Source: an uncultured Eubacteriales bacterium
Lineage (GTDB): Bacteria > Bacillota > Clostridia > Christensenellales > UBA1242
DNA length: 64,000 nucleotides
Assembly: GCA_949077035.1 (NCBI GenBank)
Contig: CARUPR010000002.1
Location: forward strand, 4,218 to 68,217
Direction of reading: 5' to 3'
Part shown: in pieces, positions 1-64,000 of the stretch
Numbering within the stretch: the first letter of the stretch is position 1
Layout: every line of letters begins with the position of its first letter
The notes under the pieces: model-generated
What the model was told of the DNA's origin: nothing
The model's database searches: none
Seen by the model: only the letters and a program-made list of their open reading frames with translations
Program-made: the position numbers and the translations under genes

Positions 1-177
1 AGAAACAAATACCACATTTTCGTTGCCAATTCTATCTCTCATAAATTGAGCAAAAGTATCAGCTCTAAGTGCCAGCCCAACATGAGCAAAATGCAATTCT
101 TTATTGCCGTAAGGCATACCGCAGGTTACAACAGCTTTTTCTGGAAAGGTTGGTCTTGGTCTTACAAATTTTTCCAT
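1..177 (-). CDS. metG: Class I aminoacyl-tRNA synthetase N-terminus, most like methionyl-tRNA synthetase. Only the first 59 codons are in the window.
   Basis: My own reverse-strand translation from the ATG at 177 gives MEKFVRPRPTFPEKAVVTCGMPYGNKELHFAHVGLALRADTFAQFMRDRIGNENVVFVS. It shows the PY-x-N...H-x-x-H (HIGH-type) signature and a MetRS-like RAD..R..R segment. It is absent from the ORF track because it runs off the window. Confidence 0.5.
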   Translation of the reverse strand, partial: MEKFVRPRPTFPEKAVVTCGMPYGNKELHFAHVGLALRADTFAQFMRDRIGNENVVFVS

Positions 178-266
178 TTATTCCTCCGTAATTTGTATAA
201 TTTTCTTATATTGGTTTTAAATAATTTTTTCATTTTTCAATTTTAAATATGTTTTTTAAGTTTGTT

Positions 267-875
267 TTATTTATCATTTTTCAAGAATGACAATTTGCTT
301 TTGATTCTTGTAAGTGCATTGTCAATACTTTTTTTGTTTATGTTTGCAATCTGAGAAATCTCATTGTAATTATAGCCTTCAAGATAAAGTTTTAATATCT
401 TTTTTTCAAGTGATGACAACTTTTCTTGGACGTGAAAATAGATTTCTTCAACATTTTCTTTTTCAACAATCTTATCTTCAAGAGAACTGAAATCTGTCAA
501 TGTTTCAAAACCTAGTTTTTCTTCTTCGTCAAAGGCAGGGTCTTCGGCAATAGAGAGTGCGGAAGATAAAACTCGATTTTTCTCAGAAGATGCAATCTTT
601 ATTGCATTTTGAATTTGATTTTTTATGCAAATGCTGGCAAAAGTCTTAAAAGATGCATTTTTTTGAGGGGAAAAGTGGGTGATTGCCTTATAAAGACCAA
701 TCATACCTTCCTGAACTATATCTTCAATATCACCACCCATTAAAAAATAACTTCGTGAAATCTTATTTACCAAATTTTTATATTTGTTAAGCAGTGTGTT
801 GATTGCCTCTTCATCATAGGTCTGAGCCTTCAATGCCAATTCTTCATCTTGGATTAGCTTGATTTCTTTATTCAT
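267..875 (-). CDS. sigH: RNA polymerase sigma factor SigH (sigma-70 family)
   Basis: SYFLMGGDIEDIVQEGMIGLYKAI (region 2) and YNEISQIANINKKSIDNALTRIKSKL (region 4) closely resemble B. subtilis SigH. An ATGA start/stop overlap with upstream rlmB reproduces the classical rlmB-sigH synteny. Confidence 0.85.
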   Translation of the reverse strand: MNKEIKLIQDEELALKAQTYDEEAINTLLNKYKNLVNKISRSYFLMGGDIEDIVQEGMIGLYKAITHFSPQKNASFKTFASICIKNQIQNAIKIASSEKNRVLSSALSIAEDPAFDEEEKLGFETLTDFSSLEDKIVEKENVEEIYFHVQEKLSSLEKKILKLYLEGYNYNEISQIANINKKSIDNALTRIKSKLSFLKNDK

Positions 876-1591
876 TTCAACCTCTGTCTAACAGTCTCAA
901 ATAAAACAATGCCACAAGCAACACTTGCATTAAGCGAATTGACTTTGCCTAAAAGAGGAAGGGTGATGACGCCATCGCAAGAGTCCAAAACTGTTTTTCT
1001 GATTCCCTTTCCTTCAGAGCCAATTACAATGGCAAGAGGTATATTTAAATTTTGTTTATATATTTCATTTCCGCCAATTTCAGCCCCAAAGACCCAAATG
1101 TCTTGATTTTTAAGATAGTCGATAGCCCTTTTGATGTTGACAACTTTTGCAATTGGCATTTCACTGATTGCACCTGTGCTTGTGCGGATGACTGTTTCAT
1201 TTATCTGGCAAGCCCTGTCTTGAGGAATGATAATTCCGTGAACGCCAGCACATTCGCAGGTTCTTATGATTGCCCCTAAATTGTGAGGGTCTTCAATGCC
1301 GTCAAGAATGACAATAAATGGTTTTTCACTTTCTTTTGCTTTATGCGCAATATCTTCAAGTGAGGTGTATTTAAAGTCGATTGTTTCTGCAATATAACCT
1401 TGATGATGTTCTGTTTTTGATTTTTTGTCAAGTAGGTTTTTTGGAAGAAACTCAAGCTTAATTTTTTTATCTTTAGCAAGCGAGATTATATCATCCTTTC
1501 TTGAAATATAATTTTTGTCTATATAAATTTTTGTGATTGTGGTTTCACTTTGCAATGCCTGTCTAATGGCATTTTTACCTTCAATTTGCAT
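872..1591 (-). CDS. rlmB: 23S rRNA 2'-O-ribose (Gm2251) methyltransferase, SpoU/TrmH family (RlmB/YacO)
   Basis: Contains LDGIEDPHNLGAIIRT, LAIVIGSEGKGI and LNASVACGIVLFE (the SpoU motifs). RBS is GGAGAA. It sits in synteny with sigH and mrnC. Confidence 0.85.
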   Translation of the reverse strand: MQIEGKNAIRQALQSETTITKIYIDKNYISRKDDIISLAKDKKIKLEFLPKNLLDKKSKTEHHQGYIAETIDFKYTSLEDIAHKAKESEKPFIVILDGIEDPHNLGAIIRTCECAGVHGIIIPQDRACQINETVIRTSTGAISEMPIAKVVNIKRAIDYLKNQDIWVFGAEIGGNEIYKQNLNIPLAIVIGSEGKGIRKTVLDSCDGVITLPLLGKVNSLNASVACGIVLFETVRQRLK

Positions 1592-1656
1592 ATAAATTCT
1601 CCATATTAAAGTTTAGCATAACTATTTTAAAATATCAACTATTTTTAAAATCAATA

Positions 1657-1684
1657 TTGACAATTTCTTTTAAAGTGGTATAAT
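1657..1684 (+). promoter_or_regulatory. Near-consensus sigmaA promoter with an extended -10, serving the lipoprotein gene
   Basis: TTGACA (1657-1662), a 16-nt spacer, then TGgTATAAT (TG at 1676-1677, TATAAT at 1679-1684), about 75 nt upstream of the ATG at 1759. Confidence 0.75.
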
Positions 1685-1758
1685 AAATATATAAATTTAT
1701 ATAAATCTTTAATAAAAATTTATATGAAAGATTTAAATAATTTTTAAGGAGATAAAAT

Positions 1759-2100
1759 ATGAAAAATAAAATGGTGGGGGGGGGAATTCTTAAGAAGTTG
1801 GTTCCCTTTATGATGGCTGCTGTTGCAGTGGTTGTGACTGCATTAAGTATGACAGGCTGCACATATAAAGCAAAAGGGGTTACTAAATTTGTTTTTGTAA
1901 AAGATGAATATCTTATTTATAATAGAGTTTTGCATAAGGGTGATGCTTATACTGAGCAATCAGTCATTGATGATATAACTGCTCCAACTCCAATAATTGA
2001 TGCACATTGTGGATTGAAAAGAGGAACAAATATGTATACTCATTCAAAAGAAAAGCCACATGAGAGCGAATATGACTCAATTTGTGATATCTGCTTTTAA
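1759..2100 (+). CDS. Small lipoprotein (113-aa precursor) carrying an in-frame G9 tract
   Basis: Signal peptide MKNKMVGGGILKKLVPFMMAAVAVVVTALSMTGC ends in the lipobox SMTG-C. RBS is AAGGAG. A strong promoter lies upstream and an intrinsic terminator downstream. Confidence 0.7.
   Translation: MKNKMVGGGILKKLVPFMMAAVAVVVTALSMTGCTYKAKGVTKFVFVKDEYLIYNRVLHKGDAYTEQSVIDDITAPTPIIDAHCGLKRGTNMYTHSKEKPHESEYDSICDICF
1776..1784 (+). repeat. Homopolymeric G9 tract within codons 6-9 of the lipoprotein gene
   Basis: The sequence reads atggtGGGGGGGGGaattc. By eye, the only other G/C run this long in the window is at 47651-47659. Confidence 0.95.
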
Positions 2101-2126
2101 TTAAAGATTAATTTTGAAATTTGTTT

Positions 2127-2162
2127 AAAAAAACCTAAGTCAATTGCGACTTAGGTTTTTTT
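2127..2162 (+). terminator. Intrinsic terminator, symmetric with an A-run and a T-run
   Basis: aaaaaaa CCTAAGTC aattgc GACTTAGG ttttttt, located 27 nt after the lipoprotein stop codon. Confidence 0.8.
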
Positions 2163-2185
2163 GTAAACACATGATAGATATAAAT

Positions 2186-2257
2186 AACGTGAGTGCTTTC
2201 TTTAGGAACGCAAGATAGGCACGGACAACGTGAGTGCTTTTATAGAAACGCAAGATA
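2186..2257 (+). repeat. Bipartite direct repeat (two 31-32 nt units, 41-bp period). It is part of an intergenic element also present at 61266-61354.
   Basis: The units are aacgtgagtgctttctttaggaacgcaagata (2186-2217) and aacgtgagtgcttttatagaaacgcaagata (2227-2257). Confidence 0.85.
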
Positions 2258-2265
2258 TACTTATC

Positions 2266-2658
2266 TTATTCATAACCTTTTATAGAAAGATTTAAAATTT
2301 CTTCAAGTCTTGTTTTGTCTTCTTTAATATACAAAAAGCCTATCAATGCTTCAAAGGCAGTTGCATAAGAATAATCTGCCAAGTTTGCATTTTTTGCGTG
2401 ATGTTTTGGTTTTGCATTTCTTGCCCGCCTGACAATATTTTGTTCTTCTTCGCTGAGTAGGTGAAGGATATTTTTTAGTGCTTTTGCCTGAGTTGAAGCT
2501 TTGCAAAATGAGGCGGCTTTATTGTGATAATTTTCAAGTTTTAAATTGCCTTCGCGTAAACAATAATCTCTTACAAACAGGGTGTGAACACTGTCACCAA
2601 TAAATGCTAGAGGGAGAAGGTTTGAGCTTAACAATTCATCTATTTTCTCTTTTTTCAT
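2266..2658 (-). CDS. mrnC: Mini-ribonuclease 3 (MrnC/YazC)
   Basis: LPLAFIGDSVHTLFVRDY and ATAFEALIGFLY match the Mini-III signature. The length (130 aa) fits. Confidence 0.85.
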   Translation of the reverse strand: MKKEKIDELLSSNLLPLAFIGDSVHTLFVRDYCLREGNLKLENYHNKAASFCKASTQAKALKNILHLLSEEEQNIVRRARNAKPKHHAKNANLADYSYATAFEALIGFLYIKEDKTRLEEILNLSIKGYE

Positions 2659-2713
2659 AATTTTTCCTTATTTTTTATCGATTTTTATGTCAAAAATTTA
2701 AAATTATCAATTT

Positions 2714-3808
2714 TTAAACATTAAATCTAAACAATATCACATCTCCGTCCTGGACAATATATTCTTTGCCTTCAATTCTTACTTTGCCTTTTTCCTTGGC
2801 TTTAATATAACTTCCTGCTTCAATTAAATCGCTAAAAGAAACTATCTCTGCTTTAATAAAACCTTTTTCAAAATCTGTATGAATTTTTCCTGCCGCACCA
2901 GGTGCTTTTGTGCCTTTTTTGATTGTCCAAGCGCGCACCTCTTTTTCGCCGGCAGTAAGAAAACTCATAAGGCCCAAAAGGTCATAACTTGCCTTGACAA
3001 GTTTTTCGAGCCCACTTTCATTGATTCCAAGTTCTTCTTTAAACATGGTCTTTTCTTCTTTGTCAAGACCGGCAAGTTCTTCTTCAATCTTAGCGGAAAG
3101 ACTGATGACTTTTGCACCTTCTTTTTCGGCAAAATCTCGCACACGTAAAACAAATTCATTTTCAGGTTTGTTTAAATCATTTTCGCCGATGTTAGCTACG
3201 TAAATTACAGGCTTAGCCGAAAGAAGCTGAAGATTTTTCATTATTTTTTCTTCCTCTTCGCCATCTATTTCAACAGAGCGGGCAGGGAGATTGTTTTCAA
3301 GAGCTTCTTTGATTCTTTGCATAAGGTTTACACCGGCAATCAAACTTTTATCACCAGTTTTGACAAGTTTTGCATCTTTTTCAAGCTTTTTTGAAACCTG
3401 TTCGAGGTCTGAAAGTGCAAGCTCGAGATTGATTATCTCAATGTCACGAATAGGGTCAATTGAGCCATTGACATGGATAATTTTTTCATTTTCAAAACAT
3501 CTTACAACGTGCACAATTGCATCGACTTCACGGATATGACTTAAAAATTTGTTGCCAAGGCCTTCACCTTTGCTTGCACCAGCTACAAGTCCGGCAATAT
3601 CAACAAATTCGATTGATGCTGGGGTGATTTTTTGGGTTGAATAAAAATTGCCTAACACTTCCAGTCTTTCATCTGGGACATCAACCACGCCCACATTAGG
3701 CTCAATTGTGCAAAAAGGGTAATTTGCGCTTTCTGCACCTGCATTTGTAATTGCATTAAATAAAGTACTTTTGCCAACATTTGGCAGTCCTACAACACCT
3801 ATTTTCAT
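2714..3808 (-). CDS. ychF: Ribosome-binding ATPase YchF
   Basis: MKIGVVGLPNVGKSTLFNA provides the P-loop, with FCTIEPN and DIAGLV also present. The C-terminal TGS-like segment reads RAWTIKKGTKAPGAAGKIHTDFEKGFI. Confidence 0.95.
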   Translation of the reverse strand: MKIGVVGLPNVGKSTLFNAITNAGAESANYPFCTIEPNVGVVDVPDERLEVLGNFYSTQKITPASIEFVDIAGLVAGASKGEGLGNKFLSHIREVDAIVHVVRCFENEKIIHVNGSIDPIRDIEIINLELALSDLEQVSKKLEKDAKLVKTGDKSLIAGVNLMQRIKEALENNLPARSVEIDGEEEEKIMKNLQLLSAKPVIYVANIGENDLNKPENEFVLRVRDFAEKEGAKVISLSAKIEEELAGLDKEEKTMFKEELGINESGLEKLVKASYDLLGLMSFLTAGEKEVRAWTIKKGTKAPGAAGKIHTDFEKGFIKAEIVSFSDLIEAGSYIKAKEKGKVRIEGKEYIVQDGDVILFRFNV

Positions 3809-3892
3809 AAGTTTTCCTTTTATATGTTTTAAATTTTTTAAATGTTTTTTTAAAATTTTTTAAAAGTTTTAATTCTTTTTTTAATTTTTTTT

Positions 3893-3946
3893 AAATGTAT
3901 TAATTCTTTAAAATGTATTAATTCTTTAAAATGTATTAATTCTTTT
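3893..3946. repeat. Tandem 18-bp repeat, 3 copies (aaatgtattaattcttta)
   Basis: Copies lie at 3893-3910, 3911-3928 and 3929-3946. More degenerate copies lie upstream. The array is in the ychF upstream intergenic region. Confidence 0.9.
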
Positions 3947-4062
3947 AAAATATTTTAATTTATTTGAATATTTTAAAAATTGTTTTTATTGTTTTTAATG
4001 ACCAATAATTTCACTTTAAAAAGTTTAACCCAAATTGAGTTAAACTTTCTAAAGCTGAAATA

Positions 4063-7000
4063 TTATTCTCCCATTTCTTTTTGTTCTGGCTCTTGTTCTT
4101 TTGGTTTGTTGTTATCATCTTTGACAGTTTCATTTTTGTTTTCTTTTTCAGATGAAATATTTGTATAACTTTCACTTTGTTTTTTGATAGAGTCAGATTT
4201 AAGCCAATCTTTTTCTGGAGCTTGAGCTTTTTCTTTGGCCTTACTAAAGAGCTTAAACAAGTTTCTAAGACCATTTCCACGTTCTCTTCGCTCTTGCTTT
4301 TCAAATGGTTTTTCCATTTTGGTTGTAAGAGCTTTTTTATAAGATGCTGAAAAGTCTTCATTCTTTTCTTGTTGAAGGACTTTAAGGTCATTTCTGATTT
4401 TTTGCAACAATTTTTTCTTTTTATCAGACTTAGCAAGCTCTTCTGGTTTAATTTTAAGACGTCTTAATAAAACAGGGTCGATTGCTTCAAAGTCAATGTT
4501 TGCATCTTTGCACAAGTTTATAAGCAGGGTATAATCGATTTTGTCATCATTTTTGATTTCAACAGCTTGTTTTTCAAAGAATTTGGTGTCGCCTTTAGCA
4601 AAAGCTTCAATTGCTTTGTCAACAATATCTTCAGGCACTCCTTTTTCTGCAAGACTTTCAATGAATCCAACTTTCTTTTCAAATGTTTCGATATCTTGGT
4701 TAAGTTGGTCAAGTTGATTAAGCTCGTCAAGTAAATTCTTATCATCTTCATTAAGAAGGTCTTTCTTAATTTTAAGTGTTTCAATTTCATTTTGCTTATC
4801 TGTAAGGTTGGCATTAACTTGTTTTTCAATACCAGTATTATCAATTTCGTTTAATTTGTTTTTGATATTGTCTTTGTTTTCATCTTTTAAGATGTCTTGT
4901 AAATCTTTTGCATTTAAACCTATGCTTGACAATAATTCATTTGAATAATCTGCAGCTCGTTTTACATCTGCTGATATTTTCTTTTTCATTTTTTTGTCAA
5001 TGATTGCATTGTCTACAAACATATTCAAGAAATTGTAATTATTGTTTTTAATTGATTCTTCCCAACAATATTTAAATTCTTCAGCAATATTTGAAAATTC
5101 TTTAAATTTGTTTTCCTTAATCCAAAGCTCTTTTTGAGCATCGATAGAAAGTCCATTTTTTGAAATTTCTTTATATTCTTTTTTGAATTGACTATTATAA
5201 ATACCAAAATGTTTTGCAATATTTTTAGGTGAAGCTTCTGGATTTTCTACAATATAATCTATTAGCTCTTGCTTATAGTTGCGTTTGAAATTTGCATATC
5301 CGAGAAGTGGTTGAGCGTTTTCTGTTGTTGGTAGTTTGTTTTCTTGTTTTAAAAGATTTAAAATCAAATCGTAGACATTATTAATATCTTCAAGACCATT
5401 TGCTTTCTTCTTGTTTTTATTATGTTTTGCTTTTTGTCTATTAAGCTCATTGTCAACAGTCTTTTCACCCAAAGTTTTATCATAACAATGACTTTCAACC
5501 TTTGCATGAGCATTGAGAATATTGATTTGATTGTTTATAAATTCTTCAGCCTTTTTAATGCTAAATTCCTTACTGCTTGCATCCTTTTCATCTTTTAAAA
5601 TGATTCCTTTTTTATAAATATCATCAAATTTTAAAGAGCCAATATTTGTGGTGATTTTTTTGTTTTTAAGCATATCTGATATTGCGGTTGAAATATCTTT
5701 TCCACTTGAAATTTCTTTAAGTTTGTTGATAAGATTTTGTCTTTCGCTGAGTTTGCCTTCCTCATGTTCTGTAGAAAGATTTAAAGCATCAATAAGTCTG
5801 TTTGTGTTTTGATAGCCTTGAATATTGGTTTTTGCATCGTTTAACTGCTGTTCAAGCATCTCTGTTGTAATATTAAATTTATCGATAGTTTGATTTAACT
5901 TTGTTTTTGAATAGTTGCAACCTGCATCAACCAAAGCTCTATCAAAACAAAGTTCGAAATAGCTGCCATTTAATACATTTTCAATCACATTTATCGTTGA
6001 TTTATAATTATCAATCTTTTCCTTTGACAATTTTATCATATTATCATCAGCAATTGCATTTTCAAAAGGATGGATTTCAATTGCTTTTTCAATGATTGAA
6101 AGGGTGGTTGCAATGTTGGTTAAGTCAACTTCGGTATATCTCATATCCAACATAAATGTATTTTTTAAAGATGTAACTTTATTTAAAACTTCATCTTCTG
6201 ATACATTTAATTGATTGATATTTTTGCCAAAAGTAGTTGAAATATCAGTCAAAATATTTTTGCATAAATCTGATGTTTTTGTTGAAATATTATTAAATAT
6301 TTTGGTTTGTATTGCATTATATGCCTCAGAAAGTTCAATGGCTTTTTCAGACATATTGTTTTGTTTGTCTTTTTGCGAGGATATAGTTGCAATAATTTCA
6401 TCAAATGTCCCTTGATTAGATTCTAAGTTAGGTTTTTTTAAATCTGGCAAGATTATTCCTGATGGGACGCCTTTTTCAAGTGGTGCATCAAATAAATTAT
6501 TGAAATCTGTAAAAAGCTGTGTTATTAAATTTTGACAATCGGTGGTATAAGCATCATTATTAAATTCTTCTAAGATGAATGAATAAGCAAAATCATCTAA
6601 ATTGATATTTGAAGCTATTTCTTTGTCTTTGGTAATAATAGAACGAATTGATTTGTTGAGAATTATTTGTTCTACAGAATTTCTTGCCTCTTGATAACTA
6701 TGAAATTTGTCTTCTTTTTGATTGCTTTCAAGTTCATTCATAACTTTGGCATAATTTGCTGCCTGTTGCAAGTTTGCAATGCTGTCTCTGTTTTCTTTTG
6801 CAATGACATCAATTTTATCTAGCGATGAATTGATGTTGTCATTTGCTGCAATCAAAGAATCAAAAATTTCAACCTTTTCTTCATTTGGCACATCTTTTAA
6901 AATCATGTCAAGTTTTGTTTCATTTATATTCTTGTCAACAGAAAGTCTTCTTATAATGGCATGAGCATAGCGGTCTAATATCTTCTTTCTGGTGACTTGG

Positions 7001-9132
7001 TCAACCTCTTTTCCATTCATGATTTTTGAAAGTTGTCTGTCATTTGATTTTTCAATCATTGCTTCTTGATTGTTTATCATTGACTGAATTTTCTCTTCAT
7101 TTCTTACAACAACATCAAGATGATTGATAAAATCATTTAAATAGTCCGCCTTATTTTCAGAGAACATATTATTGATAAACTTATCTTTTTTATCTTCTGG
7201 AATATTGTTGAAATTTGAATTGATGAAATTATTGATAAGAACATTTCTTTTTTCGGTTGTTGTTTCATTTTGGATATTTTTCAGTGAAGAAAGCATATTT
7301 TGCTTGATTTTAAGACCATCACTGCTCATAAGTCTATCAAATCTTGGGATAGAATGTTCAGCTTCTAAATCTTGTGAGAAACCAACACCATAATTTTCAT
7401 AAATGTTGTAAAAACTATTTGCATTTTCATTTGAGAGGTAGAGGAAGTTGTAAAGTTCTTGCTCTCTTTTATACATATTTTCAACAGATTTGTTTAAATC
7501 TTTTTCGTTTTCATGGAATTTTTCGGCAAATTTGTTGTCTTCATCTTCCTGCTCTTCAATTTCGGCAACTCTGCTGTAAGCTATGTCAAATGATTTGATG
7601 ACAGCTTTATCTTTAAAGGCGACCATTGCTGAGCCAACCCCGACAAGAGCCATTCCAATAAAAGCTAGGGCGACAAGACCTCCAGTAAGCAATGCACCAA
7701 TACCAATGAAGAAGCCTAAAACAGCAATTGCATTTCCATAGTTTTCGGCGAACTTTTTAAAGTCATGTTCTTTTGTCGATTTTATTAAAGGCTTGTCTTT
7801 ATCATCCTCTTTGTCTTCTGGTTTTGCTTCTGTTTCTTGCTGAGGTTTTTTGTCATCTTTGTCATTTTCATTATTTTCCTCTGGGGGTTTTTTGTCATCT
7901 ACAATAGGCTCTACAAAATCATGGTTTTCATCTTCCTCTTCAGGCGTTTTATCGTCACTGCCATCATCGTCATCATCATCATTATCGTCAAAAAGCATAT
8001 TATAAGTTTCTGGCTTAAGATTATAAACATAGTCTGCATAATCTCTTTCATCCTTTTTAGAGAAGACCAAACCGCCAATTGTTTTATCAGTTTCTGCAGG
8101 CTCTTTTGCAGCCTCATAACCTGAAAGCTGACTTAATAATTCAATTGCCTGCTTTGACTGAGAAGTGAAATTGCCGTCTTTATCCTGTTTTAAATCTAAG
8201 GCAATAGAGCGTCTGTTGACAGAATTTTTGTTTTTTGCCGACTTAGGTGCAATTTGAATCACAAGCCTTGGGACTTCCACTCCATTTACAACTTCATAAA
8301 GAAGATTCATTTTTTCAAGTCTTTCAAATTTTCCATTGATAAAAAGGAAGTTGTCTTTTGTATTATCTTTTTCGTTTTGTTTTGAAATAAAGAAATAAGG
8401 TATATTGTCGGTATTATCTTTTTCGCTGCTAGGGTCAATAGTGGTGATTGAATAATCTCCAAATTTTGCAGATTCATTGCCACGATAAATTCCTGCATAG
8501 AGTGCAAGATTTTTTATTGGGAAGTCGTTTAGGTCTTTAGGTGAGGCATAACTTTTGCCAGAAGCCTTGTTTGTTGTCCTAAACATCTCATTGTCTTTGT
8601 CAAGGAAGGCTTCAACCGCACTTGCATTTAATGACACATCAACGCCAATGCCGGCTTGAAAATCTGAAGTATGAGAGAAAACATTGCCTTCATTATCGGC
8701 GATTTTTATTGATGTCGCATCAGAAGTGATTGTATAAACTTTGCCGCTTGATGCTGTAATTTGAAAGCAAGTTGCGCCATGCTCTTTTGAAATGGTTATG
8801 CTGCCTTGACCAGGTTTTATGTCAAGGGTGGCGGTCCCTAATTCATCAACAAGAGTTTTGCCATCAGCAGTTTTAAAGAGTGAGAGGTCGGAAAATTTGA
8901 GGGTATAACCATCATCCTTAGCCTTATCGATAGAAAAAATTTCTCGCTTAGTAGGAGTGCCATTTTCAAAAACTTGGTCAGAAAATTCAAAGAAATGCTC
9001 GGATAATGGGTCGATTGCCAAAGTTTGTCCTACGACAATTTCTTTTCCTTCTTGATTTTTTAATTTTTTACCATTCTTATCAACAGGTGAAATTTTGTTT
9101 GTCAAAGAATTAATATTATTTAAAATAGCCAT
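4063..9132 (-). CDS. Giant (1,689 aa) membrane-anchored coiled-coil protein of unknown function
   Basis: The reading frame is uninterrupted. I place the start at ATG 9132, where AAGGAG lies 6 nt upstream; the ORF-track start at 9147 contains that RBS. There is no signal peptide. An N-terminal domain of about 400 aa is followed by an acidic run (DDNDDDDDDGSDD) and a roughly 39-residue hydrophobic hairpin (AIAVLGFFIGIGALLTGGLVALAFIGMALVGVGSAMVAF). The remaining ~1,100 aa are K/E/N-rich and look helical. Confidence 0.8.
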   Translation of the reverse strand: MAILNNINSLTNKISPVDKNGKKLKNQEGKEIVVGQTLAIDPLSEHFFEFSDQVFENGTPTKREIFSIDKAKDDGYTLKFSDLSLFKTADGKTLVDELGTATLDIKPGQGSITISKEHGATCFQITASSGKVYTITSDATSIKIADNEGNVFSHTSDFQAGIGVDVSLNASAVEAFLDKDNEMFRTTNKASGKSYASPKDLNDFPIKNLALYAGIYRGNESAKFGDYSITTIDPSSEKDNTDNIPYFFISKQNEKDNTKDNFLFINGKFERLEKMNLLYEVVNGVEVPRLVIQIAPKSAKNKNSVNRRSIALDLKQDKDGNFTSQSKQAIELLSQLSGYEAAKEPAETDKTIGGLVFSKKDERDYADYVYNLKPETYNMLFDDNDDDDDDGSDDKTPEEEDENHDFVEPIVDDKKPPEENNENDKDDKKPQQETEAKPEDKEDDKDKPLIKSTKEHDFKKFAENYGNAIAVLGFFIGIGALLTGGLVALAFIGMALVGVGSAMVAFKDKAVIKSFDIAYSRVAEIEEQEDEDNKFAEKFHENEKDLNKSVENMYKREQELYNFLYLSNENANSFYNIYENYGVGFSQDLEAEHSIPRFDRLMSSDGLKIKQNMLSSLKNIQNETTTEKRNVLINNFINSNFNNIPEDKKDKFINNMFSENKADYLNDFINHLDVVVRNEEKIQSMINNQEAMIEKSNDRQLSKIMNGKEVDQVTRKKILDRYAHAIIRRLSVDKNINETKLDMILKDVPNEEKVEIFDSLIAANDNINSSLDKIDVIAKENRDSIANLQQAANYAKVMNELESNQKEDKFHSYQEARNSVEQIILNKSIRSIITKDKEIASNINLDDFAYSFILEEFNNDAYTTDCQNLITQLFTDFNNLFDAPLEKGVPSGIILPDLKKPNLESNQGTFDEIIATISSQKDKQNNMSEKAIELSEAYNAIQTKIFNNISTKTSDLCKNILTDISTTFGKNINQLNVSEDEVLNKVTSLKNTFMLDMRYTEVDLTNIATTLSIIEKAIEIHPFENAIADDNMIKLSKEKIDNYKSTINVIENVLNGSYFELCFDRALVDAGCNYSKTKLNQTIDKFNITTEMLEQQLNDAKTNIQGYQNTNRLIDALNLSTEHEEGKLSERQNLINKLKEISSGKDISTAISDMLKNKKITTNIGSLKFDDIYKKGIILKDEKDASSKEFSIKKAEEFINNQINILNAHAKVESHCYDKTLGEKTVDNELNRQKAKHNKNKKKANGLEDINNVYDLILNLLKQENKLPTTENAQPLLGYANFKRNYKQELIDYIVENPEASPKNIAKHFGIYNSQFKKEYKEISKNGLSIDAQKELWIKENKFKEFSNIAEEFKYCWEESIKNNNYNFLNMFVDNAIIDKKMKKKISADVKRAADYSNELLSSIGLNAKDLQDILKDENKDNIKNKLNEIDNTGIEKQVNANLTDKQNEIETLKIKKDLLNEDDKNLLDELNQLDQLNQDIETFEKKVGFIESLAEKGVPEDIVDKAIEAFAKGDTKFFEKQAVEIKNDDKIDYTLLINLCKDANIDFEAIDPVLLRRLKIKPEELAKSDKKKKLLQKIRNDLKVLQQEKNEDFSASYKKALTTKMEKPFEKQERRERGNGLRNLFKLFSKAKEKAQAPEKDWLKSDSIKKQSESYTNISSEKENKNETVKDDNNKPKEQEPEQKEMGE

Positions 9133-9374
9133 TAAATTCTCCTTCATAAATATATATTAATAATATTATACAACCTTATATAATAAAAGTCAAGATTTCG
9201 ACATTGTTTGTGCCTAAAATTTGAAAAATTGGAAATAAATTTTATAGAAGTAGTTTATTTGACAAGGTTTTGACAAAATCTACCCTTAAAGTTGAGATTA
9301 ATGGCAAATTTATTTTGACTTTTTATCTTTTTTTGTATAAAATATTATACTGAAAGTGTTTATAAGGAGAAATA

Positions 9375-12098
9375 ATGGGACTTTTTGGAAGTGAGAACAA
9401 TTCACAAATTAGAAAACTTAAGAAGATAGCTGACAAAGTCATCCTTCTTGAAGATAAATATAAAGATTATTCAAACGAGCAGCTTAGGGCTTGCACAGAT
9501 GAATTTAAAGACAGATATAAGGCGGGTGCATCACTCAATGACCTTTTGCCAGAAGCTTTTGCAGTAATTAGAGAGGCTTCATCGAGAGTTTTGAATATGC
9601 GTCATTTTTATTCACAAATTATTGGCGGTATTGCAATTCATCAAGGCAGAATTGCCGAAATGGCGACAGGTGAAGGTAAAACTTTGGTGGCGACTCTTCC
9701 TGTTTACCTAAATGCAATCTCTGGCAAAGGTGTTCATGTTGTCACTGTCAATGACTATTTGGCAAAACGTGACGCCGAATGGATGGGAAAGGTTTATAAG
9801 TTCTTGGGCTTGACTGTGGGCATTTCAATTTCCGGTCAAAGCGACAAACAAAAAAGAGAGGCCTATAGATGCGACATCACCTATGCGACAAATAATGAAC
9901 TTGGCTTTGATTATCTTCGTGATAATATGGCAGGCAATAAAAATGCAAGAGTGCTTCGTGGTCTCAACTTTGCAGTTGTTGATGAAGTGGATAGTATCTT
10001 GATTGATGAAGCCAGAACTCCTCTTATTATAAGTGGTATGAGCGGCAAATCATCTGACGGCTATCTTCAAGCACAAAAGTTTGTTAATACATTAAAACAA
10101 GAGGAAGATGTTGAAATTGATGTAAAAACAAAACAGATAAATATGACTGAAAGCGGTATAAGCAAGGCAGAAGCCTTTTTCAAAATTGAAAACCTTTCTG
10201 ACCTTGAAAATTTGGAGCTTAACCATTATATCAACAATGCTTTGAAGGCAAACTTTATCATGCACCGCGATGCAAATTATGTGGTAAAAGATGGCGAAGT
10301 GGTAATTGTTGATGAATTTACCGGTCGTCTTTCAATAGGCAGACGTTTCAGCTCTGGCTTGCATCAGGCTATTGAAGCTAAAGAAGGTGTTGACATTCGT
10401 GATGAAAACCAAACTTTTGCGACCATAACCTTCCAAAATTTCTTCAGACTTTACAACAAACTCTCTGGTATGACAGGAACAGCCAAGACAGAAGAAGGTG
10501 AGTTTAGGACAATTTATAATCTTGACGTTGTTGTCATTCCTCCAAACAAGCCAAAGCAAAGAATAGACTATCCTGATATCATGTATGCCTCAGAAAAGGG
10601 CAAGATAAAGGCTATTATTGAAGAGATAAAAGATTGTGAAGAAAAGGGACAACCAGTGCTTGTCGGAACAATCAATATTGATAAGTCAGAACTTATCTCT
10701 CATGCTTTAAAATCTGCAGGAATAAAGCATCAGGTGTTAAACGCCAAAAATAATGAAAAAGAAAGTGAAATTGTTGCTCAGGCGGGAAGAAAAGGTGCTG
10801 TGACTATTGCCACCAACATGGCTGGTCGTGGAACTGATATCTTGCTTGGCGGAAACCCTGAATTTATGGCAACCAAAGAGATGAGAAACAATGGTTTCAG
10901 CGAAGAGGAAATTCTTTATGCAACAGCTTTCAACTTTGTTGATGATGAAAAACTCAACAAGGCAAGAGAGGTTTACAGCAATCTCTATGAAAAATATAAA
11001 AAGGTCACCGATGAAGAAAAAGAAGAGGTGAAAAAATTGGGTGGTCTTCACATCGTGGGGACAGAACGTCATGAATCAAGACGTATCGATAATCAGCTTC
11101 GTGGTCGTGCAGGCCGTCAAGGTGACCCAGGCTCAAGTGTATTTTTCCTTTCACCAGAAGATGACCTATTGATGCGTTTTGCTGATGACAAATTAAAAAG
11201 GATATTCCAATTCTTCAAGATTGATGATGATGTGCCTTTCCAAGTTAAGCTGATTGCGAAACACGTTGAAAAAGCACAAAGAAAGATAGAACTTCAAAAT
11301 TTTGGCATCAGAAAATCGGTTCTTCAATTTGACGATGTCATGAATAAGCAAAGAGAAATCATCTATAATGAAAGAAATAAGGTGCTTGACGGAGAGCCAG
11401 TTCATGAACAAATTATGAATATGTTTCCAGAAGTTGTTGCAAAAAGTGTTTATAAAATTATCAGCGATGACAAACCTTATTATGAATGGGATTTAGAGGC
11501 TCTTAAGAAAGAACTTGAAAAAGGTCTTATCGAGAAAGATGGCAATCTTATCACAGAAGCCTTTGTTGAAGAATGTGACGCAGATGATGTCATTGAAAAA
11601 GTGCTTGCTGATATAGAGAAGAGATATAAAGAGCGTCAAGAAAATTTAGCCCAAATGGGTGTTGATTTTGAAGATATCGAAAGAAACGTCCTTCTTCGTA
11701 TGGTTGATATAAATTGGATGAGCCAGATTGAAGATATGCAGATAATGAAAGATGAAATCATAGCCAGACAATATGGCCAACAAGACCCTGTGCTTGCTTA
11801 TAAAAAAGAAGGCTTTGATATGTTTGATAAGATGATTGAAAAAATCAGAGAAAACACCTGCAAAATCTTGCTTAATGCTCAAATTCAACAGGCACCAGAA
11901 GAGCCAAAACCACAACCGGTTAAAATCACTTTTACAGGCAAAGAGCTCACCCCTGAAGAGAGGGCAGCAAAGAAGGCAAAAGAAAAATTAAAAATTCAAA
12001 AAACTGTCTATAATGACAAACCAAAAATAGGCAGAAATGACTTATGCAGTTGCGGCTCGGGCAAGAAGTATAAAAATTGCTGCGGAAGAGATAATTAA
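9375..12098 (+). CDS. secA: Preprotein translocase ATPase SecA
   Basis: MATGEGKTL is the Walker A motif and DEVDSILIDEARTPLIIS the DEAD-like motif. The C-terminal zinc motif reads CSCGSGKKYKNCCG. Confidence 0.97.
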   Translation: MGLFGSENNSQIRKLKKIADKVILLEDKYKDYSNEQLRACTDEFKDRYKAGASLNDLLPEAFAVIREASSRVLNMRHFYSQIIGGIAIHQGRIAEMATGEGKTLVATLPVYLNAISGKGVHVVTVNDYLAKRDAEWMGKVYKFLGLTVGISISGQSDKQKREAYRCDITYATNNELGFDYLRDNMAGNKNARVLRGLNFAVVDEVDSILIDEARTPLIISGMSGKSSDGYLQAQKFVNTLKQEEDVEIDVKTKQINMTESGISKAEAFFKIENLSDLENLELNHYINNALKANFIMHRDANYVVKDGEVVIVDEFTGRLSIGRRFSSGLHQAIEAKEGVDIRDENQTFATITFQNFFRLYNKLSGMTGTAKTEEGEFRTIYNLDVVVIPPNKPKQRIDYPDIMYASEKGKIKAIIEEIKDCEEKGQPVLVGTINIDKSELISHALKSAGIKHQVLNAKNNEKESEIVAQAGRKGAVTIATNMAGRGTDILLGGNPEFMATKEMRNNGFSEEEILYATAFNFVDDEKLNKAREVYSNLYEKYKKVTDEEKEEVKKLGGLHIVGTERHESRRIDNQLRGRAGRQGDPGSSVFFLSPEDDLLMRFADDKLKRIFQFFKIDDDVPFQVKLIAKHVEKAQRKIELQNFGIRKSVLQFDDVMNKQREIIYNERNKVLDGEPVHEQIMNMFPEVVAKSVYKIISDDKPYYEWDLEALKKELEKGLIEKDGNLITEAFVEECDADDVIEKVLADIEKRYKERQENLAQMGVDFEDIERNVLLRMVDINWMSQIEDMQIMKDEIIARQYGQQDPVLAYKKEGFDMFDKMIEKIRENTCKILLNAQIQQAPEEPKPQPVKITFTGKELTPEERAAKKAKEKLKIQKTVYNDKPKIGRNDLCSCGSGKKYKNCCGRDN

Positions 12099-12229
12099 GA
12101 AAAAAATAGCATTTTTTAAGTAAAAACACATATTTTTTCGCTTTTTAAGCTTAGTTTTGCTATATTATCAAAAATTATCATATAATTCAGCTCATTCTTG
12201 AATTGAAATTTTATAATAAATAATTTAAA

Positions 12230-12258
12230 ATCTATCCTCTTTATAGGGTAGATTTTTT
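12230..12258 (+). terminator. Intrinsic terminator after secA
   Basis: ATCTATCC tctttata GGGTAGAT tttttt forms an 8-bp stem with one G-U pair. Confidence 0.6.
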
Positions 12259-12383
12259 AAGAAACTTAAAAGGCATAAATGAAATGATTGATTTTATCTA
12301 GTTTGACTAAATGAAAGGCTTTGACTTGTTTAGGCAAACAATATTAAAAAAAATTGCATATATTGAATTTGTGAGGTTAAAAA

Positions 12384-13286
12384 ATGGAACTTGTAGTATT
12401 GGCTGGAGGAATTGGAAGTCGATTTGGCGGGCTTAAACAGCTTTCACCGGTGGATGATGATGGTAATTTTATTTTAGATTATTCAGTTTTTGATGCAATA
12501 AAAGCTGGTTTTAAAAAGGTTATTTTTGTTATCAAAGAGGAAAACTTTGAAATATTTAAAGAAACAATTGGCAAAAGAGTTGAAAAATTTATTCAAACTG
12601 CCTATGTTTTTCAAAATAATGACAACATATCTGATAAAATTGTTTTGCCCAAAGATAGGACAAAACCACTCGGCACCGCTCATGCACTGCTTGCTGCCAA
12701 AGAAGAAGTTGATGAAAATTTTTTGGTGATAAATGCAGATGATTTTTATGGTCGAGAGTCCTTTGACGAGATTGCCCAAATTTTGAATAATCCACTGAAA
12801 GAAGATGAATGTATCATGGTTGGCTATAATCTAAAAGATACTCTTTCAGAAAGTGGAAATGTCAAAAGGGGAATTTGTAAGGTTGAGGATGGTTGCCTGC
12901 AAAATATTGAAGAACATGAAATTTTCTTATCTGACAAAACTTTGCAGGCAAGAAGCCTTGAAAAAGATTTCGACATTGTGAAAACTTTGACAGGAAATGA
13001 AATTGTTTCAATGAATATGATAGCTTTTAATAAAGATATTTTTGCTGAATTACAAAAAGGTTTTGAAGAATTTTTGAATGAAAATAAAGACAACTTATTG
13101 ACAGCAGAATATTTTCTTCCATCATTTATAAATGACCTAATTAGAAAAAATAAGCTGGTTATGAAAGTGATAAAAACTAAGGCGAAATGGCAGGGAATTA
13201 CCTTTAAAGAAGATTTAAATAAATTTAAAGAATTTATTAAAACTGAGAAAAAGCAACAAAAATATCCAAAAAATTTGTGGAAATAA
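12384..13286 (+). CDS. Sugar-phosphate nucleotidyltransferase family protein
   Basis: The N-terminal VLAGGIGSRFGG matches the G-G-x-G-S-R signature. PLGTAHALL and INADDFYG are also present. Confidence 0.6.
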   Translation: MELVVLAGGIGSRFGGLKQLSPVDDDGNFILDYSVFDAIKAGFKKVIFVIKEENFEIFKETIGKRVEKFIQTAYVFQNNDNISDKIVLPKDRTKPLGTAHALLAAKEEVDENFLVINADDFYGRESFDEIAQILNNPLKEDECIMVGYNLKDTLSESGNVKRGICKVEDGCLQNIEEHEIFLSDKTLQARSLEKDFDIVKTLTGNEIVSMNMIAFNKDIFAELQKGFEEFLNENKDNLLTAEYFLPSFINDLIRKNKLVMKVIKTKAKWQGITFKEDLNKFKEFIKTEKKQQKYPKNLWK

Positions 13287-13504
13287 ACACTTTTTTATTT
13301 AATTATTTAAATTTATCGGGTCATTTTTTAACAAAAAAAAGTATATAAACTTTTCACATAAGTATAAAAAAAGATTGATAAACATATATTAAAATAGTTT
13401 AAACAGGTGAAAAATGTTAAATTTTTCCAAAAAAATTGAAAAAAATGTTGTAAATGTTTTGTTTTAAATGCAAATTATGCTAAAATGTCTTTAAGGAGCT
13501 TTTA

Positions 13505-13786
13505 ATGAAAAGTTTTGTATACCCAGCGATATTTATAAAAGATAAAGAAGATGAATTATATCGCGTTCTTATCCCTGATTTAGAACTTACTACCGATGGT
13601 GCTTTTATGGAAGAGGCATATCTTTATGCTAAGGCAATGCTTAAAGCTTATTTCTCTTATGTCGATAAATATGACCTTGATTTCAATCTTCCTACCGATT
13701 TTGAAACTGTGAAAAAATCATGTGAAGAAGATGATATTGTTATGCTTCTTGATGCCGAAATTGAAGGTGAAGAAAAGGAAATATAG
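13505..13786 (+). CDS. HicB-like (UPF0150) antitoxin-fold protein with no HicA partner nearby
   Basis: YPAIFIKDKEDELYRVLIPDLELTTDGAFMEEAYLYAKAMLKAY fits the HicB N-terminal pattern. No HicA-sized ORF lies on either side. Confidence 0.45.
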   Translation: MKSFVYPAIFIKDKEDELYRVLIPDLELTTDGAFMEEAYLYAKAMLKAYFSYVDKYDLDFNLPTDFETVKKSCEEDDIVMLLDAEIEGEEKEI

Positions 13787-13853
13787 ATAAAAAATCGGCA
13801 CAAAAATTATTTAAAAATTATTTATAAAAATAGATATTAAATTAAAAAAATAG

Positions 13854-13882
13854 TTGACAATAAAAGTTTTTTATGATAGAAT
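13854..13882 (+). promoter_or_regulatory. SigmaA promoter of the rpmG-secE-nusG operon
   Basis: TTGACA (13854-13859), a 17-nt spacer, then TAGAAT (13877-13882). Confidence 0.7.
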
Positions 13883-13885
13883 ATG

Positions 13886-13917
13886 ACTAACATCTCTTGT
13901 GGGGTGTTAGTTTTTTT
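13886..13917 (+). terminator. Terminator-like hairpin starting 4 nt after the rpmG -10 box
   Basis: ACTAACATC tcttgtgg GGTGTTAGT forms a 9-bp stem followed by seven T (13911-13917). The RBS AGGAGAAGGA is at 13921-13930. Confidence 0.55.
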
Positions 13918-13932
13918 GTTAGGAGAAGGAAT

Positions 13933-14094
13933 ATGGCATTACCAAAACGTAAAAATATTATCTTGGCTTGCACAGAATGTCAGGAAAGAAATTATGCTAC
14001 AAGCAAAAATACATCAGCAAATCCTGAAAGAATTGAGATTACAAAATTTTGTTCAAGATGCGGAAAAAGAACTGTTCATAAAGAAACAAAATAA
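13933..14094 (+). CDS. rpmG: 50S ribosomal protein L33
   Basis: [53 protein letters not shown] carries a C4 zinc ribbon. I moved the start to ATG 13933, directly behind the RBS. Confidence 0.95.
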
Positions 14095-14105
14095 TTGGAG
14101 GTTTT

Positions 14106-14447
14106 ATGTCTAAAAAGAAAAACAACAACCAGATGACTGCAAATGAGCAGGCTGGCTTGCAAACAAAAGACACTGAAAAAACCGAGAAAGTCAAACAAAG
14201 CGAGATTAAAAACTCTAAGTCTCAAAAAAATGTTAAAAAAGCCAAAAAAGACAAAAAGGACAAGGGCAGCCTTAAAAGAAAGGCAAAAGAAACAGTGGCA
14301 GAACTTAAAAATGTCACATGGCCTACCTTTGGCGAAGTTTGCAAAAGGACAGGCGTTGTTTTAGTGGTTGTTCTTGTATTTGCGGTTATTATTTTTGGCA
14401 TGGATTATGGTTTAGGGGCTCTTATGACGCTTCTGACTAAGAGATAA
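14106..14447 (+). CDS. secE: Preprotein translocase subunit SecE with a long Lys-rich N-terminal extension
   Basis: The C-terminal AELKNVTWPTFGEVCKRTGVVLVVVLVFAVIIFGMDYGL is the SecE core. Its position between rpmG and nusG fits. About 60 extra K-rich residues precede the core. Confidence 0.85.
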   Translation: MSKKKNNNQMTANEQAGLQTKDTEKTEKVKQSEIKNSKSQKNVKKAKKDKKDKGSLKRKAKETVAELKNVTWPTFGEVCKRTGVVLVVVLVFAVIIFGMDYGLGALMTLLTKR

Positions 14448-14459
14448 AGGCGGGCTTAT

Positions 14460-15110
14460 ATGGAAGAAAAAGATTTGATTGCACCTGAATTGGGTGAAAA
14501 TGAAGTTGAAAATAATCAATCAACCACTTTGGTAGAAGGTGAAAAAGAGCTTAGCGAAGATGAACTTGCTTACAAAGAATTTGTAGATGGCTTAGAGGCT
14601 AAATGGTATGTTCTTCACACTTTTTCAGGTTATGAAAATGTTGCAAAAGAAAATCTTGAAACTGTGATTGAAAAATTCAATCTTCAAGACAGAATTTTTG
14701 AAATTGTCATTCCTATGGAAGATGTAGTTGAAGAAAAAAATGGCAAGAAAAAACTTGTTCAACGCAAAGCTATGCCTTGCTATATCCTTGTAAAAATGAA
14801 ATATGCAGATGACCTTTGGCATAATGTAATTTATACTCGTGGTATTACAGGTTTTGTTGGTCCAAAAGGAAGACCTTTGGCACTTACCGAAGAAGAAGTA
14901 ATCAAACTTAGACTTGAAAAAATCAAAGTGGAAGTTGATATCGTGCCTGGAGATAATGTTGAAATTATCGAAGGTGCTTTAAACAGCATGGTTGGTGTTG
15001 TGCAAACTGTAAATGTTGAAGAAGGTGTTGCTTCTGTCAGTGTTGAAATGTTTGGTCGCGATACTATTGTAGATGTTCAATTATCACAAATTCATAAAAT
15101 TAATGCTTAA
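14460..15110 (+). CDS. nusG: Transcription termination/antitermination factor NusG
   Basis: KWYVLHTFSGYENVAKENLE marks the NGN domain and the C-terminal PGDNVEIIEGALNSMVGVV is the KOW motif. An acidic N-terminal extension is present. Confidence 0.95.
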   Translation: MEEKDLIAPELGENEVENNQSTTLVEGEKELSEDELAYKEFVDGLEAKWYVLHTFSGYENVAKENLETVIEKFNLQDRIFEIVIPMEDVVEEKNGKKKLVQRKAMPCYILVKMKYADDLWHNVIYTRGITGFVGPKGRPLALTEEEVIKLRLEKIKVEVDIVPGDNVEIIEGALNSMVGVVQTVNVEEGVASVSVEMFGRDTIVDVQLSQIHKINA

Positions 15111-15300
15111 AATTTAAACAATATTATCAAAAGCTTTTAAAAAGCTGTATGATAAAATTGGGCAAAATAAAAAATTTTTGAAATTCTGTGCCCGAAATCG
15201 GCAGAAAATAGGGCACAAAAAATGAAAACATTAAAGTTTTCAGATATATGTGGGAGAACGGCTTCTGCACTCGTTCATATCACCACAAAAGGAGGAAAAA

Positions 15301-15729
15301 ATGGCAGAAAAGAAAATCACAGCAGTTGTAAAATTACAACTCGAAGCTGGTAAAGCCACTCCTGGACCTCCAGTTGGTTCAACTCTTGGACCTCATGGAA
15401 TCAACCTGGGTGCATTTACCAAAGAATTTAATGAGAAGACAGCTTCTCAAGCAGGACTTATTATTCCTGTTGTAGTAACTATCTATGCAGATAGAAGTTT
15501 CTCATTCGTGCTCAAAACCCCACCAGCAGCTATTCTTATTAAGAAGGCAATTGGTCTTGACAAGGGTTCTGCAGTGCCACACAAAACAAAAGTCGGACAA
15601 ATCACTAAAGCTCAAATCAGACAAATCGCTGAAACAAAGATGCCAGACCTTAACTGCACATCAATTGAATCTGCAATGTCTATGATAGCTGGTGCCGCTC
15701 GTAGTATGGGCGTCACTGTAGTAGACTAA
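15301..15729 (+). CDS. rplK: 50S ribosomal protein L11
   Basis: [35 protein letters not shown]. The start is set at ATG 15301, behind the GGAGGA RBS. Confidence 0.97.
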
Positions 15730-15740
15730 GGAGGCGATTT

Positions 15741-16424
15741 ATGAAGAAAGTAGCAAAAAAATATGCTCAAGCTGTAAGTATGGTTGAGCAAAAAGCTTAT
15801 GATATCGGCAGTGGACTTGACACTTTATTGTCACTTCCAAAAGCTAAGTTTGATGAAAGTGTTGAACTTCATGTAAGACTTGGCGTTGATGGAAAAAATG
15901 CTGACCAACAAGTGCGTGGTGTGTGCGTTCTTCCTCACGGAACTGGTAAGAATGTTAAAATTCTTGTTATCGCTAAAGGTGACAAGGCTGACGAAGCTGT
16001 TAAAGCAGGTGCTGATTATGTTGGTGCCGAAGAAATCGTTGCTAAAATCCAAGGTGGATGGCTTGATTTTGATGTATGTATCACAACTCCTGATATGATG
16101 GGTGTGGTTGGTAGAGTCGCAAGAGTTCTTGGACCAAAAGGTCTTATGCCAAACCCAAAGAGTGGAACTGTAACTATGGATGTAGTTAAGGCTATCACTG
16201 ATGCAAAAGCAGGTAAGGTTGAATATAGACTTGATAAAACAAACAATGTTCACGTAATCATAGGAAAGGTAAGTTTTGGTAAAGAAAAACTTATTGACAA
16301 CTTCAATACAGTTATTGAAGCTCTTATCAAAGCAAAACCAGCTGCTGCAAAAGGTCAATATTTCAAAAATGTGACTATTGCTTCAACTATGGGACCTGGA
16401 CTTAAAGTCAATGTTACTATGTAA
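15741..16424 (+). CDS. rplA: 50S ribosomal protein L1
   Basis: Contains [14 protein letters not shown] and [17 protein letters not shown]. Confidence 0.97.
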
Positions 16425-16442
16425 TTTTAAATTATAATAGCT

Positions 16443-16475
16443 AAAAAAGCATATCAATTTGATATGCTTTTTTTT
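16443..16475 (+). terminator. Intrinsic terminator after rplA
   Basis: aaaaaa GCATATC aattt GATATGC tttttttt. Confidence 0.8.
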
Positions 16476-16564
16476 GTTTGATTTTATTTTAAATTTGATA
16501 TATTGATTTATCATAATTTCTTCTTTAAATCAATGATTTAATTTAATATTTTATAAAAGGTGTA

Positions 16565-17617
16565 TTAAATGGTTAAATTTTCTTCAGCAATTTTATTTTC
16601 TTCTTTATCTTTAAGATATTGTTCATATCTGTTTGAAAGTTTGATAAAAAAGTCTTTGTCCTTTTCTAAATCCTTCCAATTTTCATCATTCAAAACGTAA
16701 TTTAAAAATTCTTCATCATATTCACATTCATTTTCAAATTTATCGTCAAAAGGGATATATCTATAGTCAAGTCTATTTTTTTGCTTAACTTCCTTTAGGA
16801 AATCATAAGCTCTGAAATAAGCCTTTATATTGCGATTGTTTTCATTCAAAATCACATTAGAAGGTTCAAAAGCGCCAAGTTTTGAGCAGAAATTGACATA
16901 TCTTTTTAAGCTTTCAGTTTTTATTGTATTTAATAAAAGACCTAAAATTTCTTCCACTTGATAGAAGTTTTCTTCCTTAAATTTTTCTTTTAAAGAGCCA
17001 TCTTTAAACATCACAGAAAGGGTATTTGGATATAATTTTCTATTTCTGTCTTGTATTCTCATACTTACTTGTTTATGTTCAAATGCACCCAGTTCAATAT
17101 TTGGTATTTTATTGCTAAATTCAATTTTATATATATCAAGACAGCTTGCAAATGCATCTTTTTCTATATTAGAGATATTATAAGGTAGATAAAGTTCTGT
17201 TAAGTCATAATTGCCAGCAAAAGCACATGATTTAATGGTTTTCAATTTGCTGTTGTGTGTTAAATTGATTTTTTTAAGTCCATTTGAATAAAAAGCAAAA
17301 TCGGAAATTGTTTCAACATTGTCAGGTAAATCAATTGATTCAATAGAAAGGCAGCCGAAGAAGGTTGAATTTTCAATAGTTTTCAAATCTTTTGGAAGTT
17401 TTACATTCTTAAGTTTGTTGCACATATAAAAAGCACATTCTTTGATTTCTTTGACACTGTCTGGTATTTCAATTTCTTCTATTTCATCTCTTATAAATTT
17501 TGAAAAGGCGAGAAAGCCAATTGTGGTTACACCTTTCCAAAATTTGTCAGGCTCATTTTTCAAAATTTCTAAATCTTCAATTGTCACGTCTGTCAATACA
17601 CCATTTTGTTTTTTCAT
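16565..17617 (-). CDS. BspA-type leucine-rich-repeat protein without a signal peptide
   Basis: Repeated units of the form IPDSVKEIKECAFYMCNKLKNVKLP, LKTIENSTFFGCLSIESIDLP and VETISDFAFY. A non-LRR domain of about 170 aa forms the C-terminus. Confidence 0.7.
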   Translation of the reverse strand: MKKQNGVLTDVTIEDLEILKNEPDKFWKGVTTIGFLAFSKFIRDEIEEIEIPDSVKEIKECAFYMCNKLKNVKLPKDLKTIENSTFFGCLSIESIDLPDNVETISDFAFYSNGLKKINLTHNSKLKTIKSCAFAGNYDLTELYLPYNISNIEKDAFASCLDIYKIEFSNKIPNIELGAFEHKQVSMRIQDRNRKLYPNTLSVMFKDGSLKEKFKEENFYQVEEILGLLLNTIKTESLKRYVNFCSKLGAFEPSNVILNENNRNIKAYFRAYDFLKEVKQKNRLDYRYIPFDDKFENECEYDEEFLNYVLNDENWKDLEKDKDFFIKLSNRYEQYLKDKEENKIAEENLTI

Positions 17618-17753
17618 TTTATACTCCTTTCTCTTTTTTTATTATAAATATTATATAATATTGTTTTATTTTTGTCAAGGTAAAAACGCTAAAGAAATGT
17701 TTATATTTATTTTCTTAAGAATGGAAAGTATGATATTTTATCTGTCATTCAAC

Positions 17754-17789
17754 AAAAAAACATCTCTATTTAAGAGATGCTTTTTTTTA
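17754..17789 (-). terminator. Intrinsic terminator after the giant surface protein gene
   Basis: The reverse strand reads aaaaaaaa GCATCTC ttaaata GAGATG ttttttt. Confidence 0.7.
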
Positions 17790-17793
17790 AGCT

Positions 17794-20700
17794 TTATTTC
17801 ACTTTTTGACGTTTTCTAAGGGCTATTGTTATGCCGATAACAACGCCAACTGCAATGACACCAATCACGATTGCAATGATTGCGAAAGCATTGAGAGGGT
17901 CAGTTCTGACAACTTTATATGAATATAAAAGGTGGCCGCTTGCAGTGTAAAGTTGAATATAATAAGTGCCTGATTGAAGAACGGTAATTCTTTCATTTTC
18001 TGCATAACTTGAAAGATTATCTGCGGTGTAATCTCTTCTTAGAGTGTCTATCAACAGATAGCAATCACCAACAGTATCGTAAAGATTTTGCACATTGAAA
18101 GAAATTACAATATCTTTTGTTGTTTTTTCACCTTCTGGTAATGAAACGCTGATAGGTGGGTTGGCAGTATTTATCCAAAATTCAAAAGTGAAGGTAGAAC
18201 CAATTGTATTTATAAGTTCGCTATTATTAAGGTTGATTGTGATTTTATACCTTCCGCTTCCTGTTTTTTCATCAAGGTAGTTGATGGTAAGAGCAGATAA
18301 ATATTCTTTTCCATCGATATTGATTGTAGGGAAGTTTGCAATTTCAATAAGTGAATCTGTGATATCAAGATTGTCTTTTTCAATCTTTTCGACATAATAT
18401 TGACTATATCCAGAGAATTCATAGGCATATCTTGATTCATTTTTGTTGAGGATAGTAAAGCTATATTCTTCAGTGCGGACAGGAATACCTGTGATTGAAG
18501 TTGCATTAAATGAAATTGTATAGAATCCTGCATTAGAGAATGTGTATGTGTTGTTTGAAGATGTAAAGCCTGTATAATCTCTTCCATTTCTCTTTACGCT
18601 TATTGTAGGCATCCTTGAAGGTTGATAATAAGTTGAAAGATTGGTTGGTTTGATTATCACAGAACTATTGTAAACAGCTTTTTGAATTGGTTCTGTTATT
18701 ATTGTTTCACCAGCTTCATTTGTGCTTGAAATGGTGAAAGGCACATGACTAAGGAAGATTATATCAATATATTTACTTGTTTTAAACATCTGCACATTGG
18801 CAGGCGAACAAGAATCGTATATTTTGATTCTATAAGTTCCTGGCTCATTTAAGAACACATAAGAGTCAATTTTATCAGAATAAATCGTGCTGTTGACCAC
18901 TACATATTCGCCATTAAACAATTTTGTTATTTCAAGATTGATTTTGTTTGCTTCAATTCCATAATAGCTTGAGAAGTTGAGCTTAAGTTTATTAAAACTT
19001 GTATCAGTTTCTTTATTAGCAACGATTACAACTGAATTTTCATCCTTTATTGATGCTGTAGTTCCGGTAGGTGTTTCGTAATTAAATGTGCTGATAATAT
19101 TGTTTGTTTCTGCAATATAAATTATTGTGAAGTCACCAGCCGATTCGCTGCAACTATAATGATAAATTTCAACTGTCACATTGCTGCCAGTGCTGTCTAT
19201 AATAGGTGTTGAAAGTTCAACTTTTGCTTTTTCATTGGTTGTAATTTTGATACGATTGTTCTTATCTGCATAATCAACACTTACAATATAATTGTTTTCT
19301 ATGGTTTTGTTGTCAAGGGTAGTGTATTTTACATCACTTTTTTCAACATTAAGACCATCAACAGTTATATAATAGAATGAGTTTGAACTATCAAGTATTG
19401 ATACCTTGTAGATTTTGCATAACTCTGTGAAAACTTCATCACTGTCATATTTGACGAGTATTGTATAATCGCCAACACCTGAAATAGTATAACCGCTTGT
19501 TTCTGATGTATTGCTGTTTATATTAACCCATGTCAAACCATTGTCGTTTGAAATATAAACACTATAACCATAGCCAGTTTCATAATTTAATTTGCTGTTG
19601 TAATTTAAGCTTTGACCATTGAAGAATCTAACTGTTACATTTTCAGAATAGGTGGTTATGTTTTCTGATGTCCCATAGTAAGTCTTGCCATTAAAGTTTA
19701 CACTTGTGTTTGGCACAATTCCGATGTTTGACTCTTCTATAGGTTGTTGGTTTTTATCATTGAAGATAATTCCACCAGCAATCACCTCATTTGCATAAGA
19801 AGTTCTGAAAGGTAATTTGTTATAAAGTCTTATGTGTAAGGTTTTGATGATATTTTCGCTTTCAACATCATGGACGATAAGCTTATAATAATCATCATAG
19901 AATACCTCTTTTGAAGGTTCAAACTTAAGCTGGCAAAGATTTGTTGAAGAATTTATATTTGAAGTAATATCATTTGTCACATCAATTCCATCTTTATTTA
20001 ATACCTTTAAGCTATATAACAGGGTATTAAATGTATAGTTGATTGTATTTGAAGATAGATATGTGATAGTGCCGTCATTTTCAGCAAGTTCATAAACTGT
20101 GCTTAATCCTGTCACTTCTCGATAACTTACCTCATTTGCAAGCTGAATAATTGTTGTGATGTTTCCAAAATTGTCAACAATGTCATATCTGACTTTTTGT
20201 GCCGAGTTTGCACCCAAATTTATTGCAATTTGAAGGGTGGTATTTCCTGGCAGGGTTTTGAAAGTGATAAATGATAATGCTGAGATGTATTCCTCTGTTG
20301 GAGTCCATGTCCCATAAATTAATTGGTTGGCTTCCATTATCTTATTCCACTTATTGTCTGTGGTTGCATTGCTATTAAATTGTGAAATGGTAATTTTTGT
20401 TGGATAAACATAACTTGTTTTTTCACTTGCAACTTGTGCTGAAGTTGGGACATTTATATTAAGTATCGCTGATGTTTTGGTTGGGTCTTCCACCTTTTGG
20501 GTATTCAATGTTGCATCCATCACCGAAATATAAATTTGTGAAGAGAGACCAAGTGTCCTGTCAGCAAGCACCATAGTATGCTTATCTGAAGAAGAAGTCA
20601 CATTTTCAAACAGAGAAGAAAGCGTTTTGATTGTGAAGGTGATTCCACTTGAAGGGAAGGCAATTTGATAAATCTGATTGTCTTCAAGCCAAGGTGATTT

Positions 20701-23700
20701 TAAATATCTTATAGTGCCTTCGCCAGCTTTAGTTAAGGTGAAATAACCCCAGTCATCAGATTTATAATTTAAATCCTTTATTTCAAATCCGCTGTTTGAA
20801 TAGATATTGAAACCATCTTTAATTTGGTCATTTTCTATTGTTACATCATCTTTTAATACCGCATTTGTGTATTTTATAGCTGTATTTTGTTGTTCTGAAA
20901 CATCTTCAATGCCAGAGGAGAGCTGAACAATATAAACAGTCATATTTTTTGCATAATCCATTTCAACGATTTCATAATAGCCATATCTTAAGTCGGAAAT
21001 TTCTTCATCAGTTGGAATAAATCTATAAATTCTTTCAGAGAATGAATTTTTGTCAATTTGAGTATAACTTTTGATGTTGTCTATTTCTCTATAATAGATT
21101 GCTTGAGTATCGTAAGGATTGTTTGGAGCATCTAAGAGGGTTGAAACAAGGGTGTCTGTGAAGAAGTCTTTTGTCACATTAAAGCTGAAATACTTAAAGT
21201 ATCCATTGTCTACATTGTAAGTATAGCTTGCTTCATTAATAGTGGAAAGGGTGACATTGTTGATTTCTTCATTTTTATAATCATAATACTTTCTCATTGA
21301 CATAAGTTGATAGTTTGCTGTCAATGATTTTGTTGCATTTTCAGTCATATACATCAAATTTTGCAGGTTTTGAGAAGGAAGAGTTTTGTCAAAATATATT
21401 CTTTTTGTTATTGAAGAATAATAATCTCTGTTGAAACCTTCAAATTGCATTGTAATTTCAATGTATAAGTCTTTTAAATTGCTTTTGATAAAATTTTCTG
21501 TATTTATAGTAAATGATTTTGTATTGCCGTCAGTGACAATCTCATTTCGAGTATCTGTGAAAGGTATTTGAGAATTGCTTGACCTGATTGAAATTGTTTT
21601 TTCATCAATTTTAGCTTCATATTCACTTTCAGGGACTTCCCACTGAATTGTCAATGAATCTGAATTTGTGAAATAGTTGTTTTTTGTATCTTTTGTGCTG
21701 TTTAAAAGATATCCGTCAGAGCCTAAAATGTCAAAGTCAGGAGTTTGTGATGTGATTTCAAATCCAAACTTATAAAGGCTGAAAAATTCGCTTGTATTTC
21801 CTATGTTGGATGCCTGATAGATTGTTACAACATAATTTCCCTTTTGATAGAAATTGTTTATTGGAGATGATTTATCAATATTTCCATTCTTTCCACTTGC
21901 AGGGTAGAGATTGAGATAACCATTGGTTTGAGTTCCGTCAGAGTAATAATATTTTTCAACCTCTTTATTGTTTTCAATAACCTTTGCCTGCACTTCAGCG
22001 AAGATTTGATATTCTTGAATTGAAATTGAATTTATATATTCAAGTGCATCGCTTTCTCTTGTAAAGCTATCTACAAGCACACCTTCTACATAAACATCAT
22101 AGCTTCTGTTAGAACTGTTATATTCATATCTTGCATTTCCATAGTAAGAAAGGTTGTCATTCTTATTTAAAGTATAATCTTTTATATTGTTATCATTTAC
22201 AGAAGCAACGCTTGATATAGTATATTTATATTTTGGAATATAAAGTGATATTGGAAGCTTGTTTCCGCTTATTGCAACACTTTGAATACTATCATTTTCT
22301 TTATAGTTTTCTTTTGAATAGAATGAACCATTGTTTAAACCATTTTGGTTATATTTTGGGAATGATATTTCAATTGAAGAGTTGTTGCCGCTGTAGAAGC
22401 TTAAAAGGATATCGCCGCCAACCAAACTTTCAAGTGAAGAAATGATATTTCCATTTTCATCTGTCAACACTCTTCCATTTTCATCAACAGCATTGACAGG
22501 TTCAAGTTTGCTGATAAGACCTTTGTCGTCAATTATTATCGATAAAGTGCGTCTAAAGAAATCATTTTTTGAATTGTTTTCATTTTGTGAATTTTCTTTA
22601 TATGTTCTTTCAAAGACATATTTGCCAGGAAGAGGAGTATTGTTTGAACCAAGGGCTAAATTAAATTCCTCTTGTTGACCAGTTTCATATTTTAAGTCTG
22701 ATGCAGTGAAAACTGCTAATTTTTGTGATGGCTCATCTTGTAAATCATAGTAGTAATAATAATTGTTGTTGCCTGGGTATTTCATCAATTTTGGGATGAA
22801 AGGGTAATAATATAATGTGATGTTTTGAAGTTCTGACCCATTTTCAGCAACAGGTATATAGGTAAGTTTCAATTCCTGTTTTGCTGTGGTAGGTGAGTAA
22901 TATGAGAATTTGTATTTATAATCAGATTTTATATAATCTTTGTCATTAATTTTGCCGTTTATATGTGTATAAACTATATTCTCGTTCTCATCTTCATATG
23001 TATAAAGATTTCCTACCAAACTGAAGCTTGAGAAATCAAGGACTTCATTTTTTGAATTTTTAAGCATCATCTGAGAAGCATCTGCAGTCACATTGAAAGA
23101 AATATAACCACTAGGATAGTTTTTATAAAGAATTTCCTCATTTTCTGCAAAGAAGGTATTTGAGGCATCGCGGACTAAAATTTTAAAGGTTTTGTTGTCA
23201 GCGATGACATTATTATCTTCATCATAGAATTCGATATCATATCTATATTTTTCATAATCAAGAGTTGGCAGTATAGGTGAGAAGTTTGAGCTGTCGCCAT
23301 CTTTCAAATAATACTTTTCGTTTATATCAATTACCAGATAGAAGCTGTTGTAATTTGTTATGCCTGTTTCTTCTTTAGGTTGTGTGGTTATTTCCCTAAT
23401 ATTTTTTAATTTTTCATTATTAGTTTTCTTGAAAAATTCGCCAACTTTTTCGTGAAGTTTTTCGCTTGCATTTGCTATATCAATGCCATATTGATATGGT
23501 GTGATAGACAAAATATCATCAATATTTTCAATGTAAATAGCCTTTTGCTGTGACCAAACGATTGAAATATATGTTCCAACTGGTGGCACAGGCAGACATT
23601 CATTGTTTTTGAATAAACTTCTTGACACATTTCCGTCATCTATTTCTTGAATAAACACTGGTGAAGATGTATCAATCAAATAAATCTCAAAAGCAGAGTT

Positions 23701-26262
23701 TCCAGCTTGGTCATAAACTTCAAGAATATAGAAACCATCATTAGACTTAACATAAGTTGAAGGAATGGTAGAATTGTAAGAAGATGAATTTGCATATTCT
23801 GTCCATTGCATACGATTGCTTAAATCAATTTTACTTGAGATTGGCAATATTTTTTCATTGAGAAGCGAACTTATAAGTCTTGATTGCTCACTTGAAGAAA
23901 GTGAAGAATAATAGTTTATCTGTTTTGTTGGGATATAACTTACATATCCATATGTTTTGGCTCCACTTGCCTTTTCGTCCCAAGATAAAACAAATGGTTG
24001 GTTTGTGTTGTAAGAAGAAAATTCATCTTTTACTTGGTAGGTTGTTGTGGAAATCAATGATACATTTCTTGAAGAAATATTCTTGATTTGATTTGTGTCG
24101 ATAGTAAAAGTTCTGGTGCTTGGTTTTGATGAATTTGATGAGGTTATTTTAATGGTGAAATATGCATTTGAATATTTGTTTGCAGTTTCAATCAAAATAC
24201 CATTCTTGTTTGCGATTTTTTCATTGAAATCTTTACTAAAATCATCGTCATTTTCTGATGCAGCAAAAGTTTGGTATATCATGTTGTAAGAAGCCAAATC
24301 TTGAATAAGGACATCTTTGAAGAAATATGATTTGTCTTGATAGTTTTGTGCAGAGAGGGTTATTTCAACTTTTGCGTCATAGATATTGTTTTCTGCATTG
24401 TTTAAAATATAAACATTTTTGTTGGTAAATCCATTTGTATAAACTTCATTAAGTTGGCCGTCAAAGACATCAACAGTTGGGGTAGTGTTTGAAATTGTAA
24501 AGTAGAAAATTTGATAGTGATATTTTGCACTTTGAAGTGTCCCGCTTGTGGACATAAATGAATCAAACTTATATTGAATTATATAAAGGTATCTTCCTGC
24601 TGCATTTTGATTGTCACCCAAAAATTCCTCAGTATCTAAAACATCGTTGTCATTATTAAGTTTATAAATTCTGCTGAATTCTCTGTCATTTTTAGCATTT
24701 GTTGAGAATTTGATAGGTGGCTGATTGGTCGAAGCAGGTGATAATTTTTCTTTCACAATTGCATTTAAGGCATAATCTTTTAATTTTTCTATATCAAAAT
24801 TTTTATCGCTGCTTGGATTTGCATTTTTAAGGATATTTTTAATGGTTTCATCTGCAGTAGCATCTGTTAAGATATGATTGTTTACTATGCTTGTAATATC
24901 TGCAGAAAGATAATATCCATCTTTATCATCATATGATTTTATATCCTTGCTTTTTGGCTGGTTTGTGTTTATGTTTATATCTGAATAGTCAGAATACATA
25001 GTTTGATAACCATAGATATACAATCTTTGAGATTTGTTTTTAAAAATTGAATTGTTGCTAAGTTCTTCTAAATCTAAATTATAGATTGTAGTCTTGCCAT
25101 CTCTTTCAATTGTGTAAAGGTATGAGAATGAAATATCATAACTTCCAATATCAGAGAAGACAATTGTTGCAGTTTTCTCGCCATTATCTTCTTGCAGATA
25201 ATATCTTACAAATCCATCTTTTTCAGAAATTTCATTTCCTAATTGGTCAAGTGCAACAAGTTTTCCATCTTGATACTCAATCTTTGTTTGTGATTTGTTG
25301 TTGTCAAGGTTTGAATACTCGACAGTAAGTGAAAATTTTTCAGGATTGAAACTGATTGAAGGAAGGGTGTTTACTTTGTTTGAATATGCAAAATTATAAA
25401 AATAGTAAGTTGAAAAGTCATTTGATGAGGTTAAGTTTGAAATTTGCAAGTTTTCAGAAGGTGTGATTTGTGGTTTTCCACTTGCTGTATCAAAATATGT
25501 ATTTGAATTAAATATCATAAAGTTGTAATAAATATCACGCTTTGTTGATTGAAAAGTTATTCCGCCATTGGTTGTTTTAAATTCAAGGATTGGCACAACC
25601 AAAGTGTAAATTCCTTCTTTATTTAAAATGACTTGATTTTTCGTGTCTTCTTCACCAAACTCAATATTTGCATTGTTGGTGTTAAGTAAAAATTCTAAGT
25701 TGAATTGTTTTGGGGTGAGAGAGGTATTTGATGGTATGAATGAATGTTCATGTGCTTTAAAATAATTTTGTGGAGATTGATAATTAAGAAGGTTTTCTTT
25801 GTCACCCAAGTTATTATTTGCCACATCCTGTGAGGTAAGGTCATAATAGAGGGCGATTGCAGATTCGGTATAATCAAAATAATAGTAAACCTGATTATTA
25901 TCCTTTTGTGGTTGATAATAATAGTTTTCTTCGGTATAAGAATCTGTTCCGTCTTCATTTTTTACTTCATCTCTTGTGATGGTGTCTGTTGCAATGCTTA
26001 TGGTATTATAACTTCCATTTTGAAATAAATAAACAGTATCGCCAACATTTGAAACTTCAATTCCATTTCCATTTGAAGGAGAAATTTGAAAGTAATCGGG
26101 CAAACTGTTTGAAATTTGCGATTGCGAAGCAAAATCGGCATGAGAATATTCTTCACCGCCAACCTTATTTAAATTTAAAGTAAGAAACCCGCCAAAACTC
26201 AAGCTAAATATTAAGGCCAAAGGCAAGGAAAGTTTTTTAAATAAATTTGAAATTTTTTTCAT
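17794..26262 (-). CDS. Giant (2,822 aa) surface protein with an N-terminal signal peptide and a C-terminal TM anchor; adhesin-like
   Basis: The start is set at ATG 26262, with GAGGTG 4 nt upstream. The signal peptide is MKKISNLFKKLSLPLALIFSLSFGGFL. The body is N/S/T/Y-rich and looks beta-rich. The C-terminus is LNAFAIIAIVIGVIAVGVVIGITIALRKRQKVK. I saw no LPXTG motif. Confidence 0.8.
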   Translation of the reverse strand: MKKISNLFKKLSLPLALIFSLSFGGFLTLNLNKVGGEEYSHADFASQSQISNSLPDYFQISPSNGNGIEVSNVGDTVYLFQNGSYNTISIATDTITRDEVKNEDGTDSYTEENYYYQPQKDNNQVYYYFDYTESAIALYYDLTSQDVANNNLGDKENLLNYQSPQNYFKAHEHSFIPSNTSLTPKQFNLEFLLNTNNANIEFGEEDTKNQVILNKEGIYTLVVPILEFKTTNGGITFQSTKRDIYYNFMIFNSNTYFDTASGKPQITPSENLQISNLTSSNDFSTYYFYNFAYSNKVNTLPSISFNPEKFSLTVEYSNLDNNKSQTKIEYQDGKLVALDQLGNEISEKDGFVRYYLQEDNGEKTATIVFSDIGSYDISFSYLYTIERDGKTTIYNLDLEELSNNSIFKNKSQRLYIYGYQTMYSDYSDININTNQPKSKDIKSYDDKDGYYLSADITSIVNNHILTDATADETIKNILKNANPSSDKNFDIEKLKDYALNAIVKEKLSPASTNQPPIKFSTNAKNDREFSRIYKLNNDNDVLDTEEFLGDNQNAAGRYLYIIQYKFDSFMSTSGTLQSAKYHYQIFYFTISNTTPTVDVFDGQLNEVYTNGFTNKNVYILNNAENNIYDAKVEITLSAQNYQDKSYFFKDVLIQDLASYNMIYQTFAASENDDDFSKDFNEKIANKNGILIETANKYSNAYFTIKITSSNSSKPSTRTFTIDTNQIKNISSRNVSLISTTTYQVKDEFSSYNTNQPFVLSWDEKASGAKTYGYVSYIPTKQINYYSSLSSSEQSRLISSLLNEKILPISSKIDLSNRMQWTEYANSSSYNSTIPSTYVKSNDGFYILEVYDQAGNSAFEIYLIDTSSPVFIQEIDDGNVSRSLFKNNECLPVPPVGTYISIVWSQQKAIYIENIDDILSITPYQYGIDIANASEKLHEKVGEFFKKTNNEKLKNIREITTQPKEETGITNYNSFYLVIDINEKYYLKDGDSSNFSPILPTLDYEKYRYDIEFYDEDNNVIADNKTFKILVRDASNTFFAENEEILYKNYPSGYISFNVTADASQMMLKNSKNEVLDFSSFSLVGNLYTYEDENENIVYTHINGKINDKDYIKSDYKYKFSYYSPTTAKQELKLTYIPVAENGSELQNITLYYYPFIPKLMKYPGNNNYYYYYDLQDEPSQKLAVFTASDLKYETGQQEEFNLALGSNNTPLPGKYVFERTYKENSQNENNSKNDFFRRTLSIIIDDKGLISKLEPVNAVDENGRVLTDENGNIISSLESLVGGDILLSFYSGNNSSIEISFPKYNQNGLNNGSFYSKENYKENDSIQSVAISGNKLPISLYIPKYKYTISSVASVNDNNIKDYTLNKNDNLSYYGNARYEYNSSNRSYDVYVEGVLVDSFTRESDALEYINSISIQEYQIFAEVQAKVIENNKEVEKYYYSDGTQTNGYLNLYPASGKNGNIDKSSPINNFYQKGNYVVTIYQASNIGNTSEFFSLYKFGFEITSQTPDFDILGSDGYLLNSTKDTKNNYFTNSDSLTIQWEVPESEYEAKIDEKTISIRSSNSQIPFTDTRNEIVTDGNTKSFTINTENFIKSNLKDLYIEITMQFEGFNRDYYSSITKRIYFDKTLPSQNLQNLMYMTENATKSLTANYQLMSMRKYYDYKNEEINNVTLSTINEASYTYNVDNGYFKYFSFNVTKDFFTDTLVSTLLDAPNNPYDTQAIYYREIDNIKSYTQIDKNSFSERIYRFIPTDEEISDLRYGYYEIVEMDYAKNMTVYIVQLSSGIEDVSEQQNTAIKYTNAVLKDDVTIENDQIKDGFNIYSNSGFEIKDLNYKSDDWGYFTLTKAGEGTIRYLKSPWLEDNQIYQIAFPSSGITFTIKTLSSLFENVTSSSDKHTMVLADRTLGLSSQIYISVMDATLNTQKVEDPTKTSAILNINVPTSAQVASEKTSYVYPTKITISQFNSNATTDNKWNKIMEANQLIYGTWTPTEEYISALSFITFKTLPGNTTLQIAINLGANSAQKVRYDIVDNFGNITTIIQLANEVSYREVTGLSTVYELAENDGTITYLSSNTINYTFNTLLYSLKVLNKDGIDVTNDITSNINSSTNLCQLKFEPSKEVFYDDYYKLIVHDVESENIIKTLHIRLYNKLPFRTSYANEVIAGGIIFNDKNQQPIEESNIGIVPNTSVNFNGKTYYGTSENITTYSENVTVRFFNGQSLNYNSKLNYETGYGYSVYISNDNGLTWVNINSNTSETSGYTISGVGDYTILVKYDSDEVFTELCKIYKVSILDSSNSFYYITVDGLNVEKSDVKYTTLDNKTIENNYIVSVDYADKNNRIKITTNEKAKVELSTPIIDSTGSNVTVEIYHYSCSESAGDFTIIYIAETNNIISTFNYETPTGTTASIKDENSVVIVANKETDTSFNKLKLNFSSYYGIEANKINLEITKLFNGEYVVVNSTIYSDKIDSYVFLNEPGTYRIKIYDSCSPANVQMFKTSKYIDIIFLSHVPFTISSTNEAGETIITEPIQKAVYNSSVIIKPTNLSTYYQPSRMPTISVKRNGRDYTGFTSSNNTYTFSNAGFYTISFNATSITGIPVRTEEYSFTILNKNESRYAYEFSGYSQYYVEKIEKDNLDITDSLIEIANFPTINIDGKEYLSALTINYLDEKTGSGRYKITINLNNSELINTIGSTFTFEFWINTANPPISVSLPEGEKTTKDIVISFNVQNLYDTVGDCYLLIDTLRRDYTADNLSSYAENERITVLQSGTYYIQLYTASGHLLYSYKVVRTDPLNAFAIIAIVIGVIAVGVVIGITIALRKRQKVK

Positions 26263-26505
26263 AAAACACCTCACAAATATTTTATCACAAGCAATAAAAA
26301 AAACAAAATAAATTTGTGTGTTTATATAAATAATATTAAATATTATTATATAAATAATATACTAAGAATATATAAGTATTAAATATAATACTAAACTATT
26401 GTATACATAATATAATTTTTTAACCAACTTCTAAGCTATTTTTAATTTTAATTGAAAAAAATGTCAAAAGGGATGAGATTTTCATAAATAAGTAAAGAGG
26501 TAATT

Positions 26506-27591
26506 ATGAAAAAACTTTCTTTATGTATGATTGTAAAAGATGAACAAGAGTGTCTTGCAAGGGCACTTGAAAATGCAGATATCTTTGCAGATGAAATTAT
26601 CATTGTAGATACCGGCTCATCTGACAAGACAAAAGAGATTGCTAAAAATTTTAGCGACAAGATTTATGATTTTAAATGGGTGGGTGATTTTTCTAAGGCG
26701 CGCAACTTTTCCTTTGATAAGGCAAGTTGCCCATATATAATGTGGCTTGATGCCGATGACATTGTGCCAAATAGCAGTGCTGAGAGTATTGCAGATTGGA
26801 AAAAGCAAGAGGAAGATGTCGATGTTGTGATGTGCCCGTATGTTGCAAATTATGATGAGAATTTTAATCCTGTATTTGAATATCTGAGAGAAAGGATAGT
26901 CAAAAACTCCAAGGCATTGCGTTGGCATGACAGGGTGCACGAAGTAATTGTGCCAAGTGGAAAGATAATAAATAGCACTGCTATAAAAATATTTCATGGC
27001 AAAAAGAAAAAAGAGGCAACCTCTCGCAATCTTTTGATTTATAAACAGATGCTTGAAGAGGGTGAAAAACTCAGCCCGCGTTCAAATTTTTATTACGCAA
27101 GAGAACTATATTTCAATAACTATATTAATGAAGCTATACATGAGTTTTCCCGTTTTCTTTCAGGAGGTGAAGGCTGGAAGGAAAACAATATTGAGGCTTG
27201 TTTAAATCTTGCAAAATGTTATTGCTTGCAAGAAAAATATTCAAATGCATTGACCTCACTTTTTGGCAGCTTTATCTATGACATTCCAAGAAGTGAAGTG
27301 CTTTATGAAATAGGTAATATCTATTCTCAAAAGGAAGAATTTAGTAAGGCAATTTATTGGTATAAGCTGGCTTTAGCTTCAAAACCAGAAATAGAAAGTG
27401 GCGGTTTTGTAAACATTGAAACTTGCACATTTTTGCCGGCTCTTGCCTTATGTGTTTGTTATGATAAAATGGGTGATAAACTCAATGCCTTTCATTATCA
27501 TGAGATAGCAAAGGGGTTTAAGCCGCAGGATAAATCTGTATTACATAATCAAGAATATTTTGATAATTTAATGAAAAATACAAAAAAATAA
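26506..27591 (+). CDS. Family-2 glycosyltransferase fused to TPR repeats
   Basis: LSLCMIVKDEQECLARAL...IIIVDTGSSDKT...WLDADD is the GT2 DxD region. The C-terminal half is TPR-like (AIYWYKLAL, FHYHEIAKG). Confidence 0.8.
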   Translation: MKKLSLCMIVKDEQECLARALENADIFADEIIIVDTGSSDKTKEIAKNFSDKIYDFKWVGDFSKARNFSFDKASCPYIMWLDADDIVPNSSAESIADWKKQEEDVDVVMCPYVANYDENFNPVFEYLRERIVKNSKALRWHDRVHEVIVPSGKIINSTAIKIFHGKKKKEATSRNLLIYKQMLEEGEKLSPRSNFYYARELYFNNYINEAIHEFSRFLSGGEGWKENNIEACLNLAKCYCLQEKYSNALTSLFGSFIYDIPRSEVLYEIGNIYSQKEEFSKAIYWYKLALASKPEIESGGFVNIETCTFLPALALCVCYDKMGDKLNAFHYHEIAKGFKPQDKSVLHNQEYFDNLMKNTKK

Positions 27592-27602
27592 CATAAAAAC
27601 AA

Positions 27603-27631
27603 CAAAAAAACCGCATTTTTGCGGCTTTTTC
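27603..27631 (+). terminator. Intrinsic terminator after the GT2-TPR gene
   Basis: aaaaaaa CCGC attttt GCGG cttttt. Confidence 0.65.
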
Positions 27632-27641
27632 TTTTAATTTG

Positions 27642-27775
27642 TTTAAATTCAACTTTATTTTAAAATTTATTCAACTTAATATTTGTCTTTATATTAAGCT
27701 AATTTCAACTTTAAATTTCAACTTGATATTTATTTAAATTCAACCTTAAATAAGTTTAAATTCAACTTTATTTTA
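27642..27775. repeat. Array of six TTCAAC-core repeats bracketed by a 24-bp direct repeat, with an internal 8-8-8 inverted repeat
   Basis: TTCAAC starts at 27648, 27670, 27704, 27717, 27739 and 27761, giving spacings of 22, 34, 13, 22 and 22. gtttaaattcaactttattttaaa occurs at 27641 and again at 27754. CTTAATAT-ttgtcttt-ATATTAAG lies at 27675-27698. Confidence 0.85.
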
Positions 27776-28703
27776 AATCAAAATTGTCAAAAAATTTAAG
27801 TTTTTCAGATATAAGATTAAGGAATTTTTCTCTATCTACGGCAGAGGTAAATTCGTGTTTTCCATTTTCATTAAATATCACATCGGTCTTTCCAGGCATA
27901 TCTGTTGTGTTGACATCAAGGTCGACCTTTTCTACTGTGAAAATTTCAGGGTTTGTCAAATACATATAAGCACAGGTGTCATTTGTTGCAATGCGTTTGT
28001 CAGCATATCCAGGTTCCCAATAGGTGGTATACATTTGATAAATGAAGTCACCAACTTTGTTTACTCCCTTGATTTTATTCATAACAAATTCTTCATCAAG
28101 ATGTGCTTTCAATCTGCCCATGTCAGATGGAATCATAGCAAGTGGAATTTTGCTGTTAAGAACAATTTTAAAAGCTTCAGGGTCGGTGGAAATATTGAAA
28201 GAAATATGGTTTGGATAGCCCTCAATACCATAAGGAGAGCCGCCCATAAATACAATTTTCTTGACCTTATCGGCAACATCTGGGTGTCTTAAAAGAAGTT
28301 CTCCCATGTTGGTTTGAGGCCCTAAAAGCAGGACAACAATGTCACCATCACTATCATTTAAAACTTCATACATTGCTTCTATAGCATCCAAACTATAAAG
28401 TGGTCTGTCAACAGTTTTTGGAGGGGTATATCCGCCAAGGCCTTCAACTGAATGGATAAATTCTGCATAAGGGCTGTTTCTTTGCATTGCTTTTGCGCAA
28501 CCTTTTGCAACTGGAATATCAACATTAAATTTATCAAGAATATGAAGGATGTTTCTTGTTGTTGTTTCAACTCCAACATTTCCAGAAACAGATGTGATAA
28601 GTTTGATATCAAGTTTTTCATCAAAAATAGCATAAGCGAGGCAGGCTGCATCATCAACGCCAGCGTCAGAATCAATTATTACCTTTATTTTTTCTTTGTT
28701 CAT
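27768..28703 (-). CDS. Nucleoside hydrolase (inosine/uridine-preferring family)
   Basis: KVIIDSDAGVDDAACLAYAI matches the DxDxxxDD-type signature. The start is set at ATG 28703, with AAGGA upstream. Confidence 0.85.
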   Translation of the reverse strand: MNKEKIKVIIDSDAGVDDAACLAYAIFDEKLDIKLITSVSGNVGVETTTRNILHILDKFNVDIPVAKGCAKAMQRNSPYAEFIHSVEGLGGYTPPKTVDRPLYSLDAIEAMYEVLNDSDGDIVVLLLGPQTNMGELLLRHPDVADKVKKIVFMGGSPYGIEGYPNHISFNISTDPEAFKIVLNSKIPLAMIPSDMGRLKAHLDEEFVMNKIKGVNKVGDFIYQMYTTYWEPGYADKRIATNDTCAYMYLTNPEIFTVEKVDLDVNTTDMPGKTDVIFNENGKHEFTSAVDREKFLNLISEKLKFFDNFDLK

Positions 28704-28893
28704 AAATAATATCCTTTTAAGCAATAAAAATGCAGAAGTGATTTGACAAAGATGATTTTACTTAAAAAGCAAAAATGCTAGGTGAGTTTGCTTCTGCAAT
28801 AACTACTTAAATATTATATACAAAAATTAATAAAAAAGCAATTGTTTTGATATTTTTCTTGCTATAAAATAAAGATTATGATAAAATATAATT

Positions 28894-28984
28894 GGAGACG
28901 TATCGAAGAGGTCATAACGAGACGCACTCGAAATGCGTTTGTCGGGAAACCGGCACATGGGTTCGAATCCCATCGTCTCCGCCA
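28894..28984 (+). tRNA. tRNA-Ser (anticodon CGA) with a long variable arm and encoded CCA
   Basis: Hand-folded. Acceptor GGAGACG/CGTCTCC; anticodon stem ACGCA/TGCGT with loop CTCGAAA; variable arm GTCGG-GAAA-CCGGC; T arm ATGGG-TTCGAAT-CCCAT; then G-CCA. Confidence 0.9.
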
Positions 28985-29045
28985 AAATTAAAAACTAAGA
29001 AATCTTTTTTAGAAAGAGAATTGAAAAGGATATATATGAACAAAG

Positions 29046-29764
29046 TTGTTTTGGTTACAGGTGCTTCCAGAGGAATTGGCAAAGCGACCATAATAGAATT
29101 TGCAAAAAATGGATACAATGTAGTAATAAATTATGCAAATAGCCAAAAAGCCGCCGAGCAGCTGAAGGCAGTTGTTGAAAAAGAATATAAGGTCAAAGCA
29201 CTTACTATTAAGGCAGATGTATCAAATGAAAATGAAGTCAAGCAAATGATTGAAAACATTGTTTCAGAATTTGGTAGGTTGGATGCTGTTGTCAACAATG
29301 CAGGTATTGTCTGGGATAGAAGTTTTGATGAAATTACTATAGAAGAATTTAGACGGACCCTGGATGTAAATGTAATAGGCGCTTTTATTGTTGCAAGAGA
29401 AGCAAGTAGATACATGAAAAAAGGGGCAACAATAGTAAATGTTTCTTCTACAAATGGGACTAAAACTATTTCTCCTGAATGTTTAGACTATAACATTTCT
29501 AAAATAGGACTTCAAAGTTTAACAAGAGATTTGGCTTTTCAGTTTAAGCCAAATATCAGGGTAAATGCGATTGCAATAGGTTGGGCTGACACTGATATGA
29601 ATAAAGATTTGCCAAAAGATTATATAGAATCTGAGAATGAAAAAATTTGGCTTGGGCATTTTGCAAAACCAGAACAAATTGCTGAAATAATATATTTTTT
29701 ATCAAGCGAAAAATCCAGTTATATAAATGGCGAAATTTTGACCGTTGATGGTGGATATTGTTAA
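29046..29764 (+). CDS. Short-chain dehydrogenase/reductase (FabG-like)
   Basis: VVLVTGASRGIGKA, NNAG and the Y-x-x-x-K context (YNISKIG) are present. The ORF-track start at 28892 overlaps the tRNA, so I use ATG 29046. Confidence 0.85.
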
Positions 29765-29944
29765 TTTTTTTTGTAAAATCAAAATTTTGTATTTGAGATT
29801 GAAAAATAATCATTATTAATCGAATCAGTCATAAAAAATCAAAAACAATCCGATTAAATTAAAAATCAAATCAATTAATTAAAAAAATAAAAATAAATTA
29901 AACAAAATTAAAAGAAAAAATAAGGAGTTGTGGTTTAATAAAAA

Positions 29945-30652
29945 ATGAAAAGTTTTTTTAAAGAACTATCGATATTTGAATATTTACTTCTTTTTATAAG
30001 CCCAATCGTGATTATAACAGTAGGTATTGTGTTTAAAAGTGACGCTTTAACTATTTGTTCATCTGCAATAGGGGTAGTGGGGGTATTTTTACTTTCTAAA
30101 GGAAAAATTTTAGGTCAATTTTTAGCAATTATTGTTGCAGTGCTTTATTCGATAGTCAGTTTTTATCAAGGTTTTTATGGAGAAGTAATTATTTATGTTG
30201 CGCTTATTATTCCAATGAGTATTTGGGGGATTATTGAATGGGCAAAACATAAAAATCGCGTAAGTAAAAGTGTTAAAATAAATTCTATATCATATAAAGA
30301 GTGGATAGTGGTTAGCTGCTTTGCAGCACTGATTTTCGTTGGTTTCTATTTTCTGTTAAAGGCATTAAATACAAATGAGCTTATTGTAAGCACTATTTCG
30401 GTGCTTAGTAGTATATTCGGAGAATATTTATTGGCTCGTAGAAGCAAATATGGCTTTGTTTCCTATATTTTAAATGATATAATTTTAATTGTTCTTTGGG
30501 CTATCCCTGTATTTCAAGGCAATTTGATGGTCTTAGCGATGCTTATGAATCCTATAGTAAACTTATTCAACGATATATATGGTGTTGTCAACTGGACGAG
30601 GTTGCAAAAAAGTCAAAAGCGGATGCAAAATCAAACTGAAGAATCAAAATAA
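29945..30652 (+). CDS. pnuC: Nicotinamide riboside transporter, PnuC family
   Basis: A multi-TM protein of about 235 aa. It has the Trp-containing helix IPMSIWGIIEWAKH and the LNDIILIVLW pattern typical of PnuC, and it sits in an NAD-salvage neighbourhood. Confidence 0.7.
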   Translation: MKSFFKELSIFEYLLLFISPIVIITVGIVFKSDALTICSSAIGVVGVFLLSKGKILGQFLAIIVAVLYSIVSFYQGFYGEVIIYVALIIPMSIWGIIEWAKHKNRVSKSVKINSISYKEWIVVSCFAALIFVGFYFLLKALNTNELIVSTISVLSSIFGEYLLARRSKYGFVSYILNDIILIVLWAIPVFQGNLMVLAMLMNPIVNLFNDIYGVVNWTRLQKSQKRMQNQTEESK

Positions 30653-30707
30653 AGATTTTGCATTACAACAAATTTATTAATAAAAATAAACATTCTAGGA
30701 GGGAAAA

Positions 30708-31139
30708 ATGAAAGTATTTGTATGTGCGGGAATGAGTCTTGCTAAAGTGGTTCAGACAAAGGCTTGATGGGTGAAACTCTTAAAAAATTTATTGAAACAA
30801 GCAAAAATGTTGAGTTTTTAATTCCTGAACTATTACAACTATGATGCACCAAACTTGATTAAATTAGTAGGAAAAGATAATTTCAAAGCTTTAAAGGTAA
30901 AAGGTGAAACAGGAACCTTAGAGGAATTTTTATATTGCAATGAAACATTGCGTTCGAGAGAACATAAAAGTAAAATAACATTAGTAAATATAGACGGATT
31001 TTTTAATGGTTTTTTACAACAAATAAAAACAAATATTGAGCAGGGTATGTCTAAAGATTCTGCGATTAGGTTTGACATTGTAAATGATGTAAACGAAATA
31101 AGTTTATTTCATTCAGAAAATTTAGAAAATGAATTTTAA
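30708..31139 (+). pseudogene. Decayed LOG/PpnN-family (nucleotide 5'-monophosphate nucleosidase) gene
   Basis: Three fragments lie in two frames. MKVFVCAGMS...A* ends at 30767. GLMGETLKKFIETSKNVEFLIPELLQL* runs 30761-30844 in a different frame. KGETGTLEEF...ITLVNIDGFFNGFL (30855-31139) is a degenerate PGGxGTxxE motif. The N-terminal part is also shortened. Confidence 0.55.
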
Positions 31140-31150
31140 AACAACTGAAT

Positions 31151-31181
31151 AATCACGAATATAAGTTTCGTGATTTTTTTG
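31151..31181 (+). terminator. Intrinsic terminator
   Basis: AATCACGAA tataagt TTCGTGATT tttttt. Confidence 0.8.
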
Positions 31182-31395
31182 TTTGATAAAAATAATTTAA
31201 GACAATGTAATAATAGGAATAAAGGGTGGCGGTTTTAAAAGATAATGTTATTTGATTTTCTTCTGGTTTTAATTTGATTAATTTTTATTTTTATGTTAAA
31301 ATTTAAGTGTTGAGAAATCAAATTATAAAAATGAGAAAAGACTTTAAAGTTTGGTGTGCAAATACAAATAAAGAGTATTCTTCCAAGGAGAAAGA

Positions 31396-32010
31396 ATGAA
31401 TTATAAATTTTTAAGTGTAGACTTTCAAAATGAATTTGCTGATAAAAATGGAAAATTTTTTAATGGCGGCAAAAGCATTGATTTTATACAAAAAACTCTT
31501 ATACCATTTTTACAAAAAAACAACATAAAGGTTTGTGAAATTATATCTGATTATCGTCTGCCTCGAAAAAAAAGTTCATCTGCAGGTTGCATACCTGGGG
31601 AATTTGGATTTCAATCTGCTTTGCCAGAAAATGTAAGAGATGTTTCGCCTTGGATTAAGTGCATGAATAGTCCGATATGGATTAGAAAGAATATAGGCAA
31701 AAAAGATAAGAAGGCTGGCATACCTTATCAAGATGCAAAAAAATTTAATAAATGGTTGAAAAGTCACTTTGGACAGCCAAGTGAAGATTTAACTATCATT
31801 CTTTTTGGACTAACACTTGATTGCTGCGTTTTGTCTGTTGCTCAAGAATTGTATTGGCATGGCTATAGATTTAAAATATTAATAGAAGCAACAGATGTTA
31901 TGCCTAATAAAAATCAAGAGGAAGTTAAGAGGCAGTTGGTAGGTGGCCAGGTCCTTAATCATTGGCTTAAATTTATTAAATTTGAAGATTTAATTAAAGA
32001 TTTTAAATAA
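31396..32010 (+). CDS. Isochorismatase-like cysteine hydrolase family protein
   Basis: The N-terminal SVDFQNEF resembles the VDxQNDF motif, and LFGLTLDCCVLSVAQE supplies the catalytic-Cys strand. Confidence 0.55.
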   Translation: MNYKFLSVDFQNEFADKNGKFFNGGKSIDFIQKTLIPFLQKNNIKVCEIISDYRLPRKKSSSAGCIPGEFGFQSALPENVRDVSPWIKCMNSPIWIRKNIGKKDKKAGIPYQDAKKFNKWLKSHFGQPSEDLTIILFGLTLDCCVLSVAQELYWHGYRFKILIEATDVMPNKNQEEVKRQLVGGQVLNHWLKFIKFEDLIKDFK

Positions 32011-32033
32011 AAACTCTAAATTTTGGAGGGGAA

Positions 32034-32843
32034 ATGTTAGGTGCAATTATTGGTGATTTGGCAGGCTCAGTTTATGAATTTGACCAATATAAAAAAATAA
32101 GAAAAATTGAATTGAAAAATATTATCGATGATGATGCTTTTTTCAGTGATGATACAATATTGACAATTGCAATCGCTGATGCGATTTTATGTGGAGGGGG
32201 AAATTTATATAAAAATAAGCTTAAGGAATATGCCAAAAAATATATGAATTTAATTCCGCAAAATGTCCCTTATTTTAAAAAGATGTTTTCGCCAGATTTT
32301 GAGAAATGGACTTATGGCGATTTTCAAGGCAGCAGCAATGGAAATGGTGCAATGATGAGGATATCGCCGGTGGGCGAAATGTTTTTATCAAAGGAAGAAG
32401 TTTTAAAAAATACATATCTGGCAATATCGCCTTCCCATAATAATGAAGATGCAATAAAATATGCAAGCTTGGTCGCTTTGATTATTTTTTATTCAAGCAG
32501 ATGTGGTATGAAAAGGGAAGAGATTATTAAAGAATTGAATATTGAGATAAAAAAGCCTGATATAAAAAATTTTAATTATACTTGCAATGATACAATTGAT
32601 GTCTGTTTATATTCCGTGTTTAATTCAAACAGCTTTGAAGAAAGCATAAAACTTGCCATTTCATTTGGTGGTGATACAGATACCAATGCTTGCATTGTCG
32701 GAAGCATGGCAGAGGCAATCTTTGGCATCCCAGAATATTTGAAAACATGGGCATTAGAAAAATTGCCAGCTGAATTTATTGAAATTATTGAAAGGTTTGA
32801 GCGTGCAAAAGAAGATAATGCAAAACAGGCGAAATTGAAATAA
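32034..32843 (+). CDS. ADP-ribosylglycohydrolase (ARH/DraG family)
   Basis: Contains MLGAIIGDLAGSVYEF, FSDDTILTIAIADAIL, GNGAMMRISPVG and GGDTDTNACIVGSMAEAIFG. Confidence 0.85.
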   Translation: MLGAIIGDLAGSVYEFDQYKKIRKIELKNIIDDDAFFSDDTILTIAIADAILCGGGNLYKNKLKEYAKKYMNLIPQNVPYFKKMFSPDFEKWTYGDFQGSSNGNGAMMRISPVGEMFLSKEEVLKNTYLAISPSHNNEDAIKYASLVALIIFYSSRCGMKREEIIKELNIEIKKPDIKNFNYTCNDTIDVCLYSVFNSNSFEESIKLAISFGGDTDTNACIVGSMAEAIFGIPEYLKTWALEKLPAEFIEIIERFERAKEDNAKQAKLK

Positions 32844-32902
32844 AAAATCATAATAAATTAAAATAAATCGAAAATAATATGAAAATTTAAAGGAGATAAA
32901 AC

Positions 32903-33535
32903 ATGAGAATAGGAATTGATATAGATGGAGTATTGACAGATTTGGATAGCTTTCAATTTGATTTTTTCAGTAAGTTTTGTGTTGAAAATAAAATACCATA
33001 CAATATTAAAACAAGCAAATATGACATTTCAAAATCTTTTGGCTTAGGAGATGCTGAAGAAAACAAATTTTGGGATATATATTTAGATTATTATGCTAAA
33101 CAAGAAAGGGCAAGAAGATTTGCTTCAGAAGTGATTAAGAAATTGAAAGAAGAAGGTCATGAAGTTTATATTATTACCGCAAGATGGTTGACAAACAGAG
33201 ATGATGCCTTGGGTGAAAATATGAGAAACACAGTCAAAAAATGGCTTGATGAAAACGATATAGTTTATGATAAACTGATTTTTTCAAAGGCAAAGAAAGA
33301 GAAAAAAATTGATGAAATCAGGGAAAACAATATTGATGTTATGATTGAAGACAGCCCAAGCAACATAAACGAGCTTTCAAAAATTATCCCTGTTGTATGT
33401 TTTGATGCTTCATATAATAAAAAATGCAAAGGCGAAAATATCCATAGATGTTTTAGCTGGTATGATGTTTATAATAAAATAAACCAGTTAAGCAAGCAAA
33501 AATATAATGAAGAAGAATGTATTCAAAATATTTAA
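32903..33535 (+). CDS. HAD-superfamily 5'(3')-(deoxy)ribonucleotidase-like phosphatase
   Basis: MRIGIDIDGVLTD carries the DxDG nucleophile motif. YIITAR and VMIEDSP are also present. Confidence 0.6.
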   Translation: MRIGIDIDGVLTDLDSFQFDFFSKFCVENKIPYNIKTSKYDISKSFGLGDAEENKFWDIYLDYYAKQERARRFASEVIKKLKEEGHEVYIITARWLTNRDDALGENMRNTVKKWLDENDIVYDKLIFSKAKKEKKIDEIRENNIDVMIEDSPSNINELSKIIPVVCFDASYNKKCKGENIHRCFSWYDVYNKINQLSKQKYNEEECIQNI

Positions 33536-33550
33536 AAGGAAGATAGGAAA

Positions 33551-34111
33551 GTGAATAATTTAACAAACAAAATAAGAAAGAAAAAATTTTATCAAAGAAA
33601 AACATCGGTATCAAAAAATCTTGTTAAATATAGAGATTATATCCTTGTTGAGAATATACAAAAATATGAATTTATTGGCTTTTACCCAAGAGAATTTTTT
33701 TGCTTTGATAATTTTTCATCTTTTGCTATTGTTTATAAAGGCACCAAATATCTTACCGTTGAGCATGCCTATCAAGCTATGAAATTTGTTGATACTGCAC
33801 CAGAAATAGCAAAAAAGATTGTTGAAAGCAATTCGGCGGTTGAGGCAAAGATAATAGCTCGAAGAAATGCTGATAAACAAAACAAAGACTGGACAAAGAT
33901 AAGCGCGCAAGTTATGGAAGAATTGTTGAGGGCAAAGATTGCTCAACATGAATATGTTAAGACTAAGCTTCTTGAAACAAAGGATATGCTGATTTGTGAA
34001 GATTCGCCAACTGACAGCTTTTGGGGGATAGGGCCAAACAGAGATGGCGAAAATATGCTTGGCAAGATTTGGATGAAATTGAGAGATGAACTTATTGCAT
34101 CAGAAAAATAG
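33551..34111 (+). CDS. NADAR (YbiA/DUF1768) family N-glycosidase
   Basis: FDNFSSFAIVYKGTKYLTVEHAYQAMKF...EDSPTDSFWGIG. GTG start, with a GGAAAG/AGGAAG RBS region. Confidence 0.8.
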   Translation: MNNLTNKIRKKKFYQRKTSVSKNLVKYRDYILVENIQKYEFIGFYPREFFCFDNFSSFAIVYKGTKYLTVEHAYQAMKFVDTAPEIAKKIVESNSAVEAKIIARRNADKQNKDWTKISAQVMEELLRAKIAQHEYVKTKLLETKDMLICEDSPTDSFWGIGPNRDGENMLGKIWMKLRDELIASEK

Positions 34112-34115
34112 AAAG

Positions 34116-34149
34116 AAAAAAAGTTGCTTAATTTAAAGCAACTTTTTTG
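34116..34149 (+). terminator. Intrinsic terminator after the NADAR gene
   Basis: aaaaaaa AGTTGCTT aattta AAGCAACT tttttt. Confidence 0.8.
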
Positions 34150-34330
34150 TTGTGCACCTAAATATAAACTTGGAATGTTTATTTTTTATTGGCGCACTAG
34201 ATTTAAAATTTTATTATAAAAATTTCAAATTATATGATAATATATTGAAAAACCACATAAAATTGTGATTTTTTTTAAAAATTAAGGCGAATTTAACAAA
34301 TTATTAATAAAAAATTAACAATACAAACAA

Positions 34331-34879
34331 TCAATCTTTGATATATTTTTTCAATTTTTTATTAATAATTTTTTGAAGGGTATCCATCTTTCTGTTGGTT
34401 TTTATTTTAATGACAGGGGCATTGCAGGAAGAAATTACATATTTTTGAGAGGCTTTACTTCTTATATCTAGACCAAGTTTGTTATAATTTTTGGCAATGT
34501 CTAAAAAGATAAGAAAATTTTTCTTTACCTCTTCGTCAGAATGTTCTAAACTATGTCTGCCTTTTTCATTATCCCTATTTAATATCCTTTTAATTCTGAT
34601 TTTTGTTGGGCATTTTAAATAAATTATCAAATCAATATATTCAAAGGTGATAGGGTTTGAATGGAGTGAGCCAGTTATGATTAAATTATTAGAATTTTTT
34701 ATCCTTTCAAGCAGAAGTCTATTGCTTTCCTCAATAGGTCGCATTTCTTGAAATTCAGGTATTGTTTGTTCCCACTTATAAAAGTCACTTTCTATAATGT
34801 CATAACCAAGTGATTTGCTTAAAATTTCGCCAATTGTCGAAGTTCCGCTTCCACTCGGCCCCATAATATGAATAATCAC
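34331..34879 (-). CDS. P-loop nucleoside/nucleotide kinase-like protein (adenylate-kinase fold)
   Basis: MIIHIMGPSGSGTSTIGEIL is the Walker A motif. GTG start with AAGGAG 7 nt upstream. It has its own operator-bearing promoter. Confidence 0.6.
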   Translation of the reverse strand: MIIHIMGPSGSGTSTIGEILSKSLGYDIIESDFYKWEQTIPEFQEMRPIEESNRLLLERIKNSNNLIITGSLHSNPITFEYIDLIIYLKCPTKIRIKRILNRDNEKGRHSLEHSDEEVKKNFLIFLDIAKNYNKLGLDIRSKASQKYVISSCNAPVIKIKTNRKMDTLQKIINKKLKKYIKD

Positions 34880-35031
34880 AATATTTCTCCTTTTGTTTGA
34901 ATTTTAAATAAAATATCGAAAATTTAACTAATTTTTATAAATTTTTGCGATTTTTATTAATATTTTCTCAAAATTATATTTAATTAGTCAAATTTTCGTA
35001 TTTTTTATTAATAAATATTTATTCTTTATAA

Positions 35032-35064
35032 GGTGATTTTATCACATTTTTGAGGGATAGTCAA
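35032..35064 (-). promoter_or_regulatory. Promoter plus dyad operator (site 3) upstream of the kinase gene
   Basis: The reverse strand reads TTGACT (35059-35064), a 17-nt spacer, then TAAAAT (35036-35041). The dyad TGTGATAAAATCACC (35032-35046) overlaps the -10. Confidence 0.6.
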
Positions 35065-35067
35065 TTA

Positions 35068-36546
35068 TTATTTTTCTATCTCATTTATTGTGTTTTTTGC
35101 TATATTTGCATTTCCTTTGTTGTGCTCTTCAAGCAAACGTTCTTTAAGCTCTGCAAGCTTTGGGCTAAGATTGATAGTGATAGTTTGAGCATTTGTAAGT
35201 CTTAAATTTTCCTCTTTTAAAGTATTAATTTGTTTTGCAACAAAATCTCGTTTTTGAGCAGGGGCTTTAAAATCATAGATGATTTTTCCATTTTCCATCA
35301 TCTTATGTCTGATTTTTACAGGTGTGTAATCGGTTATTGTATAAGTTTTCCAAGAAGAATTTGGGTCTTTAATTTCTATTGGACCTCTTGCAACTTTTTC
35401 ACCATAAAGTTTTAATATGTCGGTAAGAATTTTTCCATCTTTATCATAAAGGCGGACAATGTCTTTAAAGCCTGGATTTGTCACCTTTTCAATATTGTCA
35501 GAAATTTTGATTTTTGGCACTAAAGCTCCCTTTTCATTTTCAAGAGCGGTGAGTTTGTATACACCACCAAATACAGGTTCTGATTTTGCAGTAATCAAGT
35601 TTTCACCAACGCCAAATGTGTCAATAGGTGCACCTTGTTTAAGAAGGTCAGAGATAAGATATTCATCAAGAGAATTTGAAACGCAAATTTTTGTATCATA
35701 CATTCCTGCTGCATCAAACATCTTTCTTGCCTGTTTTGATAAGTATGCAAGGTCGCCACTATCAATTCTTATTCCGGCAAGTTTTTTGCCCATTGGTTCT
35801 AAGATTTCTTTTGCAACTTTGATTGCATTTTGGACTCCGCTTCCCAAAGTATCATAGGTGTCAACAAGGAAGGTTGCATTGTCAGGGAAAGAGAGGGCAT
35901 AAGCTTTGAAAGCTTCATATTCATTATCAAAACTTTGAATAAAGCTGTGAGCCATTGTGCCTAATACTGGGACGCCAAATTCCATACCAGTCATTGTGCA
36001 GGCAGTGCCTACAGCACCACCAATGTAAGCATCAAGTGCACCTTCATTGGCAGCAGATTCACCATGAGCTCTTCTTGTCCCAAATTCCATAACAGCTCTT
36101 CCTTGTGCTGAACGCACAATTCTGTTTGACTTGGTTGTGACAAGTGAAGAACGATTCATAATTGTAAGAAGTTTGGTTTCAACAATTTGAGCTTCAACAA
36201 TAGGTGCAACAACAGTCAAAATAGGTTCGTTTGGAAATGTAACAGTTCCATCTTGAACGGCATAAACATCACCGGTAAATTTTATTGTTGAAAGATAATC
36301 TAAATAATCCTCTGTAAAAAGATTGAGGCTTCTCAAATAATCTATTTCTTCCTTTTCAAATTTAAAATCTTTTAAAAATTCAACTGCAGCTTGAACATTT
36401 CCTGCAAGAGTAAATGCAGCTTTATCTGGACATCTTCTATAAAATAGGTCAAAACAAGCCTTTCTTTTTTCCAAGCCTTGATTAAAATAAGCTTGCCCCA
36501 TTGTAAGTTCGTAAAAATCAATTAACATATTATTTTTTTTGCTCAT
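35068..36546 (-). CDS. pncB: Nicotinate phosphoribosyltransferase
   Basis: Contains MLIDFYELTMGQAYF, FGTRRAHG and GTMAHSFIQ. Length is 492 aa. Confidence 0.93.
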   Translation of the reverse strand: MSKKNNMLIDFYELTMGQAYFNQGLEKRKACFDLFYRRCPDKAAFTLAGNVQAAVEFLKDFKFEKEEIDYLRSLNLFTEDYLDYLSTIKFTGDVYAVQDGTVTFPNEPILTVVAPIVEAQIVETKLLTIMNRSSLVTTKSNRIVRSAQGRAVMEFGTRRAHGESAANEGALDAYIGGAVGTACTMTGMEFGVPVLGTMAHSFIQSFDNEYEAFKAYALSFPDNATFLVDTYDTLGSGVQNAIKVAKEILEPMGKKLAGIRIDSGDLAYLSKQARKMFDAAGMYDTKICVSNSLDEYLISDLLKQGAPIDTFGVGENLITAKSEPVFGGVYKLTALENEKGALVPKIKISDNIEKVTNPGFKDIVRLYDKDGKILTDILKLYGEKVARGPIEIKDPNSSWKTYTITDYTPVKIRHKMMENGKIIYDFKAPAQKRDFVAKQINTLKEENLRLTNAQTITINLSPKLAELKERLLEEHNKGNANIAKNTINEIEK

Positions 36547-37178
36547 AATTCTATCTCCTTATCATTTTGTTTTTTAGTTTGATTTTTTATTTGTTTTTCA
36601 AATTGTCTGTTTATTTGTTTTGTTGTTTGTTTATCCAATTGTTTATTCAATCGTTTATCCATTTGTCTATTAAATTGTTTATCCAATTGCTTTTTTATAT
36701 CATCATAACCTTCAGGGATGACATATTTTAGATATTCTTTTTTATTTCTTATATCAGTGCCATGCACTGCAATTGCATCGCGGTCAATCGCAACAAATTC
36801 ACACTCAGGGAAATATAGTTCGTTTAACTGGCGATAACTTTCATCTGCATATTTTGCAGTTATTTGGTCTTTTATTACTTCCTTAAATCTTTTTGACCAT
36901 TCTTCAAGTCCTTCAGGGAAGCTTTTTAAACCACTTTCATCAAGGAAGACAAACTTTATATTGTTGTTTCCTTGATAGTGTTTTTTCAGCCACTCTAATC
37001 TCTGCATTGGTGTAAAGTATGGAAATGAAGATTTTTCACATTTTTCCTTTGAACGTTTTGGGTCTTCTGAAAGGACAATGACTGCTTTTTCACATTCATT
37101 AATTACTCTATCAATCACACTGAGATGGCCGATGTGGGGTGGTAGAAATTTGCCTACAAAGCAACCTATTTTTTTCAT
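36543..37178 (-). CDS. NMN/NaMN adenylyltransferase (NadR/NadM-type cytidylyltransferase fold) with a C-terminal tetrapeptide-repeat tail
   Basis: GKFLPPHIGHLSVI is the HxGH motif. A 4-bp overlap links it to pncB. The tail has 12 tetrads: IKKQ LDKQ FNRQ MDKR LNKQ LDKQ TTKQ INRQ FEKQ IKNQ TKKQ NDKE. Confidence 0.7.
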   Translation of the reverse strand: MKKIGCFVGKFLPPHIGHLSVIDRVINECEKAVIVLSEDPKRSKEKCEKSSFPYFTPMQRLEWLKKHYQGNNNIKFVFLDESGLKSFPEGLEEWSKRFKEVIKDQITAKYADESYRQLNELYFPECEFVAIDRDAIAVHGTDIRNKKEYLKYVIPEGYDDIKKQLDKQFNRQMDKRLNKQLDKQTTKQINRQFEKQIKNQTKKQNDKEIEL

Positions 37179-37193
37179 AAATTTCGCCTCACT

Positions 37194-38396
37194 TTATTTA
37201 TTAAAAAACTCATCATAAAGAAAGTTTTCAACTTCTTTGTCTTCATATTCTTGAAGTTTCTTTTCAAGTTGTTTGATTCTTTGTTTATAAACAAAGTTTC
37301 TAAGGCCATATTTGCTTCTCACACAAAATTTTTCATTGTCTAAAAGTTTTTCAATATCTTCAAGTTTTACTGGCACAACTTCAATTTTTTCATCTCCTTG
37401 AAGATTCTGTTTGCCTGTCATTGTGACTTCAGCTTCATATAGTTCTGCATTTTCATCAGTCAATCCCAAAGAAGAATATGCTGCAGTTTCTGTCCTCTTG
37501 ATGTGTTTTACTTTTGCTCCGATTTCTTCATCAAGCTCTCTTATTGCACTTGTCATGCTATCTTCGCCTTCATCCACAAGTCCTGCAGGTATTCCATAAA
37601 CATAATCACCGATGGCACGTTTAAATTCTTTAATAAGATATACAACCATTGAACCATTTACATAAGAATATGGTATCATGTGCACTGCATCTGGTTTTAG
37701 GGTAGGTTGCACGATTTCAGGAAGTTTGCGTCTTGTAACCATTTCGTATTTAATTAAATTGTTTCCGTCTTGATAAGTCACTTCAAACATATTTAAAAAT
37801 TTTCTGTCAGTAAGTTTTTTGATGCTTATTGGTTTTAAAGTATTCATATAGGTAATCTCAACTCCAAGTTCTTCAAGTTCTTTAAGTGCCTGACTATTTA
37901 CTTTGTCAGCTTCATGATTTGGTGCATTAAAGGTATCAACACTGTTTTCAGAGATAGAAATCTTTGTCCCAATTTTATTTTCAGCAAAATATTTTACCAA
38001 ACTTTGAGTAAGTGAACTTACGCATATATCTGTGCAGCATCCAGTGATTTCTATATTGTCAAATTTGTTATTCTCTAAAATTGCCTTCATCATAATTGTA
38101 TTAAATCCATTTGTTGTATTTTTGTTTATGACAAGCATATCCTTTTCATATGGTTTAAGCTGGTCTATAAGCTCACACTCGCGGCTACCTTTTATGCAGT
38201 GGGGTGGGAATAACTTAAATTCCTCGTCATTTTCATCATGAGTATCTTTAAAGGCAATTATCATGTCACCATTTTGCTTTGCCTTTTCAATCTTATGGAC
38301 TATTGATGGAACAATTGAATTAATACGGCTGTCTGCCAATGCTCCTTCATTGATGAATCCATTTACCATGTCAACTACTATTAATAAATTTTTCAT
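37194..38396 (-). CDS. pncA: Bifunctional nicotinamidase (PncA-like) / Nudix ADP-ribose pyrophosphatase fusion
   Basis: The N-terminal half has LLIVVDMVNGF, FPPHCIKGSRE and ITGCCTDICV. The C-terminal half has the Nudix box GIPAGLVDEGEDSMTSAIRELDEEIG and the NudF-like segment SSLGLTDENAELYEAEV. Confidence 0.8.
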   Translation of the reverse strand: MKNLLIVVDMVNGFINEGALADSRINSIVPSIVHKIEKAKQNGDMIIAFKDTHDENDEEFKLFPPHCIKGSRECELIDQLKPYEKDMLVINKNTTNGFNTIMMKAILENNKFDNIEITGCCTDICVSSLTQSLVKYFAENKIGTKISISENSVDTFNAPNHEADKVNSQALKELEELGVEITYMNTLKPISIKKLTDRKFLNMFEVTYQDGNNLIKYEMVTRRKLPEIVQPTLKPDAVHMIPYSYVNGSMVVYLIKEFKRAIGDYVYGIPAGLVDEGEDSMTSAIRELDEEIGAKVKHIKRTETAAYSSLGLTDENAELYEAEVTMTGKQNLQGDEKIEVVPVKLEDIEKLLDNEKFCVRSKYGLRNFVYKQRIKQLEKKLQEYEDKEVENFLYDEFFNK

Positions 38397-38436
38397 TTTT
38401 TCCTCCTTAAAATATGTATATGTCTGATATCATCAA

Positions 38437-38469
38437 TATGATAATATCACATTAAAAATAATTTGTCAA
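38437..38469 (-). promoter_or_regulatory. Promoter plus dyad operator (site 1) of the pncA-nudix/NMNAT/pncB operon
   Basis: The reverse strand reads TTGACA (38464-38469), a 17-nt spacer, then TATTAT (38441-38446). The dyad TGTGATATTATCATA (38437-38451) overlaps the -10. Confidence 0.65.
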
Positions 38470-38487
38470 CTATTTTTTTAAAATTTC

Positions 38488-38520
38488 TTGACAAAATATT
38501 ATCATTGTGATAATATCAAT
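38488..38520 (+). promoter_or_regulatory. Promoter plus dyad operator (site 2) of nadE-nrtR
   Basis: TTGACA (38488-38493), a 17-nt spacer, then TAATAT (38511-38516). The dyad TGTGATAATATCAAT (38506-38520) overlaps the -10. Confidence 0.65.
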
Positions 38521-38537
38521 GGTGAAAGGAGATTATT

Positions 38538-39302
38538 ATGGATAAAAAAGAGATAGAAAAAATCAAATTATGGATAAGCGACTATATAAAAAACGCTCAT
38601 GCAAATGGTGTAATTCTTGGAATGAGCGGGGGAAAGGATAGTCTTATCACAGCAAAACTTTGTGTTGATGCACTTGGCAAGGATAAAGTTTTGGGCGTCA
38701 TTATGCCAAATGGCGAAATGAAGGATTGTCAAGTAGCCATTGAAAGCTGTCAATTATTAGGAATAAGATATTATAATATAAATATTAATAATCTATATAA
38801 AGATATGCTTGACAATATTTCACCAATATTAAAAAATGAAGATAAACCTCTCAGCACAGTAACAACATACAATGTCCCTCCAAGACTTAGAATGGTTTCA
38901 TTATATGCCATTGCAGGAAGCCTTGGTTATCTTGTTGCAAACACTTCAAATCTTTCAGAAGCTATGGTTGGTTATACCACTAAATGGGGCGATAATGTTG
39001 GCGACTTTGCTGTTCTTGCAAATTATACAAAAGATGAAGTGTGTCAGCTTGGTCTTTTGCTTGGTCTTCCAGAAAATCTTGTAAATAAGGTCCCAGATGA
39101 TGGTTTGACAGGAAAGACAGATGAAGATAAACTAGGCTTCAGTTATCAAGAACTTGATAATCTTATAAGAAATGGTAAAAAGGGTGAAAAATATGACCTT
39201 ATCTCAAAAATGCATAGACTTTCAGAGCATAAAAGGGTGGGGACAGCAAAATTCCCAAATGATACAAAAAATTATTTCTATGAAGATGAAATTGAATTGT
39301 AA
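38538..39302 (+). CDS. nadE: Ammonia-dependent NAD+ synthetase
   Basis: GMSGGKDSLITAKL is the SGGxDS PP-loop. Length is about 254 aa, and GYTTKWGD is present. Confidence 0.93.
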   Translation: MDKKEIEKIKLWISDYIKNAHANGVILGMSGGKDSLITAKLCVDALGKDKVLGVIMPNGEMKDCQVAIESCQLLGIRYYNININNLYKDMLDNISPILKNEDKPLSTVTTYNVPPRLRMVSLYAIAGSLGYLVANTSNLSEAMVGYTTKWGDNVGDFAVLANYTKDEVCQLGLLLGLPENLVNKVPDDGLTGKTDEDKLGFSYQELDNLIRNGKKGEKYDLISKMHRLSEHKRVGTAKFPNDTKNYFYEDEIEL

Positions 39303-39307
39303 AACAA

Positions 39308-39359
39308 TTGATTAACTTTTGATTAATTATTGATTATCTTTTGATTAATTATTGATTCA
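39308..39359 (+). repeat. Five TTGATTA repeats at an exact 11-bp period
   Basis: TTGATT(A/C) starts at 39308, 39319, 39330, 39341 and 39352, between nadE and nrtR. Confidence 0.9.
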
Positions 39360-39464
39360 ATTATTAATATTTAAAATATTGTTTAGAACATTATTTAAAA
39401 TTGATTTGATTTTTATTAATCAAAGGTTATAATTTATACTGCTAATAAAAATTTGAGGTGAAAG

Positions 39465-40331
39465 ATGAAAATTTCAAGTGAAGAAAAACAATTCTTAGAA
39501 CTATATTCAGATAGTCATTATCAAAAACCTTCGGTGACTGTTGATGCGGTTGTTTTAAGAATGATAGACAAAGAAAGTGATAATTATAGAAAACTGCCAG
39601 AGAAAAAACTGCAGGTGTTTTTGACATACAGAAAATATCCACCTTTTGTAAATCATTATGCGGTTGTAGGCACTTTTATTGATTTAAACAATACTCTTGA
39701 AGAAACTTTGGATTTATGTGTCAAAAACAAAATATCTTTGGATAACTTTTATAAAGAACAACTCTTTACCTTTGGTGATAAACAACGTGACCCAAGAACA
39801 AGAGTTTTATCAGTCAGCTATATGCTTCTGACACATAATCAAGAGCTTAACAATGGCAAATGGTTTGATTTTGATATTCAAGAAAGGGAAATTTTATCTG
39901 AAATATCTCAAGAAGGGTATCATGTTGAAAAAGAAATCACTATCACTCTTTCAAATGGCGAGGAGGTATTGAATAATAAACTCAAATTATCAATAAAAAG
40001 CAGTGAGCTTAAAATGGAAAAGAAACTTGAGATTATCTCTTCAGACATCGCTTTTGACCATATCAAACTTATCTATTTTGCACTTGATAGATTGAAAAAT
40101 AAACTTGAATGGACAGATATTGCCTTCAATCTTCTTCCTAAAAAGTTTACCTTGACAGAACTTAAAAATTGCTATGAAGAAATTTTGGGCACAAAACTTT
40201 TGGATGCCAATTTCAGAAGAAAGACTGCCGACCTTGTATGTCCTCTCAATGAGTATACATCTGATAAAGGTCACAGACCATCACAACTTTTTAAGCATAA
40301 TCCAAATTGGGACAGAAGATTGAATATATAA
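39465..40331 (+). CDS. nrtR: NrtR-like (Nudix-related) transcriptional regulator of NAD metabolism
   Basis: The N-terminal Nudix-like fold (PSVTVDAVVL...) lacks a clean catalytic box. The C-terminal winged-helix signature reads LLPKKFTLTELKNCYEEILGTKLLDANFRRK. Confidence 0.7.
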   Translation: MKISSEEKQFLELYSDSHYQKPSVTVDAVVLRMIDKESDNYRKLPEKKLQVFLTYRKYPPFVNHYAVVGTFIDLNNTLEETLDLCVKNKISLDNFYKEQLFTFGDKQRDPRTRVLSVSYMLLTHNQELNNGKWFDFDIQEREILSEISQEGYHVEKEITITLSNGEEVLNNKLKLSIKSSELKMEKKLEIISSDIAFDHIKLIYFALDRLKNKLEWTDIAFNLLPKKFTLTELKNCYEEILGTKLLDANFRRKTADLVCPLNEYTSDKGHRPSQLFKHNPNWDRRLNI

Positions 40332-40422
40332 TTTACGAAAGATATTAAAAAAATTGTTATTAAAATTTAATATTAAAAATATAAGATAAATAATTTTTAA
40401 AAAATAAAACTTTAAAAATGGC

Positions 40423-40456
40423 AAAAAAACCTCCCATAAAAGGGAGGCTTTTTTTA
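40423..40456 (+). terminator. Intrinsic terminator after nrtR
   Basis: aaaaaaa CCTCCC ataaaa GGGAGG cttttttt. Confidence 0.85.
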
Positions 40457-40670
40457 GCGTAAGTTTTATTAAATTGTTTTGAATATTGTCAAAGTGACAA
40501 TAAATTTAAGTCAAGATAAATTTGCAAAATTCTTTATCAGCAATACCTTCATATTGGGGACATTTTCTTGCCCCATTTTCATCTTATGTGATAAAGGCAA
40601 ATAATGTGTCAAATTGATATCTGAAATATATACAAAGTGCAAACTTAGTGATGCAAATTTGTCAAATTGC

Positions 40671-40997
40671 TTAAGCCAAAAGTGAATTTATATTGTTTTG
40701 TATCAACAAACAAAGCCTTGAATACTCAGGAATGTTTATAAGCTTCAACAGATTGGAAGATAGATTAAGGCAGATTTTTAAATTGGCTTTTGTGGTTGGT
40801 TTTTCTTCGATAAGCTCTAAAGGGGTGGCAAATAAAGAATAATATAGATTTGAAATCATAAGCTCGGTTTCATCAAGCAGATTTAATCTTTCTTCATCTT
40901 TTTCTTCTTCCTTTATCAAAACAATGTTTTCATAAAGCTGTTGTATGGTTTGCTTTATCTCAGGCAGAAGGGTGTTTTCTGCCTGTATGGTTGTCAT
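40671..40997 (-). CDS. Hypothetical helical protein (109 aa)
   Basis: An ORF with GAGG 10 nt upstream of ATG 40997. I recognise no motif. Confidence 0.45.
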   Translation of the reverse strand: MTTIQAENTLLPEIKQTIQQLYENIVLIKEEEKDEERLNLLDETELMISNLYYSLFATPLELIEEKPTTKANLKICLNLSSNLLKLINIPEYSRLCLLIQNNINSLLA

Positions 40998-41125
40998 ACT
41001 TTTAAAACCTCTCATGTTTGTAAGCTCATATTTTTGCGTGAGAATATTATAATTACAAAAAAACTTGTGCATAGCTTTCTCCTTTACACAAGTTTTATAT
41101 GATAAAATTATTAAATTTGTGATTA

Positions 41126-41512
41126 TTAAATCAGTGATATAAGCACTTTGAGAGCAGCTGCTGCAGGACCTTGAATTTGTGAATTGCGTATCAGCGATTC
41201 ATCAACTTTACCCCATGCATTTGGAATCTTCTTAAGAATTGCTGGCAGGGCAAGATTGATAAATAATACAAGCACCAAAAGACAGGCAACACCAATTAAT
41301 GTGTTTCTCAATCTGAAAAGTGCACCCTTTCTTTTTTCCTCATTTTCGCTTTTGGCAAGATTGACACCTAAAACAATTGCATAAACAGAGCCAGCACCGC
41401 CTACTACTGCCAAAATTGCATATAAAATACTTGGCAAGATTTCATAGACTTCATTCAGCCAGGCATAATTGCCAAGCCATCTATTTACTTCAGCAAGAAG
41501 AAATTGCAGCAT
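41126..41512 (-). CDS. Small two-TM membrane protein, paralog A (128 aa)
   Basis: The start is set at ATG 41512 behind AAGGAGTGAGG. The core AILAVVGGAGSVYAIVLGVNLAKSENEEKRKG...IGVACLLVLVLFINLALPAILK aligns with the neighbouring gene. Confidence 0.7.
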   Translation of the reverse strand: MLQFLLAEVNRWLGNYAWLNEVYEILPSILYAILAVVGGAGSVYAIVLGVNLAKSENEEKRKGALFRLRNTLIGVACLLVLVLFINLALPAILKKIPNAWGKVDESLIRNSQIQGPAAAALKVLISLI

Positions 41513-41611
41513 ATCCTCACTCCTTTTAAGATATTTTATCACAATTTTTTCTTTTATGCAATCAAATTATAAGAAATTCTTATTAATATTGAAATTTATT
41601 GAATCAAACGA

Positions 41612-41642
41612 CAAAAAAAATCACATCAATTAAGATGTGATT
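41612..41642 (-). terminator. Intrinsic terminator after paralog B
   Basis: The reverse strand reads ATCACATC ttaatt GATGTGAT tttttttt. Confidence 0.8.
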
Positions 41643-41650
41643 TTATCTAG

Positions 41651-42064
41651 TTACGCTTTTAAAAGTGAAAGAATAGGTTTGATAATGCTGGTGCCACCTT
41701 CAGGTTTTTTATCAGGAACATCTAAAGCATTTGGGTCAACAAAGGCTGAAACTAAAGCAGGTAAAGCAACGTTGAATATTACAATTAAAGCGATTGTCAC
41801 ACCAATTGCAATAAACACAGTGATAAGGTGTTTTTTTGCATCGTCACGCTTGCTTTGGTCTTCTGCACGAGCAAGTTGAACTCCTAAATAGATTGCATAA
41901 ATTGCACCAATTGCACCAACAACACCAAGAACTACCCAAAGGACAGAACTTATTATACTAAATGTTTGTGAAAGAAGTTTTCTTGTGTTGTCATCACCTT
42001 GAAAAAATTTATTAAAATAAGCTGCCCAACTAGTTACAATTTGTTTAGCAAGTAAAAGATTCAT
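41651..42064 (-). CDS. Small two-TM membrane protein, paralog B (137 aa)
   Basis: The start is set at ATG 42064 behind AGGAGGG. Core: VVLGVVGAIGAIYAIYLGVQLARAEDQSKRDD...IAIGVTIALIVIFNVALPALVS. Confidence 0.7.
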   Translation of the reverse strand: MNLLLAKQIVTSWAAYFNKFFQGDDNTRKLLSQTFSIISSVLWVVLGVVGAIGAIYAIYLGVQLARAEDQSKRDDAKKHLITVFIAIGVTIALIVIFNVALPALVSAFVDPNALDVPDKKPEGGTSIIKPILSLLKA

Positions 42065-42390
42065 TTTTCCCTCCTTTTTATTTAAAAGCGTTTTGCTTTT
42101 CAATTACAATCTCATATTAACATATTTAATTTAAAAAAGTCCAACGATTTTAAAAGGTTTTTTTATTTTTTTTTAATATTATATATTTATCCTTATCTTT
42201 TTATACAAAATGTGCAAAAATATGCCTTAAAAAGAAATTTTTGGGGCAATAGCAGTAAGTTTTTCTACTTGCAAAGCAATTTTTAAGGACATTTTTAATT
42301 TGGTTCTGGCTTCATTTTTATGAAAAAAAAGATAAAAACAACCCCAAAATGAGGCTGCTTTTATCTCTCTTAAAATTATGTGGCAAATGA

Positions 42391-42576
42391 TTAGAAAAAT
42401 AGATTATTTTGACCAGGGCAGGTGTTTTGGTGGCAACAAGAATTGTTCCAACCATTGTTTCCATTTCCTAAAGCCAGCAAGAGAAGAAGCAAAAAGTTTG
42501 TGTTGGTGTTCAGATTTGTGTCAGTTGCATTTGTAATCACAGACAAAAGCAGTGCAAATAAAATTTGATTGTTCAT
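42391..42576 (-). CDS. 61-aa hydrophobic, Asn-rich, Cys-containing peptide
   Basis: AGGAGG lies 4 nt upstream of ATG 42576. The product is MNNQILFALLLSVITNATDTNLNTNTNFLLLLLLALGNGNNGWNNSCCHQNTCPGQNNLFF. A hairpin followed by T8 lies downstream (about 42320-42372). Confidence 0.5.
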   Translation of the reverse strand: MNNQILFALLLSVITNATDTNLNTNTNFLLLLLLALGNGNNGWNNSCCHQNTCPGQNNLFF

Positions 42577-42680
42577 AGTTCCTCCTATTTTACAAAATAT
42601 GGCAATCTTCGACAAAATAATTATAAGAATCATTTTGCTTCTTCTTTGGTTTTTTGTCACAATATATATGAGTAATTTTG

Positions 42681-42702
42681 TATCGAATGTGAAATTTCGA
42701 TA
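42681..42702. promoter_or_regulatory. Inverted repeat between the divergent peptide and arsR-family genes; candidate ArsR/SmtB operator
   Basis: TATCGAA-tgtgaaat-TTCGATA has perfect 7-bp arms. Confidence 0.4.
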
Positions 42703-42738
42703 TTCCTTAATATTTATGAAAGGGAAGGGGAATGTGTG

Positions 42739-43089
42739 ATGGAAAGAGATGAAAAAATGGAAAAATTTTTATTGCTTACAGAGAGAAATAGGCGAGAGAT
42801 TCTTTCAGCTTTGCCACAGGAGCGAGAGATATCAAAACTTGCAGATTATTTTCAAAACTTTTCTGACCAAACAAGAATCAAGATTTTGACTTGTTTGTCT
42901 ATGATGAATATGTGCGTCAATGATATTTCAACAGTGCTTGGAATAAATCAGACCACCATTTCGCATCAATTAAAACAACTTAAGGACCAGAATTTGGTTG
43001 CCTATAAAAGAGAGGGAAAAATTCTTGTATATTATCTGCTTGACAACAGCGTCAATGATATGATGATGTATGCTATCAATTCTTTTTAA
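42739..43089 (+). CDS. ArsR/SmtB-family metalloregulator
   Basis: LADYFQNFSDQTRIKILTCLSMMNMCVNDISTVLGINQTTISHQLKQLKDQNLV forms the wHTH, with Cys residues in the alpha3 region. Confidence 0.85.
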   Translation: MERDEKMEKFLLLTERNRREILSALPQEREISKLADYFQNFSDQTRIKILTCLSMMNMCVNDISTVLGINQTTISHQLKQLKDQNLVAYKREGKILVYYLLDNSVNDMMMYAINSF

Positions 43090-43158
43090 TAAATTTTTCA
43101 TAGTGCTTTTATGTTGACATTTTTTTGTAAAAATGATATAAAAATCTAAGGAGAAATT

Positions 43159-43623
43159 ATGAAAAGAGTTATATTATCATTAAATGAAATGTCTTTTGAA
43201 TTGCCAAAGGGTTGGAGCATAACAAAGGACAAATACAAATTATCCAATGGTCAAGGTTTTTTAAATAAAGAAAACTATCTTTCAGAAAGCGGAAGGGTGA
43301 TTTCATTCTTTGAAATTCATCGCGACCCTGAAGAGTTTTTTGAATATTATCAAAAGCTGTTGAAGGATTATAGTCATGTATCGGATGATTTTACAAAGGA
43401 AAGACAGCTTACATTGCAGTTTAATGACTTTGAATTTCCTGCCTATATCATAAAAGGCATCAATGATAAAGTGATTTATACTTTGCAGGTTTTTATCGAT
43501 TGTGGCGACTGTTTGGGTTGCTTTATGGTTATGATTGAAAATTTTGCAACAAGCTTTAAGGAAATGATGAAAATTGATGAAGGTGTTAAAGCTGTTACTC
43601 AAATATTAAGGACGATTGAATAA
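43159..43623 (+). CDS. Hypothetical protein (154 aa)
   Basis: An ORF with a GGAG RBS. A TAATG stop/start junction couples it to queH. Confidence 0.55.
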   Translation: MKRVILSLNEMSFELPKGWSITKDKYKLSNGQGFLNKENYLSESGRVISFFEIHRDPEEFFEYYQKLLKDYSHVSDDFTKERQLTLQFNDFEFPAYIIKGINDKVIYTLQVFIDCGDCLGCFMVMIENFATSFKEMMKIDEGVKAVTQILRTIE

Positions 43624-44159
43624 TGAAAAGGATGCTTTTACATAGCTGTTGTGCCCCTTGCAGCACCGCTGTAATTGATGTGCTTAAAAATGATTATCAG
43701 TTGACAATATTTTATTATAATCCAAACATTGACACTGATGAGGAATATAAGCATAGGTTAAGCGAGCAAAAAAGATATTGCAAAGAGCTTGGCATTGATG
43801 TGATTGAAGAGGGGTATAATAGCCAGGACTTTTTAGACAGAGTGGTTGGTCTTGAAAATGAGCCAGAAGGGGGCGCAAGATGTCCTGTTTGTTTTAGGCT
43901 TAGACTTGCCAGGACTGCTCAAAGAGCAAAAAAAGATGGTTTTGACTGCTTTGGCACCACACTTTCTGTTTCGCCTCATAAAAATGCAGAAATGCTTAAT
44001 TCAATTGGGAAATCGGTGGAAGAGGATGAAGGCATTGAATTTATTGAAGGAAATTATAAAAAGAAAGACGGATATAAAAAGAGCATAGAATTTTCTAAAA
44101 AATTTGGATTGTATAGACAAAATTACTGTGGATGTAAATTTTCAAAAGAGGGGAGATAG
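43623..44159 (+). CDS. queH: Epoxyqueuosine reductase QueH (DUF208)
   Basis: Contains LLHSCCAPCS, GARCPVCFRLRL and YRQNYCGCKFS. Confidence 0.9.
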   Translation: MKRMLLHSCCAPCSTAVIDVLKNDYQLTIFYYNPNIDTDEEYKHRLSEQKRYCKELGIDVIEEGYNSQDFLDRVVGLENEPEGGARCPVCFRLRLARTAQRAKKDGFDCFGTTLSVSPHKNAEMLNSIGKSVEEDEGIEFIEGNYKKKDGYKKSIEFSKKFGLYRQNYCGCKFSKEGR

Positions 44160-44162
44160 GAC

Positions 44163-45026
44163 TTGGAAAAAACTATAAAATATAAATACTTTAAAAATGA
44201 ATATGAAGAAAGGGTATCAAATAAGTTGTTTAAACGATTTTTGATTGCTTTATTCATTTTCTATATATTGCTGATTGTGTGCTTTCAAACATTCTTTACA
44301 AATTTTACTTATGTGACAATTTTAGGGCAAAGTATGCAGCCTACCTTAAACAAAAATCCTGTGTTTGTTGATTTTCAAGATTATGAAACCAAACAATTTA
44401 TAAGTGATGGCGTTTATGTAAAATATACTCATGATGTTGATTATAATGATATTGTCATAATTGATAACAGAGGCATAAAGGACACTATCATCAAAAGAAC
44501 GCTTGGTCTTGCCGGTGATTATGTTTCAATTGCTAAGGTTGCAAATGAAATGGGTGGAAGTGAATATCGTTTTATGAGAAGAAAGAAAAATTCGGCGACT
44601 GTTGAAATTTTATATGAAAACTATATTCGTGATTATGAAGAGTGGAGTTTGGACCCAGAATTTGAAGCCGAAAATGGTGTTGTTTATGATAGAGAATTTT
44701 ATAAAACTTTTATGGTATACAATCAATATGAATATCAGACTTTTAAGGTAAGTCTTGATGGCGGCAAAACGCAATCTGATGTTATTTTCTTCAAAGTGCC
44801 AGAAAACCAAATCTATTATATGGGTGATAATAGAGCTCATTCAACCGACTCAAGAGATGACGGGACGATATCAACAGAAAAGATTGTTGGAAAGGTTGTT
44901 GAAATAGTCCCTCGCGGAACTAAATTTAAGGGAAATGGCACTTGGTGGTGGAATCGAGTTGTTGGCTTTATAAATGTTGTTTGGAAAGAAATATTAAGAT
45001 TTTTTGGGGCAAATGTAAGTCTATAA
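44163..45026 (+). CDS. lepB: Signal peptidase I
   Basis: An N-terminal TM segment, then GQSMQPTL (Ser box), IIKRTLGLAGD (Lys box) and YYMGDNRAHSTDSRD. TTG start. Confidence 0.85.
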   Translation: MEKTIKYKYFKNEYEERVSNKLFKRFLIALFIFYILLIVCFQTFFTNFTYVTILGQSMQPTLNKNPVFVDFQDYETKQFISDGVYVKYTHDVDYNDIVIIDNRGIKDTIIKRTLGLAGDYVSIAKVANEMGGSEYRFMRRKKNSATVEILYENYIRDYEEWSLDPEFEAENGVVYDREFYKTFMVYNQYEYQTFKVSLDGGKTQSDVIFFKVPENQIYYMGDNRAHSTDSRDDGTISTEKIVGKVVEIVPRGTKFKGNGTWWWNRVVGFINVVWKEILRFFGANVSL

Positions 45027-45111
45027 AAAATTTTCAAAATTGCTTGTAAATTTTTGAGAGTTATGGTATAATATAATCAATGGTATTAAAACCAAAAAAG
45101 GAGATTAATAG

Positions 45112-45390
45112 ATGAATAAACAACAATTTATTAAAGCTTTCGCTGAAAAAGCTCAGTTTACTCAAAAAGATGCAGGAATTGCTTTTGAGGCTATGGCAGA
45201 AACTATAGCTGACACCTTAAAAAAGGGTGAGAAGATTCAAATTGCTGGATTTGGCACCTTTTCAATGAAGACAAAATCAGCAAAAGAGGGTATCAATGCT
45301 CTCACAGGAAAGCCTGTTTCTATCCCAGAAAGAGATGTGCCAGTATTTAAATTTGGCGACAGCTTTAAAGAAACTGTTTCAAAAAATTAA
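45112..45390 (+). CDS. hup: DNA-binding protein HU
   Basis: MNKQQFIKAFAEK...IAGFGTFSMKTKSAKEGINALTGKPVSIPERDVPVFKFG. Confidence 0.95.
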   Translation: MNKQQFIKAFAEKAQFTQKDAGIAFEAMAETIADTLKKGEKIQIAGFGTFSMKTKSAKEGINALTGKPVSIPERDVPVFKFGDSFKETVSKN

Positions 45391-45396
45391 TAAATA

Positions 45397-45431
45397 AAAA
45401 AGACTATGGCTTAGCTTCATGGTCTTTTTTA
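45397..45431 (+). terminator. Intrinsic terminator after hup
   Basis: aaaaa AGACTATG gcttagct TCATGGTCT tttttt. Confidence 0.75.
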
Positions 45432-45523
45432 TCGCAATTTTATAAGCAATAATTTAAAAATTATTGTTTGAAATGATTTGTCAAAAAAGCATTTTCTTTT
45501 TCTTGCATTTTAAATTAAATATA

Positions 45524-46111
45524 TTAATTTTCTTCATCTTCAAGGCAAACATAACCTTGAGGGTAAGAACAAAGCGGGCAGGTTTGCCATGCTGATTTTC
45601 GGTTTTCGCTGTGACCGCAGTTTGAACAAGTCCAAATTTGACTTTTATCACTTTTATAAAGTTTTTCGCTATCAAATTTTTCTGCCAAAAACTTTAATTT
45701 CTTTGCGTCAGCTAAATTTACCTTTGAAATGTTTAAAAGCGTTTCTTCAATTTTCTCAAAACCTTCATCATGGGCTATCTTTGCAAAATGTGGAAAGATA
45801 ATTTTGCCTTCATTTTCTTCAATCTCGCTTGAAATTTGAAGACTGGTTTCAAGAAATTGTTGTTCAAAAGGATATCCCGCTTCAATATTGATATTTTCAC
45901 TATCTTCTTCTATATTTTCAAGCATAATTTGATATAAGACAGAGGCATGAGCCATTTTATGTTTTGCAATAGTCTTTAGTTCATCTGATATTGCATTAAA
46001 GCCCTCACTTACCGCTGTTTTTGCAATAAACTGATATCTTGCCCCATCTTGACATATTCCTGCAAATGCCCTTGCAAGATTTTCTTTTGTTACGCTTTGA
46101 TTAAAATTCAT
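45524..46111 (-). CDS. Rubrerythrin
   Basis: A ferritin-like N-terminal domain (ENLARAFAGICQDGARYQF, KMAHASVLY) is joined to a C-terminal rubredoxin-like CSNCG...CPLC. The start is set at ATG 46111 behind GGAGGC. Confidence 0.85.
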   Translation of the reverse strand: MNFNQSVTKENLARAFAGICQDGARYQFIAKTAVSEGFNAISDELKTIAKHKMAHASVLYQIMLENIEEDSENINIEAGYPFEQQFLETSLQISSEIEENEGKIIFPHFAKIAHDEGFEKIEETLLNISKVNLADAKKLKFLAEKFDSEKLYKSDKSQIWTCSNCGHSENRKSAWQTCPLCSYPQGYVCLEDEEN

Positions 46112-46271
46112 AATGCCTCCATCTAAGAAAAAATTGTTCATAGATTAGTTTGGCTTTTCTTTTTTAAATTATTCAAATAAATGGCTTTCAAATATTTGCT
46201 TTTTTTTTTAAGAAATAGTATTATAAATATATATTGCATGATTAAAATTGCATTGAAAGGTTAGGTGGCAT

Positions 46272-47000
46272 ATGGACAAAAAACTTGAGCAGCATAATAG
46301 TCAGAGTTATCACTATGAATTTGTAGGTTATACAGATTTTAAAAAGGTTATTAAAGATTTGACATTCTTTCTTCCTTATTATAGATTTGAAAAGATTACA
46401 AAAAGACATTCTCAAGAAATTTTTTATGATATAAAAAGTCATCTGCTTGCCGATGCAGGCATTGCCATCTCAAAGTGGACAGAGGATGGTGAATCATCAC
46501 TTAATATCAGAAAAATTTATAGCGTGAAAGAGCTTAATAAGCCAAGTGAAAAGTTTTTGTTTGGGATGTGCAGTTATGATGAACAACCAAAAGACTATTC
46601 ATATCAAATGGCAAGCATGATTGAAAGTTCGTTTAGAACGCCATTTTCAACCGATACAGAAAGCATTATCAAACAGACCGCACCAATAATAGAAGTGAAT
46701 ATTGTTGCCGATAAATATCAGATAATTTGCGGCACAGGTTATAGGGCAGCTATGCAATACGAAACTGTTGTCTATAAGGATTTAGGAAGTGGAAAAAAAG
46801 AAGAAAGGGTGGGTATGACTTTTAAATTTCCTATTGATGAACGACCTGAAAAAGATGAAATACTTTCAATTATAGACAGAAAAATTAAAGGCCTTGCCTT
46901 AAACAATATCTCAAGATTTGAAATTGCTAAAAAATTGTTGTTTGCAAAACCTGCAGAAAGTGCAGAAATCGCAGCGCCTCAACCTGAAGAGCAGGAATAG
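46272..47000 (+). CDS. Hypothetical protein, possibly with a CYTH-like domain
   Basis: HSQEIFYDIKSHLLADAGIAISKWTEDGESSLNIRK resembles the CYTH pattern Q-D-x-Y-x-D...L...R-x-R...K only weakly. The ORF has a good RBS. Confidence 0.35.
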   Translation: MDKKLEQHNSQSYHYEFVGYTDFKKVIKDLTFFLPYYRFEKITKRHSQEIFYDIKSHLLADAGIAISKWTEDGESSLNIRKIYSVKELNKPSEKFLFGMCSYDEQPKDYSYQMASMIESSFRTPFSTDTESIIKQTAPIIEVNIVADKYQIICGTGYRAAMQYETVVYKDLGSGKKEERVGMTFKFPIDERPEKDEILSIIDRKIKGLALNNISRFEIAKKLLFAKPAESAEIAAPQPEEQE

Positions 47001-47118
47001 AAATAATAGATAATTAATCAAAATTTAATAAAATTTGCTTATTTTTAATGATTTTTGTTAAATTATCATAATTTTTTAGGTTTATTTTAGTAAAAAAAGG
47101 AAACACATTGTCTGTGTA

Positions 47119-47610
47119 TTATAAAAAACACTTATTTAATTCATTGAAAGAATTAAAAAAAAGCATATCGTTTAATATGCTTTTTTTGCAGTGATTAAAG
47201 ACTGTTTTCTTCTTCCTCTTCAATCTTTTTTCAAATAAATCTTCTTTTTTAAGATTGTTTTGCTGTGTTAAATTAAGCACTGTATCTGTCATTTTTATGC
47301 TTGGGTTTTGCATTACAGCGGCAAGCACAATATCCTTATCATTTTTAAGTTTATCTGGTGCAAAAGGGAAATTTTTTACAGCTTCAAGCACAATTTCTTT
47401 GTCATGTTTAAGTTCTTTAGGTTCATTCTTTAGTTCATTATTATGTTCATTATTATAAATTTTTACAGCTGCACGCGCAACTTCTTCGTCAACTTTAATT
47501 TTATTTGATACATAATGAAGATTTTTTGCAACTTCAAGCAAAATTTCTTCGTCGATTTTAAGTTTCTCTTCATTATTATTTAAATTAGGTTTTTTTGCTT
47601 TATTTTTCAT
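47119..47610 (-). CDS. DUF4116-repeat protein; the 3' end may be a decayed remnant
   Basis: Repeats include EEILLEVAKNLHYVSNKIKVDEEVARAAV and DKEIVLEAVKNFPFAPDKLKNDKDIVLAAVMQNP. RBS is GAGGAGG. The ORF reads through a terminator hairpin at 47154-47187. Confidence 0.6.
   Translation of the reverse strand: MKNKAKKPNLNNNEEKLKIDEEILLEVAKNLHYVSNKIKVDEEVARAAVKIYNNEHNNELKNEPKELKHDKEIVLEAVKNFPFAPDKLKNDKDIVLAAVMQNPSIKMTDTVLNLTQQNNLKKEDLFEKRLKRKKKTVFNHCKKSILNDMLFFNSFNELNKCFL
47154..47187. terminator. Bidirectional intrinsic terminator lying inside the tail of the DUF4116 ORF
   Basis: aaaaaaaaa GCATAT cgttta ATATGC ttttttt. Confidence 0.7.
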
Positions 47611-47641
47611 AAATCCTCCTCAATATTAATTGTATAACTTA

Positions 47642-47668
47642 ATTATACTCGGGGGGGGGAATTGTCAA
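47642..47668 (-). promoter_or_regulatory. Consensus promoter whose spacer contains a C9 (G9 on the + strand) tract
   Basis: The reverse strand reads TTGACA (47663-47668), then att-CCCCCCCCC-gag as a 15-nt spacer (47648-47662), then TATAAT (47642-47647). It lies about 30 nt upstream of the DUF4116 start. Confidence 0.7.
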
Positions 47669-47783
47669 GCCCTTTTTTTAAAATTCATAAAAAATTTGAC
47701 TATTCTAAAAACAGAGCTTGTCACATAATTTTAATATATGAAAGCTTGTCTTTCTAAATATTTAAAATGGAGTATGGTCAAAA

Positions 47784-49229
47784 GTGGCCATTAAATGTGA
47801 ATTAGTGAAAAAAAATCTTAAAGGAACAACTAAATTTTTTTATGGTATAGGTGGGCTGGGTTATAGCTCTATGTCACAAACCCTAAATAGTTTTATCATG
47901 TTTTTTGCAACGGCTGTTATGGGCATTTCGGGGTCATTGGTGGGTATTGCAATTGCAATTTCTTCGCTATGGGATGGCGTCAGTGACCCTTTGATTGGTC
48001 ATCTTTCTGATAATACAAAAAACAAATTTTTTGGTAAGCGATTGGGTTTTATGTTTTTTGGTATTTTTGCCATAGCATTTTTAAATATTTGCATTTGGTC
48101 CATGCCGGCTGCACTGCCTGAAATGGGAAAGTTTTTTTGGCTTTTGATAGGTATGCTTGCCATTGAAAGTGCCAATACCTGTTTCGGAACACCCTATGCA
48201 GCATTGGCAATCGATATTGCGCCAGATTATAATGAGCAATCAAAATTGCAGGGGTTTAAAACTGTTTTTAATATCATAGGAATGATTTTGCCAAATATTT
48301 TAATGTATTTTTTCATGTCGTCAATTTCACTCAGCATACAGACAGGATTTACTCAACAAGGTTATATAAAAATTGCATATATTAATTCATTTTTGCTTAT
48401 AGGTCTTGGTCTTATCACAATATTTTCAACTTTAAAACATATAAGAAAAAACAAGATTTATAGTATAGAACAGCCTAAAGAGAAATTTGAATTTACAAAA
48501 TTGATGACAGGCTATTTCAGTGTGCTTAAGAAGAAGGATTTTAGGGCGGTTATATTAGGTTATTCTTTTGCAACAATTGCTTCATGCTTTTTGACATCTG
48601 TAGGTATGCATCTTTTCACATATTGTTATCATTTTTCAAGCACCCAAATTTCCTTTGTTTTGATTTCACTTTTTGGTGGTGCAATTGCATCACAACCGCT
48701 TTGGGTTTACCTTTCAAAAAGAATGGAAAAAAAGAGGGCTTTGATTATCTCCCTTTCAACCATAGTCTTAGGCATTTTTATGACTGTGATTACATTTTTG
48801 TTTCGTGATTATATTCCAAATGAGGCAATGTTTTATATTGCGATAATCTGCCTTATCTGTTGTGGAATAGGAGCAGGAGCAATGTATTCAATACCATTTT
48901 CTATGTATGCCGATGTGGTGACTTTAGAGCAGTTTAAAACAGGTCAAAACAATGCAGGCGCCTATACTGGTTATTTTACTTTTACCTATAATCTTGCCAA
49001 TTCATTTGCTCTATTAATTGTGGGATTTTTGCTTGATTTTATCAAGTTTGATTCAACTCAACCAATTCAAGCAATGTCTGTGCAAAGTGGTTTGGGCTTG
49101 ATTGTCTTCTTTGGTTGCACAATTTTCTTTTCCTTGGCAATTATGGTATTTTCAAAGTTTTCTGTCAAAAGGGCAGATGTTTTAAAAATTCAGATGAAAG
49201 AGATGAAAAAAACAAAAAATAATGATTAA
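47784..49229 (+). CDS. MFS transporter, glycoside-pentoside-hexuronide (GPH) symporter-like
   Basis: Has about 12 TM segments. YGIGGLGYSSMSQTL...LWDGVSDPLIGHLSDNT...FGKR is typical of the MelB/GPH family. The start codon is uncertain (GTG 47784). Confidence 0.75.
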   Translation: MAIKCELVKKNLKGTTKFFYGIGGLGYSSMSQTLNSFIMFFATAVMGISGSLVGIAIAISSLWDGVSDPLIGHLSDNTKNKFFGKRLGFMFFGIFAIAFLNICIWSMPAALPEMGKFFWLLIGMLAIESANTCFGTPYAALAIDIAPDYNEQSKLQGFKTVFNIIGMILPNILMYFFMSSISLSIQTGFTQQGYIKIAYINSFLLIGLGLITIFSTLKHIRKNKIYSIEQPKEKFEFTKLMTGYFSVLKKKDFRAVILGYSFATIASCFLTSVGMHLFTYCYHFSSTQISFVLISLFGGAIASQPLWVYLSKRMEKKRALIISLSTIVLGIFMTVITFLFRDYIPNEAMFYIAIICLICCGIGAGAMYSIPFSMYADVVTLEQFKTGQNNAGAYTGYFTFTYNLANSFALLIVGFLLDFIKFDSTQPIQAMSVQSGLGLIVFFGCTIFFSLAIMVFSKFSVKRADVLKIQMKEMKKTKNND

Positions 49230-49266
49230 AATATTTTTTCCTGCAAATTATAAGTTTGAGGTAAAA

Positions 49267-49788
49267 ATGAAATTTTTAAAATCTACTTTAACAATAATTC
49301 TTGTTCTTGTCTGTCTTTTTATGTGTGGCTGCAAAGATAAAAACTTGATTCAGCCGACAATGGAAAGAGATAATTACAATACAGGTGGAAATCTGACCTT
49401 TGTCTATGATGAAATTTCTCATCTTGCTATTTTTGGTGGCGAAGGCGAGGTTGTTCAATTTTATCAAGAAGATATTGCAAAAGGGTGGAAGGAAAAGGGA
49501 AATAGAATTGGATTTCAAATTTTTGTCCCTAAAGGTGTAAAAGATTATAAATCTGGTTGTGCTTATTGGAATGGCGAAAAGCTTAACCCAGATGACTATA
49601 TTACTTTGCAGGAAGGTCAGAATTTGGTTGCATCTTTTCAGCCTTTAGTTGATAAGAATAAAGATAAGTATGATTTAAAAATTGTTTGGGAAGATGGTAA
49701 AAATGAACAAATGTATAATATAGTCATAGCTTCTGGGACATTTTTTATGAATGAAGTTGATTTAAATGGAAGTTTAGAAGAAAATTAA
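49267..49788 (+). CDS. Lipoprotein (173-aa precursor)
   Basis: MKFLKSTLTIILVLVCLFMCGC ends in a lipobox-like MCG-C. The start is set at ATG 49267 behind GAGG. Confidence 0.65.
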   Translation: MKFLKSTLTIILVLVCLFMCGCKDKNLIQPTMERDNYNTGGNLTFVYDEISHLAIFGGEGEVVQFYQEDIAKGWKEKGNRIGFQIFVPKGVKDYKSGCAYWNGEKLNPDDYITLQEGQNLVASFQPLVDKNKDKYDLKIVWEDGKNEQMYNIVIASGTFFMNEVDLNGSLEEN

Positions 49789-49793
49789 AATAA

Positions 49794-49832
49794 TTAAAAA
49801 AATCTACGAAAACTTCGTAGATTTCTTTTTTG
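49794..49832. terminator. Bidirectional intrinsic terminator between the lipoprotein and collagen-like genes
   Basis: aaaaaaaa ATCTACGAA aact TTCGTAGAT ttctttttt. Confidence 0.8.
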
Positions 49833-49840
49833 TCTATGCT

Positions 49841-51487
<1,647 letters not shown>

Positions 51488-51602
51488 CTACTCTCATATT
51501 ATTCAAAACAATAGTGAAATGTTTATATAATATATAATTAAATAATTATGACAAAAATCTTAGAAAAAAATATAAAAAATAGCATAGCAGCTTATTTATA
51601 GC

Positions 51603-51633
51603 AAAAAAAATAACAGGAATTTATCCTGTTATT
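51603..51633 (-). terminator. Intrinsic terminator after tRNA-Glu
   Basis: The reverse strand reads ATAACAGGA taaat TCCTGTTAT tttttttt. Confidence 0.8.
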
Positions 51634-51634
51634 A

Positions 51635-51709
51635 TGGTAGCCTCAAGGGGAATCGAACCCCTGATTCCGCCGTGAAAGGGCGATGTCTTAACCGCTTGAC
51701 CATGAGGCC
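51635..51709 (-). tRNA. tRNA-Glu (anticodon UUC) with encoded CCA
   Basis: The reverse strand reads GGCCTCATGGTCAAGCGGTTAAGACATCGCCCTTTCACGGCGGAATCAGGGGTTCGATTCCCCTTGAGGCTACCA. It folds as a cloverleaf with anticodon loop CTTTCAC. Confidence 0.9.
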
Positions 51710-51808
51710 ATACCAAAATTTATTTTTAATACTTTTTAAGTATACTCAACTTAAACTATCTTGTCAAGGGTTTTTTATATATTTTTTAATAAAAATGTTA
51801 ATTTTTTT

Positions 51809-52522
51809 TCAAGTTCTTCTTGCTATTGCGGCTGCATATATACTTTTTGCTTTATTACATAGTTTTGCACAGGCTTCGATAGTCGCACCAGTTGTTATGA
51901 TATCATCAACAATCAAAATATTTTTATTTTTAACAATTGAATTGTCTAAAAGTATGATTGAATTTTCTAGATTTGTTTGTCTATCATTGTAATTTAAAAG
52001 CTTTTGATTTTTAGTTTGTGTAATTTTATATAAAACATCTTTTACAGGTTTTGAAGTCAGTTTGCTAAGCTCTTCAGCTATAACTTTTGCGGGATTATAA
52101 CCTCTTTTCTTAATGGTGTTTTTATGTGAAGGCACTGGAATTATGATATCAAATTCTATCTGCTTAATTTCAAGTTGTTGGGCGATAAAATTGGCAAAGC
52201 CTTTTGCAAGATATTTTGCACCATCACTTTTGAATTGTAAAATTGCCTTTCTTACAATGCCTTCATATCTAAATGGACAAATTGCTTTTATAAAATGACG
52301 TTTTGATTTTTTACAATGGTCGCAAACGACATTATCTTCTTTTATTTGCGTGTCACATATTTGACAACGATTGCCTTCATTGAATATATCTTGTTTTAAA
52401 CAATCTTTGCATATGAAATCTGAAGTAATGTCCCTGCCACAAAATATACACTTAAAGTTATCAGGAAAAAGTGTGTCAATTATTACATCTTTAATTTTTA
52501 TTAAATTTCTTTTAATATTCAT
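51809..52522 (-). CDS. comFC: ComFC/ComF-family phosphoribosyltransferase-like competence protein
   Basis: An N-terminal Cys-rich zinc finger (CIFCG...CKDC...CQIC...CDHC) precedes the PRT motif ILIVDDIITTGATI. The start could be ATG 52522 or ATG 52576. Confidence 0.8.
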   Translation of the reverse strand: MNIKRNLIKIKDVIIDTLFPDNFKCIFCGRDITSDFICKDCLKQDIFNEGNRCQICDTQIKEDNVVCDHCKKSKRHFIKAICPFRYEGIVRKAILQFKSDGAKYLAKGFANFIAQQLEIKQIEFDIIIPVPSHKNTIKKRGYNPAKVIAEELSKLTSKPVKDVLYKITQTKNQKLLNYNDRQTNLENSIILLDNSIVKNKNILIVDDIITTGATIEACAKLCNKAKSIYAAAIARRT

Positions 52523-52538
52523 CTGTTCCTTAATCGAA

Positions 52539-54776
52539 TTAATCAAACAATTCTCGTATTTTCTTATCACAGGCAATCAAAAATTCTTTCAATAGAGTAA
52601 ACCTTTGCACTGTATAATTGTTTGAAACCATGCGTTTTAAATTTTTCTGTTCACCAACAATTACCACCATTTTTTTAGCTCTTGTAACCGCTGTGTAAAT
52701 AAGATTTCTTGTCAATATCATGCTTGGCCCAGAAATGGCGGGTATTATTACAATGTCAAATTCAGAGCCCTGACTTTTGTGAATTGTGATTGCATAAGCA
52801 AGCGAAAGCTGACCAATTTCAGTCCTTGGATAAAGACAACGTCTGCCATCTTCAAAGGTGACCACCATTTCTCCAGTTTGAAAGTCGATAAGCTCTACAT
52901 AACCAATATCGCCATTGAAAACGCCTTCGCCTTCTTCTTCAATAAATCCAACCTTCTTTTTCCAGACCAGATTATAATTGTTGGTTGTCTGCATAACTTT
53001 GTCGCCAACTCTAAAAATGGTGTCGCCAACTATCAATTCCATTTTTTGAATGGAAGGGGGATTAATTGCCTCTTGTAAACTTTTGTTTAGGTTGTCAATT
53101 CCACAAATGCCTGCTTTTAAGGGTGCAAGGACTTGAATTTGTTGGGATGAAAGACCGGTAAATTTTGGTAGCCTTCTGACAACCATATCTACAATTGAAT
53201 TTTTCATAGCACCAATGTCAATTCTTTCTTCAAAAAAGAAATCCTTAGAAGAATTGTCTATATAGGGCATCTTGCCAGAATTGATAAGGTGGGCATTGGT
53301 TATAATCAGACTGTCATCACTTTGTCGGAATATTTTTGTAAGCATTGAAACTTTGATAATTCCACTTTTTATAATGTCATCAAGAACATTTCCAGCACCT
53401 ACACTTGGCAACTGGTCTTTATCACCAACTAAAATTAGTTTGCAATCACGAGGAAGTGCTTTGCAAAGATGATTCATGACTGCAACATCCACCATAGAAA
53501 CCTCATCCACTATTACCGCATTGACTTTGAAGGTGTTGTTTTCATTATAAACAAAACGACTGATGGCATTTATGTCACCCGAAGCCACCTCAAGAGCTCT
53601 GTGGATTGTTTTTCCTTCCTCACCAGTGCTGTCAGAAAGTCTTTTAGAAGCTCTGCCAGTTGGTGCAAGCAAAAGATATTTTTGGTCATTTTGTTTTAAT
53701 ATTTCAATGATACATTTTATTATGGTGGTCTTTCCAGTTCCCGGTCCACCGGTAATAACCGATACACCATTGTTGATAGAATTGATTATTGCCGTCTTTT
53801 GTTCTTCATGAAAAACAATGTTAAATTTTTCTTCAAAGTGCTTTATATCGTCATCAATGTTTTTTGTTTGGGTGAGAATAGAACTATTTAATAATGCAAG
53901 TTTTTGTGCAATAGCATTTTCATAGAAATAATACTTAGATGGCGCAACAATTTCTTGCCCATTATGCCCCATAATCATAATTGACTTATCAAGGGTAAGA
54001 TTTGAAAGTGCTTCATCAAATAGCTGAGTATTTTCTTCATTGTCAAGCTCTAAAAGTTGGGCGGCTTGAGAAAGCAACATATTTTTTGGCAGGTATGTAT
54101 TGCCAGTTTTTTCAACAGAAGAATTTAAAGTGTGAATAATTCCTGCCCGAACTCTATATTCGCTGTTTTGGGCTATTCCAATTGATTTTGCAATTTTGTC
54201 AGCAGTTGAAAATCCAATTCCAGAAATATCTTCAACAAGTCGATAGGGATTATTTTTGACAATGTCTATGGTTTTGCTTCCATAAATTTCATAGATTTTA
54301 AGCGACATATTTGTTGTTATGTTATACTTTTGAAGAAACATAACAGCATTTTGCATTTTCTTAAGTTCTTTAAATTTTTCACCAATTTCCATTGCCTTTT
54401 TCATAGAAATGTTTTTCACTTCAGAAAGGGAGGCGGGAGAAAACTCGATTATATCAAATGTCTGCTCTTTAAAATGCTTGACAATATTTTTAGCTGTTGC
54501 CGGTCCAACACCTTTGATAAGACCTGAAGAAAGATATCTTTCAATTCCGGCAAGAGAGGTGGGAAGGACAACTTCATAAGAGGTGAAGGCAAATTGATAA
54601 CCATATTTAGAGTTGTTTACATATTCGCCTTCAAGCGAAAGATTCTCGCCCACGTTTGCATTGACAAGTTTACCCACGCAAGGCACTGACGTGGATTTAA
54701 AATCAAGTATAAAAACAGTATAACCATTTTGGTCATTTCTAAAAATAATTTCTTCTATAGGTCCTTCAATATGCAT
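52539..54776 (-). CDS. recD2: RecD2-type SF1 ATP-dependent DNA helicase
   Basis: VITGGPGTGKTT is the Walker A motif. VIVDEVSMVD, LVGDKDQLPSVGAGNV and the C-terminal AITIHKSQGSEF are present. N-terminal HhH-like segments are also visible. Confidence 0.9.
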   Translation of the reverse strand: MHIEGPIEEIIFRNDQNGYTVFILDFKSTSVPCVGKLVNANVGENLSLEGEYVNNSKYGYQFAFTSYEVVLPTSLAGIERYLSSGLIKGVGPATAKNIVKHFKEQTFDIIEFSPASLSEVKNISMKKAMEIGEKFKELKKMQNAVMFLQKYNITTNMSLKIYEIYGSKTIDIVKNNPYRLVEDISGIGFSTADKIAKSIGIAQNSEYRVRAGIIHTLNSSVEKTGNTYLPKNMLLSQAAQLLELDNEENTQLFDEALSNLTLDKSIMIMGHNGQEIVAPSKYYFYENAIAQKLALLNSSILTQTKNIDDDIKHFEEKFNIVFHEEQKTAIINSINNGVSVITGGPGTGKTTIIKCIIEILKQNDQKYLLLAPTGRASKRLSDSTGEEGKTIHRALEVASGDINAISRFVYNENNTFKVNAVIVDEVSMVDVAVMNHLCKALPRDCKLILVGDKDQLPSVGAGNVLDDIIKSGIIKVSMLTKIFRQSDDSLIITNAHLINSGKMPYIDNSSKDFFFEERIDIGAMKNSIVDMVVRRLPKFTGLSSQQIQVLAPLKAGICGIDNLNKSLQEAINPPSIQKMELIVGDTIFRVGDKVMQTTNNYNLVWKKKVGFIEEEGEGVFNGDIGYVELIDFQTGEMVVTFEDGRRCLYPRTEIGQLSLAYAITIHKSQGSEFDIVIIPAISGPSMILTRNLIYTAVTRAKKMVVIVGEQKNLKRMVSNNYTVQRFTLLKEFLIACDKKIRELFD

Positions 54777-54962
54777 GATTATATTTTAATATCAAATAGC
54801 CTTAAAAATCAACTAAAAAACACTTGCAATTCAAAAAATTTTTTTATATACTATATTAGAAACCAAAAGAAAAACTGGTGGACAAAACAAATTGATTTGG
54901 TCTGATAAATTTTAAAAGCTTTGTCAAACTTAAATTGAAAAATAAAAGAACAAGAGAGAACT

Positions 54963-55346
54963 ATGAAAAGAGCGAGTAATTTAATTGAAATTGAATCTTT
55001 ACTTGAAAATTTAATGAAAAAAAATTGTAAAAGTGGTATTTTAAGAATGAAAATACTATTCTTTAGTCGTCTTTATGAAAATTTATCTATAAGTATGATA
55101 ATTGAAAAGTTGGGTATACAAAAGACTAATTTTGCACTTATGAGCTCTATGCTTGAGAAAGAGGGCTGCTTGATTATAAAAAAATCAAATTTAGATAGAA
55201 GATGTAGGGTGATTGAACTTACCGAAAAAGGTAATCAAGAACTTGATAATTATCTAAAAGAAATCGACAAAAATATAGGTGCAACTTCACCAGAGCTTGA
55301 TTATGCAATAGAAATTTTGGGCAAATATTTAAATAAGATAATATAA
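54963..55346 (+). CDS. MarR-family transcriptional regulator
   Basis: A 127-aa wHTH protein: LSISMIIEKLGIQKTNFALMSSMLEKEGCLIIKKSNLDRRCRVIELTEKG. Confidence 0.65.
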   Translation: MKRASNLIEIESLLENLMKKNCKSGILRMKILFFSRLYENLSISMIIEKLGIQKTNFALMSSMLEKEGCLIIKKSNLDRRCRVIELTEKGNQELDNYLKEIDKNIGATSPELDYAIEILGKYLNKII

Positions 55347-55382
55347 TATTATTATAAGTTTTATTACATACTTGCAGAAACT

Positions 55383-55463
55383 ATTATTTAAAAAATAATG
55401 ATAAACCAATCAACAAAGAATCAACGAAAAAAGAAAATTATTTAAAAAATAATGATAAACCAA
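55383..55463 (+). repeat. Perfect 27-bp direct repeat (two copies, 54-bp period) upstream of cysS
   Basis: attatttaaaaaataatgataaaccaa occurs at 55383-55409 and 55437-55463. Confidence 0.9.
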
Positions 55464-55585
55464 AAAACGATAAAAATGAAAATTATCAATAAATAATCAA
55501 AAAATCATTAAAAAATTCAAAAAAATCATTAAAATTAAGCAAATTTATCGTTTTTAATAAAAATTATGCCTAAAAAGAGGGAATT

Positions 55586-56983
55586 ATGATAAAATTTTAT
55601 AATACATTGACAAGACGAAAGGAAGAGTTTCAGCCTATTGAAAAAAACAAAGTTAAAATGTATGCCTGTGGAATTACTGTTTCAGGGAATGCTCATATCG
55701 GTCATCTTTATCAAGCTATGATATACGATATCATAAGGAAGGTTTTAATTAGAGAGGGCTATGAGGTATTATATGCCAGAAATTATACCGATATTGATGA
55801 TAAAATCATTGCAAAAGCAAATGAATTAGGGGTAAATTCTGATGATTATGCCAAAGAAATGATTGAAAAAATCAATGAAGAAATGAAATATTTTCAGGTT
55901 GATGAGCCAAATATTTGGTTGAAAGCGACAGAAAATATCGAAAATATCATCAATTTTATCGATAAACTTGTAAAAAAAGGCTTTGCTTATCCAACTAAAA
56001 AGGGAGATGTATATTTTGCAGTTGAAAATTTTCATCGCTATGGTGCACTTTCAAACAGAAATTTGGAAGATGCAAAAAATGGTTATAGGATAGATAATGA
56101 TGAAGAAAAATTAAATCCTCTCGATTTTGCGCTCTGGAAGAGTGCAAAAGAGGGTGAGCCTTTCTGGATTTCGCCTTGGGGAAAGGGCAGACCTGGTTGG
56201 CATATTGAATGTTCAACTATGAATATGCAGGCTTTTGGAGAACAAATTGATATCCATGGTGGTGGCAGAGATTTAATATTCCCTCATCATGAAAATGAAA
56301 TTGCTCAGACTGAAGCTTTGACAGGAAAACAATTTTCAAAATATTGGATTCATAATGGTCTTATTAAGGTTGAAGGTCAAAAAATGAGCAAGAGTTTGGG
56401 AAACACCATAACTTTAGAGCAGTTAAAGAAAAACTATCATCCAGAGGTTGTAAAGTTTGCACTATTGCAAAATAGTTATCGCAGTGACATAAATATCACC
56501 GAGGCAAATTTCAAGCAAGCTGAAAAACATATTGGAGGTTTTTATCAAGTTTTATCTGAAATTGAAGAAAAATTTGATTTAAAACAGGAAAAAAAGGAAG
56601 AAAAATATCAAAAAGATGTAATTGAAGCTATGCAAGATGATTTCAACACACCAAAAGCACTTTCTTATTTGTTTGAAATTTTCAAAAAAATGCAAAAGAA
56701 AATTGATGAAAATGATGCAAGTGTGGTAGAAGATTATTGGGGTGTGAAAGAGGCATATAAAGATTTAGGTTTGTTTATGGGCAATTCTAAAGAAGTGCTT
56801 GAGTTTATAAAAAACAAAAATCAAGAGGAAATATCTGACGAAATTAAAATGCTTGCTGAAAATAGATGGCAGGCAAAAAAGGATAGAAACTTTGCTTTGG
56901 CTGACAGCTTAAGAGAAAAGTTGCTTGAAAAAGGTTTTGTAATCAAAGACAGCAAAGATGGCTATGAAATTCAAAAGATATAA
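55586..56983 (+). CDS. cysS: Cysteinyl-tRNA synthetase
   Basis: Contains CGITVSGNAHIGHL (HIGH), WHIECS and KMSKSLGN (KMSKS). Confidence 0.97.
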   Translation: MIKFYNTLTRRKEEFQPIEKNKVKMYACGITVSGNAHIGHLYQAMIYDIIRKVLIREGYEVLYARNYTDIDDKIIAKANELGVNSDDYAKEMIEKINEEMKYFQVDEPNIWLKATENIENIINFIDKLVKKGFAYPTKKGDVYFAVENFHRYGALSNRNLEDAKNGYRIDNDEEKLNPLDFALWKSAKEGEPFWISPWGKGRPGWHIECSTMNMQAFGEQIDIHGGGRDLIFPHHENEIAQTEALTGKQFSKYWIHNGLIKVEGQKMSKSLGNTITLEQLKKNYHPEVVKFALLQNSYRSDINITEANFKQAEKHIGGFYQVLSEIEEKFDLKQEKKEEKYQKDVIEAMQDDFNTPKALSYLFEIFKKMQKKIDENDASVVEDYWGVKEAYKDLGLFMGNSKEVLEFIKNKNQEEISDEIKMLAENRWQAKKDRNFALADSLREKLLEKGFVIKDSKDGYEIQKI

Positions 56984-57130
56984 CAAAAAAACAAAATATA
57001 TAATAAAGTAAATAAAAAGATAAATTAAAAATTATTTTAAAAGGTGCAACTTATTGCACTTTTTTTAATAAGAGATATTGACTATAATAAAAAAATGATG
57101 TATAATATATTGTATATAGCGGAGGAAATT

Positions 57131-58909
57131 ATGAAATTGATAGCTAAAATTAATAATGCGATTGAATCTCAAGATGTTGAATTTTTGAAAAAACTTGTTG
57201 CTAAAAAGAAAATAGATTTGAATATGCCAATAAATGAAGATGAAGACACTCTTCCTATTTGGGCAATCCAAAATAATATTTGGGAGTTAATAAAGCCAGT
57301 TTTGCTTGATGACAAATTGGATATTAATAAAACAAATGCTGATAATGTCAATGCAATTTATGCTATGGTTGTCAATGCTATTGAAAGCAAACTTCCTATT
57401 GAAGAAAAGCAAAGATATTCAAACCTTATTCAAAATATCCTTTATAGAAAAAATATCAATGTAAACAATGTTGTTGATGGTAGTTTGAATGACGAATATC
57501 TTACAAGGACTCCTTGGCAATTTGTTTATGATGCAAGAAAAACAAAATCTGAAGAAGAAAATGCTATCATTGAAGAGTTGGTTCAAGCATTTGCCAAGAA
57601 AGAAAATTTGGTTGATGAATTTGGCGTGAATGAGCTTATGTATGCCTGCCAAATAGGGGATGAAGACTTAGTAGATAAAATTTTAAAATATGGCTATTAT
57701 GACATTAATGCCCAAGACGAAGATGGCGAAACAGCACTTCATCATGCAATTATGGGCGGCAATGAAAACATTGTAAACAAACTTTTAAGAATAAACGGAA
57801 TTGATTTAACTATCAAAAACAAACTTGGCCAAGATGCCTTCTTAGAAGCTTTGGCTTGTTGCGAAAATGAAGAAGATGAAGCACATTATAATATCGCAAA
57901 AAGAATTTCAAAAACAAAAGATTTCAATTTGAATATTCAAGATTTAAGTGGTCAGTCAGCTTTCATCTATGCTTATAAATTAGAAGACTTATCTATTTTC
58001 AATGACTTGATTTCAAGAAAGGGTATAAATTTTGATGTTTTAAATAAAGACTTGGAAAAATTGCTTTCAAGTATTATTGAAGCAGGTGATGTTCAATCTT
58101 TTGATAAAGTGGTAAGCTTAGAAGGTGTTGATAAAGACATCGTTGAAATTACAGTCAGAAAGGGACTTGTAAAACTTGTTGCAAAAGAAGATATGAAAAC
58201 TTTTGACCATATCATGGCAAATAAAGATTTAAATTTAAACATCGAAAATGTTAATGAAGATAATTATATTCTTGATGCAATGCTCGGCAAAAACAGCCAT
58301 GCTGTTGACAAAATTTTAGAAAGAAAAGAGTTTGAAGTAAACAGTCCAATCGCTTATGGTTATATGGATAGTATGCTTTTTGTTCAAGATTTAGAAAACA
58401 TTCATAAATTGATTAGACATAAATCTTTTGCTCCTAATATCTTAGATGAAAATGGTGCAAATGTTTTCGGTCATTTATTTAGCGAAGATAACATTGAAAA
58501 ATTTGAGCCAGATGCTTTGGGTTCTGTATTCTCTTTTGTAATGGATGAATGCAACATCAATAATATTGAAGAACTTCTCAATCATGTTGATAATAATGGT
58601 AATGATACATTGATGAATGCAATTGTAAATCATATTGAAGCAAGCAGCTTGGAAGTATTCTTTGCAAATATCAAAAAACATTTTGGTTATGTTGAAATTG
58701 ATGTTACAAAGAAAAACAATGAAGGCAAAACTTTGGTAGATTTAATTAAAGAAGTTTCTTCTCATAAAGAAGAAGTTGAAAAGAACAGACTTGTAAAAAT
58801 CTTCAAGGATTATAAAAATGCCAATGTTGTAAAAAATGCAAAGACTAATGAGGCAGAAGTTACCATTGAGTTAGAGCCTATTTATGACGAAAAAGACATT
58901 GAAGAATAA
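57131..58909 (+). CDS. Ankyrin-repeat protein (592 aa) without a signal peptide
   Basis: DEDGETALHHAIMGGNENIVNKLLRINGIDLTIKNKLGQDAF and several more degenerate ANK units. The start is set at ATG 57131 behind GGAGGAA. Confidence 0.75.
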   Translation: MKLIAKINNAIESQDVEFLKKLVAKKKIDLNMPINEDEDTLPIWAIQNNIWELIKPVLLDDKLDINKTNADNVNAIYAMVVNAIESKLPIEEKQRYSNLIQNILYRKNINVNNVVDGSLNDEYLTRTPWQFVYDARKTKSEEENAIIEELVQAFAKKENLVDEFGVNELMYACQIGDEDLVDKILKYGYYDINAQDEDGETALHHAIMGGNENIVNKLLRINGIDLTIKNKLGQDAFLEALACCENEEDEAHYNIAKRISKTKDFNLNIQDLSGQSAFIYAYKLEDLSIFNDLISRKGINFDVLNKDLEKLLSSIIEAGDVQSFDKVVSLEGVDKDIVEITVRKGLVKLVAKEDMKTFDHIMANKDLNLNIENVNEDNYILDAMLGKNSHAVDKILERKEFEVNSPIAYGYMDSMLFVQDLENIHKLIRHKSFAPNILDENGANVFGHLFSEDNIEKFEPDALGSVFSFVMDECNINNIEELLNHVDNNGNDTLMNAIVNHIEASSLEVFFANIKKHFGYVEIDVTKKNNEGKTLVDLIKEVSSHKEEVEKNRLVKIFKDYKNANVVKNAKTNEAEVTIELEPIYDEKDIEE

Positions 58910-58924
58910 TCGATTAGAAAAATG

Positions 58925-58956
58925 AAAAATGCACTTTAAAATGTGCATTTTTTTTA
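58925..58956 (+). terminator. Intrinsic terminator after the ankyrin gene
   Basis: aaaa ATGCAC tttaaaat GTGCAT tttttttt. Confidence 0.75.
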
Positions 58957-59021
58957 ATTTACATATTGAAATCAGAGTTTTTTTATGATATAATAAAAAG
59001 GAAGAAAAGGAGAAATTTAAA

Positions 59022-60419
59022 ATGGATATAAGTATTAAATTACATACTGTGTTGGATGGCGAAAAAGGTTGTCTAAGCAGTGAAGAAATTAAAGAAAACC
59101 TTAAAAAGATTTATGTTGATATTGTTAAGAAAATGAAAAAAGAGGGTGAATTAAAAAGCTATTCACCAACAGTTTTGACCCATGTCTATACTTTGATTGA
59201 TAATATAGCAAATGCTTATGCAGGAAAAGTTCCAAAGAAATATGATTATGAATTTAATAGAATTTTAGCCGGACTTATGGGCTCAACATGCTATATGCCT
59301 GATAATTTTGAAAAACTTAATGCAAAACCTATTGAAAATATTTTAAAAATTGCAACTCAGGTGGAAGATAGCGGTCACCATTCAACATTTGGACATTCAT
59401 TTCTCACTCTTGAAATTTCAGGATTACCAAAAGCTCTTGCAATGGTTTTAAACAATGAGCATGATTATAATACAAGCGAAAAGTCAGCAAGATATACTGT
59501 TATGAAAGATATCGAGCCAAAGCAGAATGAGCTTTATAATAAATGGATAGACATTTTCCAAAAAGAAATTACAAAAAAATATCCGAATGGATGCAATAAA
59601 TTTTTTGACCCAGATGGCAAAAAAGCAAAAAAACTTGCACAAGAAAATGCAAGATACCTAATTTCTGTGTTTACTCCTACTAATATGGAATATACTGTGA
59701 GTTTTAGACAGCTTAACTATATCTGTCATTGGTTTGAAAAAGAAATTGAAGAGCCAAGCAACAATTTCTATGCCAAACTTGCGCCTTCTATGAAAGAATT
59801 TGTTGAATTTTGCAAGCAGATGAATTTATATTCTGAAAAGCTTGAAGATGGAAAGAATAGAACTCTCGCTCTTTTTGATGAGCCAATTTTGAAGACAAGC
59901 TATTCAAGCACTTATCAAACAATATTAAAGATGAGCTTTGCCGCTCTTGCTCAAAGCCAAAGACACAGAACTCTTGATTTCTCTATTGATAAACTCAGCT
60001 TTGTAAATGACTTTAGCAAAATTAAAGAATTTTATATTCCACCAATTATTGCTGGTAATGAAAAACTTAAGGCTGTATATTTGAAAGATATGGAATCTGT
60101 TGCTGATAGCTTGCCACAAGGGACTTTGCTTGAGGTAAATGCATCAGGAAAATATAAAGACTTTATATTAGAACTTGATGAAAGACTTTGTGCTTGTGCC
60201 CAAAAAGAAATTAGAGATTTGACACTTGCTCAAACTAAAGAATATAGAGATGCACTTTATAAAGAGGCAGAACAACTTGAATCTCCTAAAAAAGAAATTG
60301 CAATCAGCATGGCAGAGCAACTTGATAAGAAAGCTAAGGGTTCAAGATGTATGTCAGGTTATAAATGCAAATCACCATGCGGTTTTCCTGACGGCGTAAC
60401 TCTTGAAAGTGAAATTTAA
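59022..60419 (+). CDS. Divergent, double-length ThyX-like (flavin-dependent thymidylate synthase fold) protein
   Basis: DSGHHSTFGHSFLTLEISG...NTSEKSARYT resembles ThyX SGH-x-S-x-x-EH...S-x-RY but lacks the RHR. ARYLISVFTPTNMEYTVSFRQLNY and CAQKEIRD resemble the downstream ThyX helices. An RHR occurs later (LAQSQRHRTLDFSI). The C-terminus has a Cys cluster, CMSGYKCKSPC. Confidence 0.4.
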   Translation: MDISIKLHTVLDGEKGCLSSEEIKENLKKIYVDIVKKMKKEGELKSYSPTVLTHVYTLIDNIANAYAGKVPKKYDYEFNRILAGLMGSTCYMPDNFEKLNAKPIENILKIATQVEDSGHHSTFGHSFLTLEISGLPKALAMVLNNEHDYNTSEKSARYTVMKDIEPKQNELYNKWIDIFQKEITKKYPNGCNKFFDPDGKKAKKLAQENARYLISVFTPTNMEYTVSFRQLNYICHWFEKEIEEPSNNFYAKLAPSMKEFVEFCKQMNLYSEKLEDGKNRTLALFDEPILKTSYSSTYQTILKMSFAALAQSQRHRTLDFSIDKLSFVNDFSKIKEFYIPPIIAGNEKLKAVYLKDMESVADSLPQGTLLEVNASGKYKDFILELDERLCACAQKEIRDLTLAQTKEYRDALYKEAEQLESPKKEIAISMAEQLDKKAKGSRCMSGYKCKSPCGFPDGVTLESEI

Positions 60420-60503
60420 TTAAGATAGGGGAAGCTTAACAATATTTTAATTAAAGCAAAAACTTGTTGATTTCATTTTGAAACAAGAAAAAATTTAAAA
60501 CAA

Positions 60504-60538
60504 TAAAAAACTCAACATTTTTATGTTGAGTTTTTTTA
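60504..60538. terminator. Bidirectional intrinsic terminator
   Basis: aaaaaa CTCAACAT tttt ATGTTGAG ttttttt. Confidence 0.8.
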
Positions 60539-60576
60539 AGCAAAGAAATAGAAAAGGGGAATAGGCAAACTCATAA

Positions 60577-61107
60577 TCAATTGAGAGAATTTTTCTGTTT
60601 AATATTACTGATTGTTGGCGCTATTATTTGAATATAATCAATAAATTCAATGGAATTTAAATTTCCAAAATACATTGGCGACATTAAACAATCTGCCCAG
60701 CTAAAAATATAGTCGCTGAATATAAAGTTGTTTTTCTTATAAAAAGCAATTCTTCTCATTCTATCATTATTATTTTTTGCATTCTTTTCGGGTATTTCTA
60801 CATCTAAAACAAGAGCTTTAGGTGAAAATTCTTTTTTAAACCAATTTAATACATAAGAGCCATATCCTTTACTTTGATATAATTCATTGACAGCAAAATA
60901 ATTTATGTGAATAAAATTTTTTGTTTCATTAAAGTGTATAAATGCAATCAAATTTTTGTTATCATATAAAGCATACATCTGAAATCCATTATATAAATCT
61001 GAAAAAAGTTTGAAAAAGTCTGTTCTTTCTTCTTCTGGGAAACTGTTTTCATAAAGTTTTTTTACATCTAAAGCATTATTTAAATTATCAATCTTTTTAA
61101 AAAGCAT
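60577..61107 (-). CDS. GNAT-family N-acetyltransferase
   Basis: HINYFAVNELYQSKGYGSYVLNWF matches the acetyl-CoA motif A. The start is set at ATG 61107 behind GGAG. Confidence 0.7.
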   Translation of the reverse strand: MLFKKIDNLNNALDVKKLYENSFPEEERTDFFKLFSDLYNGFQMYALYDNKNLIAFIHFNETKNFIHINYFAVNELYQSKGYGSYVLNWFKKEFSPKALVLDVEIPEKNAKNNNDRMRRIAFYKKNNFIFSDYIFSWADCLMSPMYFGNLNSIEFIDYIQIIAPTISNIKQKNSLN

Positions 61108-61265
61108 AAACTTAACCACTCCATAATTATTATAACATTTATTTATGAATTTGTATCTATTTATTAAAAAAATTATTTCAAGAGTATAGTTTTTATTAAA
61201 TTGATTGAATTATAATTTTTATAAATTAATTTATAATTGAATTGGATTTAAATGTTATAGCATCA

Positions 61266-61354
61266 CATAGAAAAAGAAAGCATTCATTTCATTGCTGTCT
61301 TTATTGCGTTTCTAAAGAAAGCAGTCACTTTGTTTATGTCTAAATTGTGTTTAT
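61266..61354 (-). repeat. Second copy of the bipartite intergenic element seen at 2163-2257
   Basis: The reverse strand reads ttataaacacaatttagacataaacaaaGTGACTGCTTTCTTTAGAAACGCAAtaaag...atgaatgctttctttttctatg. The 41-bp internal period and the position directly after a terminator match the first locus. Confidence 0.75.
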
Positions 61355-61387
61355 AAAAAAGCTAGGATTAAACCTAGCTTTTTTTTT
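61355..61387 (-). terminator. Intrinsic terminator after rplL
   Basis: The reverse strand reads aaaaaaaaa GCTAGG tttaat CCTAGC tttttt. Confidence 0.8.
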
Positions 61388-61413
61388 GCACAATATTCTT
61401 TTTATAATTTGAT

Positions 61414-61785
61414 TTATTTAAGTTTAACAGTTGCACCAGCTTCTTTAAGCTTAGCTTCAAGAGCTTTAGCTTCTTCAGTTGGAACGTTTTCTTTTACAGC
61501 TTTTGGAGCGCTTTCAACCAAAGCTTTAGCTTCGCCAAGTCCAAGACCAGTGATTTCTCTTACAACTTTGATTACTGCAATTTTGTTTGCACCAGCTTCA
61601 ACAAGTTCAACTGTAAATTCAGATTTTTCTTCTGCAGCAGGAGCAGCTCCAGCAGCAGGAGCAGCAACAGCTACAGGAGCAGCTGCGCTAACACCAAAAG
61701 TTTCTTCAAGTTCTTTTACAAGTTCAGAAACTTCAAGAACGCTCATAGATTTAATTTCTTCAACTAATTTTTTAATATCAGCCAT
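61414..61785 (-). CDS. rplL: 50S ribosomal protein L7/L12
   Basis: [37 protein letters not shown]...[12 protein letters not shown]. Confidence 0.97.
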
Positions 61786-61875
61786 TTTAAATTCCTCCTC
61801 AAATGTTTTTGGGTATTCCCATTTATATTTTTTTTGGCAATTTGCCTATTTTCTGCCTAATTTAGTAGGGCAGGA

Positions 61876-62391
61876 CTACTTTGTTGCAATAGCGTTTAAT
61901 GCTCTTGCAAGCCCTTCAACAGGGGCAATCGCAACTCTAGCAAGCCCAGTAATAGGAGCATTGAGTGTGCGAAGAAGGGTAGCAATAAGAACTTCTTTGC
62001 TTGGAAGTTTTGCCAGAGCTTCAATTTCCTTGCTTTCAACGAAATTACCATTAAGTAAACCAAATTTTACGGTTAATTTCTTTGTCTTTTCAGCAGTTTC
62101 GCAAGTGATTTTTGGACCACTTACTTCATCTTCATAACTGAAAGCAACCGCACTTGTGCCGTGCAAATATTTTTCGGCACCATTGATTCCAAGTTCGTTG
62201 AGTGCAAGGAGCAATAATTTGTTTTTGTAAACTTTATATTCGCCGCCATTCTTTTTAAATTCACGACGCATATTTCCGTCTTCAGCAACAGTAAGTGCAT
62301 TGTAGTCAACAAAAGTCACAGATTTAGCTCTTGAAAGCTTTTCTTTGATTTCTTCAACTATCAATTTTTTTGCTTCTAAATTAGCACCCAT
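61876..62391 (-). CDS. rplJ: 50S ribosomal protein L10
   Basis: MGANLEAKKLIVEEIKEKLSRAKSVTFVDYNALTV. The start is set at ATG 62391 behind AAAGGAGGA. The longer ORF-track form reads into the leader. Confidence 0.95.
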   Translation of the reverse strand: MGANLEAKKLIVEEIKEKLSRAKSVTFVDYNALTVAEDGNMRREFKKNGGEYKVYKNKLLLLALNELGINGAEKYLHGTSAVAFSYEDEVSGPKITCETAEKTKKLTVKFGLLNGNFVESKEIEALAKLPSKEVLIATLLRTLNAPITGLARVAIAPVEGLARALNAIATK

Positions 62392-62558
62392 GAAATCTTT
62401 TCCTCCTTTATTGAATATTGTGCTTATTAAAACAAAATCTCTATGCCCTCGGAAAAAAGCATAGAGAAAAATTCTATATATACTTCTTTCCTCGGCAAGC
62501 ACATTAAAAAATGTTTATGATTAACGCTTGCTGTCTTTGGATAAGATTTTATTTCAAC
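62392..62558 (-). promoter_or_regulatory. Structured rplJL 5' leader with an internal terminator (attenuator) hairpin
   Basis: The leader is about 165 nt between the promoter and the RBS. The reverse strand reads TCTCTATGC ttttttccgagg GCATAGAGA ttttgtttt (62428-62467). The upstream complementary segment CAGCAAGC...GCTTGCCG and a duplicated CCGAGG could form an alternative structure. Confidence 0.5.
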
Positions 62559-62564
62559 TCTTTT

Positions 62565-62592
62565 ATTATACTTATTTTTTTTTGTTTGTCAA
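62565..62592 (-). promoter_or_regulatory. SigmaA promoter of rplJL
   Basis: The reverse strand reads TTGACA (62587-62592), a 16-nt spacer, then TATAAT (62565-62570). Confidence 0.7.
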
Positions 62593-62706
62593 TAGATTTT
62601 TAATAAAAAATTTATTTTAAATAACTATTTCTTATTTTTATCTTATTTTAAATATAAAAAAGCTATGATACAATATTGGCAAGAGTGTAAAAAGAAAGAT
62701 TAATTA

Positions 62707-62735
62707 TTGACAATAAGTGAAATATTAGGTATAAT
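62707..62735 (+). promoter_or_regulatory. Consensus sigmaA promoter of the transglutaminase-like gene
   Basis: TTGACA (62707-62712), a 17-nt spacer, then TATAAT (62730-62735). The RBS AAGAGGA lies before ATG 62758. Confidence 0.75.
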
Positions 62736-62757
62736 TATATAAAGAGGATTTCAATAT

Positions 62758-64000
62758 ATGGAAAAAATCAAACTTGATAAAACCGAACTTATGAAAAAAG
62801 TAAAACTTAAGGGCACAAGGGTAGAACTTGATGTTGATGATTTTATTGAAATTTTTTCTGATGAAGAAAACAACAAGGATATTATCACAAGAATAAAAGA
62901 CCTAGCTAAAAATGGTGTTAGTATATTTTTTAATACCCAAGAATATATATCAAATAATGAGATTATAGATAAAGAAAATTTAAATATTTTTGAACTTTCA
63001 TATAAAAATGCAGTAAAAAATGGAATAAAATGCAGGTATGGCTCATGTGTAAGATATGGAAAAGGCAATACGTATTCTGATGTAAACCAAACAATAAAAG
63101 CGACAAAAAAGATAAATGACTGGGTTGATGAAATCAAAAATGCAAGAGTTGATGGGATGGAGCTCACTCCTTTTGAAAAATTTTTGTATGCATATGAGAT
63201 TGTCACTCAATTTCAATATATAGAAGAAGATAAAGGTGACAATTCAAATCTTTCAAGACATATAATAAATGTGCTTAATGGTAATAGAATTGTATGTGCC
63301 GGTTATGAAGCTATTTTTAGGCATATTTTAAACCGATTGGATATAAATTGTTCGCGATTATTATTATATAATACAAATCGCGATGGTGGTCATGGTGCAA
63401 GTTTGGTTTATTTAAATGACCCTGTATATAATATAAACGGAATATTTGTTTCAGAGCCGACATGGGGTGCAGGTAAAGCTTCTTCAAAAACAATGGGAAG
63501 ACAATTTTTATATGCATTTTTATCTATAGAACAGGCAAAAAAGTTATATGGAGATATTAATAATTTAATCATAAATGATGAAACAATTTATGAAAGCAGG
63601 AAAGAATTGTTTGAAAGTGTCTTTTATAAACAAAGTATGATGTTGCATAAAAAAGAACTTGAAGAAGCGAAAGCACGTTTTCTTGAAAATTTTGAAGGTT
63701 TTATTGTCGAAAATAAGAATTATAAACGAGTTAAAAATGAAATAAAACATATCGCCAAGACTTTGAAATTAAGACAAAATGATATAGCCAAAAATTATAA
63801 AGAAAATAGGGTGCATTACAAAAAGGATAAATTATATAAAAAACTTTTGGATTCAACTATATCACATTTGGATGATTTTTATGAAGATGAAAAATTTGAT
63901 ATAAATTCACCAATTTTTGATTCAGAAAGTGAAAATATTATCGAAAATCTTTTAAAGTCAAAATATAGTGTTGAAGAAATTTCACAGAATTATCTTGAAA
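62758..64000 (+). CDS. Transglutaminase-like cysteine-protease-fold protein; the 3' end is outside the window
   Basis: My own translation is open from ATG 62758 to the window end (414 codons): MEKIKLDKTELMKKVKLKG... The core is VCAGYEAIFRHILNRLDINCSRLLLYNTNRDGGHGASLVYLNDPVYNINGIFVSEPTWG, giving a Cys...His...(D/E)PTW arrangement. It is absent from the ORF track because no stop is reached. Confidence 0.6.
   Translation, partial: MEKIKLDKTELMKKVKLKGTRVELDVDDFIEIFSDEENNKDIITRIKDLAKNGVSIFFNTQEYISNNEIIDKENLNIFELSYKNAVKNGIKCRYGSCVRYGKGNTYSDVNQTIKATKKINDWVDEIKNARVDGMELTPFEKFLYAYEIVTQFQYIEEDKGDNSNLSRHIINVLNGNRIVCAGYEAIFRHILNRLDINCSRLLLYNTNRDGGHGASLVYLNDPVYNINGIFVSEPTWGAGKASSKTMGRQFLYAFLSIEQAKKLYGDINNLIINDETIYESRKELFESVFYKQSMMLHKKELEEAKARFLENFEGFIVENKNYKRVKNEIKHIAKTLKLRQNDIAKNYKENRVHYKKDKLYKKLLDSTISHLDDFYEDEKFDINSPIFDSESENIIENLLKSKYSVEEISQNYLE

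Follow-up and report, generated by a model that had tools for sequence, protein, structure and literature searches.

A nine-guanine tract in the signal peptide of a lipoprotein gene is a candidate ON/OFF phase switch in an uncultured gut Clostridia bacterium

We have analyzed a 64,000-nt stretch of DNA (hereafter the window; 31.7% G+C) from an uncultured Eubacteriales bacterium, in which a small lipoprotein precursor gene lies on the plus strand together with its own expression signals (Table 1). The flanking genes all lie on the minus strand and encode a sigma-70 family factor (Sigma70_r2/r4 match; sigH-like by position), a SpoU methylase (rlmB-like), a mini-RNase III (mrnC-like) and YchF. 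The lipoprotein promoter agrees with the consensus at 12 of 12 hexamer positions and has the TG extension in addition. It is among the five perfect TTGACA-N14-19-TATAAT sites of the 64 kb, where 0.26 would be expected. A terminator hairpin sits between the convergent lipoprotein and mrnC genes (folding energy -20.9 kcal/mol, z = -5.1); a simple terminator scan missed this hairpin, which was confirmed by folding and repeat finding. A preliminary description of this DNA had claimed a consensus extended -10 promoter, a terminator belonging to the gene and an opposite orientation between rlmB and mrnC, and all three are borne out, by the hexamer and TG matches, by the inverted repeat with its folding energy, and by the two minus-strand neighbors, respectively. 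The same description took the gene for an inserted cassette. This view holds only relative to B. subtilis: the order sigH-rlmB-lpp-mrnC-ychF is kept in a sister species, and the lipoprotein gene is therefore not a recent insertion. A recent insertion was rejected considering that the synteny is shared with this sister species, at 67% protein identity. An Rfam scan of 1400-2800 gave nothing meaningful, with no riboswitch or leader RNA in the 68-nt 5' UTR.

Table 1. Positions of the features discussed, counted from the first nucleotide of the window
Feature	Position	Strand	Description
Sigma-A type promoter	1657..1684	+	-35 TTGACA 1657-1662, 16-nt spacer, extended -10 TGgTATAAT 1676-1684
Shine-Dalgarno AAGGAG	1746..1751	+	7 nt 5' of ATG 1759; direct sequence read
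Lipoprotein precursor gene	1759..2100	+	113 aa + stop; ORF call
G9 homopolymer, proposed slippage tract (tract 1)	1776-1784	+	Sequence read and homopolymer census
ATG ATG (Met18, Met19)	1810..1815	+	96-aa form P0001 starts at Met18; overlap read from sequence
Bidirectional intrinsic terminator hairpin	2127..2162	both	A7-CCTAAGTC / GACTTAGG-T7, perfect 15-nt inverted repeat
C9 in promoter spacer (G9 on +, 47651-47659; second tract)	47642..47668	-	Perfect TTGACA/TATAAT, 15-nt spacer

Several repeats surround the gene. A 17-nt direct repeat (1620-1658, 2.4 copies) adjoins the -35 hexamer of the lipoprotein promoter, and the 5' UTR is taken up by a 12-nt AT-rich repeat (1687-1740, 4.5 copies). They may represent a UP element or regulator sites, or simply low complexity. 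Just beyond the terminator lies a tandem element with a 41-nt period (2186-2260, about 2 copies), whose core reads TTGCGTTyCTAAAGAAAGCAsTCAC on one strand. A related copy in the opposite orientation is found near rplL (61273-61362), and several short-read contigs have an end inside the first copy of the element (window 2149, 2194 and 2215). These observations suggest a dispersed or copy-variable repeat, for which Rfam gave no match.

Nine consecutive G interrupt the beginning of the lipoprotein ORF. The DNA reads ATG AAA AAT AAA ATG GTG GGG GGG GGA ATT, so that codons 6-9 (GTG GGG GGG GGA) encode V-G-G-G, and the sequence and the ORF agree in this respect with the preliminary description. A census of homopolymers in the 64-kb window found eight G5 runs, no G6-G8 runs and two G9 runs (tract 1 and 47651-47659), and no C run of at least five. 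The scarcity of G/C homopolymers reported earlier, with one other run at 47651, is thus confirmed, the second G9 being the sole other run of at least six. When a first-order Markov model was applied, 0.014 G runs of at least nine were expected per window and 2 were observed. Among the Gly codons of the 39 other ORFs (16,378 codons in all), GGG is the least used, with 6.1%, and none of the 43 Gly-Gly pairs is spelled GGG-GGG. Considering this Markov excess and the bias against GGG, the tract is neither a compositional nor a codon-usage by-product. Frequent slippage begins at about 7-8 G/C or longer. In terms of length and over-representation, tract 1 has the properties of an SSR contingency locus. 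In about 26 kb of extra sequence, consisting of 20 kb of the sister species and 6.4 kb beyond the window, there is no G/C run of at least seven; the longest in the 6.4 kb is G6, and the 20 kb contain no long tract. Nothing in these data points to a large set of such tracts across the genome.

We rebuilt the gene in silico with 6 to 13 G and translated each length. Only G6, G9 and G12 are in frame. With G10 a stop (aat tct taa) follows after 11 aa, and with G8 (cct tta tga) after 17 aa, which matches the frameshifts derived by hand in the preliminary description (a stop at codon 12 for G10 and at codon 18 for G8, with the present length in frame). Translation ends after 17-18 aa with G8 or G11 and after 10-11 aa with G7 or G10. 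The tract is therefore proximal to the 5' end of the gene, and G7, G8, G10 and G11 all terminate after 10-18 codons. The early TGA of the G8 allele shares bases with the Met18 codon (ATGA), and gene callers start the ORF of this allele at Met18, which leaves a 96-aa stump. ATGA is a classic coupling arrangement and would make reinitiation at Met18 possible. G8 could therefore be a leaky allele, or one whose product is not exported. Annotation pipelines record the OFF allele as a 96-aa protein from Met18, so the switch would be hidden in such records.

The protein has the layout of a lipoprotein precursor. The G+LPP and PROSITE-type lipobox patterns match the window protein and both orthologs, in the arrangement MKNKMVGGGILKK-LVPFMMAAVAVVVTAL-SMTG/C. 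Codons 1-33 (1759-1857) form the signal peptide, with a basic n-region, a hydrophobic core and a lipobox with an invariant Cys; the codon of the lipid-modified Cys34 (1858-1860) follows, and then a mature domain of about 79 aa. Based on the conserved lipobox, assignment of the product as a lipoprotein is supported, lipidation and cleavage being predicted. A profile search of the full protein library returned 18 clusters at E <=0.001, which together with the window protein gave an alignment of 19 sequences. In this alignment, Cys34 is invariant (19/19) and Gly33 nearly so; Leu58, His59, Gly61, Tyr105 and Cys109 are also invariant, and Cys84, Pro100 and Cys112 nearly invariant. This conservation suggests a His/Cys3 metal site or disulfides in the mature domain. 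The family members are small (about 105-135 aa), and those relatives for which a genome record could be found belong to uncultured Clostridia/Eubacteriales MAGs. Neither Pfam nor NCBIfam holds a family for this lipoprotein. AlphaFold (AF2) with the 19-sequence alignment predicted a beta-rich structure with a pLDDT of 81 overall and >90 in the mature domain, whereas with 2 sequences only the pLDDT was 38 and the model unusable. Foldseek found nothing similar to the AF2 model in the PDB at E <=0.001. Since TTGACA and TATAAT promoters also precede the orthologous genes on contigs L003 and L007, we consider this a strongly expressed small lipoprotein family. It is an uncharacterized one, which combines strong promoters, invariant His and Cys residues and a confident predicted fold with no structural match.

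The relatives also show what stands at the position of the tract in this family. The ortholog P0002 (67% identity), from an uncultured Clostridia MAG with the order sigH-rlmB-lpp-mrnC-ychF, has an N-terminus that reads MKNSKNGIIKKIIP, and its DNA at the position of the tract is aaa aat ggt att, without a tract. The MKN before the tract and the G-I-x-K-K-x-x-P after it are kept in this ortholog. In a relative from a mouse-gut MAG (51%), the N-terminus is MKKGIIKKFVP. The N-terminal consensus of the 18 clusters is M-x-x-K-G-x-x-K-K, in which the Gly and Lys12 persist in most of the family, and this conserved Gly is matched by the final Gly of the tract. A Gly run or tract is found in 0 of the 18 relatives of the alignment, and the tract is accordingly lineage-specific. 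From these alignments, the tract lies in a length-tolerant, translated part of the n-region, and the frame through it is the functional one.

To compare tract lengths, we used consensus contigs from MAGs or Logan assemblies throughout; these are short and break nearby. In the protein database, one 90% cluster holds two forms, of 113 aa and of 96 aa, the latter with its start at Met18. The 96-aa form is encoded on two contigs (L001 and L002), both of which are G8. L002, from MAG GCA_948653375.1, has 0 substitutions relative to the window over 1447 nt, and a second contig of this MAG departs from it by a single substitution in 5958 nt. Over 2215 nt, L001, from run SRR36216081, carries 15 substitutions, all of them within rlmB or sigH and none in 1592-2215. 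As an observation in its own right, 13 of these 15 cluster in rlmB (window 895-1538, 1.8%) and the next 625 nt have zero, which looks like a recombination mosaic. The 113-aa form with G9 occurs in the window and in ERR3199618 and ERR3199668 (contigs L004 and L005). ERR3199668 is identical to the window throughout the 12.6 kb compared; it is probably the same strain as the window or the source of the window, and is for this reason probably not independent of it. Other searches, of genome and metagenome contigs, returned no further strains. An exact-flank DNA pattern with a variable G gap had 0 matches in genome contigs and 0 in metagenome contigs. A protein-guided search for the locus returned only two tract-less orthologs (L006 and L007) from genome contigs and one partial, irrelevant match (L008) from metagenome contigs. 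An exact look-up of the window RlmB protein gave no record, and look-ups of MrnC and the sigma factor found contigs that end short of the tract.

Three clearly distinct genomes can be compared in this way: the window (G9), GCA_948653375.1 (G8) and SRR36216081 (G8). Their distances from the window are 1.35e-4 substitutions per site for GCA_948653375.1 and 2.9e-3 for SRR36216081. From this background divergence, only 0.001 and 0.026 changes, respectively, would be expected in any 9-nt stretch, indicating that an average site has been much less prone to change than the tract. On the tree ((window, GCA_948653375.1), SRR36216081), the states 9, 8 and 8 need an OFF-to-ON reversion or two independent -1 events, and either course would be the signature of a recurrently slipping tract. 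Tract 1 is thus polymorphic between strains, with G9 and G8 in near-identical flanks, as in an SSR contingency locus. This comparison of tract length among related genomes had been proposed in the preliminary description, where non-slippery orthologs with no sign of variation were regarded as evidence against a switch. The orthologs are indeed non-slippery, but the variation occurs within the tract-bearing lineage, so their sequences do not refute the switch.

The second tract differs from the first in position and in behavior. On the minus strand, its promoter reads TTGACA-ATT-CCCCCCCCC-GAG-TATAAT, in which CCCCCCCCC is C9, so the homopolymer lies between the -35 and -10 hexamers. Downstream are an SD and the ATG of a gene for a DUF4116 repeat protein (47119..47610, -). 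The spacer is 15 nt long with C9 and would reach the optimal 16-17 nt with C10-C11. However, no length variation was found: the tract is 9 in the window, in GCA_949902715.1, in GCA_948653375.1 and in SRR36216081, so the spacer is constant in four assemblies, the diverged strain included. This invariance indicates that a run of nine G is not subject to extreme instability in this organism, and the second tract is accordingly regarded as context and not as a demonstrated switch. Separately, the DUF4116 protein has 163 aa in the window and 88 aa in the SRR36216081 strain (L017 2680-2946), the shorter protein resulting from the loss of internal repeat units. Further perfect TTGACA...TATAAT promoters lie at 62565-62592 (-), 17650-17678 (-) and 62707-62735 (+); the spacer of the first of these contains an A9 run.

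Taken together, we consider it likely that the G9 tract is a hotspot of slipped-strand mispairing and serves as a translational ON/OFF switch, or contingency locus, of a strongly promoted small surface lipoprotein in this low-GC gut species, and on sequence grounds tract 1 is a well-supported candidate for such a locus. With G9 (or G6 or G12), translation from the ATG would give a complete Sec/Lsp-type signal peptide, composed of a K-rich n-region, a hydrophobic core and the lipobox SMTG/C, and the beta-rich mature domain would then be lipid-anchored on the cell surface. When one G is gained or lost in replication, the frame would shift within the n-region and run into a stop after 10-18 codons. 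In this case, the lipoprotein would be absent or present in traces only, until a later slip restored the frame. Switching may be frequent and reversible within the population, the protein is presumably exposed on the surface, and the ON/OFF heterogeneity might be selected, for example by host antibody or phage; the family would be a likely target of such pressure. The central claim of the preliminary description, a candidate ON/OFF phase switch in a lipoprotein signal peptide, is supported by the G8/G9 polymorphism and by the truncation of the frame in G8.

The main rival explanation shares the slippage mechanism with the contingency locus, and selection is the only difference between them. 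According to this explanation, the tract is a non-adaptive hotspot or a sign of gene decay, in which a G run arose recently in a dispensable gene and G8 is a loss of function toward pseudogenisation, with no selected bet-hedging. We regard it as unlikely. In terms of history, none of the 18 relatives and neither of the two orthologous loci has the tract, which is therefore young and could have been a short-lived accident of mutation; nevertheless, a passive accident would still have to account for the reversion or the repeated identical event that 9, 8, 8 on the tree requires. Two of the three distinct genomes are OFF, as decay would predict, but these OFF alleles carry no other lesion and the 96-aa remainder is 100% identical. 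The stability of the second tract and the lack of more long tracts in the extra sequence also favor this rival, whereas the run of G goes counter to the strong bias against GGG, and the perfect promoter is kept, as in the orthologs.

It is very improbable that G8 and G9 reflect an assembly or sequencing artefact, that is, homopolymer miscalls or consensus noise around one true length everywhere. Several platforms are prone to errors at homopolymers of 8-9 G, and all of the data are consensus contigs of the kind described above, which gives this concern its weight. However, the two assemblies that are G8 at tract 1 both read the other 9-mer tract as 9, and systematic homopolymer miscalling is disfavored for this reason. 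Moreover, G8 was found in two independent data sets from different strains, G9 was reproduced in two further runs, and the contigs are continuous through the tract with perfect flanks. That expression does not depend on the tract at all, with the real start at Met18/Met19 or with rescue by transcriptional or ribosomal slippage, is scarcely credible: gene callers accepted the 96-aa ORF from Met18 and the ATGA overlap with the G8 stop could permit reinitiation, but a downstream start at Met18 is rejected by the position of the SD (none before Met18, and AAGGAG 7 nt before Met1), by the lipobox pattern (the Met18 form is without the Lys/Arg n-region and fails G+LPP) and by n-region conservation, since the residues from Met1 to Met18 are kept family-wide (M-K...K-G-I/L-L-K-K) and this stretch is accordingly translated.

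A translational ON/OFF switch by slippage, which we prefer, would be textbook in its mechanism and unsurprising to a specialist; what is notable is the organism group, in which such switches are hardly documented. Theiss and Wise reportedly described in 1997 that the surface lipoprotein P78 of Mycoplasma fermentans switches ON and OFF at high frequency through a single-base homopolymer indel near the 5' end of the coding region. P78 resembles the present case in being a lipoprotein frameshift switch in a low-GC, Firmicutes-related lineage, and differs from it in that the tract is poly-A and lies in the region of the mature protein, and in that P78 is the substrate-binding lipoprotein of an ABC transporter. 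The lipoprotein family of the window has no sequence relationship to P78. Homology to the variable lipoproteins of mollicutes (Vlp, Vsa, Vpma and P78) was not found, as there was no Pfam or NCBIfam match, and the likeness is mechanistic only.

Intragenic poly-G/C contingency loci are described for Campylobacter jejuni, Neisseria meningitidis (e.g. hmbR and hpuA) and Helicobacter pylori (PMC4965091, PMC3786947), and C. jejuni NCTC11168 is reported to carry 29 polyG/C loci of at least 7 (PMC4965091). Such loci and tract 1 have in common a homopolymer of G or C, about 8-11 nt long and placed in the 5' portion of the ORF, a surface component as the product, a premature stop after a slip of one nucleotide, and a tract that stands out in a genome otherwise poor in tracts. 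Unlike those proteobacterial pathogens, the host here belongs to uncultured, Gram-positive-type gut Clostridia, and there are two tracts in about 70 kb, of which one varies. For the second tract, the anatomical counterpart is found in the promoter-spacer homopolymer switches of N. meningitidis porA (poly-G) and opc (poly-C), which also have a homopolymer between the -35 and -10 positions (references in PMC5084427); the hexamers around the second tract are perfect. Considering that the second tract showed no length variation in 4 assemblies, this resemblance is anatomical only.

In the sortase-dependent pilus of Bifidobacterium breve, an intragenic G tract lies between the Sec signal-peptide part and the rest of the gene, and slippage sets ON or OFF (PMC9187656). 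This system resembles ours in that a G tract is combined with the signal peptide of a surface protein in a Gram-positive gut commensal (PMC9187656). On the other hand, B. breve has a high-GC genome and the target is an LPXTG pilin, whereas here it is a lipoprotein; switching in B. breve was demonstrated by maximum-depth sequencing and in mice (PMC9187656), whereas the evidence here is a comparison between assemblies. SSR phase variation has been documented mostly in pathogens, and a recent review asks whether this is a real association or a database bias; the documented switches of Clostridia in that review are invertible promoters (PMC11868660). Repeat-slippage phase variation is barely documented in Clostridia and in gut commensals, the B. 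breve pilus G tract being the gut-commensal case found in our searches (PMC9187656). Accordingly, tract 1 adds a concrete slippage candidate in uncultured gut Clostridia, backed by length polymorphism between near-identical genomes.

A broader reading goes beyond the ON/OFF switch at tract 1. The lineage might use poly-G tracts as a small genome-wide contingency set, placed in a signal peptide and in a promoter spacer in a Campylobacter-like manner, with tract 1 having three states: G9 would give the full lipoprotein, G8 a reinitiated form without the n-region that is neither exported nor lipidated, and G10 nothing. We consider this improbable. If it were true, tract 1 would be more than a binary switch.

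Other repetitive and large features were also observed in the window. A collagen-like protein with G-x-T triplet repeats (49841..51478, -) contains a 264-nt super-repeat of about 2.9 copies; it has 545 aa in the window and 449 aa in GCA_949902715.1, and this difference is either real variation in repeat copy number or an assembly collapse. Two giant ORFs lie on the minus strand, at 4063..9147 (1694 aa) and 17794..26274 (2826 aa). The 1694-aa ORF, in which acidic stretches of low complexity and a predicted membrane segment occur, has a counterpart of 1668 aa in the sister species (L003) for which no Pfam domain is recorded. Between the start of ychF and the end of this ORF, an AT-rich tandem array of about 160 nt (3818-3977) shows periods of 9, 18 and 31 nt.

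Follow-up and report, generated by a model that had tools for sequence, protein, structure and literature searches.

A conserved NrtR-type NAD-salvage module beside a variable set of ADP-ribose and nucleoside genes in a mouse-gut MAG

The conserved unit in this region of a mouse-gut MAG of low GC content and Clostridia type is a six-gene NrtR-type NAD-salvage module of an already known type, and the ADP-ribose and nucleoside genes adjoining it are variable, partly decayed surroundings. We analyzed a stretch of 64,000 nucleotides (the window), in which a first-pass annotation had described 12.5 kb as a single unit. The gene families that it listed were borne out by Pfam and NCBIfam profile searches, with all genes found on the strands stated, and motif inspection found intact catalytic motifs in PncA, Nudix, ARH, HAD, NADAR, NadE, NMNAT and IUNH. 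The single unit did not hold up: only six genes are conserved and operator-bearing, and the region falls into two parts of different standing, a core (34.3-40.3 kb) and an accessory part (27.8-34.1 kb). The core comprises:

34331-34879, minus strand: small P-loop protein with an adenylate/NMP-kinase fold (PF13238; PRK06217 111 bits, below cut-off)
35033-35045, no strand: operator-like palindrome GTGATTTTATCAC, third copy, over the -10 box of the P-loop gene's promoter
35068-36546, minus strand: PncB, nicotinate phosphoribosyltransferase (NF006695, 617 bits against a cut-off of 469)
36543-37178, minus strand: NMNAT, NadR-type nicotinamide-nucleotide adenylyltransferase without an RNK domain (TIGR01526 model positions 1-152)
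37194-38396, minus strand: PncA-Nudix fusion, first gene of the leftward operon (PF00857 89 bits, PF00293 34 bits)
38397-38537, no strand: divergent control region, two back-to-back promoters between the NadE and PncA-Nudix arms
38538-39302, plus strand: NadE, single-domain, NAD synthetase family (PF02540, 193 bits; SGGKDS motif)
39465-40331, plus strand: NrtR regulator, degenerate Nudix-like sensor domain plus C-terminal winged helix (PF21906, 66 bits)

Eleven related loci have only part of the region in common with the window, namely NrtR-NadE divergent from PncA-Nudix-NMNAT-PncB, to which the closer clade adds the P-loop gene after PncB. All six genes stand in equal order in L012, L013, L014, L017, L018 and L019, and the order is kept minus the P-loop gene in L020, L021 and L024. 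Because the core recurs in 11 other loci with equal gene order, its clustering goes beyond chance; clustering of the accessory part is not reproduced across related loci.

As the first-pass annotation had proposed, PncA, PncB, an adenylyltransferase and NadE occur together with an NrtR-like regulator, and PnuC is present. In the fusion protein, residues 1 to about 190 form the nicotinamidase PncA (D9/K92/C125 triad, D51/H53/H66 metal site), and residues ~235-360 an ADP-sugar pyrophosphatase-type Nudix domain that matches the NudE and YffH/AdpP models and carries a canonical Nudix box (G272-x5-E-x7-RELDEEIGA); in L022 and L024 two neighbouring genes, not fused, encode PncA and Nudix. PncB has all three NAPRTase Pfam domains, and NadE scores highest among solved relatives against P. 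horikoshii 2e18 and F. tularensis 3fiu (146 and 130 bits), as compared with 89 bits for B. subtilis. The adenylyltransferase, with PPHIGH and HGTDIR motifs, is most similar among solved structures to NadR (8x7f and 1lw7) and shares 31% identity with the NMNAT domain of a full-length NadR (L087); its relatives measure 172-175 aa, and 12/24-bp tandem repeats (36566-36697) give rise to its K/Q-rich tail, which is window-specific.

From these assignments, nicotinamide would be deamidated by PncA to nicotinate, which PncB would combine with PRPP to yield NaMN, and NadE together with the NadR-type adenylyltransferase would carry NaMN to NAD, in the order NaMN to NaAD to NAD or, as in the Francisella route, NaMN to NMN to NAD. 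An NMN preference is expected of NadR-type adenylyltransferases. The four enzymes of a Preiss-Handler route earlier called complete are thus clustered, but the adenylyltransferase is of the NMN type, so that both the link from PncB to NAD and the completeness of the route hinge on its substrate specificity. The likeliest reaction of the fused Nudix domain is cleavage of ADP-ribose to AMP and ribose-5-phosphate; if so, one polypeptide would recycle both NAD-cleavage products and also remove the expected inducer of NrtR.

The small P-loop protein, conserved at the end of the NAD operon, is a candidate ribonucleoside (NR/NaR) kinase; most likely it would supply the pathway with nicotinamide or nicotinate riboside taken up from outside. 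Its earlier designation as a P-loop kinase stands as to family, without specific likeness to known NR kinases. The Walker A motif (GPSGSGTST) has no lysine, as is the case family-wide, and the protein (AF2 model pLDDT 93.7) is closer to NMP kinases and Fap7 than to known NR kinases by Foldseek and hhalign, the latter giving a probability of 52% against NRK1 (residues 1-39 only) and 6% against the NadR RNK domain.

The control region holds a minus-strand promoter (TTGACA-17-TATTAT, 38469-38441) and a plus-strand promoter (TTGACA-17-TAATAT, 38488-38516), which would drive PncA-Nudix-NMNAT-PncB leftward and NadE rightward, respectively. An 11-13-bp palindrome (TGATAATATCA) lies over each -10 box (38438-38450 and 38507-38519), with flanking half-sites TATCA-N3-TGATA at 38430-38444 and 38499-38513. 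In alignment ~95 bp of this region are conserved across five loci, though the proteins are 54-84% identical, and the layout of a palindrome over the -10 box is found in 12 of 12 loci, these five and seven more. The third copy accompanies a promoter of the P-loop gene's own (TTGACT-17-TAAAAT, 35064-35036, minus strand); this promoter and the spacer before the gene are window-specific, the gene following PncB directly in relatives. The top three matches to GTGATAWWATCAC within the region all overlap TG-extended -10 boxes, and part of the conservation could therefore reflect promoter function alone.

The regulator, encoded downstream of NadE, has its own promoter-like site (39406-39433) and a terminator (40423-40454). 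Both of its domains are matched in solved relatives (AraR 5bs6, 2fml, Shewanella NrtR 3gz5, NadQ 7q91), and its Nudix box is degenerate. NrtR is the predicted repressor of the three operator-bearing promoters: it would bind the TGATAATATCA-type palindromes over the -10 boxes, repressing all three, and be released from these operators when ADP-ribose rises.

The accessory part, to the left of the core, comprises:

27768-28703, minus strand: IU-type ribonucleoside hydrolase (IUNH), RihC-like (PF01156, 201 bits)
28894-28984, plus strand: tRNA-Ser(CGA), left edge of the segment differing between the window and L012
29036-29764, plus strand: SDR, FabG-like short-chain dehydrogenase, 242 aa (PF13561, 210 bits)
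29945-30652, plus strand: PnuC nicotinamide riboside transporter (TIGR01528 87 bits against a cut-off of 42.45; PF04973)
30709-31139, plus strand: LOG-family remnant, a pseudogene in three pieces in three frames, internal part missing
31396-32010, plus strand: isochorismatase-fold cysteine hydrolase, first gene of the accessory operon (PF00857 24 bits, below cut-off)
32034-32843, plus strand: ARH, short (269 aa) ADP-ribosylglycohydrolase (PF03747, 104 bits)
32903-33535, plus strand: NT5C-type HAD phosphatase, 5'(3')-nucleotidase (PF06941, 45 bits; DIDGV, IITAR and EDS motifs)
33551-34111, plus strand: NADAR-domain N-glycosidase, last gene of the accessory operon (PF08719, 113 bits)

The IUNH gene is a syntenic flank, with an L012 copy 84% identical; its product has the DxDxxxDD motif, scores 227 bits against the RihC model, below that model's cut-off, and might convert nicotinamide riboside to nicotinamide. 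The tRNA-Ser is embedded in the region as first described, and so is the SDR gene, albeit starting at 29036 and not at 28892, with no evident role in NAD salvage. PnuC occurs in four of 87 PncA-anchored loci and adjoins full-length NadR in L064, L071 and L087. Decay of the LOG gene, also noted in the first pass, is evident from a first piece (MKVFVCAG...) ending at a stop at 30766, a second (GLMGE...ELLQL) also ending at a stop, and a 94-aa ORF (30855-31139) covering PF03641 model positions 61-122, followed by a terminator-like hairpin (31151-31175).

A promoter-like site (31274-31302) precedes the accessory operon, and a terminator (34117-34148) follows NADAR. The fold of the isochorismatase-like protein is supported by an AF2 model (pLDDT 95.6) whose Foldseek matches are isochorismatase-like hydrolases and nicotinamidases (TM 0.55-0.65); the protein retains D9, K98 and C143/144 but has D-Y-R in place of the nicotinamidase D-x-H metal motif, and a homologue search places the family mainly in CPR bacteria and DPANN archaea. 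ARH, whose best solved relatives are ARH3, Lmo0067 and MJ1187, is probably active, judging from its GDLAGS, SDDT, GNGAMMR and GGDTDT motifs, and has homologues ~65% identical in varied contexts in Clostridia and Christensenellales. NADAR scores 109 bits against the YbiA/riboflavin N-glycosidase model TIGR02464 (cut-off 73.7) and 89 bits against an NCBIfam anti-phage model (cut-off 240), which by score puts it nearest to the YbiA-like type. The proposed trio of ADP-ribose-cleaving enzymes (ARH, NADAR, Nudix) therefore stands as to families, with NADAR YbiA-like by model cut-off. Together, the products of the accessory genes could plausibly take up NR and liberate ADP-ribose or ribose that is bound in conjugates and nucleotides.

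These genes are a lineage-specific, changing set in separate transcription units without operator, and no fixed part of the system. No operator-type palindrome was found at PnuC, the LOG remnant, the isochorismatase-like gene, ARH, NT5C or NADAR. Homology to the closest relative, L012, breaks at 29015-32238 and 33489-34330; in that locus, where accessory genes are missing or replaced, SDR, PnuC, LOG, the isochorismatase-like gene and NADAR have been lost or were never present, and ARH is 5'-truncated, without the first 68 codons and the catalytic DD motif. The neighbourhood comparison found NADAR, the isochorismatase-like gene and LOG in none of the 87 PncA-anchored loci. The surroundings in which close homologues of ARH and of the isochorismatase-like gene occur are unrelated, some of these homologues lying among housekeeping genes. 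ARH genes do stand directly beside nrtR in five other loci (L014, L022, L058, L064, L085), and ARH-NT5C is retained beside the L012 core, the adjacent NT5C being 70% identical; both observations argue that at least ARH is more than a chance neighbour. The nrtR-linked ARHs are of another subfamily (28-40% identity with that of the window).

We consider a core NrtR-type NAD-salvage regulon beside a lineage-specific accessory neighbourhood without operator to be the best explanation, and a probable one. It seems unlikely that the whole 12.5 kb is one unit coupling ADP-ribose removal to Preiss-Handler resynthesis in a pyridine-nucleotide auxotroph, with ARH and NADAR stripping ADP-ribose, Nudix and NT5C degrading, and IUNH, PnuC and the kinase handling ribosides. 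The genes are all adjacent and most look active, ARH recurs beside nrtR (in Streptomyces, too, an nrtR-draG pairing is reported), ARH, NT5C and IUNH lie within 10 kb in L007, and some Firmicute operons mix such genes; yet the PnuC and accessory-operon promoters have no operator, no NAD riboswitch is present, the LOG gene is a pseudogene, the window ARH is of a different subfamily, NADAR is YbiA-like by score, and both L012 and the 87-locus comparison argue against a fixed set.

We give still less weight to general nucleoside/nucleotide salvage or damage control without a specific NAD tie, in which ordinary nucleosides and nucleotides would be the substrates of IUNH, NT5C, LOG and the P-loop kinase, and riboflavin intermediates those of NADAR, proximity to the NAD module being coincidence in a compact genome. 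The RihC-like IUNH, the deoxyribonucleotidase-type HAD, the NADAR that passes the riboflavin N-glycosidase model, the NMP-kinase matches of the P-loop fold and the housekeeping contexts of ARH and isochorismatase-like homologues are consistent with it, but PnuC is NAD-specific, the P-loop gene is in the NAD operon at seven loci and operator-bearing in the window, and ARH is recurrent beside nrtR. Least probable of all is that the accessory operon is protective cargo, with ARH and NADAR, as 'antitoxin-like' orphans, erasing the ADP-ribosylation that competitors' toxins or phage-related systems impose on protein or DNA, its site beside the NAD module being incidental or useful only for NAD replenishment. 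NADARs that stand alone and fall outside the YbiA group act as guanine-specific DNA ADP-ribosylglycohydrolases and have been proposed to play a protective part in bacteria (PMC11257639); the window NADAR weakly matches PADLOC PDC-M42C (45 bits) and the anti-phage model, an isochorismatase-like copy (67% identical, L100) adjoins a serine recombinase and a terminase small subunit, an ARH homologue (L003) adjoins an ART-PolyVal giant protein and Mrr, and the segment, which has a tRNA gene at its start, varies among close relatives. Against this, the window holds no ADP-ribosyltransferase, integrase, att repeat or att-like partial tRNA-Ser copy, and its GC content is uniform; a PADLOC search detected no defence-system signature, ARH, NT5C and the isochorismatase-like protein having no matches; NADAR falls above the YbiA-type and below the anti-phage cut-off, and phage NADARs are at most 42% identical to it.

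The core regulon has clear precedents. The coupling of ADP-ribose processing to NAD resynthesis suggested in the first pass is upheld by the PncA-Nudix fusion and by ARH beside nrtR in five other loci, which together link ADP-ribose processing to NAD salvage, a link on record since 2008 (PMC2330246). The view that the combination was undescribed as a unit was accordingly half right: NrtR regulons published in that year include pncA-pncB-nadD-nadE, pnuC-nadR and, in Streptomyces, nrtR-draG (PMC2330246). Other Firmicute loci contain long same-strand operons with PncA, PncB, NadE, Nudix, Prs, PnuC-NadR, ARH, CinA and NrtR. Published NrtR operators likewise overlap promoters, and ADP-ribose relieves NrtR binding (PMC2330246). 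The candidate operator described here lacks the GT-N7-AC core that most NrtR groups are reported to have.

The stretch is AT-rich (GC about 0.32) and its housekeeping genes include SecA, NusG, L1, the L10 leader, YchF, RecD2, QueH and a signal peptidase. Mouse-gut assemblies contain near-identical sequence, and the DNA runs that match the window come from such assemblies, each holding only about 10% of its words; the RNA runs available alongside are host polyA libraries. Related loci carry the labels uncultured Clostridia or Eubacteriales, and one of them, L019, encodes the Clostridia marker SCIFF together with its radical SAM maturase. A CPR bacterium as host, suggested at first by the T4SS-pilin matches and by the occurrence of the isochorismatase-like family in CPR and DPANN, was rejected in view of these labels, of SCIFF, and of a BclA-like protein and the L10 leader in the window. 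Pfam and NCBIfam scans found every gene that the first-pass annotation had listed for its NAD and ADP-ribose salvage island, on the strand it had given:

27768-28703, minus strand: IU-nucleoside hydrolase (IUNH), DxDxxxDD intact
28894-28984: tRNA-Ser(CGA)
29036-29764: SDR
29945-30652: PnuC, TIGR01528 87 bits (cut-off 42.45)
30709-31139: LOG remnant, decayed
31396-32010: isochorismatase-like protein
32034-32843: ARH, PF03747 104 bits (cut-off 26)
32903-33535: NT5C-type HAD phosphatase, DIDGV intact
33551-34111: NADAR, PF08719 113 bits (cut-off 35)
34331-34879, minus strand: P-loop protein
35068-36546, minus strand: PncB, NF006695 617 bits (cut-off 469), TIGR01513 518 bits (297)
36543-37178, minus strand: adenylyltransferase (NMNAT), PPHIGH and HGTDIR intact
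37194-38396, minus strand: PncA-Nudix fusion, PF00857 89 bits
38538-39302: NadE, PF02540 193 bits, SGGKDS PP-loop motif
39465-40331: NrtR-type regulator, PF21906 66 bits (cut-off 27)

The LOG gene is indeed decayed, with pieces in three frames, a stop after 19 codons and an internal part missing. In the fusion protein, the Asp-Lys-Cys triad of PncA (D9/K92/C125) and its metal site (D51/H53/H66) can be read from the sequence, and the Nudix domain has an intact box, G-x5-E-x7-RELDEEIGA. Elsewhere in the window there are two giant ORFs without a Pfam match at 1e-5 (17794-26274, minus strand, 2826 aa; 4063-9147, minus strand, 1694 aa), the former kept in the closest relative, L012, at 76% over the part seen. 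A local GC rise to 0.47 is explained by a BclA-like protein (49841-51478, minus strand) that has collagen triple-helix repeats. There are also an ankyrin-repeat protein (57044-58909, plus strand), a BspA-type leucine-rich-repeat protein (16565-17617, minus strand) and two small membrane proteins with sub-threshold T4SS pilin matches, both kept in L012 (41126-42103, minus strand). Large LRR proteins are likewise found on the flanks of the NAD module of L014, L017 and L018. A degenerate 12-bp tandem array of about 11 copies (TTTAAATTCAAC, 27642-27770) separates the convergent glycosyltransferase and nucleoside hydrolase genes.

We collected 87 homologous loci: 4 from a genome-collection scan with the PncA-Nudix fusion as query, 3 from contig look-ups of P-loop homologues, and 80 metagenomic PncA-bearing loci from a scan with an alignment of the fusion; gene presence in them was determined by tblastn with all window proteins. 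The gene order NrtR-NadE, then divergently PncA-Nudix, NMNAT, PncB and the P-loop gene, is common to L012, L014, L017, L018 and L019. L013, cut by a contig end, has only the PncA-Nudix to P-loop part, and in L015 the order is visible up to the contig end, which falls within PncB. The P-loop gene is missing from an otherwise identical order in L020 and L021, and likewise in L022 and L024, where PncA and Nudix are two neighbouring genes. NrtR is linked to the NadE/PncA operon in the window and 11 related loci (counting L013, cut at its contig end), and an NrtR homologue occurs in 41 of the 87 PncA loci. The six-gene core is a member of the known class of NrtR-controlled NAD salvage regulons, and its three distinctive features are the PncA-Nudix fusion, a NadR-type NMNAT without kinase domain and an atypical P-loop protein. 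The fusion probably recycles both nicotinamide and ADP-ribose, the two being NAD-cleavage products, and in doing so would probably also clear the expected inducer of NrtR. Long same-strand NAD operons are found in other metagenomic Firmicutes (L058 5269-13073, L085 10001-18246, L064 2218-11165, L087 10001-20470), combining PncA, PncB, NadE, a radical-SAM protein, NadD, Prs, Nudix, PnuC-NadR, ARH, CinA, NAD kinase and NrtR; L058 and L085 also carry an unrelated 190-aa P-loop protein without a Pfam match.

The regulator has a C-terminal winged-helix DNA-binding domain of NrtR type (residues 220-277, PF21906) that aligns with AraR 5bs6, Shewanella NrtR 3gz5 and NadQ 7q91, while residues 46-127 align to the Nudix domains of 5bs6, 2fml and 3gz8. 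Its Nudix box is degenerate (GTFIDLNNTLEETLDLCVKNKISL, without the E-x7-REUxEE residues), as expected for the NrtR family. From promoter and terminator scans and the intergenic sequence, the region is suggested to form five transcription units: PnuC with the LOG remnant, ending at a hairpin (31151-31175); isochorismatase-like-ARH-NT5C-NADAR, between a promoter-like site (31274-31302) and a terminator (34117-34148); the P-loop gene by itself; PncA-Nudix-NMNAT-PncB; and NadE followed by nrtR. Between PncA-Nudix and NadE, the 141-bp spacer contains a pair of back-to-back promoters (TTGACA-17-TATTAT and TTGACA-17-TAATAT), both with TG-extended -10 boxes. A palindrome, TGATAATATCA (13-mer GTGATA-W-TATCAC), lies over each of these -10 boxes with an extra half-site 3 bp off on each side, and a third copy, GTGATTTTATCAC, lies at 35033-45 over the -10 box of the P-loop gene promoter. 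In 12 of 12 loci a palindrome lies over each -10 box, and the control region is near-invariant over about 95 bp among loci whose proteins are 54-84% identical. The core of this candidate operator is TGATA-N-TATCA, with GT-N9-AC in the 13-mer, as against the GT-N7-AC core of the 21-bp palindromic NrtR operator, for which divergent motifs are described in some groups (PMC2330246). No copy of the shared candidate operator was found within 1-2 mismatches before PnuC or the accessory operon, and upstream of these no NAD riboswitch (nadA, pnuC motifs) was detected at gathering score or E<=1. The NadE-nrtR spacer is filled at 39303-39357 by five copies of an 11-bp unit, TTGATTAAnnn (22-bp period, 96% match); in L012 this spacer is only about 58 bp.

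The accessory genes differ from the core in their distribution. Window DNA is homologous to L012 through IUNH and tRNA-Ser up to 29015 and again from 32238, at ARH codon 68, with a second gap from 33489 to 34330. L012 therefore lacks the SDR, PnuC, LOG, isochorismatase-like and NADAR genes, and has different genes at their positions. Its ARH (14541-15137, minus strand) is 5'-truncated, the first 68 codons being gone and the catalytic DD motif with them; the truncated gene adjoins the replaced segment, which encodes an S41-like peptidase and a 158-aa unknown protein. By tblastn, NADAR, the isochorismatase-like gene and LOG are present in none of the 87 loci, NT5C in two and PnuC in four, and the isochorismatase-like-ARH-NT5C-NADAR operon was not found among the homologue contexts examined in other genomes. 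The proposal of a single, complete 12.5-kb island hence does not hold: only the six-gene core is conserved, and the accessory genes are variable and without the candidate operator. Downstream of a tRNA gene, they make up a neighbourhood that is specific to this lineage and is partly in decay. Two of them, PnuC and ARH, suit the NAD theme and are found again with regulons of this type, unlike NADAR, the isochorismatase-like gene, LOG and SDR.

A tRNA-linked mobile island is not indicated: there is no recombinase among the scanned ORFs, no partial, att-like copy of tRNA-Ser, and GC is uniform (0.29-0.36 for genes vs 0.317 for the whole window). As for a known defence system, PADLOC gave only weak single matches (NADAR to PDC-M42C, 45 bits; P-loop protein to VakA, 28 bits), and phage NADARs are at most 42% identical to the window NADAR. 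The isochorismatase-like protein (204-aa family) has the fold and the Asp/Lys/Cys triad but no nicotinamidase metal motif, judging by structure prediction, Foldseek and reading of the sequence. Most members of its family (P0121-P0240) come from CPR bacteria and DPANN archaea, homologue contexts being unrelated, and copies 67-73% identical occur in gut-type metagenomes. The copy in L100 has a serine recombinase and a terminase small subunit as neighbours, a hint of horizontal spread.

The first-pass annotation had further coupled removal of ADP-ribose to NAD resynthesis, and this link stands for ARH, a gene of that family being directly beside nrtR in five loci, and is uncertain for NADAR. The window ARH has both metal-binding motif sets complete (N-terminal SDDT, residues 38-41; C-terminal GGDTDT, 212-217), and homologues about 65% identical are common in Clostridia and Christensenellales, in unrelated contexts. 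The NrtR-adjacent genes (L014, L022, L058, L064 and L085) belong to another subfamily, 28-40% identical. L003 (1-10798) offers a conflict-system-like setting, with an ARH homologue of 68% identity in the vicinity of an Mrr restriction enzyme and a 2824-aa ART-PolyVal/PBECR5 protein. The NADAR motifs EHAYQAMKF (E-H-x-x-Q-A-x-K) and FWGIG (W-G) are intact; the protein scores 109 bits vs 73.7 with the YbiA/riboflavin N-glycosidase model TIGR02464 and falls far under the anti-phage NADAR cut-off. Since YbiA-like housekeeping NADARs have been distinguished from DNA ADP-ribosylglycohydrolases (PMC11257639), this score leaves a role of the window NADAR in ADP-ribose processing uncertain.

The Preiss-Handler route had been called complete. 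PncA and NadE are backed by intact motifs and model scores and PncB by its model scores, but there is no NadD-type NaMN adenylyltransferase within the window. The adenylyltransferase is of NadR type: it matches TIGR01526 at positions 1-152 as well as two NadR structures (8x7f, 1lw7), and it shares 31% identity with the NMNAT domain of a complete NadR; an assignment to NadD was rejected, NadD models giving only 18-24 bits. Because NadR-type adenylyltransferases favour NMN, conversion of the PncB product, NaMN, to NAD needs one of three routes: an unusually tolerant NMNAT, NadE acting as an NMN synthetase in Francisella-like manner, or a NadD elsewhere in the genome. The closest solved relatives of NadE are those of P. 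horikoshii and then F. tularensis (3fiu), well above the B. subtilis and E. coli enzymes, and the single-domain archaeal NadE of M. jannaschii is experimentally a genuine NAD synthetase (PMC3376133). Inside the NMNAT gene, at its 3' end, 12/24-bp tandem repeats (36566-36697) encode a tail of about 38 aa that is rich in K and Q (DKQFNRQMDKRLNKQ...) and is missing in relatives (172-175 aa) and in L012 DNA.

A second route, through PnuC and a nicotinamide riboside (NR) kinase, had been proposed on the condition that the P-loop protein is that kinase. PnuC is secure (TIGR01528), but an NR kinase is not recognisable, homology of the P-loop protein to NRK1 or to RNK, the ribonucleoside kinase half of NadR, being unsupported and its Walker lysine absent. 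Its predicted structure is confident (pLDDT 93.7), and Foldseek places it closest to Fap7/AK6, UMP/CMP kinase and adenylate kinases. With the RNK, hhalign gave a probability of 6%; with human NRK1 (query sequence checked against PDB 2qg6) it gave 52%, covering only the P-loop and the ESDFYKW/QDDFFKP motif, and neither is among the best 50 Foldseek hits. The LID region is uridine-kinase-like. The Walker A motif, GPSGSGTST, is without lysine, and in the wider PRK06217-like family (P0262-P0411; motif GASGSG[T/V/A/S/C][ST]T) the lysine is kept in only 10 of 150 representatives and replaced in about 93%. Some family members are fused to Nudix, HD, His_Phos_1, GNAT or GrpB domains, partners that are nucleotide-flavoured, not NAD-specific, and so were set aside as a clue to NAD. 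Our best guess is a ribonucleoside kinase, and its conserved operon place and candidate operator argue for an NAD-related role. It is tempting to speculate, though we hold it tentatively, that this is an unrecognised pyridine-nucleotide salvage enzyme, most likely an NR or nicotinate riboside kinase replacing the NadR RNK, which with PncA-Nudix and a possible NadE step from NaMN to NMN would make up a distinct salvage variant.

If this is right, a clade of gut Clostridia recycles NAD using an uncommon set of parts controlled by a classical NrtR switch: one polypeptide would handle both NAD fragments, nicotinamide and ADP-ribose, and a NadR-type adenylyltransferase would function without its kinase half, with an atypical P-loop protein in the same operon. 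A large uncharacterised P-loop family would gain a candidate function, and the cluster would offer a test case for the ordering of the last two steps of NAD synthesis without NadD. To us the most interesting point is that the P-loop protein without lysine is a candidate for a new salvage enzyme. The capacity of gut anaerobes to salvage niacin and NR is relevant to vitamin B3 cross-feeding in the gut. For annotation, a conserved six-gene module in a variable neighbourhood implies that the accessory genes are not to be annotated as one system.

Among known systems, ADP-ribose erasers (DarG1, phage AdfN, DraG, ARH3) and YbiA-type N-glycosidases share folds and catalytic motifs with the window proteins, but no partner ADP-ribosyltransferase is present here and NADAR scores as YbiA-like; the ARH, at 269 aa, is of a short type that is common among gut Clostridia, in varied contexts. 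PnuC-NadR salvage of NR is found in Haemophilus and Streptococcus, full-length NadR comprising NMNAT and RNK. The window shares with it PnuC and a NadR-type NMNAT domain, and full PnuC-NadR pairs occur in L064, L071 and L087; here, however, the NMNAT is without RNK, the separate P-loop protein is not RNK-homologous, and PnuC lies in another transcription unit and is absent in close relatives.

In the Francisella route, as summarized in PMC3376133 (Sorci et al. 2009), PncB yields NaMN, the NMN synthetase NadE* converts it to NMN, and NadM then makes NAD. The resemblance lies in a cluster without NadD, an NMN-type adenylyltransferase with a short single-domain NadE, and F. tularensis 3fiu as second-best solved relative of that NadE, but the adenylyltransferase is NadR-type, not NadM, and the best solved relative of NadE is archaeal. 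NadM-Nudix of Synechocystis and Francisella, described in the same source as a bifunctional NMNAT/ADP-ribose pyrophosphatase (Huang et al. 2008), likewise joins an ADP-ribose pyrophosphatase-type Nudix domain to an NAD-salvage enzyme, although here the partner is the nicotinamidase PncA instead of an adenylyltransferase.

The class to which the core belongs, the NrtR regulons, was described by Rodionov et al. in 2008, with pncA-pncB-nadD-nadE, pnuC-nadR and nrtR-draG arrangements, and with operators that overlap promoters and ADP-ribose as anti-repressor (PMC2330246). Shared features are a Nudix-like/winged-helix regulator adjoining pncA, pncB and nadE, a divergent layout with promoter-overlapping palindromes (here candidate operators), and a tie to ADP-ribose metabolism (a Nudix enzyme, ARH/draG). 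The window departs from them in a candidate operator, TGATAATATCA / GTGATA-N-TATCAC, without the usual GT-N7-AC core, a PncA fused to a Nudix domain with an intact active-type box, a short NadR-type NMNAT in place of NadD or NadM, and a lysine-less P-loop protein in the operon.

Follow-up and report, generated by a model that had tools for sequence, protein, structure and literature searches.

The divergent pncA and nadE promoters of an NAD salvage and synthesis island carry two sites (38425-38449 and 38494-38518) that are very probably operators for the NrtR-family regulator encoded in the same island; they overlap sigma-A promoters, and their occupation would repress both operons. This prediction, which was reached by comparing sequences, rests on a 25-bp unit that tracks NrtR within the genus and recurs at unlinked NAD operons. 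The predicted operator core is an 11-bp palindrome, TGWTAWTATCA (TG-N7-CA), usually accompanied by a degenerate second box 14 bp away. The island lies within a 64,000-nucleotide stretch of DNA from an uncultured Eubacteriales bacterium (GCA_949077035.1 CARUPR010000002.1:4218-68217), here called the window, on which all coordinates are counted.

The NAD island and its putative regulator

The gene calls of the initial annotation were all confirmed, namely a P-loop kinase, PncB, an NMNAT-like protein, a PncA-Nudix fusion, NadE and a 288-aa protein with an NrtR winged helix (Table 1). This NAD salvage and synthesis island is present in only ~15% of the species of the genus. No riboswitch was found in an Rfam scan of 33500-41000.

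Membership of the 288-aa protein in the NrtR family follows from sequence matches to four solved members of the family. Residues 220-277 match Pfam PF21906 (NrtR_WHD, E 3e-18), the winged helix-turn-helix (wHTH) regions of BtAraR, SoNrtR and NadQ align to its own, and residues 46-127 align to the Nudix domains of BtAraR and SoNrtR (3GZ8, E 8.6e-7); the Pfam NUDIX domain was not reported at E<=0.001. Over the full length, Enterococcus faecalis EF2700 matches best (PDB 2FML; E 1.2e-16 over residues 17-268), and this alignment runs through most of a segment of ~60 aa that is inserted in the Nudix domain. As far as can be read from it, the Nudix box of EF2700 looks intact, whereas in the 288-aa protein our manual reading finds the signature GX5EX7REUXEEXGU to be degenerate (G-TFIDL-N ... 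DL-C-V-KN where E, RE and EE are needed). The protein scores 105.7 bits against NCBIfam NF050029, the ADPR-responsive repressor equivalog, for which the cut-off is 400; membership is thus assigned at the family level only, and the identity of the effector does not carry over with confidence.

Table 1. Genes, promoter elements and predicted operator boxes of the island, in window coordinates.
Feature	Coordinates	Strand	Basis or remark
182-aa P-loop kinase gene	34331..34879	-	
pncB, nicotinate phosphoribosyltransferase	35068..36546	-	
NMN/NaMN adenylyltransferase-like gene	36543..37178	-	similar to NadR adenylyltransferase domain
pncA-Nudix, nicotinamidase (isochorismatase domain) fused to a Nudix domain	37194..38396	-	first gene of the operon
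nadE, NH3-dependent NAD synthetase	38538..39302	+	
nrtR, 288-aa Nudix-related regulator	39465..40331	+	C-terminal NrtR winged helix
Terminator downstream of nrtR	40423-40454		
TGTGAT-N3-ATCA site, pncA promoter (TGTGATATTATCATA)	38451-38437	-	
-35 hexamer TTGACA, pncA-operon promoter	38464..38469	-	promoter scan; invariant in alignment
-10 hexamer TATTAT, pncA-operon promoter	38446-38441	-	
Predicted pncA-operon operator box 1 (TGATATTATCA)	38439..38449	-	columns invariant, 18-species alignment
Predicted pncA-operon operator box 2 (TGATGATATCA)	38425..38435	-	ATAWCA end invariant, 18 species
TGTGAT-N3-ATCA site, nadE promoter (TGTGATAATATCAAT)	38506-38520	+	
-35 hexamer TTGACA, nadE(-nrtR) promoter	38488..38493	+	promoter scan; invariant in alignment
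Degenerate upstream box, nadE promoter spacer (AAATATTATCA)	38494..38504	+	read from sequence
Predicted nadE operator box 1 (TGATAATATCA)	38508..38518	+	invariant in 18-species alignment
-10 hexamer TAATAT, nadE promoter	38511-38516	+	
TGTGAT-N3-ATCA site, kinase promoter (TGTGATAAAATCACC)	35046-35032	-	
Kinase-promoter site (TGATAAAATCA)	35034..35044	-	-10 TAAAAT 35041-35036; -35 TTGACT 35064-35059

Architecture of the three promoters

Three TGTGAT-N3-ATCA sites had been described, each over the -10 of a promoter, and all three were recovered at the positions and on the strands listed in Table 1, where they do cover the -10 hexamer of a TTGAC(A/T)-17-TAWWAT promoter. The pncA-nadE intergenic region that holds two of them measures 141 bp, as first given. 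When 34000-41000 was scanned for TTGAC(A/T)-17-TAWWAT promoters with a TG ahead of the -10, these three were the only ones returned. All of them conform to the sigma-A extended -10 pattern (TTGACA, 17-bp spacer, TRTG at -16, TAWWAT) and fit the Gram-positive extended -10 element (TRTGnTATAAT), with a near-consensus -35 at 17 bp.

At the pncA promoter, box 1 includes the TG of the extended -10 and the -10 hexamer, while box 2 lies 3 nt downstream, over the expected transcription start, and the two together form a 25-bp near-palindrome. At the nadE promoter, box 1 is a perfect 11-bp palindrome that holds the -10 hexamer, and the degenerate box in the spacer places a TATCA 14 bp ahead of the TATCA of box 1 (ATATTATCA is kept in the clade of the host genome, G000), for a site that again spans 25 bp. 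Relative to the predicted start, the boxes occupy -16 to -6, plus about -2 to +9 (pncA) or -30 to -20 (nadE).

Nine of the 11 positions of the box double as promoter elements, so that much of the conservation would be expected regardless. A CRP/FNR-type site was also considered and rejected on spacing: the consensus for that family is TGTGA-N6-TCACA, with half-sites 11 bp apart, the arrangement here is TGTGA-N5-TCA(C), and the TGTG is not kept in orthologues.

Conservation and the predicted operator motif

We aligned the divergent region from 18 species in which nadE is 60-91% identical; sequences of loci from other genomes were inspected visually or entered by hand. Invariance across these orthologous promoters, which are not independent samples, is confined to each -35 hexamer, the TGWTAWTATCA box of either promoter and the ATAWCA in box 2 of pncA; spacers and leaders drift among the same species. 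The CA right behind the -10 never changes in the aligned pncA and nadE promoters, and the -10 itself is always TATTAT or TAATAT, which are compatible with the palindrome, and never TATAAT, the commonest -10 of the TTGACW-N17 promoters in the own genome (56/119). The CA and the palindrome-fitting -10 are, as judged from these sequences, features that promoters alone would not need. We also looked in the 18-species alignment for a W in box 1 that covaries with the W in box 2; 12 of 18 pairs were consistent with the palindrome, which is not significant.

The operator motif first proposed, TGTGAT-N3-ATCA, survives in part. Its ATCA side is kept, while the TGTG is generic extended -10 sequence, replaced in orthologues by TATG, TTTG, AATG or ATTG. 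What is conserved is the TG-N7-CA core, which has no conserved palindromic flanks out to 21 bp and has instead a second box at 14 bp (TRAWRATAWCA, or ATATTATCA when upstream); core and second box make up the 25-bp unit.

Counts within the 1.27-Mb genome bear on how much of this signal is promoter. TGTGATNNNATCA has three occurrences in the window where 0.48 would be expected, a count of at least three being reached in 1 of 100 shuffles, and nine in the genome; four of the nine stand behind a correctly spaced -35, namely the three reported sites and one site in the 23S-5S spacer. The initial annotation had cautioned that its motif resembles an extended -10 element, and rightly so, as TGTGNTAWWAT is found 77 times in the genome and dozens of unrelated promoters have the Gram-positive extended -10. 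Such numbers would be natural if the sites were strong extended -10 promoters only (TTGACA-17-TRTGnTAWWAT), their ATCA half and dyad symmetry owed to chance and shared ancestry and read by no regulator. It also fits this improbable explanation that the 11-bp box by itself shows no overall enrichment (20 strand matches versus ~16 expected, by our estimate), that the 23S-5S spacer promoter carries an identical TGTGATAAAATCA, and that TTGACW-N14-TGWTAWWATCA is present in 79 of 121 genomes of the genus, mostly without NrtR. It does not account, however, for an invariant CA and second box amid drifting neighbours, for the total avoidance of TATAAT, for the near-confinement of the 25-bp unit to NrtR genomes or for its recurrence at non-orthologous NAD promoters.

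The generic extended -10 promoters of the genome differ from the sites in the same respects: they mostly have TATAAT or TAAAAT, seldom followed by CA, and lack a second box. Indeed, CA behind the -10 is rare among TTGACW-N17 promoters (8/119), and among the 44 promoters that match TTGACW-N14-TGNTAWWAT it is present in seven, comprising all four NAD-related ones versus 3 of the 40 others (hypergeometric ~3e-4, our estimate). The 11-bp box is found at 12 places in the own genome; only three have a gene start within the next 150 nt downstream, in each case that of an NAD gene.

Distribution of the 25-bp unit in the genus

Among 121 genomes of the genus, the 25-bp unit is present in 18 of 18 with a full-length 288-aa NrtR and nadE, and in 2 of the 103 without them. 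According to the initial annotation, a motif equally frequent ahead of unrelated genes would amount to generic promoter sequence; this applies in part to the motif as first written, whose relaxed form is common without NrtR. As a control we looked for the same target gene without NrtR, and none was found in the 121 genomes, where nadE and the nucleoside-deoxyribosyltransferase-like (Ndt-like) gene described below are confined to NrtR-bearing members. Distant NrtR homologues of the same order (L007 and others) were dropped from the comparison, having neither informative palindromes nor an NAD context.

The unit recurs outside the island. In G095, three tandem boxes precede an operon of LigA-like, pnuC and AAA_28-kinase genes, the kinase being NR-kinase-like; in five NrtR-bearing species the unit stands ahead of a Nuc_deoxyrib_tr-like (Ndt-like) gene; and in G000 and G129 it precedes an operon encoding PLP-decarboxylase-like, radical-SAM, NadE-like and NadD-like proteins. 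These promoters are non-orthologous, and their operons are unlinked to the island. Within the island, no box was found at the pnuC, IUNH and ARH/NADAR operons, which are other NAD or ADP-ribose genes.

The NrtR-like protein had been called the only regulator. This holds within the island, but not for the genome, in which a second NrtR-family gene, a paralogue of ~225-230 aa, lies at G000:C3:114870-115439. With this gene present, and with the regulator assigned indirectly by co-localisation, the sites might be real operators read by the paralogue or by an unrecognised factor borne on the island. We consider this very improbable: among the 121 genomes, 34 have the paralogue and 22 of these are without the unit (e.g. 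G012, G013, G051, G065), no paralogue was detected in the unit-bearing G005, G060, G127 and G128, and the 288-aa NrtR is the sole DNA-binding protein common to the orthologous islands examined.

The kinase-promoter site

All three sites had been predicted as NrtR operators. Comparison supports this for pncA and nadE; the status of the kinase site is uncertain, since it is absent from orthologous junctions, has a mismatch at an invariant position and matches an rRNA-spacer promoter. The kinase promoter and site are missing from all five orthologous pncB-kinase junctions that were read (G014, G076, G060, G044 and L027). The single mismatch of the site to the box is an A at position 7, where the reference boxes have T in 41 of 41 cases, and no second box was found next to it. 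The TGTGATAAAATCA promoter in the 23S-5S rRNA spacer shares its 13-mer with the kinase site. The notion that all three sites are equivalent NrtR operators may be held only tentatively against these observations, even if the kinase site retains TG-N7-CA and five of six palindromic pairs (GTGATAAAATCAC), covers the -10 of a promoter within the NAD island, and precedes a gene that is the last of the pncA operon in orthologous loci of relatives. A palindromic site upstream of NAD genes in an NrtR genome describes the pncA and nadE sites well and the kinase site loosely. For the kinase site taken alone, promoter and operator readings are about as likely; it may be a promoter only, or at best a weak, recently acquired operator.

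Discussion

The predicted system is a lineage-specific NrtR regulon of known type, and its regulation would be conventional, with a repressor on the -10. NrtR sites overlap promoters or fall between promoter and start codon (PMC2330246), and the pncA and nadE boxes are placed in this manner. As in the NrtR regulons of Firmicutes and Gammaproteobacteria (PMC2330246), a regulator made of Nudix and wHTH domains adjoins pncA, pncB and nadE, and promoter-overlapping palindromes, some in tandem, stand at genes of NAD salvage and universal synthesis.

Binding, repression, effector and stoichiometry of NrtR at these promoters are what we infer, as follows. The pncA-Nudix/NMNAT/pncB(/kinase) operon and the divergent nadE-nrtR operon would each be served by one near-consensus sigma-A promoter, whose extended -10 region would double as operator for the 288-aa NrtR. 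The operator TG would also be the -15/-14 element and TAWTAT the -10 hexamer, with the CA used by the operator only. One or more bound NrtR dimers would keep sigma-A off the -10 and the transcription start, repressing both operons, until an NAD-derived effector bound the presumably catalytically dead Nudix domain and released the repressor. That effector could be ADP-ribose, by analogy with NrtR proteins whose DNA binding is relieved by this molecule in vitro (PMC2330246). Through read-through from nadE, nrtR would be autoregulated, and the Nudix domain fused to PncA might consume the inducer and thus provide feedback.

The operator differs from those described in its dimensions. Known NrtR motifs are 21-bp palindromes, with a core given as GT-N7-AC in the Results and TG-N7-CA in the Discussion of the same paper (PMC2330246), whereas here an 11-bp TG-N7-CA core, equal to them in its N7 spacing and coincident at every base with the extended -10 and -10, is joined by a second box at 14 bp. 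The host lineage, an uncultured Clostridia genus of small genomes, and the insertion of ~60 aa in the Nudix domain also set the system apart from those regulons. BtAraR of Bacteroides thetaiotaomicron (PDB 5BS6/5DD4) shares the two-domain architecture and, of the solved structures, scores best for the wHTH. A small molecule, L-arabinose, releases this repressor, which governs a sugar-utilisation regulon; its tandem semi-palindromic operators lie 3 bp apart, are 21 bp long with a GT-N7-AC core, and are spaced 24 bp centre to centre, with a dimer footprint of 25 bp (PMC4666351). Tandem sites are thus known for both SoNrtR (PMC2330246) and BtAraR (PMC4666351), but the 14-bp spacing of the boxes here does not agree with the BtAraR arrangement, and two dimers at that distance, which it would imply, have not been described for BtAraR.

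It is rather unlikely, in our estimation, that these differences amount to a distinct design, namely an operator written into the promoter, with TG and TAWTAT read by both sigma-A and NrtR, a 14-bp phasing and two to three boxes per promoter, whose motif marks a lineage-specific NAD regulon. If it were so, NrtR would have a binding mode absent from the SoNrtR and BtAraR structures (dimers that overlap on separate helix faces, or an oligomer of higher order), the regulon would draw in an undescribed nucleoside-deoxyribosyltransferase-like protein along with its SET, EEP, Nudix and IUNH partners, and the PLP-decarboxylase-like/radical-SAM/NadE-like/NadD-PRT operon could make or recycle pyridine nucleotide by an unknown route.

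For the regulon of known type that we favour, the Ndt-like gene, the radical-SAM/NadE-like operon and the P-loop kinase, all unstudied, are flagged as linked to NAD. The NrtR subgroup with an inserted Nudix domain, closest to EF2700, now has a candidate operator and regulon that can be tested, neither of which Rodionov et al. (PMC2330246) were able to derive for the Enterococcus group. The hosts are uncultured gut Clostridia of reduced genome, and NAD regulons in their metagenome-assembled genomes can be annotated with the refined motif.

Conserved probable operators at the divergent pncA-nadE promoters

The initial annotation had placed three TGTGAT-N3-ATCA dyads over -10 elements and proposed them as a set of NrtR operators. 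The sequences, coordinates and strands of the three sites were all as described, and the flanking genes agreed with gene calls and domain searches (see table). Every site holds TAWWAT at 17 nt 3' of TTGACA or TTGACT, and a consensus scan of positions 34000-41000 returned these three as the only TTGACA/TTGACT-17-TAWWAT promoters with TG before the -10.

Coordinates of candidate operator sites, genes and related loci (window positions unless a genome and contig are given; G000, the window's own genome; L, locus read from a genome)
Feature	Position	Strand	Remarks
pncA site TGTGATATTATCATA	38451-38437	minus	read from window sequence
nadE site TGTGATAATATCAAT	38506-38520	plus	read from window sequence
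kinase site TGTGATAAAATCACC	35046-35032	minus	read from window sequence
pncA probable operator TGATATTATCA-TAT-TGATGATATCA	38449-38425	minus	25-bp near-palindrome
nadE probable operator AAATATTATCA-TTG-TGATAATATCA	38494-38518	plus	degenerate box in promoter spacer, opposite side from pncA
pncA (isochorismatase domain)-Nudix fusion	37194-38396	minus	
NMNAT-like gene	36543-37178	minus	
pncB	35068-36546	minus	
P-loop kinase	34331-34879	minus	182 aa
nadE	38538-39302	plus	
NrtR	39465-40331	plus	288 aa, NrtR winged-helix domain
Second NrtR-family paralogue	G000:C3:114870-115439		~225-230 aa
Own-genome operon behind unit	G000:C5:39123-43750 (L047 224-4852)		
G095 tandem boxes	L056 140-215 (G095:C5)		14-bp period

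We aligned the orthologous pncA-nadE divergent regions of 18 species of the genus, whose nadE genes are 60-91% identical. Both -35 hexamers are invariant, as is an 11-bp box, TGWTAWTATCA, over each of the two -10s. CA directly follows the -10 in all 18 species, with the bases beyond it free to vary. The leading TGTG drifts among orthologues to TATG, TTTG, AATG or ATTG. The orthologous -10 is TATTAT or TAATAT only, both of which preserve the palindromic 11-mer, and never TATAAT, the most frequent -10 among the TTGACW-N17 promoters of the own genome (56 of 119). The invariant CA and the palindrome-keeping -10 are features that a promoter does not need.

On the pncA side, a second, degenerate box begins 3 nt past box 1 and has an invariant ATAWCA end. 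In a position table, the second-box consensus TRAWRATAWCA was informative and the sequence past it was not; the rows of this table were chosen by a pattern that fixes box 1, the invariance of which is taken from the alignment only. At the nadE promoter of another clade of the genus, the second box lies downstream instead. We consider it quite likely that the pncA and nadE sites are NrtR operators.

Operator versus generic promoter signal

The Gram-positive extended -10 element is TRTGnTATAAT, to which TGTGNTAWWAT corresponds, and the own genome holds 77 matches to the latter, mostly 5' of genes and after -35-like hexamers. The exact reported pattern, TGTGATNNNATCA, has nine matches there, of which four fall in a promoter context, namely the three sites under discussion plus one in the 23S-5S rRNA gene spacer. 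Across the genus, TTGACW-N14-TGWTAWWATCA is present in 79 of 121 genomes, the majority without NrtR (reversed control pattern, 0 matches). The motif as originally written is therefore partly generic promoter signal, a caveat that the initial annotation had itself raised.

Among 44 TTGACW-N14-TGNTAWWAT promoters of the own genome, CA comes next in seven, namely 4/4 NAD-related promoters versus 3/40 of the remainder (hypergeometric estimate ~3e-4). The 11-bp box itself occurs at 12 places in this genome, eight of them within ORFs, and lies within 150 nt 5' of a gene start at just three: pncA, nadE and an operon on contig C5. No box was found at the IUNH, SDR, pnuC and 31396-34111 operons of the island, the NAD salvage gene cluster.

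Co-occurrence of the 25-bp unit with NrtR

Of the 121 genus genomes, 18 encode a full-length orthologue of the 288-aa NrtR, and it is these 18 that carry nadE. The 25-bp unit, TGWTAWTATCA-N8-ATAWCA, is present in all 18 NrtR-bearing genomes versus 2 of the 103 others, the latter with one match each and poor second boxes. NrtR is also the sole DNA-binding protein common to the examined islands. The second NrtR-family paralogue was considered as the partner of the unit and rejected, since its relatives, found in 34 of 121 genomes, include 22 without the unit, do not track the NAD island, and were undetected in four unit-bearing genomes in the same genus-wide search. The genomes with a close nadE homologue (E<=1e-20) and NAD island, just 18 of 121, tend to be larger (1.1-1.4 Mb; the window's genome has 1.27 Mb in 17 contigs, at 31.6% GC); genomes without this nadE may import NAD precursors, or may hold a distant NadE below the threshold.

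In NrtR-bearing genomes, the unit also lies 5' of unlinked, mutually non-orthologous genes. The clearest multi-box operator seen by sequence is that of genome G095, where TTGACA is followed by three tandem boxes, TGATACTATCA-tag-TGATAATATCA-caa-ACACAATATCA, ahead of an operon for a protein resembling the adenylation domain of NAD-dependent ligase (LigA), PnuC and a NadR-type AAA_28 kinase. A nucleoside 2-deoxyribosyltransferase-like gene (144-145 aa) stands behind the unit in G014, G060, G127, G086 and G096 (loci L048, L049, L051, L053 and L054). This gene is absent from the window's genome and occurs in only six genomes, every one NrtR-bearing, with the box directly upstream in five of them. 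In G060 and G127 it is the first gene of an operon with SET-domain and endonuclease/exonuclease/phosphatase (EEP) genes, to which G127 adds genes for a Nudix protein and for a putative nucleoside hydrolase of 295 aa, so read from its 60% identity to an own-genome gene matched by Pfam IU_nuc_hydro.

The C5 operon of the own genome encodes PLP-decarboxylase-like (359 aa), radical-SAM (296 aa) and second NadE-like (341 aa) proteins and a 545-aa protein, the N-terminal half of which is NadD-like and the C-terminal half of which carries VDDDSVSGET, a candidate phosphoribosyltransferase-like motif. The operon may represent an undescribed pyridine-nucleotide pathway. Genome G129 has the unit and the orthologous operon, on a short contig that holds the first two genes only, and in G128 one more unit lies 5' of a gene without assigned function.

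The regulator

The 288-aa NrtR matches PF21906 at residues 220-277, and its structure matches comprise BtAraR (5BS6), EF2700 (2FML, residues 17-268), SoNrtR (3GZ5, 3GZ8) and NadQ (7Q91). Compared to BtAraR and SoNrtR, it carries ~60 extra residues (about 128-192) after the Nudix core and ahead of the wHTH; EF2700 is aligned across most of this segment. By eye, this alignment shows loss of the Nudix signature (N for E, DL for RE, KN for EE), which fits a sensing role rather than catalysis. The protein scores far below the cut-off of the NCBIfam equivalog for ADPR-responsive repressors; family membership is thus sound, and we infer the effector only by analogy.

No terminator was found ahead of nrtR in a terminator and promoter scan, and its own promoter (TTGATT-16-TATAAT, 39406-39433) is weak; nrtR is therefore probably autoregulated through nadE. 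This promoter lies 3' of five tandem TTGATTA(A/T/C) repeats with an 11-bp period (39308-39362), located past the nadE stop codon and ahead of nrtR. Some relatives (L025, L026 and L028, from G060, G044 and a third genome) carry an additional gene between nadE and nrtR, which by eye has the look of an ADP-ribosylglycohydrolase (GGDTDTNAAIA motif) and would fit an ADP-ribose signal. In G044 (L026), an additional ORF lies between the nadE-side promoter and nadE.

Proposed mechanism and comparison with known systems

The operator boxes span -16 to -6 at the pncA and nadE promoters, and extend over the start region of the former or the spacer of the latter. By analogy with the family (PMC2330246; PMC4666351), an NrtR dimer would place its two wHTH domains in consecutive turns of the major groove, as would suit the TG/CA N7 spacing; the bound protein would block RNA polymerase, and ADP-ribose would release it. 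The core is given in two ways in PMC2330246, as GT-N7-AC (Results) and TG-N7-CA (Discussion), a point to bear in mind in comparisons with new motifs; the present core is literally the latter. Published tandem sites are 21-bp units separated by 3 bp, and one BtAraR dimer occupies 25 bp of DNA, whereas here the second box is 14 bp away. Gene content is similar to that of the NrtR regulons of Clostridium acetobutylicum or Pseudomonas, and sites of the known type overlap promoters, as here. The system belongs with the NAD regulons of NrtR type that are already known; its new aspects are a lineage-specific motif, the merger of this motif with the extended -10, the 14-bp phasing of the boxes and several unstudied regulon members.

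The kinase site

Conservation supports two members of the proposed three-operator set, pncA and nadE, but the kinase site differs in four ways. Its -10, TAAAAT, gives A at box position 7, which is T in 41/41 reference boxes, and no recognisable second box was found in the surrounding sequence. In four relatives (G014, G076, G060, G044) and at locus L027, the kinase follows pncB by ~30-135 bp and the promoter is missing, so that the site is species-specific among those sampled. Promoters that resemble it are common in NrtR-less genomes, and its 13-mer, TGTGATAAAATCA, recurs behind TTGACA 48 nt 5' of a 5S rRNA gene. It is fairly likely that the kinase site is simply a promoter; that it is a weak operator, captured as a promoter arose there, is conceivable if somewhat doubtful.

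The rRNA copy, TTGACA-N12-TGTGATAAAATCA (G000:C7:92353-92383; L001 6354-6384, minus strand), is a near-consensus extended -10 promoter within the 199-nt 23S-5S rRNA gene spacer, and suggests that the 5S rRNA gene may have a promoter of its own.

Follow-up and report, generated by a model that had tools for sequence, protein, structure and literature searches.

Within the window, as we call the whole 64,000-nucleotide stretch of DNA that was analysed, we identified a credible candidate for a promoter-strength switch that appears to have been assembled in its weak state. A predicted promoter on the minus strand carries two perfect hexamers, most of the spacer between them is a run of nine cytosines (the C9 tract), and it stands ahead of a small gene for a DUF4116-repeat protein, an architecture that would allow switching. 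The mechanism itself is already known, and what is new is the host, an uncultured low-GC member of the gut Clostridia, and the cargo, a DUF4116 eukaryote-like repeat protein. To our knowledge, the understanding of repeat-driven phase variation comes almost entirely from cultured pathogens (Neisseria, Haemophilus, Campylobacter, Helicobacter and Mycoplasma), and in gut commensals the main attention so far has been on invertible promoters. A literature search of incomplete coverage returned no description of homopolymer-based phase variation in gut Clostridia or gut metagenomes. Four of the six features that define promoter-spacer SSR phase variation were found at this locus: tract length, a position between the hexamers, a spacing-sensitive polymerase and an excess of long tracts. 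The six also include length variation among strains or populations and reversible, length-dependent expression.

Promoter architecture and tract rarity

Read directly, the minus strand shows ggcTTGACAattCCCCCCCCCgagTATAATtaagttatacaattaatattgAGGAGGatttATG, and positions 47668-47608 (-) of the window resolve into TTGACA-att-CCCCCCCCC-gag-TATAAT-(21 nt)-AGGAGG-attt-ATG. A sequence-only reading that preceded this analysis had described perfect TTGACA and TATAAT hexamers, a 15-nt spacer and 9 nt of homopolymer within it, and every one of these factual elements proved correct. The features of the locus, together with a second tract in the window, are as follows.

47673..47679 (-): A7 run directly upstream of the -35 hexamer, putatively UP-element-like
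47663..47668 (-): -35 hexamer TTGACA, 6/6 match to consensus, direct read; belongs to the sole perfect pair with a 15-nt spacer
47648..47662 (-): promoter spacer att-C9-gag, 15 nt of which 9 are C, direct read
47651..47659: homopolymer tract, G9 on the plus strand and C9 on the promoter sense strand
47642..47647 (-): -10 hexamer TATAAT, 6/6 match to consensus, direct read
47635 (-): predicted transcription start, about 7 nt past the -10 hexamer, placed by geometry
47615..47620 (-): Shine-Dalgarno sequence AGGAGG, 4 nt ahead of the ATG
47119..47610 (-): DUF4116-repeat open reading frame (ORF), 163 aa as called, with three repeats (Pfam PF13475, E=3.5e-18)
47156..47187 (-): terminator-like hairpin with T-run, inside the tail of the called ORF (fold -12.6 kcal/mol, z=-5.2)
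47700..47770 (+): conserved block upstream of the MFS gene (TATTCTAAAA..GCTTGTCACATAATTTTAATATAT..GCTTGTCTTT), from alignment with the closest species
1776..1784 (+): G9 tract in codons 6-9 of the lipoprotein ORF 1759-2100

By these coordinates the repeat falls inside the spacer, flanked by the -35 and -10 elements, and the promoter is predicted to serve a gene. The ATG at 47610 lies 31 nt past TATAAT with AGGAGG between them, and the leader from the predicted start at about 47635 to the ATG would be about 25 nt long; a start near this position had been proposed before, and it would agree with the geometry of the promoter. There is no TG extended -10 in the sequence as read, and a run of A comparable to the A7 run also precedes the promoter of a related species that we describe below (locus L035). 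A promoter scan accepting 16-18 nt spacers omits the C9-tract site, and it does so only because of that range. Alternative hexamers that would give 16-18 nt spacing at C9 were considered and rejected as poor matches, both for a shifted -35 (GCTTGA) and for a shifted -10 (ATAATT, TAATTA). We also rejected TAGAAA-17-TAAAAT at 47756..47728 (-), a 9/12 match of a kind that occurs at chance rate (7 found and 6.2 expected).

Relatives were collected by a protein-guided scan of GTDB representatives, which yielded 77 loci from uncultured Clostridia with MFS protein identities of 51-94%. They are labelled Eubacteriales, Christensenellaceae, Christensenella or Catabacter, and their record names suggest gut samples from mouse (MGBC), rabbit (Lapin) and deer. 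Across the 707 kb made up of the window and these 77 loci we found 50 perfect TTGACA/TATAAT pairs, with a spacer of 17 nt in 37 cases, 16 nt in four, 18 nt in two and every other length in zero to two each. The lineage has an ordinary, sharp 17-bp spacer optimum. The C9-tract promoter, which is the sole 15-nt pair among the 50, is a genuine outlier: it is 2 bp short, and the missing length adjoins the homopolymer. Because promoters of this lineage strongly prefer 17 nt, a spacer of 15 nt falls two under the optimum and C11 would restore it; the sequence-only reading had likewise held that two more C would be optimal, a claim now backed by 37 of the 50 perfect pairs.

Runs of G or C are short in the window, which has a G+C content of 31.7%. 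There are 364 runs of length 3, 59 of length 4 and 8 of length 5, none of length 6-8, and only two of length 6 or more, both of them G9 on the plus strand. Models based on iid composition and on Markov chains of orders 1 and 3 predict 0.009-0.015 runs of nine or longer per window (an order-5 Markov control was discarded as circular, because such a model learns the tracts themselves); with two runs observed against about 0.01 expected, chance is excluded. Given the base composition, long tracts are in excess, as would be expected under selection for mutability, and by our own comparison the gap between the short runs and length 9 resembles that of genomes with contingency loci. A cut-off of 9 has been used for poly-G in Neisseria phasome prediction, and judged by its length G9 reaches this usual threshold for slippage-prone poly-G (PMC7371114). 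Also present in the window are two very large ORFs, one at 4063-9147 (-) encoding a low-complexity protein of 1694 aa that is rich in Lys, Asn, Asp and Glu, and one at 17794-26274 (-) encoding 2826 aa.

The second G9 tract lies within a coding sequence, in the part that specifies the signal peptide of a lipoprotein. ORF 1759-2100 encodes 113 aa, including a signal peptide with the lipobox LSMTGC, and has its own perfect promoter, TTGACA-16-TATAAT, at 1657-1684 (+). The frame is open only with G9, and G8, G10 and G11 lead to early stops. The gene is a candidate for translational phase variation, and its tract would represent the classical translational form of repeat-mediated switching. Flank GGGGGGGGGAATT is common to the C9 tract and the tract at 1776-1784, an observation already made in the sequence-only reading, which allowed for coincidence. 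The sequence confirms the sharing, the flanks on the other side of the two tracts have nothing in common, and the shared AATT is most simply a coincidence (about 1% for 4 nt, estimated from base composition).

Tract length within the species and the DUF4116 cassette

Exact-protein look-ups located the locus in three other assemblies: GCA_949902715.1 and GCA_948653375.1, which are NCBI metagenome-assembled genomes (MAGs), and the Logan assembly SRR36216081. In all three, as in the window, the promoter tract is 9 long with identical flanks. Of the three, two match the window at 100% or 99.98% identity; SRR36216081, at 98-99.7%, therefore represents an independent strain. In ERR3199618 and ERR3199668, each 100% identical to the window, the coding tract at 1776 likewise stands at G9. 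We detected no variation in tract length among the four assemblies, which represent two distinct strains and, as consensus assemblies, hide minority variants. A search with the flanks, CTTAATTATACTC-N3-22-AATTGTCAAGCCC, gave 0 matches in genome contigs and metagenome contigs. Exact-protein look-ups of the neighbours (HU, the 242-aa protein, mini-RNase III, the TrmH-like and sigma-like proteins and the right-end ORF) returned a handful of contigs, and two of these look-ups had zero matches.

The invariant length of 9 is the main weakness of the switch hypothesis, and the length found throughout is the one presumed to be weak. A fixed attenuated promoter would have the same appearance, with a C9 tract that is stable (mismatch repair being intact and the length at the lower slippage limit), constant low expression and no switching, and it is favoured by the finding of length 9 at both tracts in every assembly, the divergent strain included. 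Such a promoter sits poorly with the rarity of the tract, a 9-mer G/C run being about 100-fold rarer under neutral composition than observed here and runs of 6-8 being absent, and a promoter can be weakened far more easily than by placing a homopolymer between perfect hexamers. We regard a fixed promoter as unlikely but as an alternative to be taken seriously.

Homopolymers are generally unreliable in assemblies, and this is all that speaks for chance co-occurrence or for a sequencing or assembly artefact. Against this stand the 0.01 runs expected where two were found, a match of 12/12 hexamer positions at the right distance from the Shine-Dalgarno sequence and the ATG, and the identity of the tract in independent MAGs and in Logan assemblies of other runs. 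The last of these argues that the promoter tract is no assembly artefact, and chance and artefact are already effectively refuted. Elsewhere in the window, at 49841-51478 (-), we observed a BclA-like collagen-repeat protein (Pfam Collagen and BclA_C) with 264-nt and 9-27-nt tandem repeats. It measures 545 aa in the window versus 449 aa in GCA_949902715.1, with flanks otherwise 100% identical, a difference that reflects either repeat-number variation or assembly collapse.

Comparison with the relatives showed how the locus is built. Sixty-two of them have the 242-aa gene next to the MFS gene in the same orientation, separated by a median of roughly 95 nt and with no DUF4116 gene between the two, compared with 784 nt in the window. 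Gene order is fully preserved in the closest species (94% MFS identity), but the DUF4116 gene is missing. As the gene is missing from the relatives, promoter, gene and hairpin make up a species-specific cassette in opposite orientation, and it is only through the insertion of this cassette that the MFS gene has a divergent neighbour. We found zero orthologous promoters in the 77 related species, which follows from the cassette being species-specific, and there was no G/C run at the equivalent position in any of the 77. The gap between the 242-aa and MFS genes is a hotspot for species-specific inserts across the relatives. These include a 240-aa lipoprotein (L015), a 300-aa secreted protein (L021), a G7 run within repeats (L013) and what reads as a tandem array of six units, each of 14 codons (42 nt) (L005 3496-3747).

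The DUF4116 protein has no signal peptide that is evident by eye in its sequence. When the window allele was compared with that of SRR36216081, the last ~37 aa of the called ORF were found to be a frameshifted tail. The SRR36216081 allele has one extra C near its 3' end and reaches a clean stop about 16 nt ahead of the hairpin; the window allele is without that C, a 1-nt deletion, and its ORF consequently runs through the hairpin at 47156-47187 into the tail. The hairpin is probably the cassette's real terminator. The SRR36216081 allele in turn is without exactly one 150-nt repeat, in frame (L004 2500-2920 compared with the window). These differences between two strains point to fast evolution or relaxed constraint.

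A decaying cassette is one way to interpret this history: the DUF4116 gene would have been acquired horizontally, parked in the off state and left to pseudogenise, and the tract would be a relic of the donor's switch. The frameshift through the terminator in the window allele and the 150-nt deletion in the other strain are in keeping with decay, as are the absence of the gene at the equivalent position from all 62-77 related species and the very small number of homologues, only 3, all distant, among 5.8 billion proteins. The one homologue that we examined (L092) does not have the tract, and its promoter region is ordinary. Decay is harder to reconcile with the conservation of the rest of the cassette. 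The two strains share an intact and identical promoter, Shine-Dalgarno sequence and start codon, and the same holds for most of the ORF, whereas neighbouring DNA has diverged by 1-2%, and the deletion is in frame and removed exactly one repeat. We judge decay to be improbable.

The divergent gene at 47784 encodes an MFS_2/GPH-type transporter (Pfam, E=6e-56), and the C9 tract lies inside the 173-bp region that separates the two divergent start codons. On this ground the sequence-only reading had linked the tract to the transporter gene, and the tract might act on the MFS promoter either by phasing an upstream element or through a shared bidirectional region as in hifA/hifB. The comparison with relatives does not sustain the link. 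Relatives in which the tract is missing keep the conserved block ahead of the MFS gene. This block and the tract promoter are distinct: the block begins near 47700, about 40 bp rightward of the tract, and its position on the right-hand side of that promoter argues against the tract serving the transporter. In addition, the ancestral arrangement has no divergent gene, and we located no convincing -35/-10 pair for the MFS gene and none that overlaps the tract. In the hifA/hifB type the repeat lies inside overlapping core promoters of both genes, and here the MFS block is some 40 bp away. We consider an effect on the MFS promoter highly improbable. The block at 47700-47770 and the regions upstream of MFS in L005-L008 contain a duplicated GCTTGTC motif, with the copies 27 nt apart, and the conserved block with these repeats may be an operator or a leader. 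A comparison with Rfam assigned neither the intergenic region nor the L035 leader described below to a family.

Spacer tracts in a related species and in metagenomes

The sole G/C run of at least 8 in 643 kb of related species lies at L035 4031-4039, and it too falls within a promoter spacer. This promoter (L035 4019-4045, +), aaaaaaagTTGACTtttggcGGGGGGGGGTATAAT, reads TTGACT-tttggc-G9-TATAAT with a 15-nt spacer. Downstream of it come a leader that is rich in GC and strongly folded, a membrane ORF of 86 aa and a BspA-type LRR protein of 478 aa. That a second species also stands at exactly G9 with a 15-nt spacer is a further point in favour of a fixed promoter. Only one contig exists for the L035 species, and the contig of its nearest relative (L093) ends inside the leader, before the promoter. 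Within the leader region (L035 3969-4360, +), about 95 nt of GC-rich RNA (about 4075-4167) form a predicted three-way junction. The fold computed over 216 nt reaches -76 kcal/mol (z=-7.5), and the locus set averages ~35% GC; it is possible that this RNA represents an unknown leader or small RNA. The L035 -35 hexamer lies within a perfect 15-nt inverted repeat (GCCAAAAGTCAACTT / AAGTTGACTTTTGGC).

We scanned public metagenomes with the pattern TTGACA-N0-6-C8+-N0-6-TATAAT in its C-strand version and obtained at least 120 stretches (L094-L213; for example L137 2076, L150 320(-), L155 712 and L174 7469(-)). They yielded at least 121 promoters in which both hexamers are perfect and the spacer contains a run of 8 or more C. 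Spacers of the listed promoters are spread over 13-20 nt; among the 121 listed, 21 have 15 nt, 30 have 16 nt, 30 have 17 nt, 11 have 18 nt and 10 have 19 nt. A 17-nt spacer is found in 30/121 of the listed poly-C promoters (25%) versus 37/49 of the ordinary ones (76%; Fisher p=1.2e-9). Chance matches are possible in a metagenome database this large, by our own estimate; the 15-17 nt peak among the listed matches is not the shape expected from chance. The frequency of the 15-nt spacer as an assembled state (21/121 among the matches listed) is compatible with a fixed promoter.

Variation in tract length was apparent in this set. Among the matches listed, near-identical flanks define 16 contig groups, and in 7-8 of the 16 the members differ only in tract length, for example C8 versus C9 in a group of seven, C9 versus C10, C10 versus C12 and C9 versus C11. 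That near-identical promoters elsewhere vary in this way, among the listed metagenome matches, argues against a fixed promoter; the length-polymorphic groups come mostly from other organisms of higher GC, and homopolymer sequencing error could explain part of the variation. Listed matches of low GC, several of them from human-gut records, closely resemble the C9-tract promoter, combining perfect hexamers and C8-C9 with a strong Shine-Dalgarno sequence and a leader some 20 nt long, and their targets are lipoproteins, small membrane proteins, orphans and one ankyrin-repeat protein. In L174 the core promoter, TTGACAATT-C9-GTG-TATAAT, is identical to the C9-tract promoter at 26/27 positions; its flanks are unrelated, and the likeness of the core therefore looks like convergence. 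Among the matches listed, promoters with poly-C or poly-G spacers would appear to be common and length-polymorphic across metagenomes.

Proposed mechanism and comparison with known systems

We propose that the C9 promoter is of the sigma-A (sigma-70) type, with a spacer that consists mostly of a slippage-prone C:G homopolymer, and that it would drive the small DUF4116-repeat gene. Together with its promoter and terminator, this gene would have entered the species as one self-contained cassette that now separates two otherwise neighbouring genes. With C9 the hexamers are 15 bp apart, 2 bp under the 17 of the lineage, so the assembled sequence should give a weak promoter. During replication, C:G pairs would be gained or lost by slipped-strand mispairing: C10 would give 16 bp, C11 the maximal 17 bp and C12 18 bp. 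The outcome would be heritable, reversible and graded changes in transcription. The model has three parts, all of which we infer from the features described above: activity of the promoter, dependence of its strength on tract length, and slippage of the tract in this organism. Should the length of the tract change, a change in promoter strength is very likely, as strength would follow tract length because of the sharp 17-bp optimum. It is moderately likely that the tract changes at a useful rate in this organism. Taken as a whole, an operating promoter-strength switch at the C9 tract is in our estimation probable, by a modest measure. The earlier proposal that tract length tunes transcription stands in part: the architecture, the 17-nt optimum and the recurrence of the design speak for it, and the finding of all assemblies at 9 speaks against it.

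A broader view is that uncultured low-GC gut Clostridia carry a hitherto undescribed set of G/C-homopolymer contingency loci, in which G9 gates translation of lipoproteins, spacing gates transcription of accessory genes and promoters of the poly-C/G class are widespread, the C9 promoter being one visible example. The gated accessory genes would be ones for host interaction, encoding eukaryote-like repeats (DUF4116, ankyrin) or forming BspA-type LRR operons, and the promoters would habitually sit one or two steps under the 17-bp optimum. We put this forward tentatively, as an idea that falls somewhat short of being probable. If the tract slips, uncultured gut Clostridia would use homopolymer switches, the graded spacing type included, for accessory proteins; MAG consensus sequences would then hide expression states, and tract length at such loci would need to be read from raw reads. 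Perfect hexamers combined with a G/C run of at least 8 and a spacer other than 17 nt would offer a signature of contingency genes in metagenomes.

The parallel with Neisseria promoter tracts that the sequence-only reading drew is apt for porA and fetA. At porA, 11G gives high surface expression, 10G gives about 2-fold lower and 9G about 13-fold lower expression (PMC3639595). By analogy with Neisseria meningitidis porA, where a G:C homopolymer also forms most of the spacer, the 9-mer described here would be predicted to be weak and control to be graded. The host differs: porA belongs to a Gram-negative pathogen, the C9 promoter to a low-GC uncultured member of the gut Clostridia. Both hexamers match the consensus perfectly here, and the target is a small DUF4116-repeat protein where porA encodes a porin; tract variation is documented for porA, and none was seen in the assemblies here. 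At fetA, the -10 and -35 hexamers flank a poly-C tract that ranges from C10 to C14 among strains (PMC5320596, Table 1). The C9 promoter shares with Neisseria fetA (frpB) and opc a sense-strand poly-C tract between, or overlapping, the promoter hexamers. The fetA and opc tracts are longer (10-14) and polymorphic among strains, whereas there are 9 C in every assembly here.

In Mycoplasma hyorhinis, which is low-GC and host-associated, a poly-A tract in the -35/-10 spacer sets the activity of the vlp promoters, whose targets are lipoproteins. The C9 promoter likewise has a homopolymer inside the -35/-10 spacer; the vlp tract is A:T and controls the multigene vlp family, whereas the tract here is G:C and no such family was seen. 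The likeness to hifA/hifB of Haemophilus influenzae (TA repeats) is that a repeat lies in the intergenic region between divergent genes. In hif, overlapping promoters share the repeat, whereas here the MFS block is outside the tract promoter and the divergence stems from an insertion. In Campylobacter jejuni (~30% GC), G/C runs of at least 8-9 are strongly over-represented and occur in genes for surface structures; these tracts lie mostly inside genes, and the organism is without mismatch repair. The 64 kb surveyed here show the same run-length gap as the poly-G contingency loci of Campylobacter jejuni.
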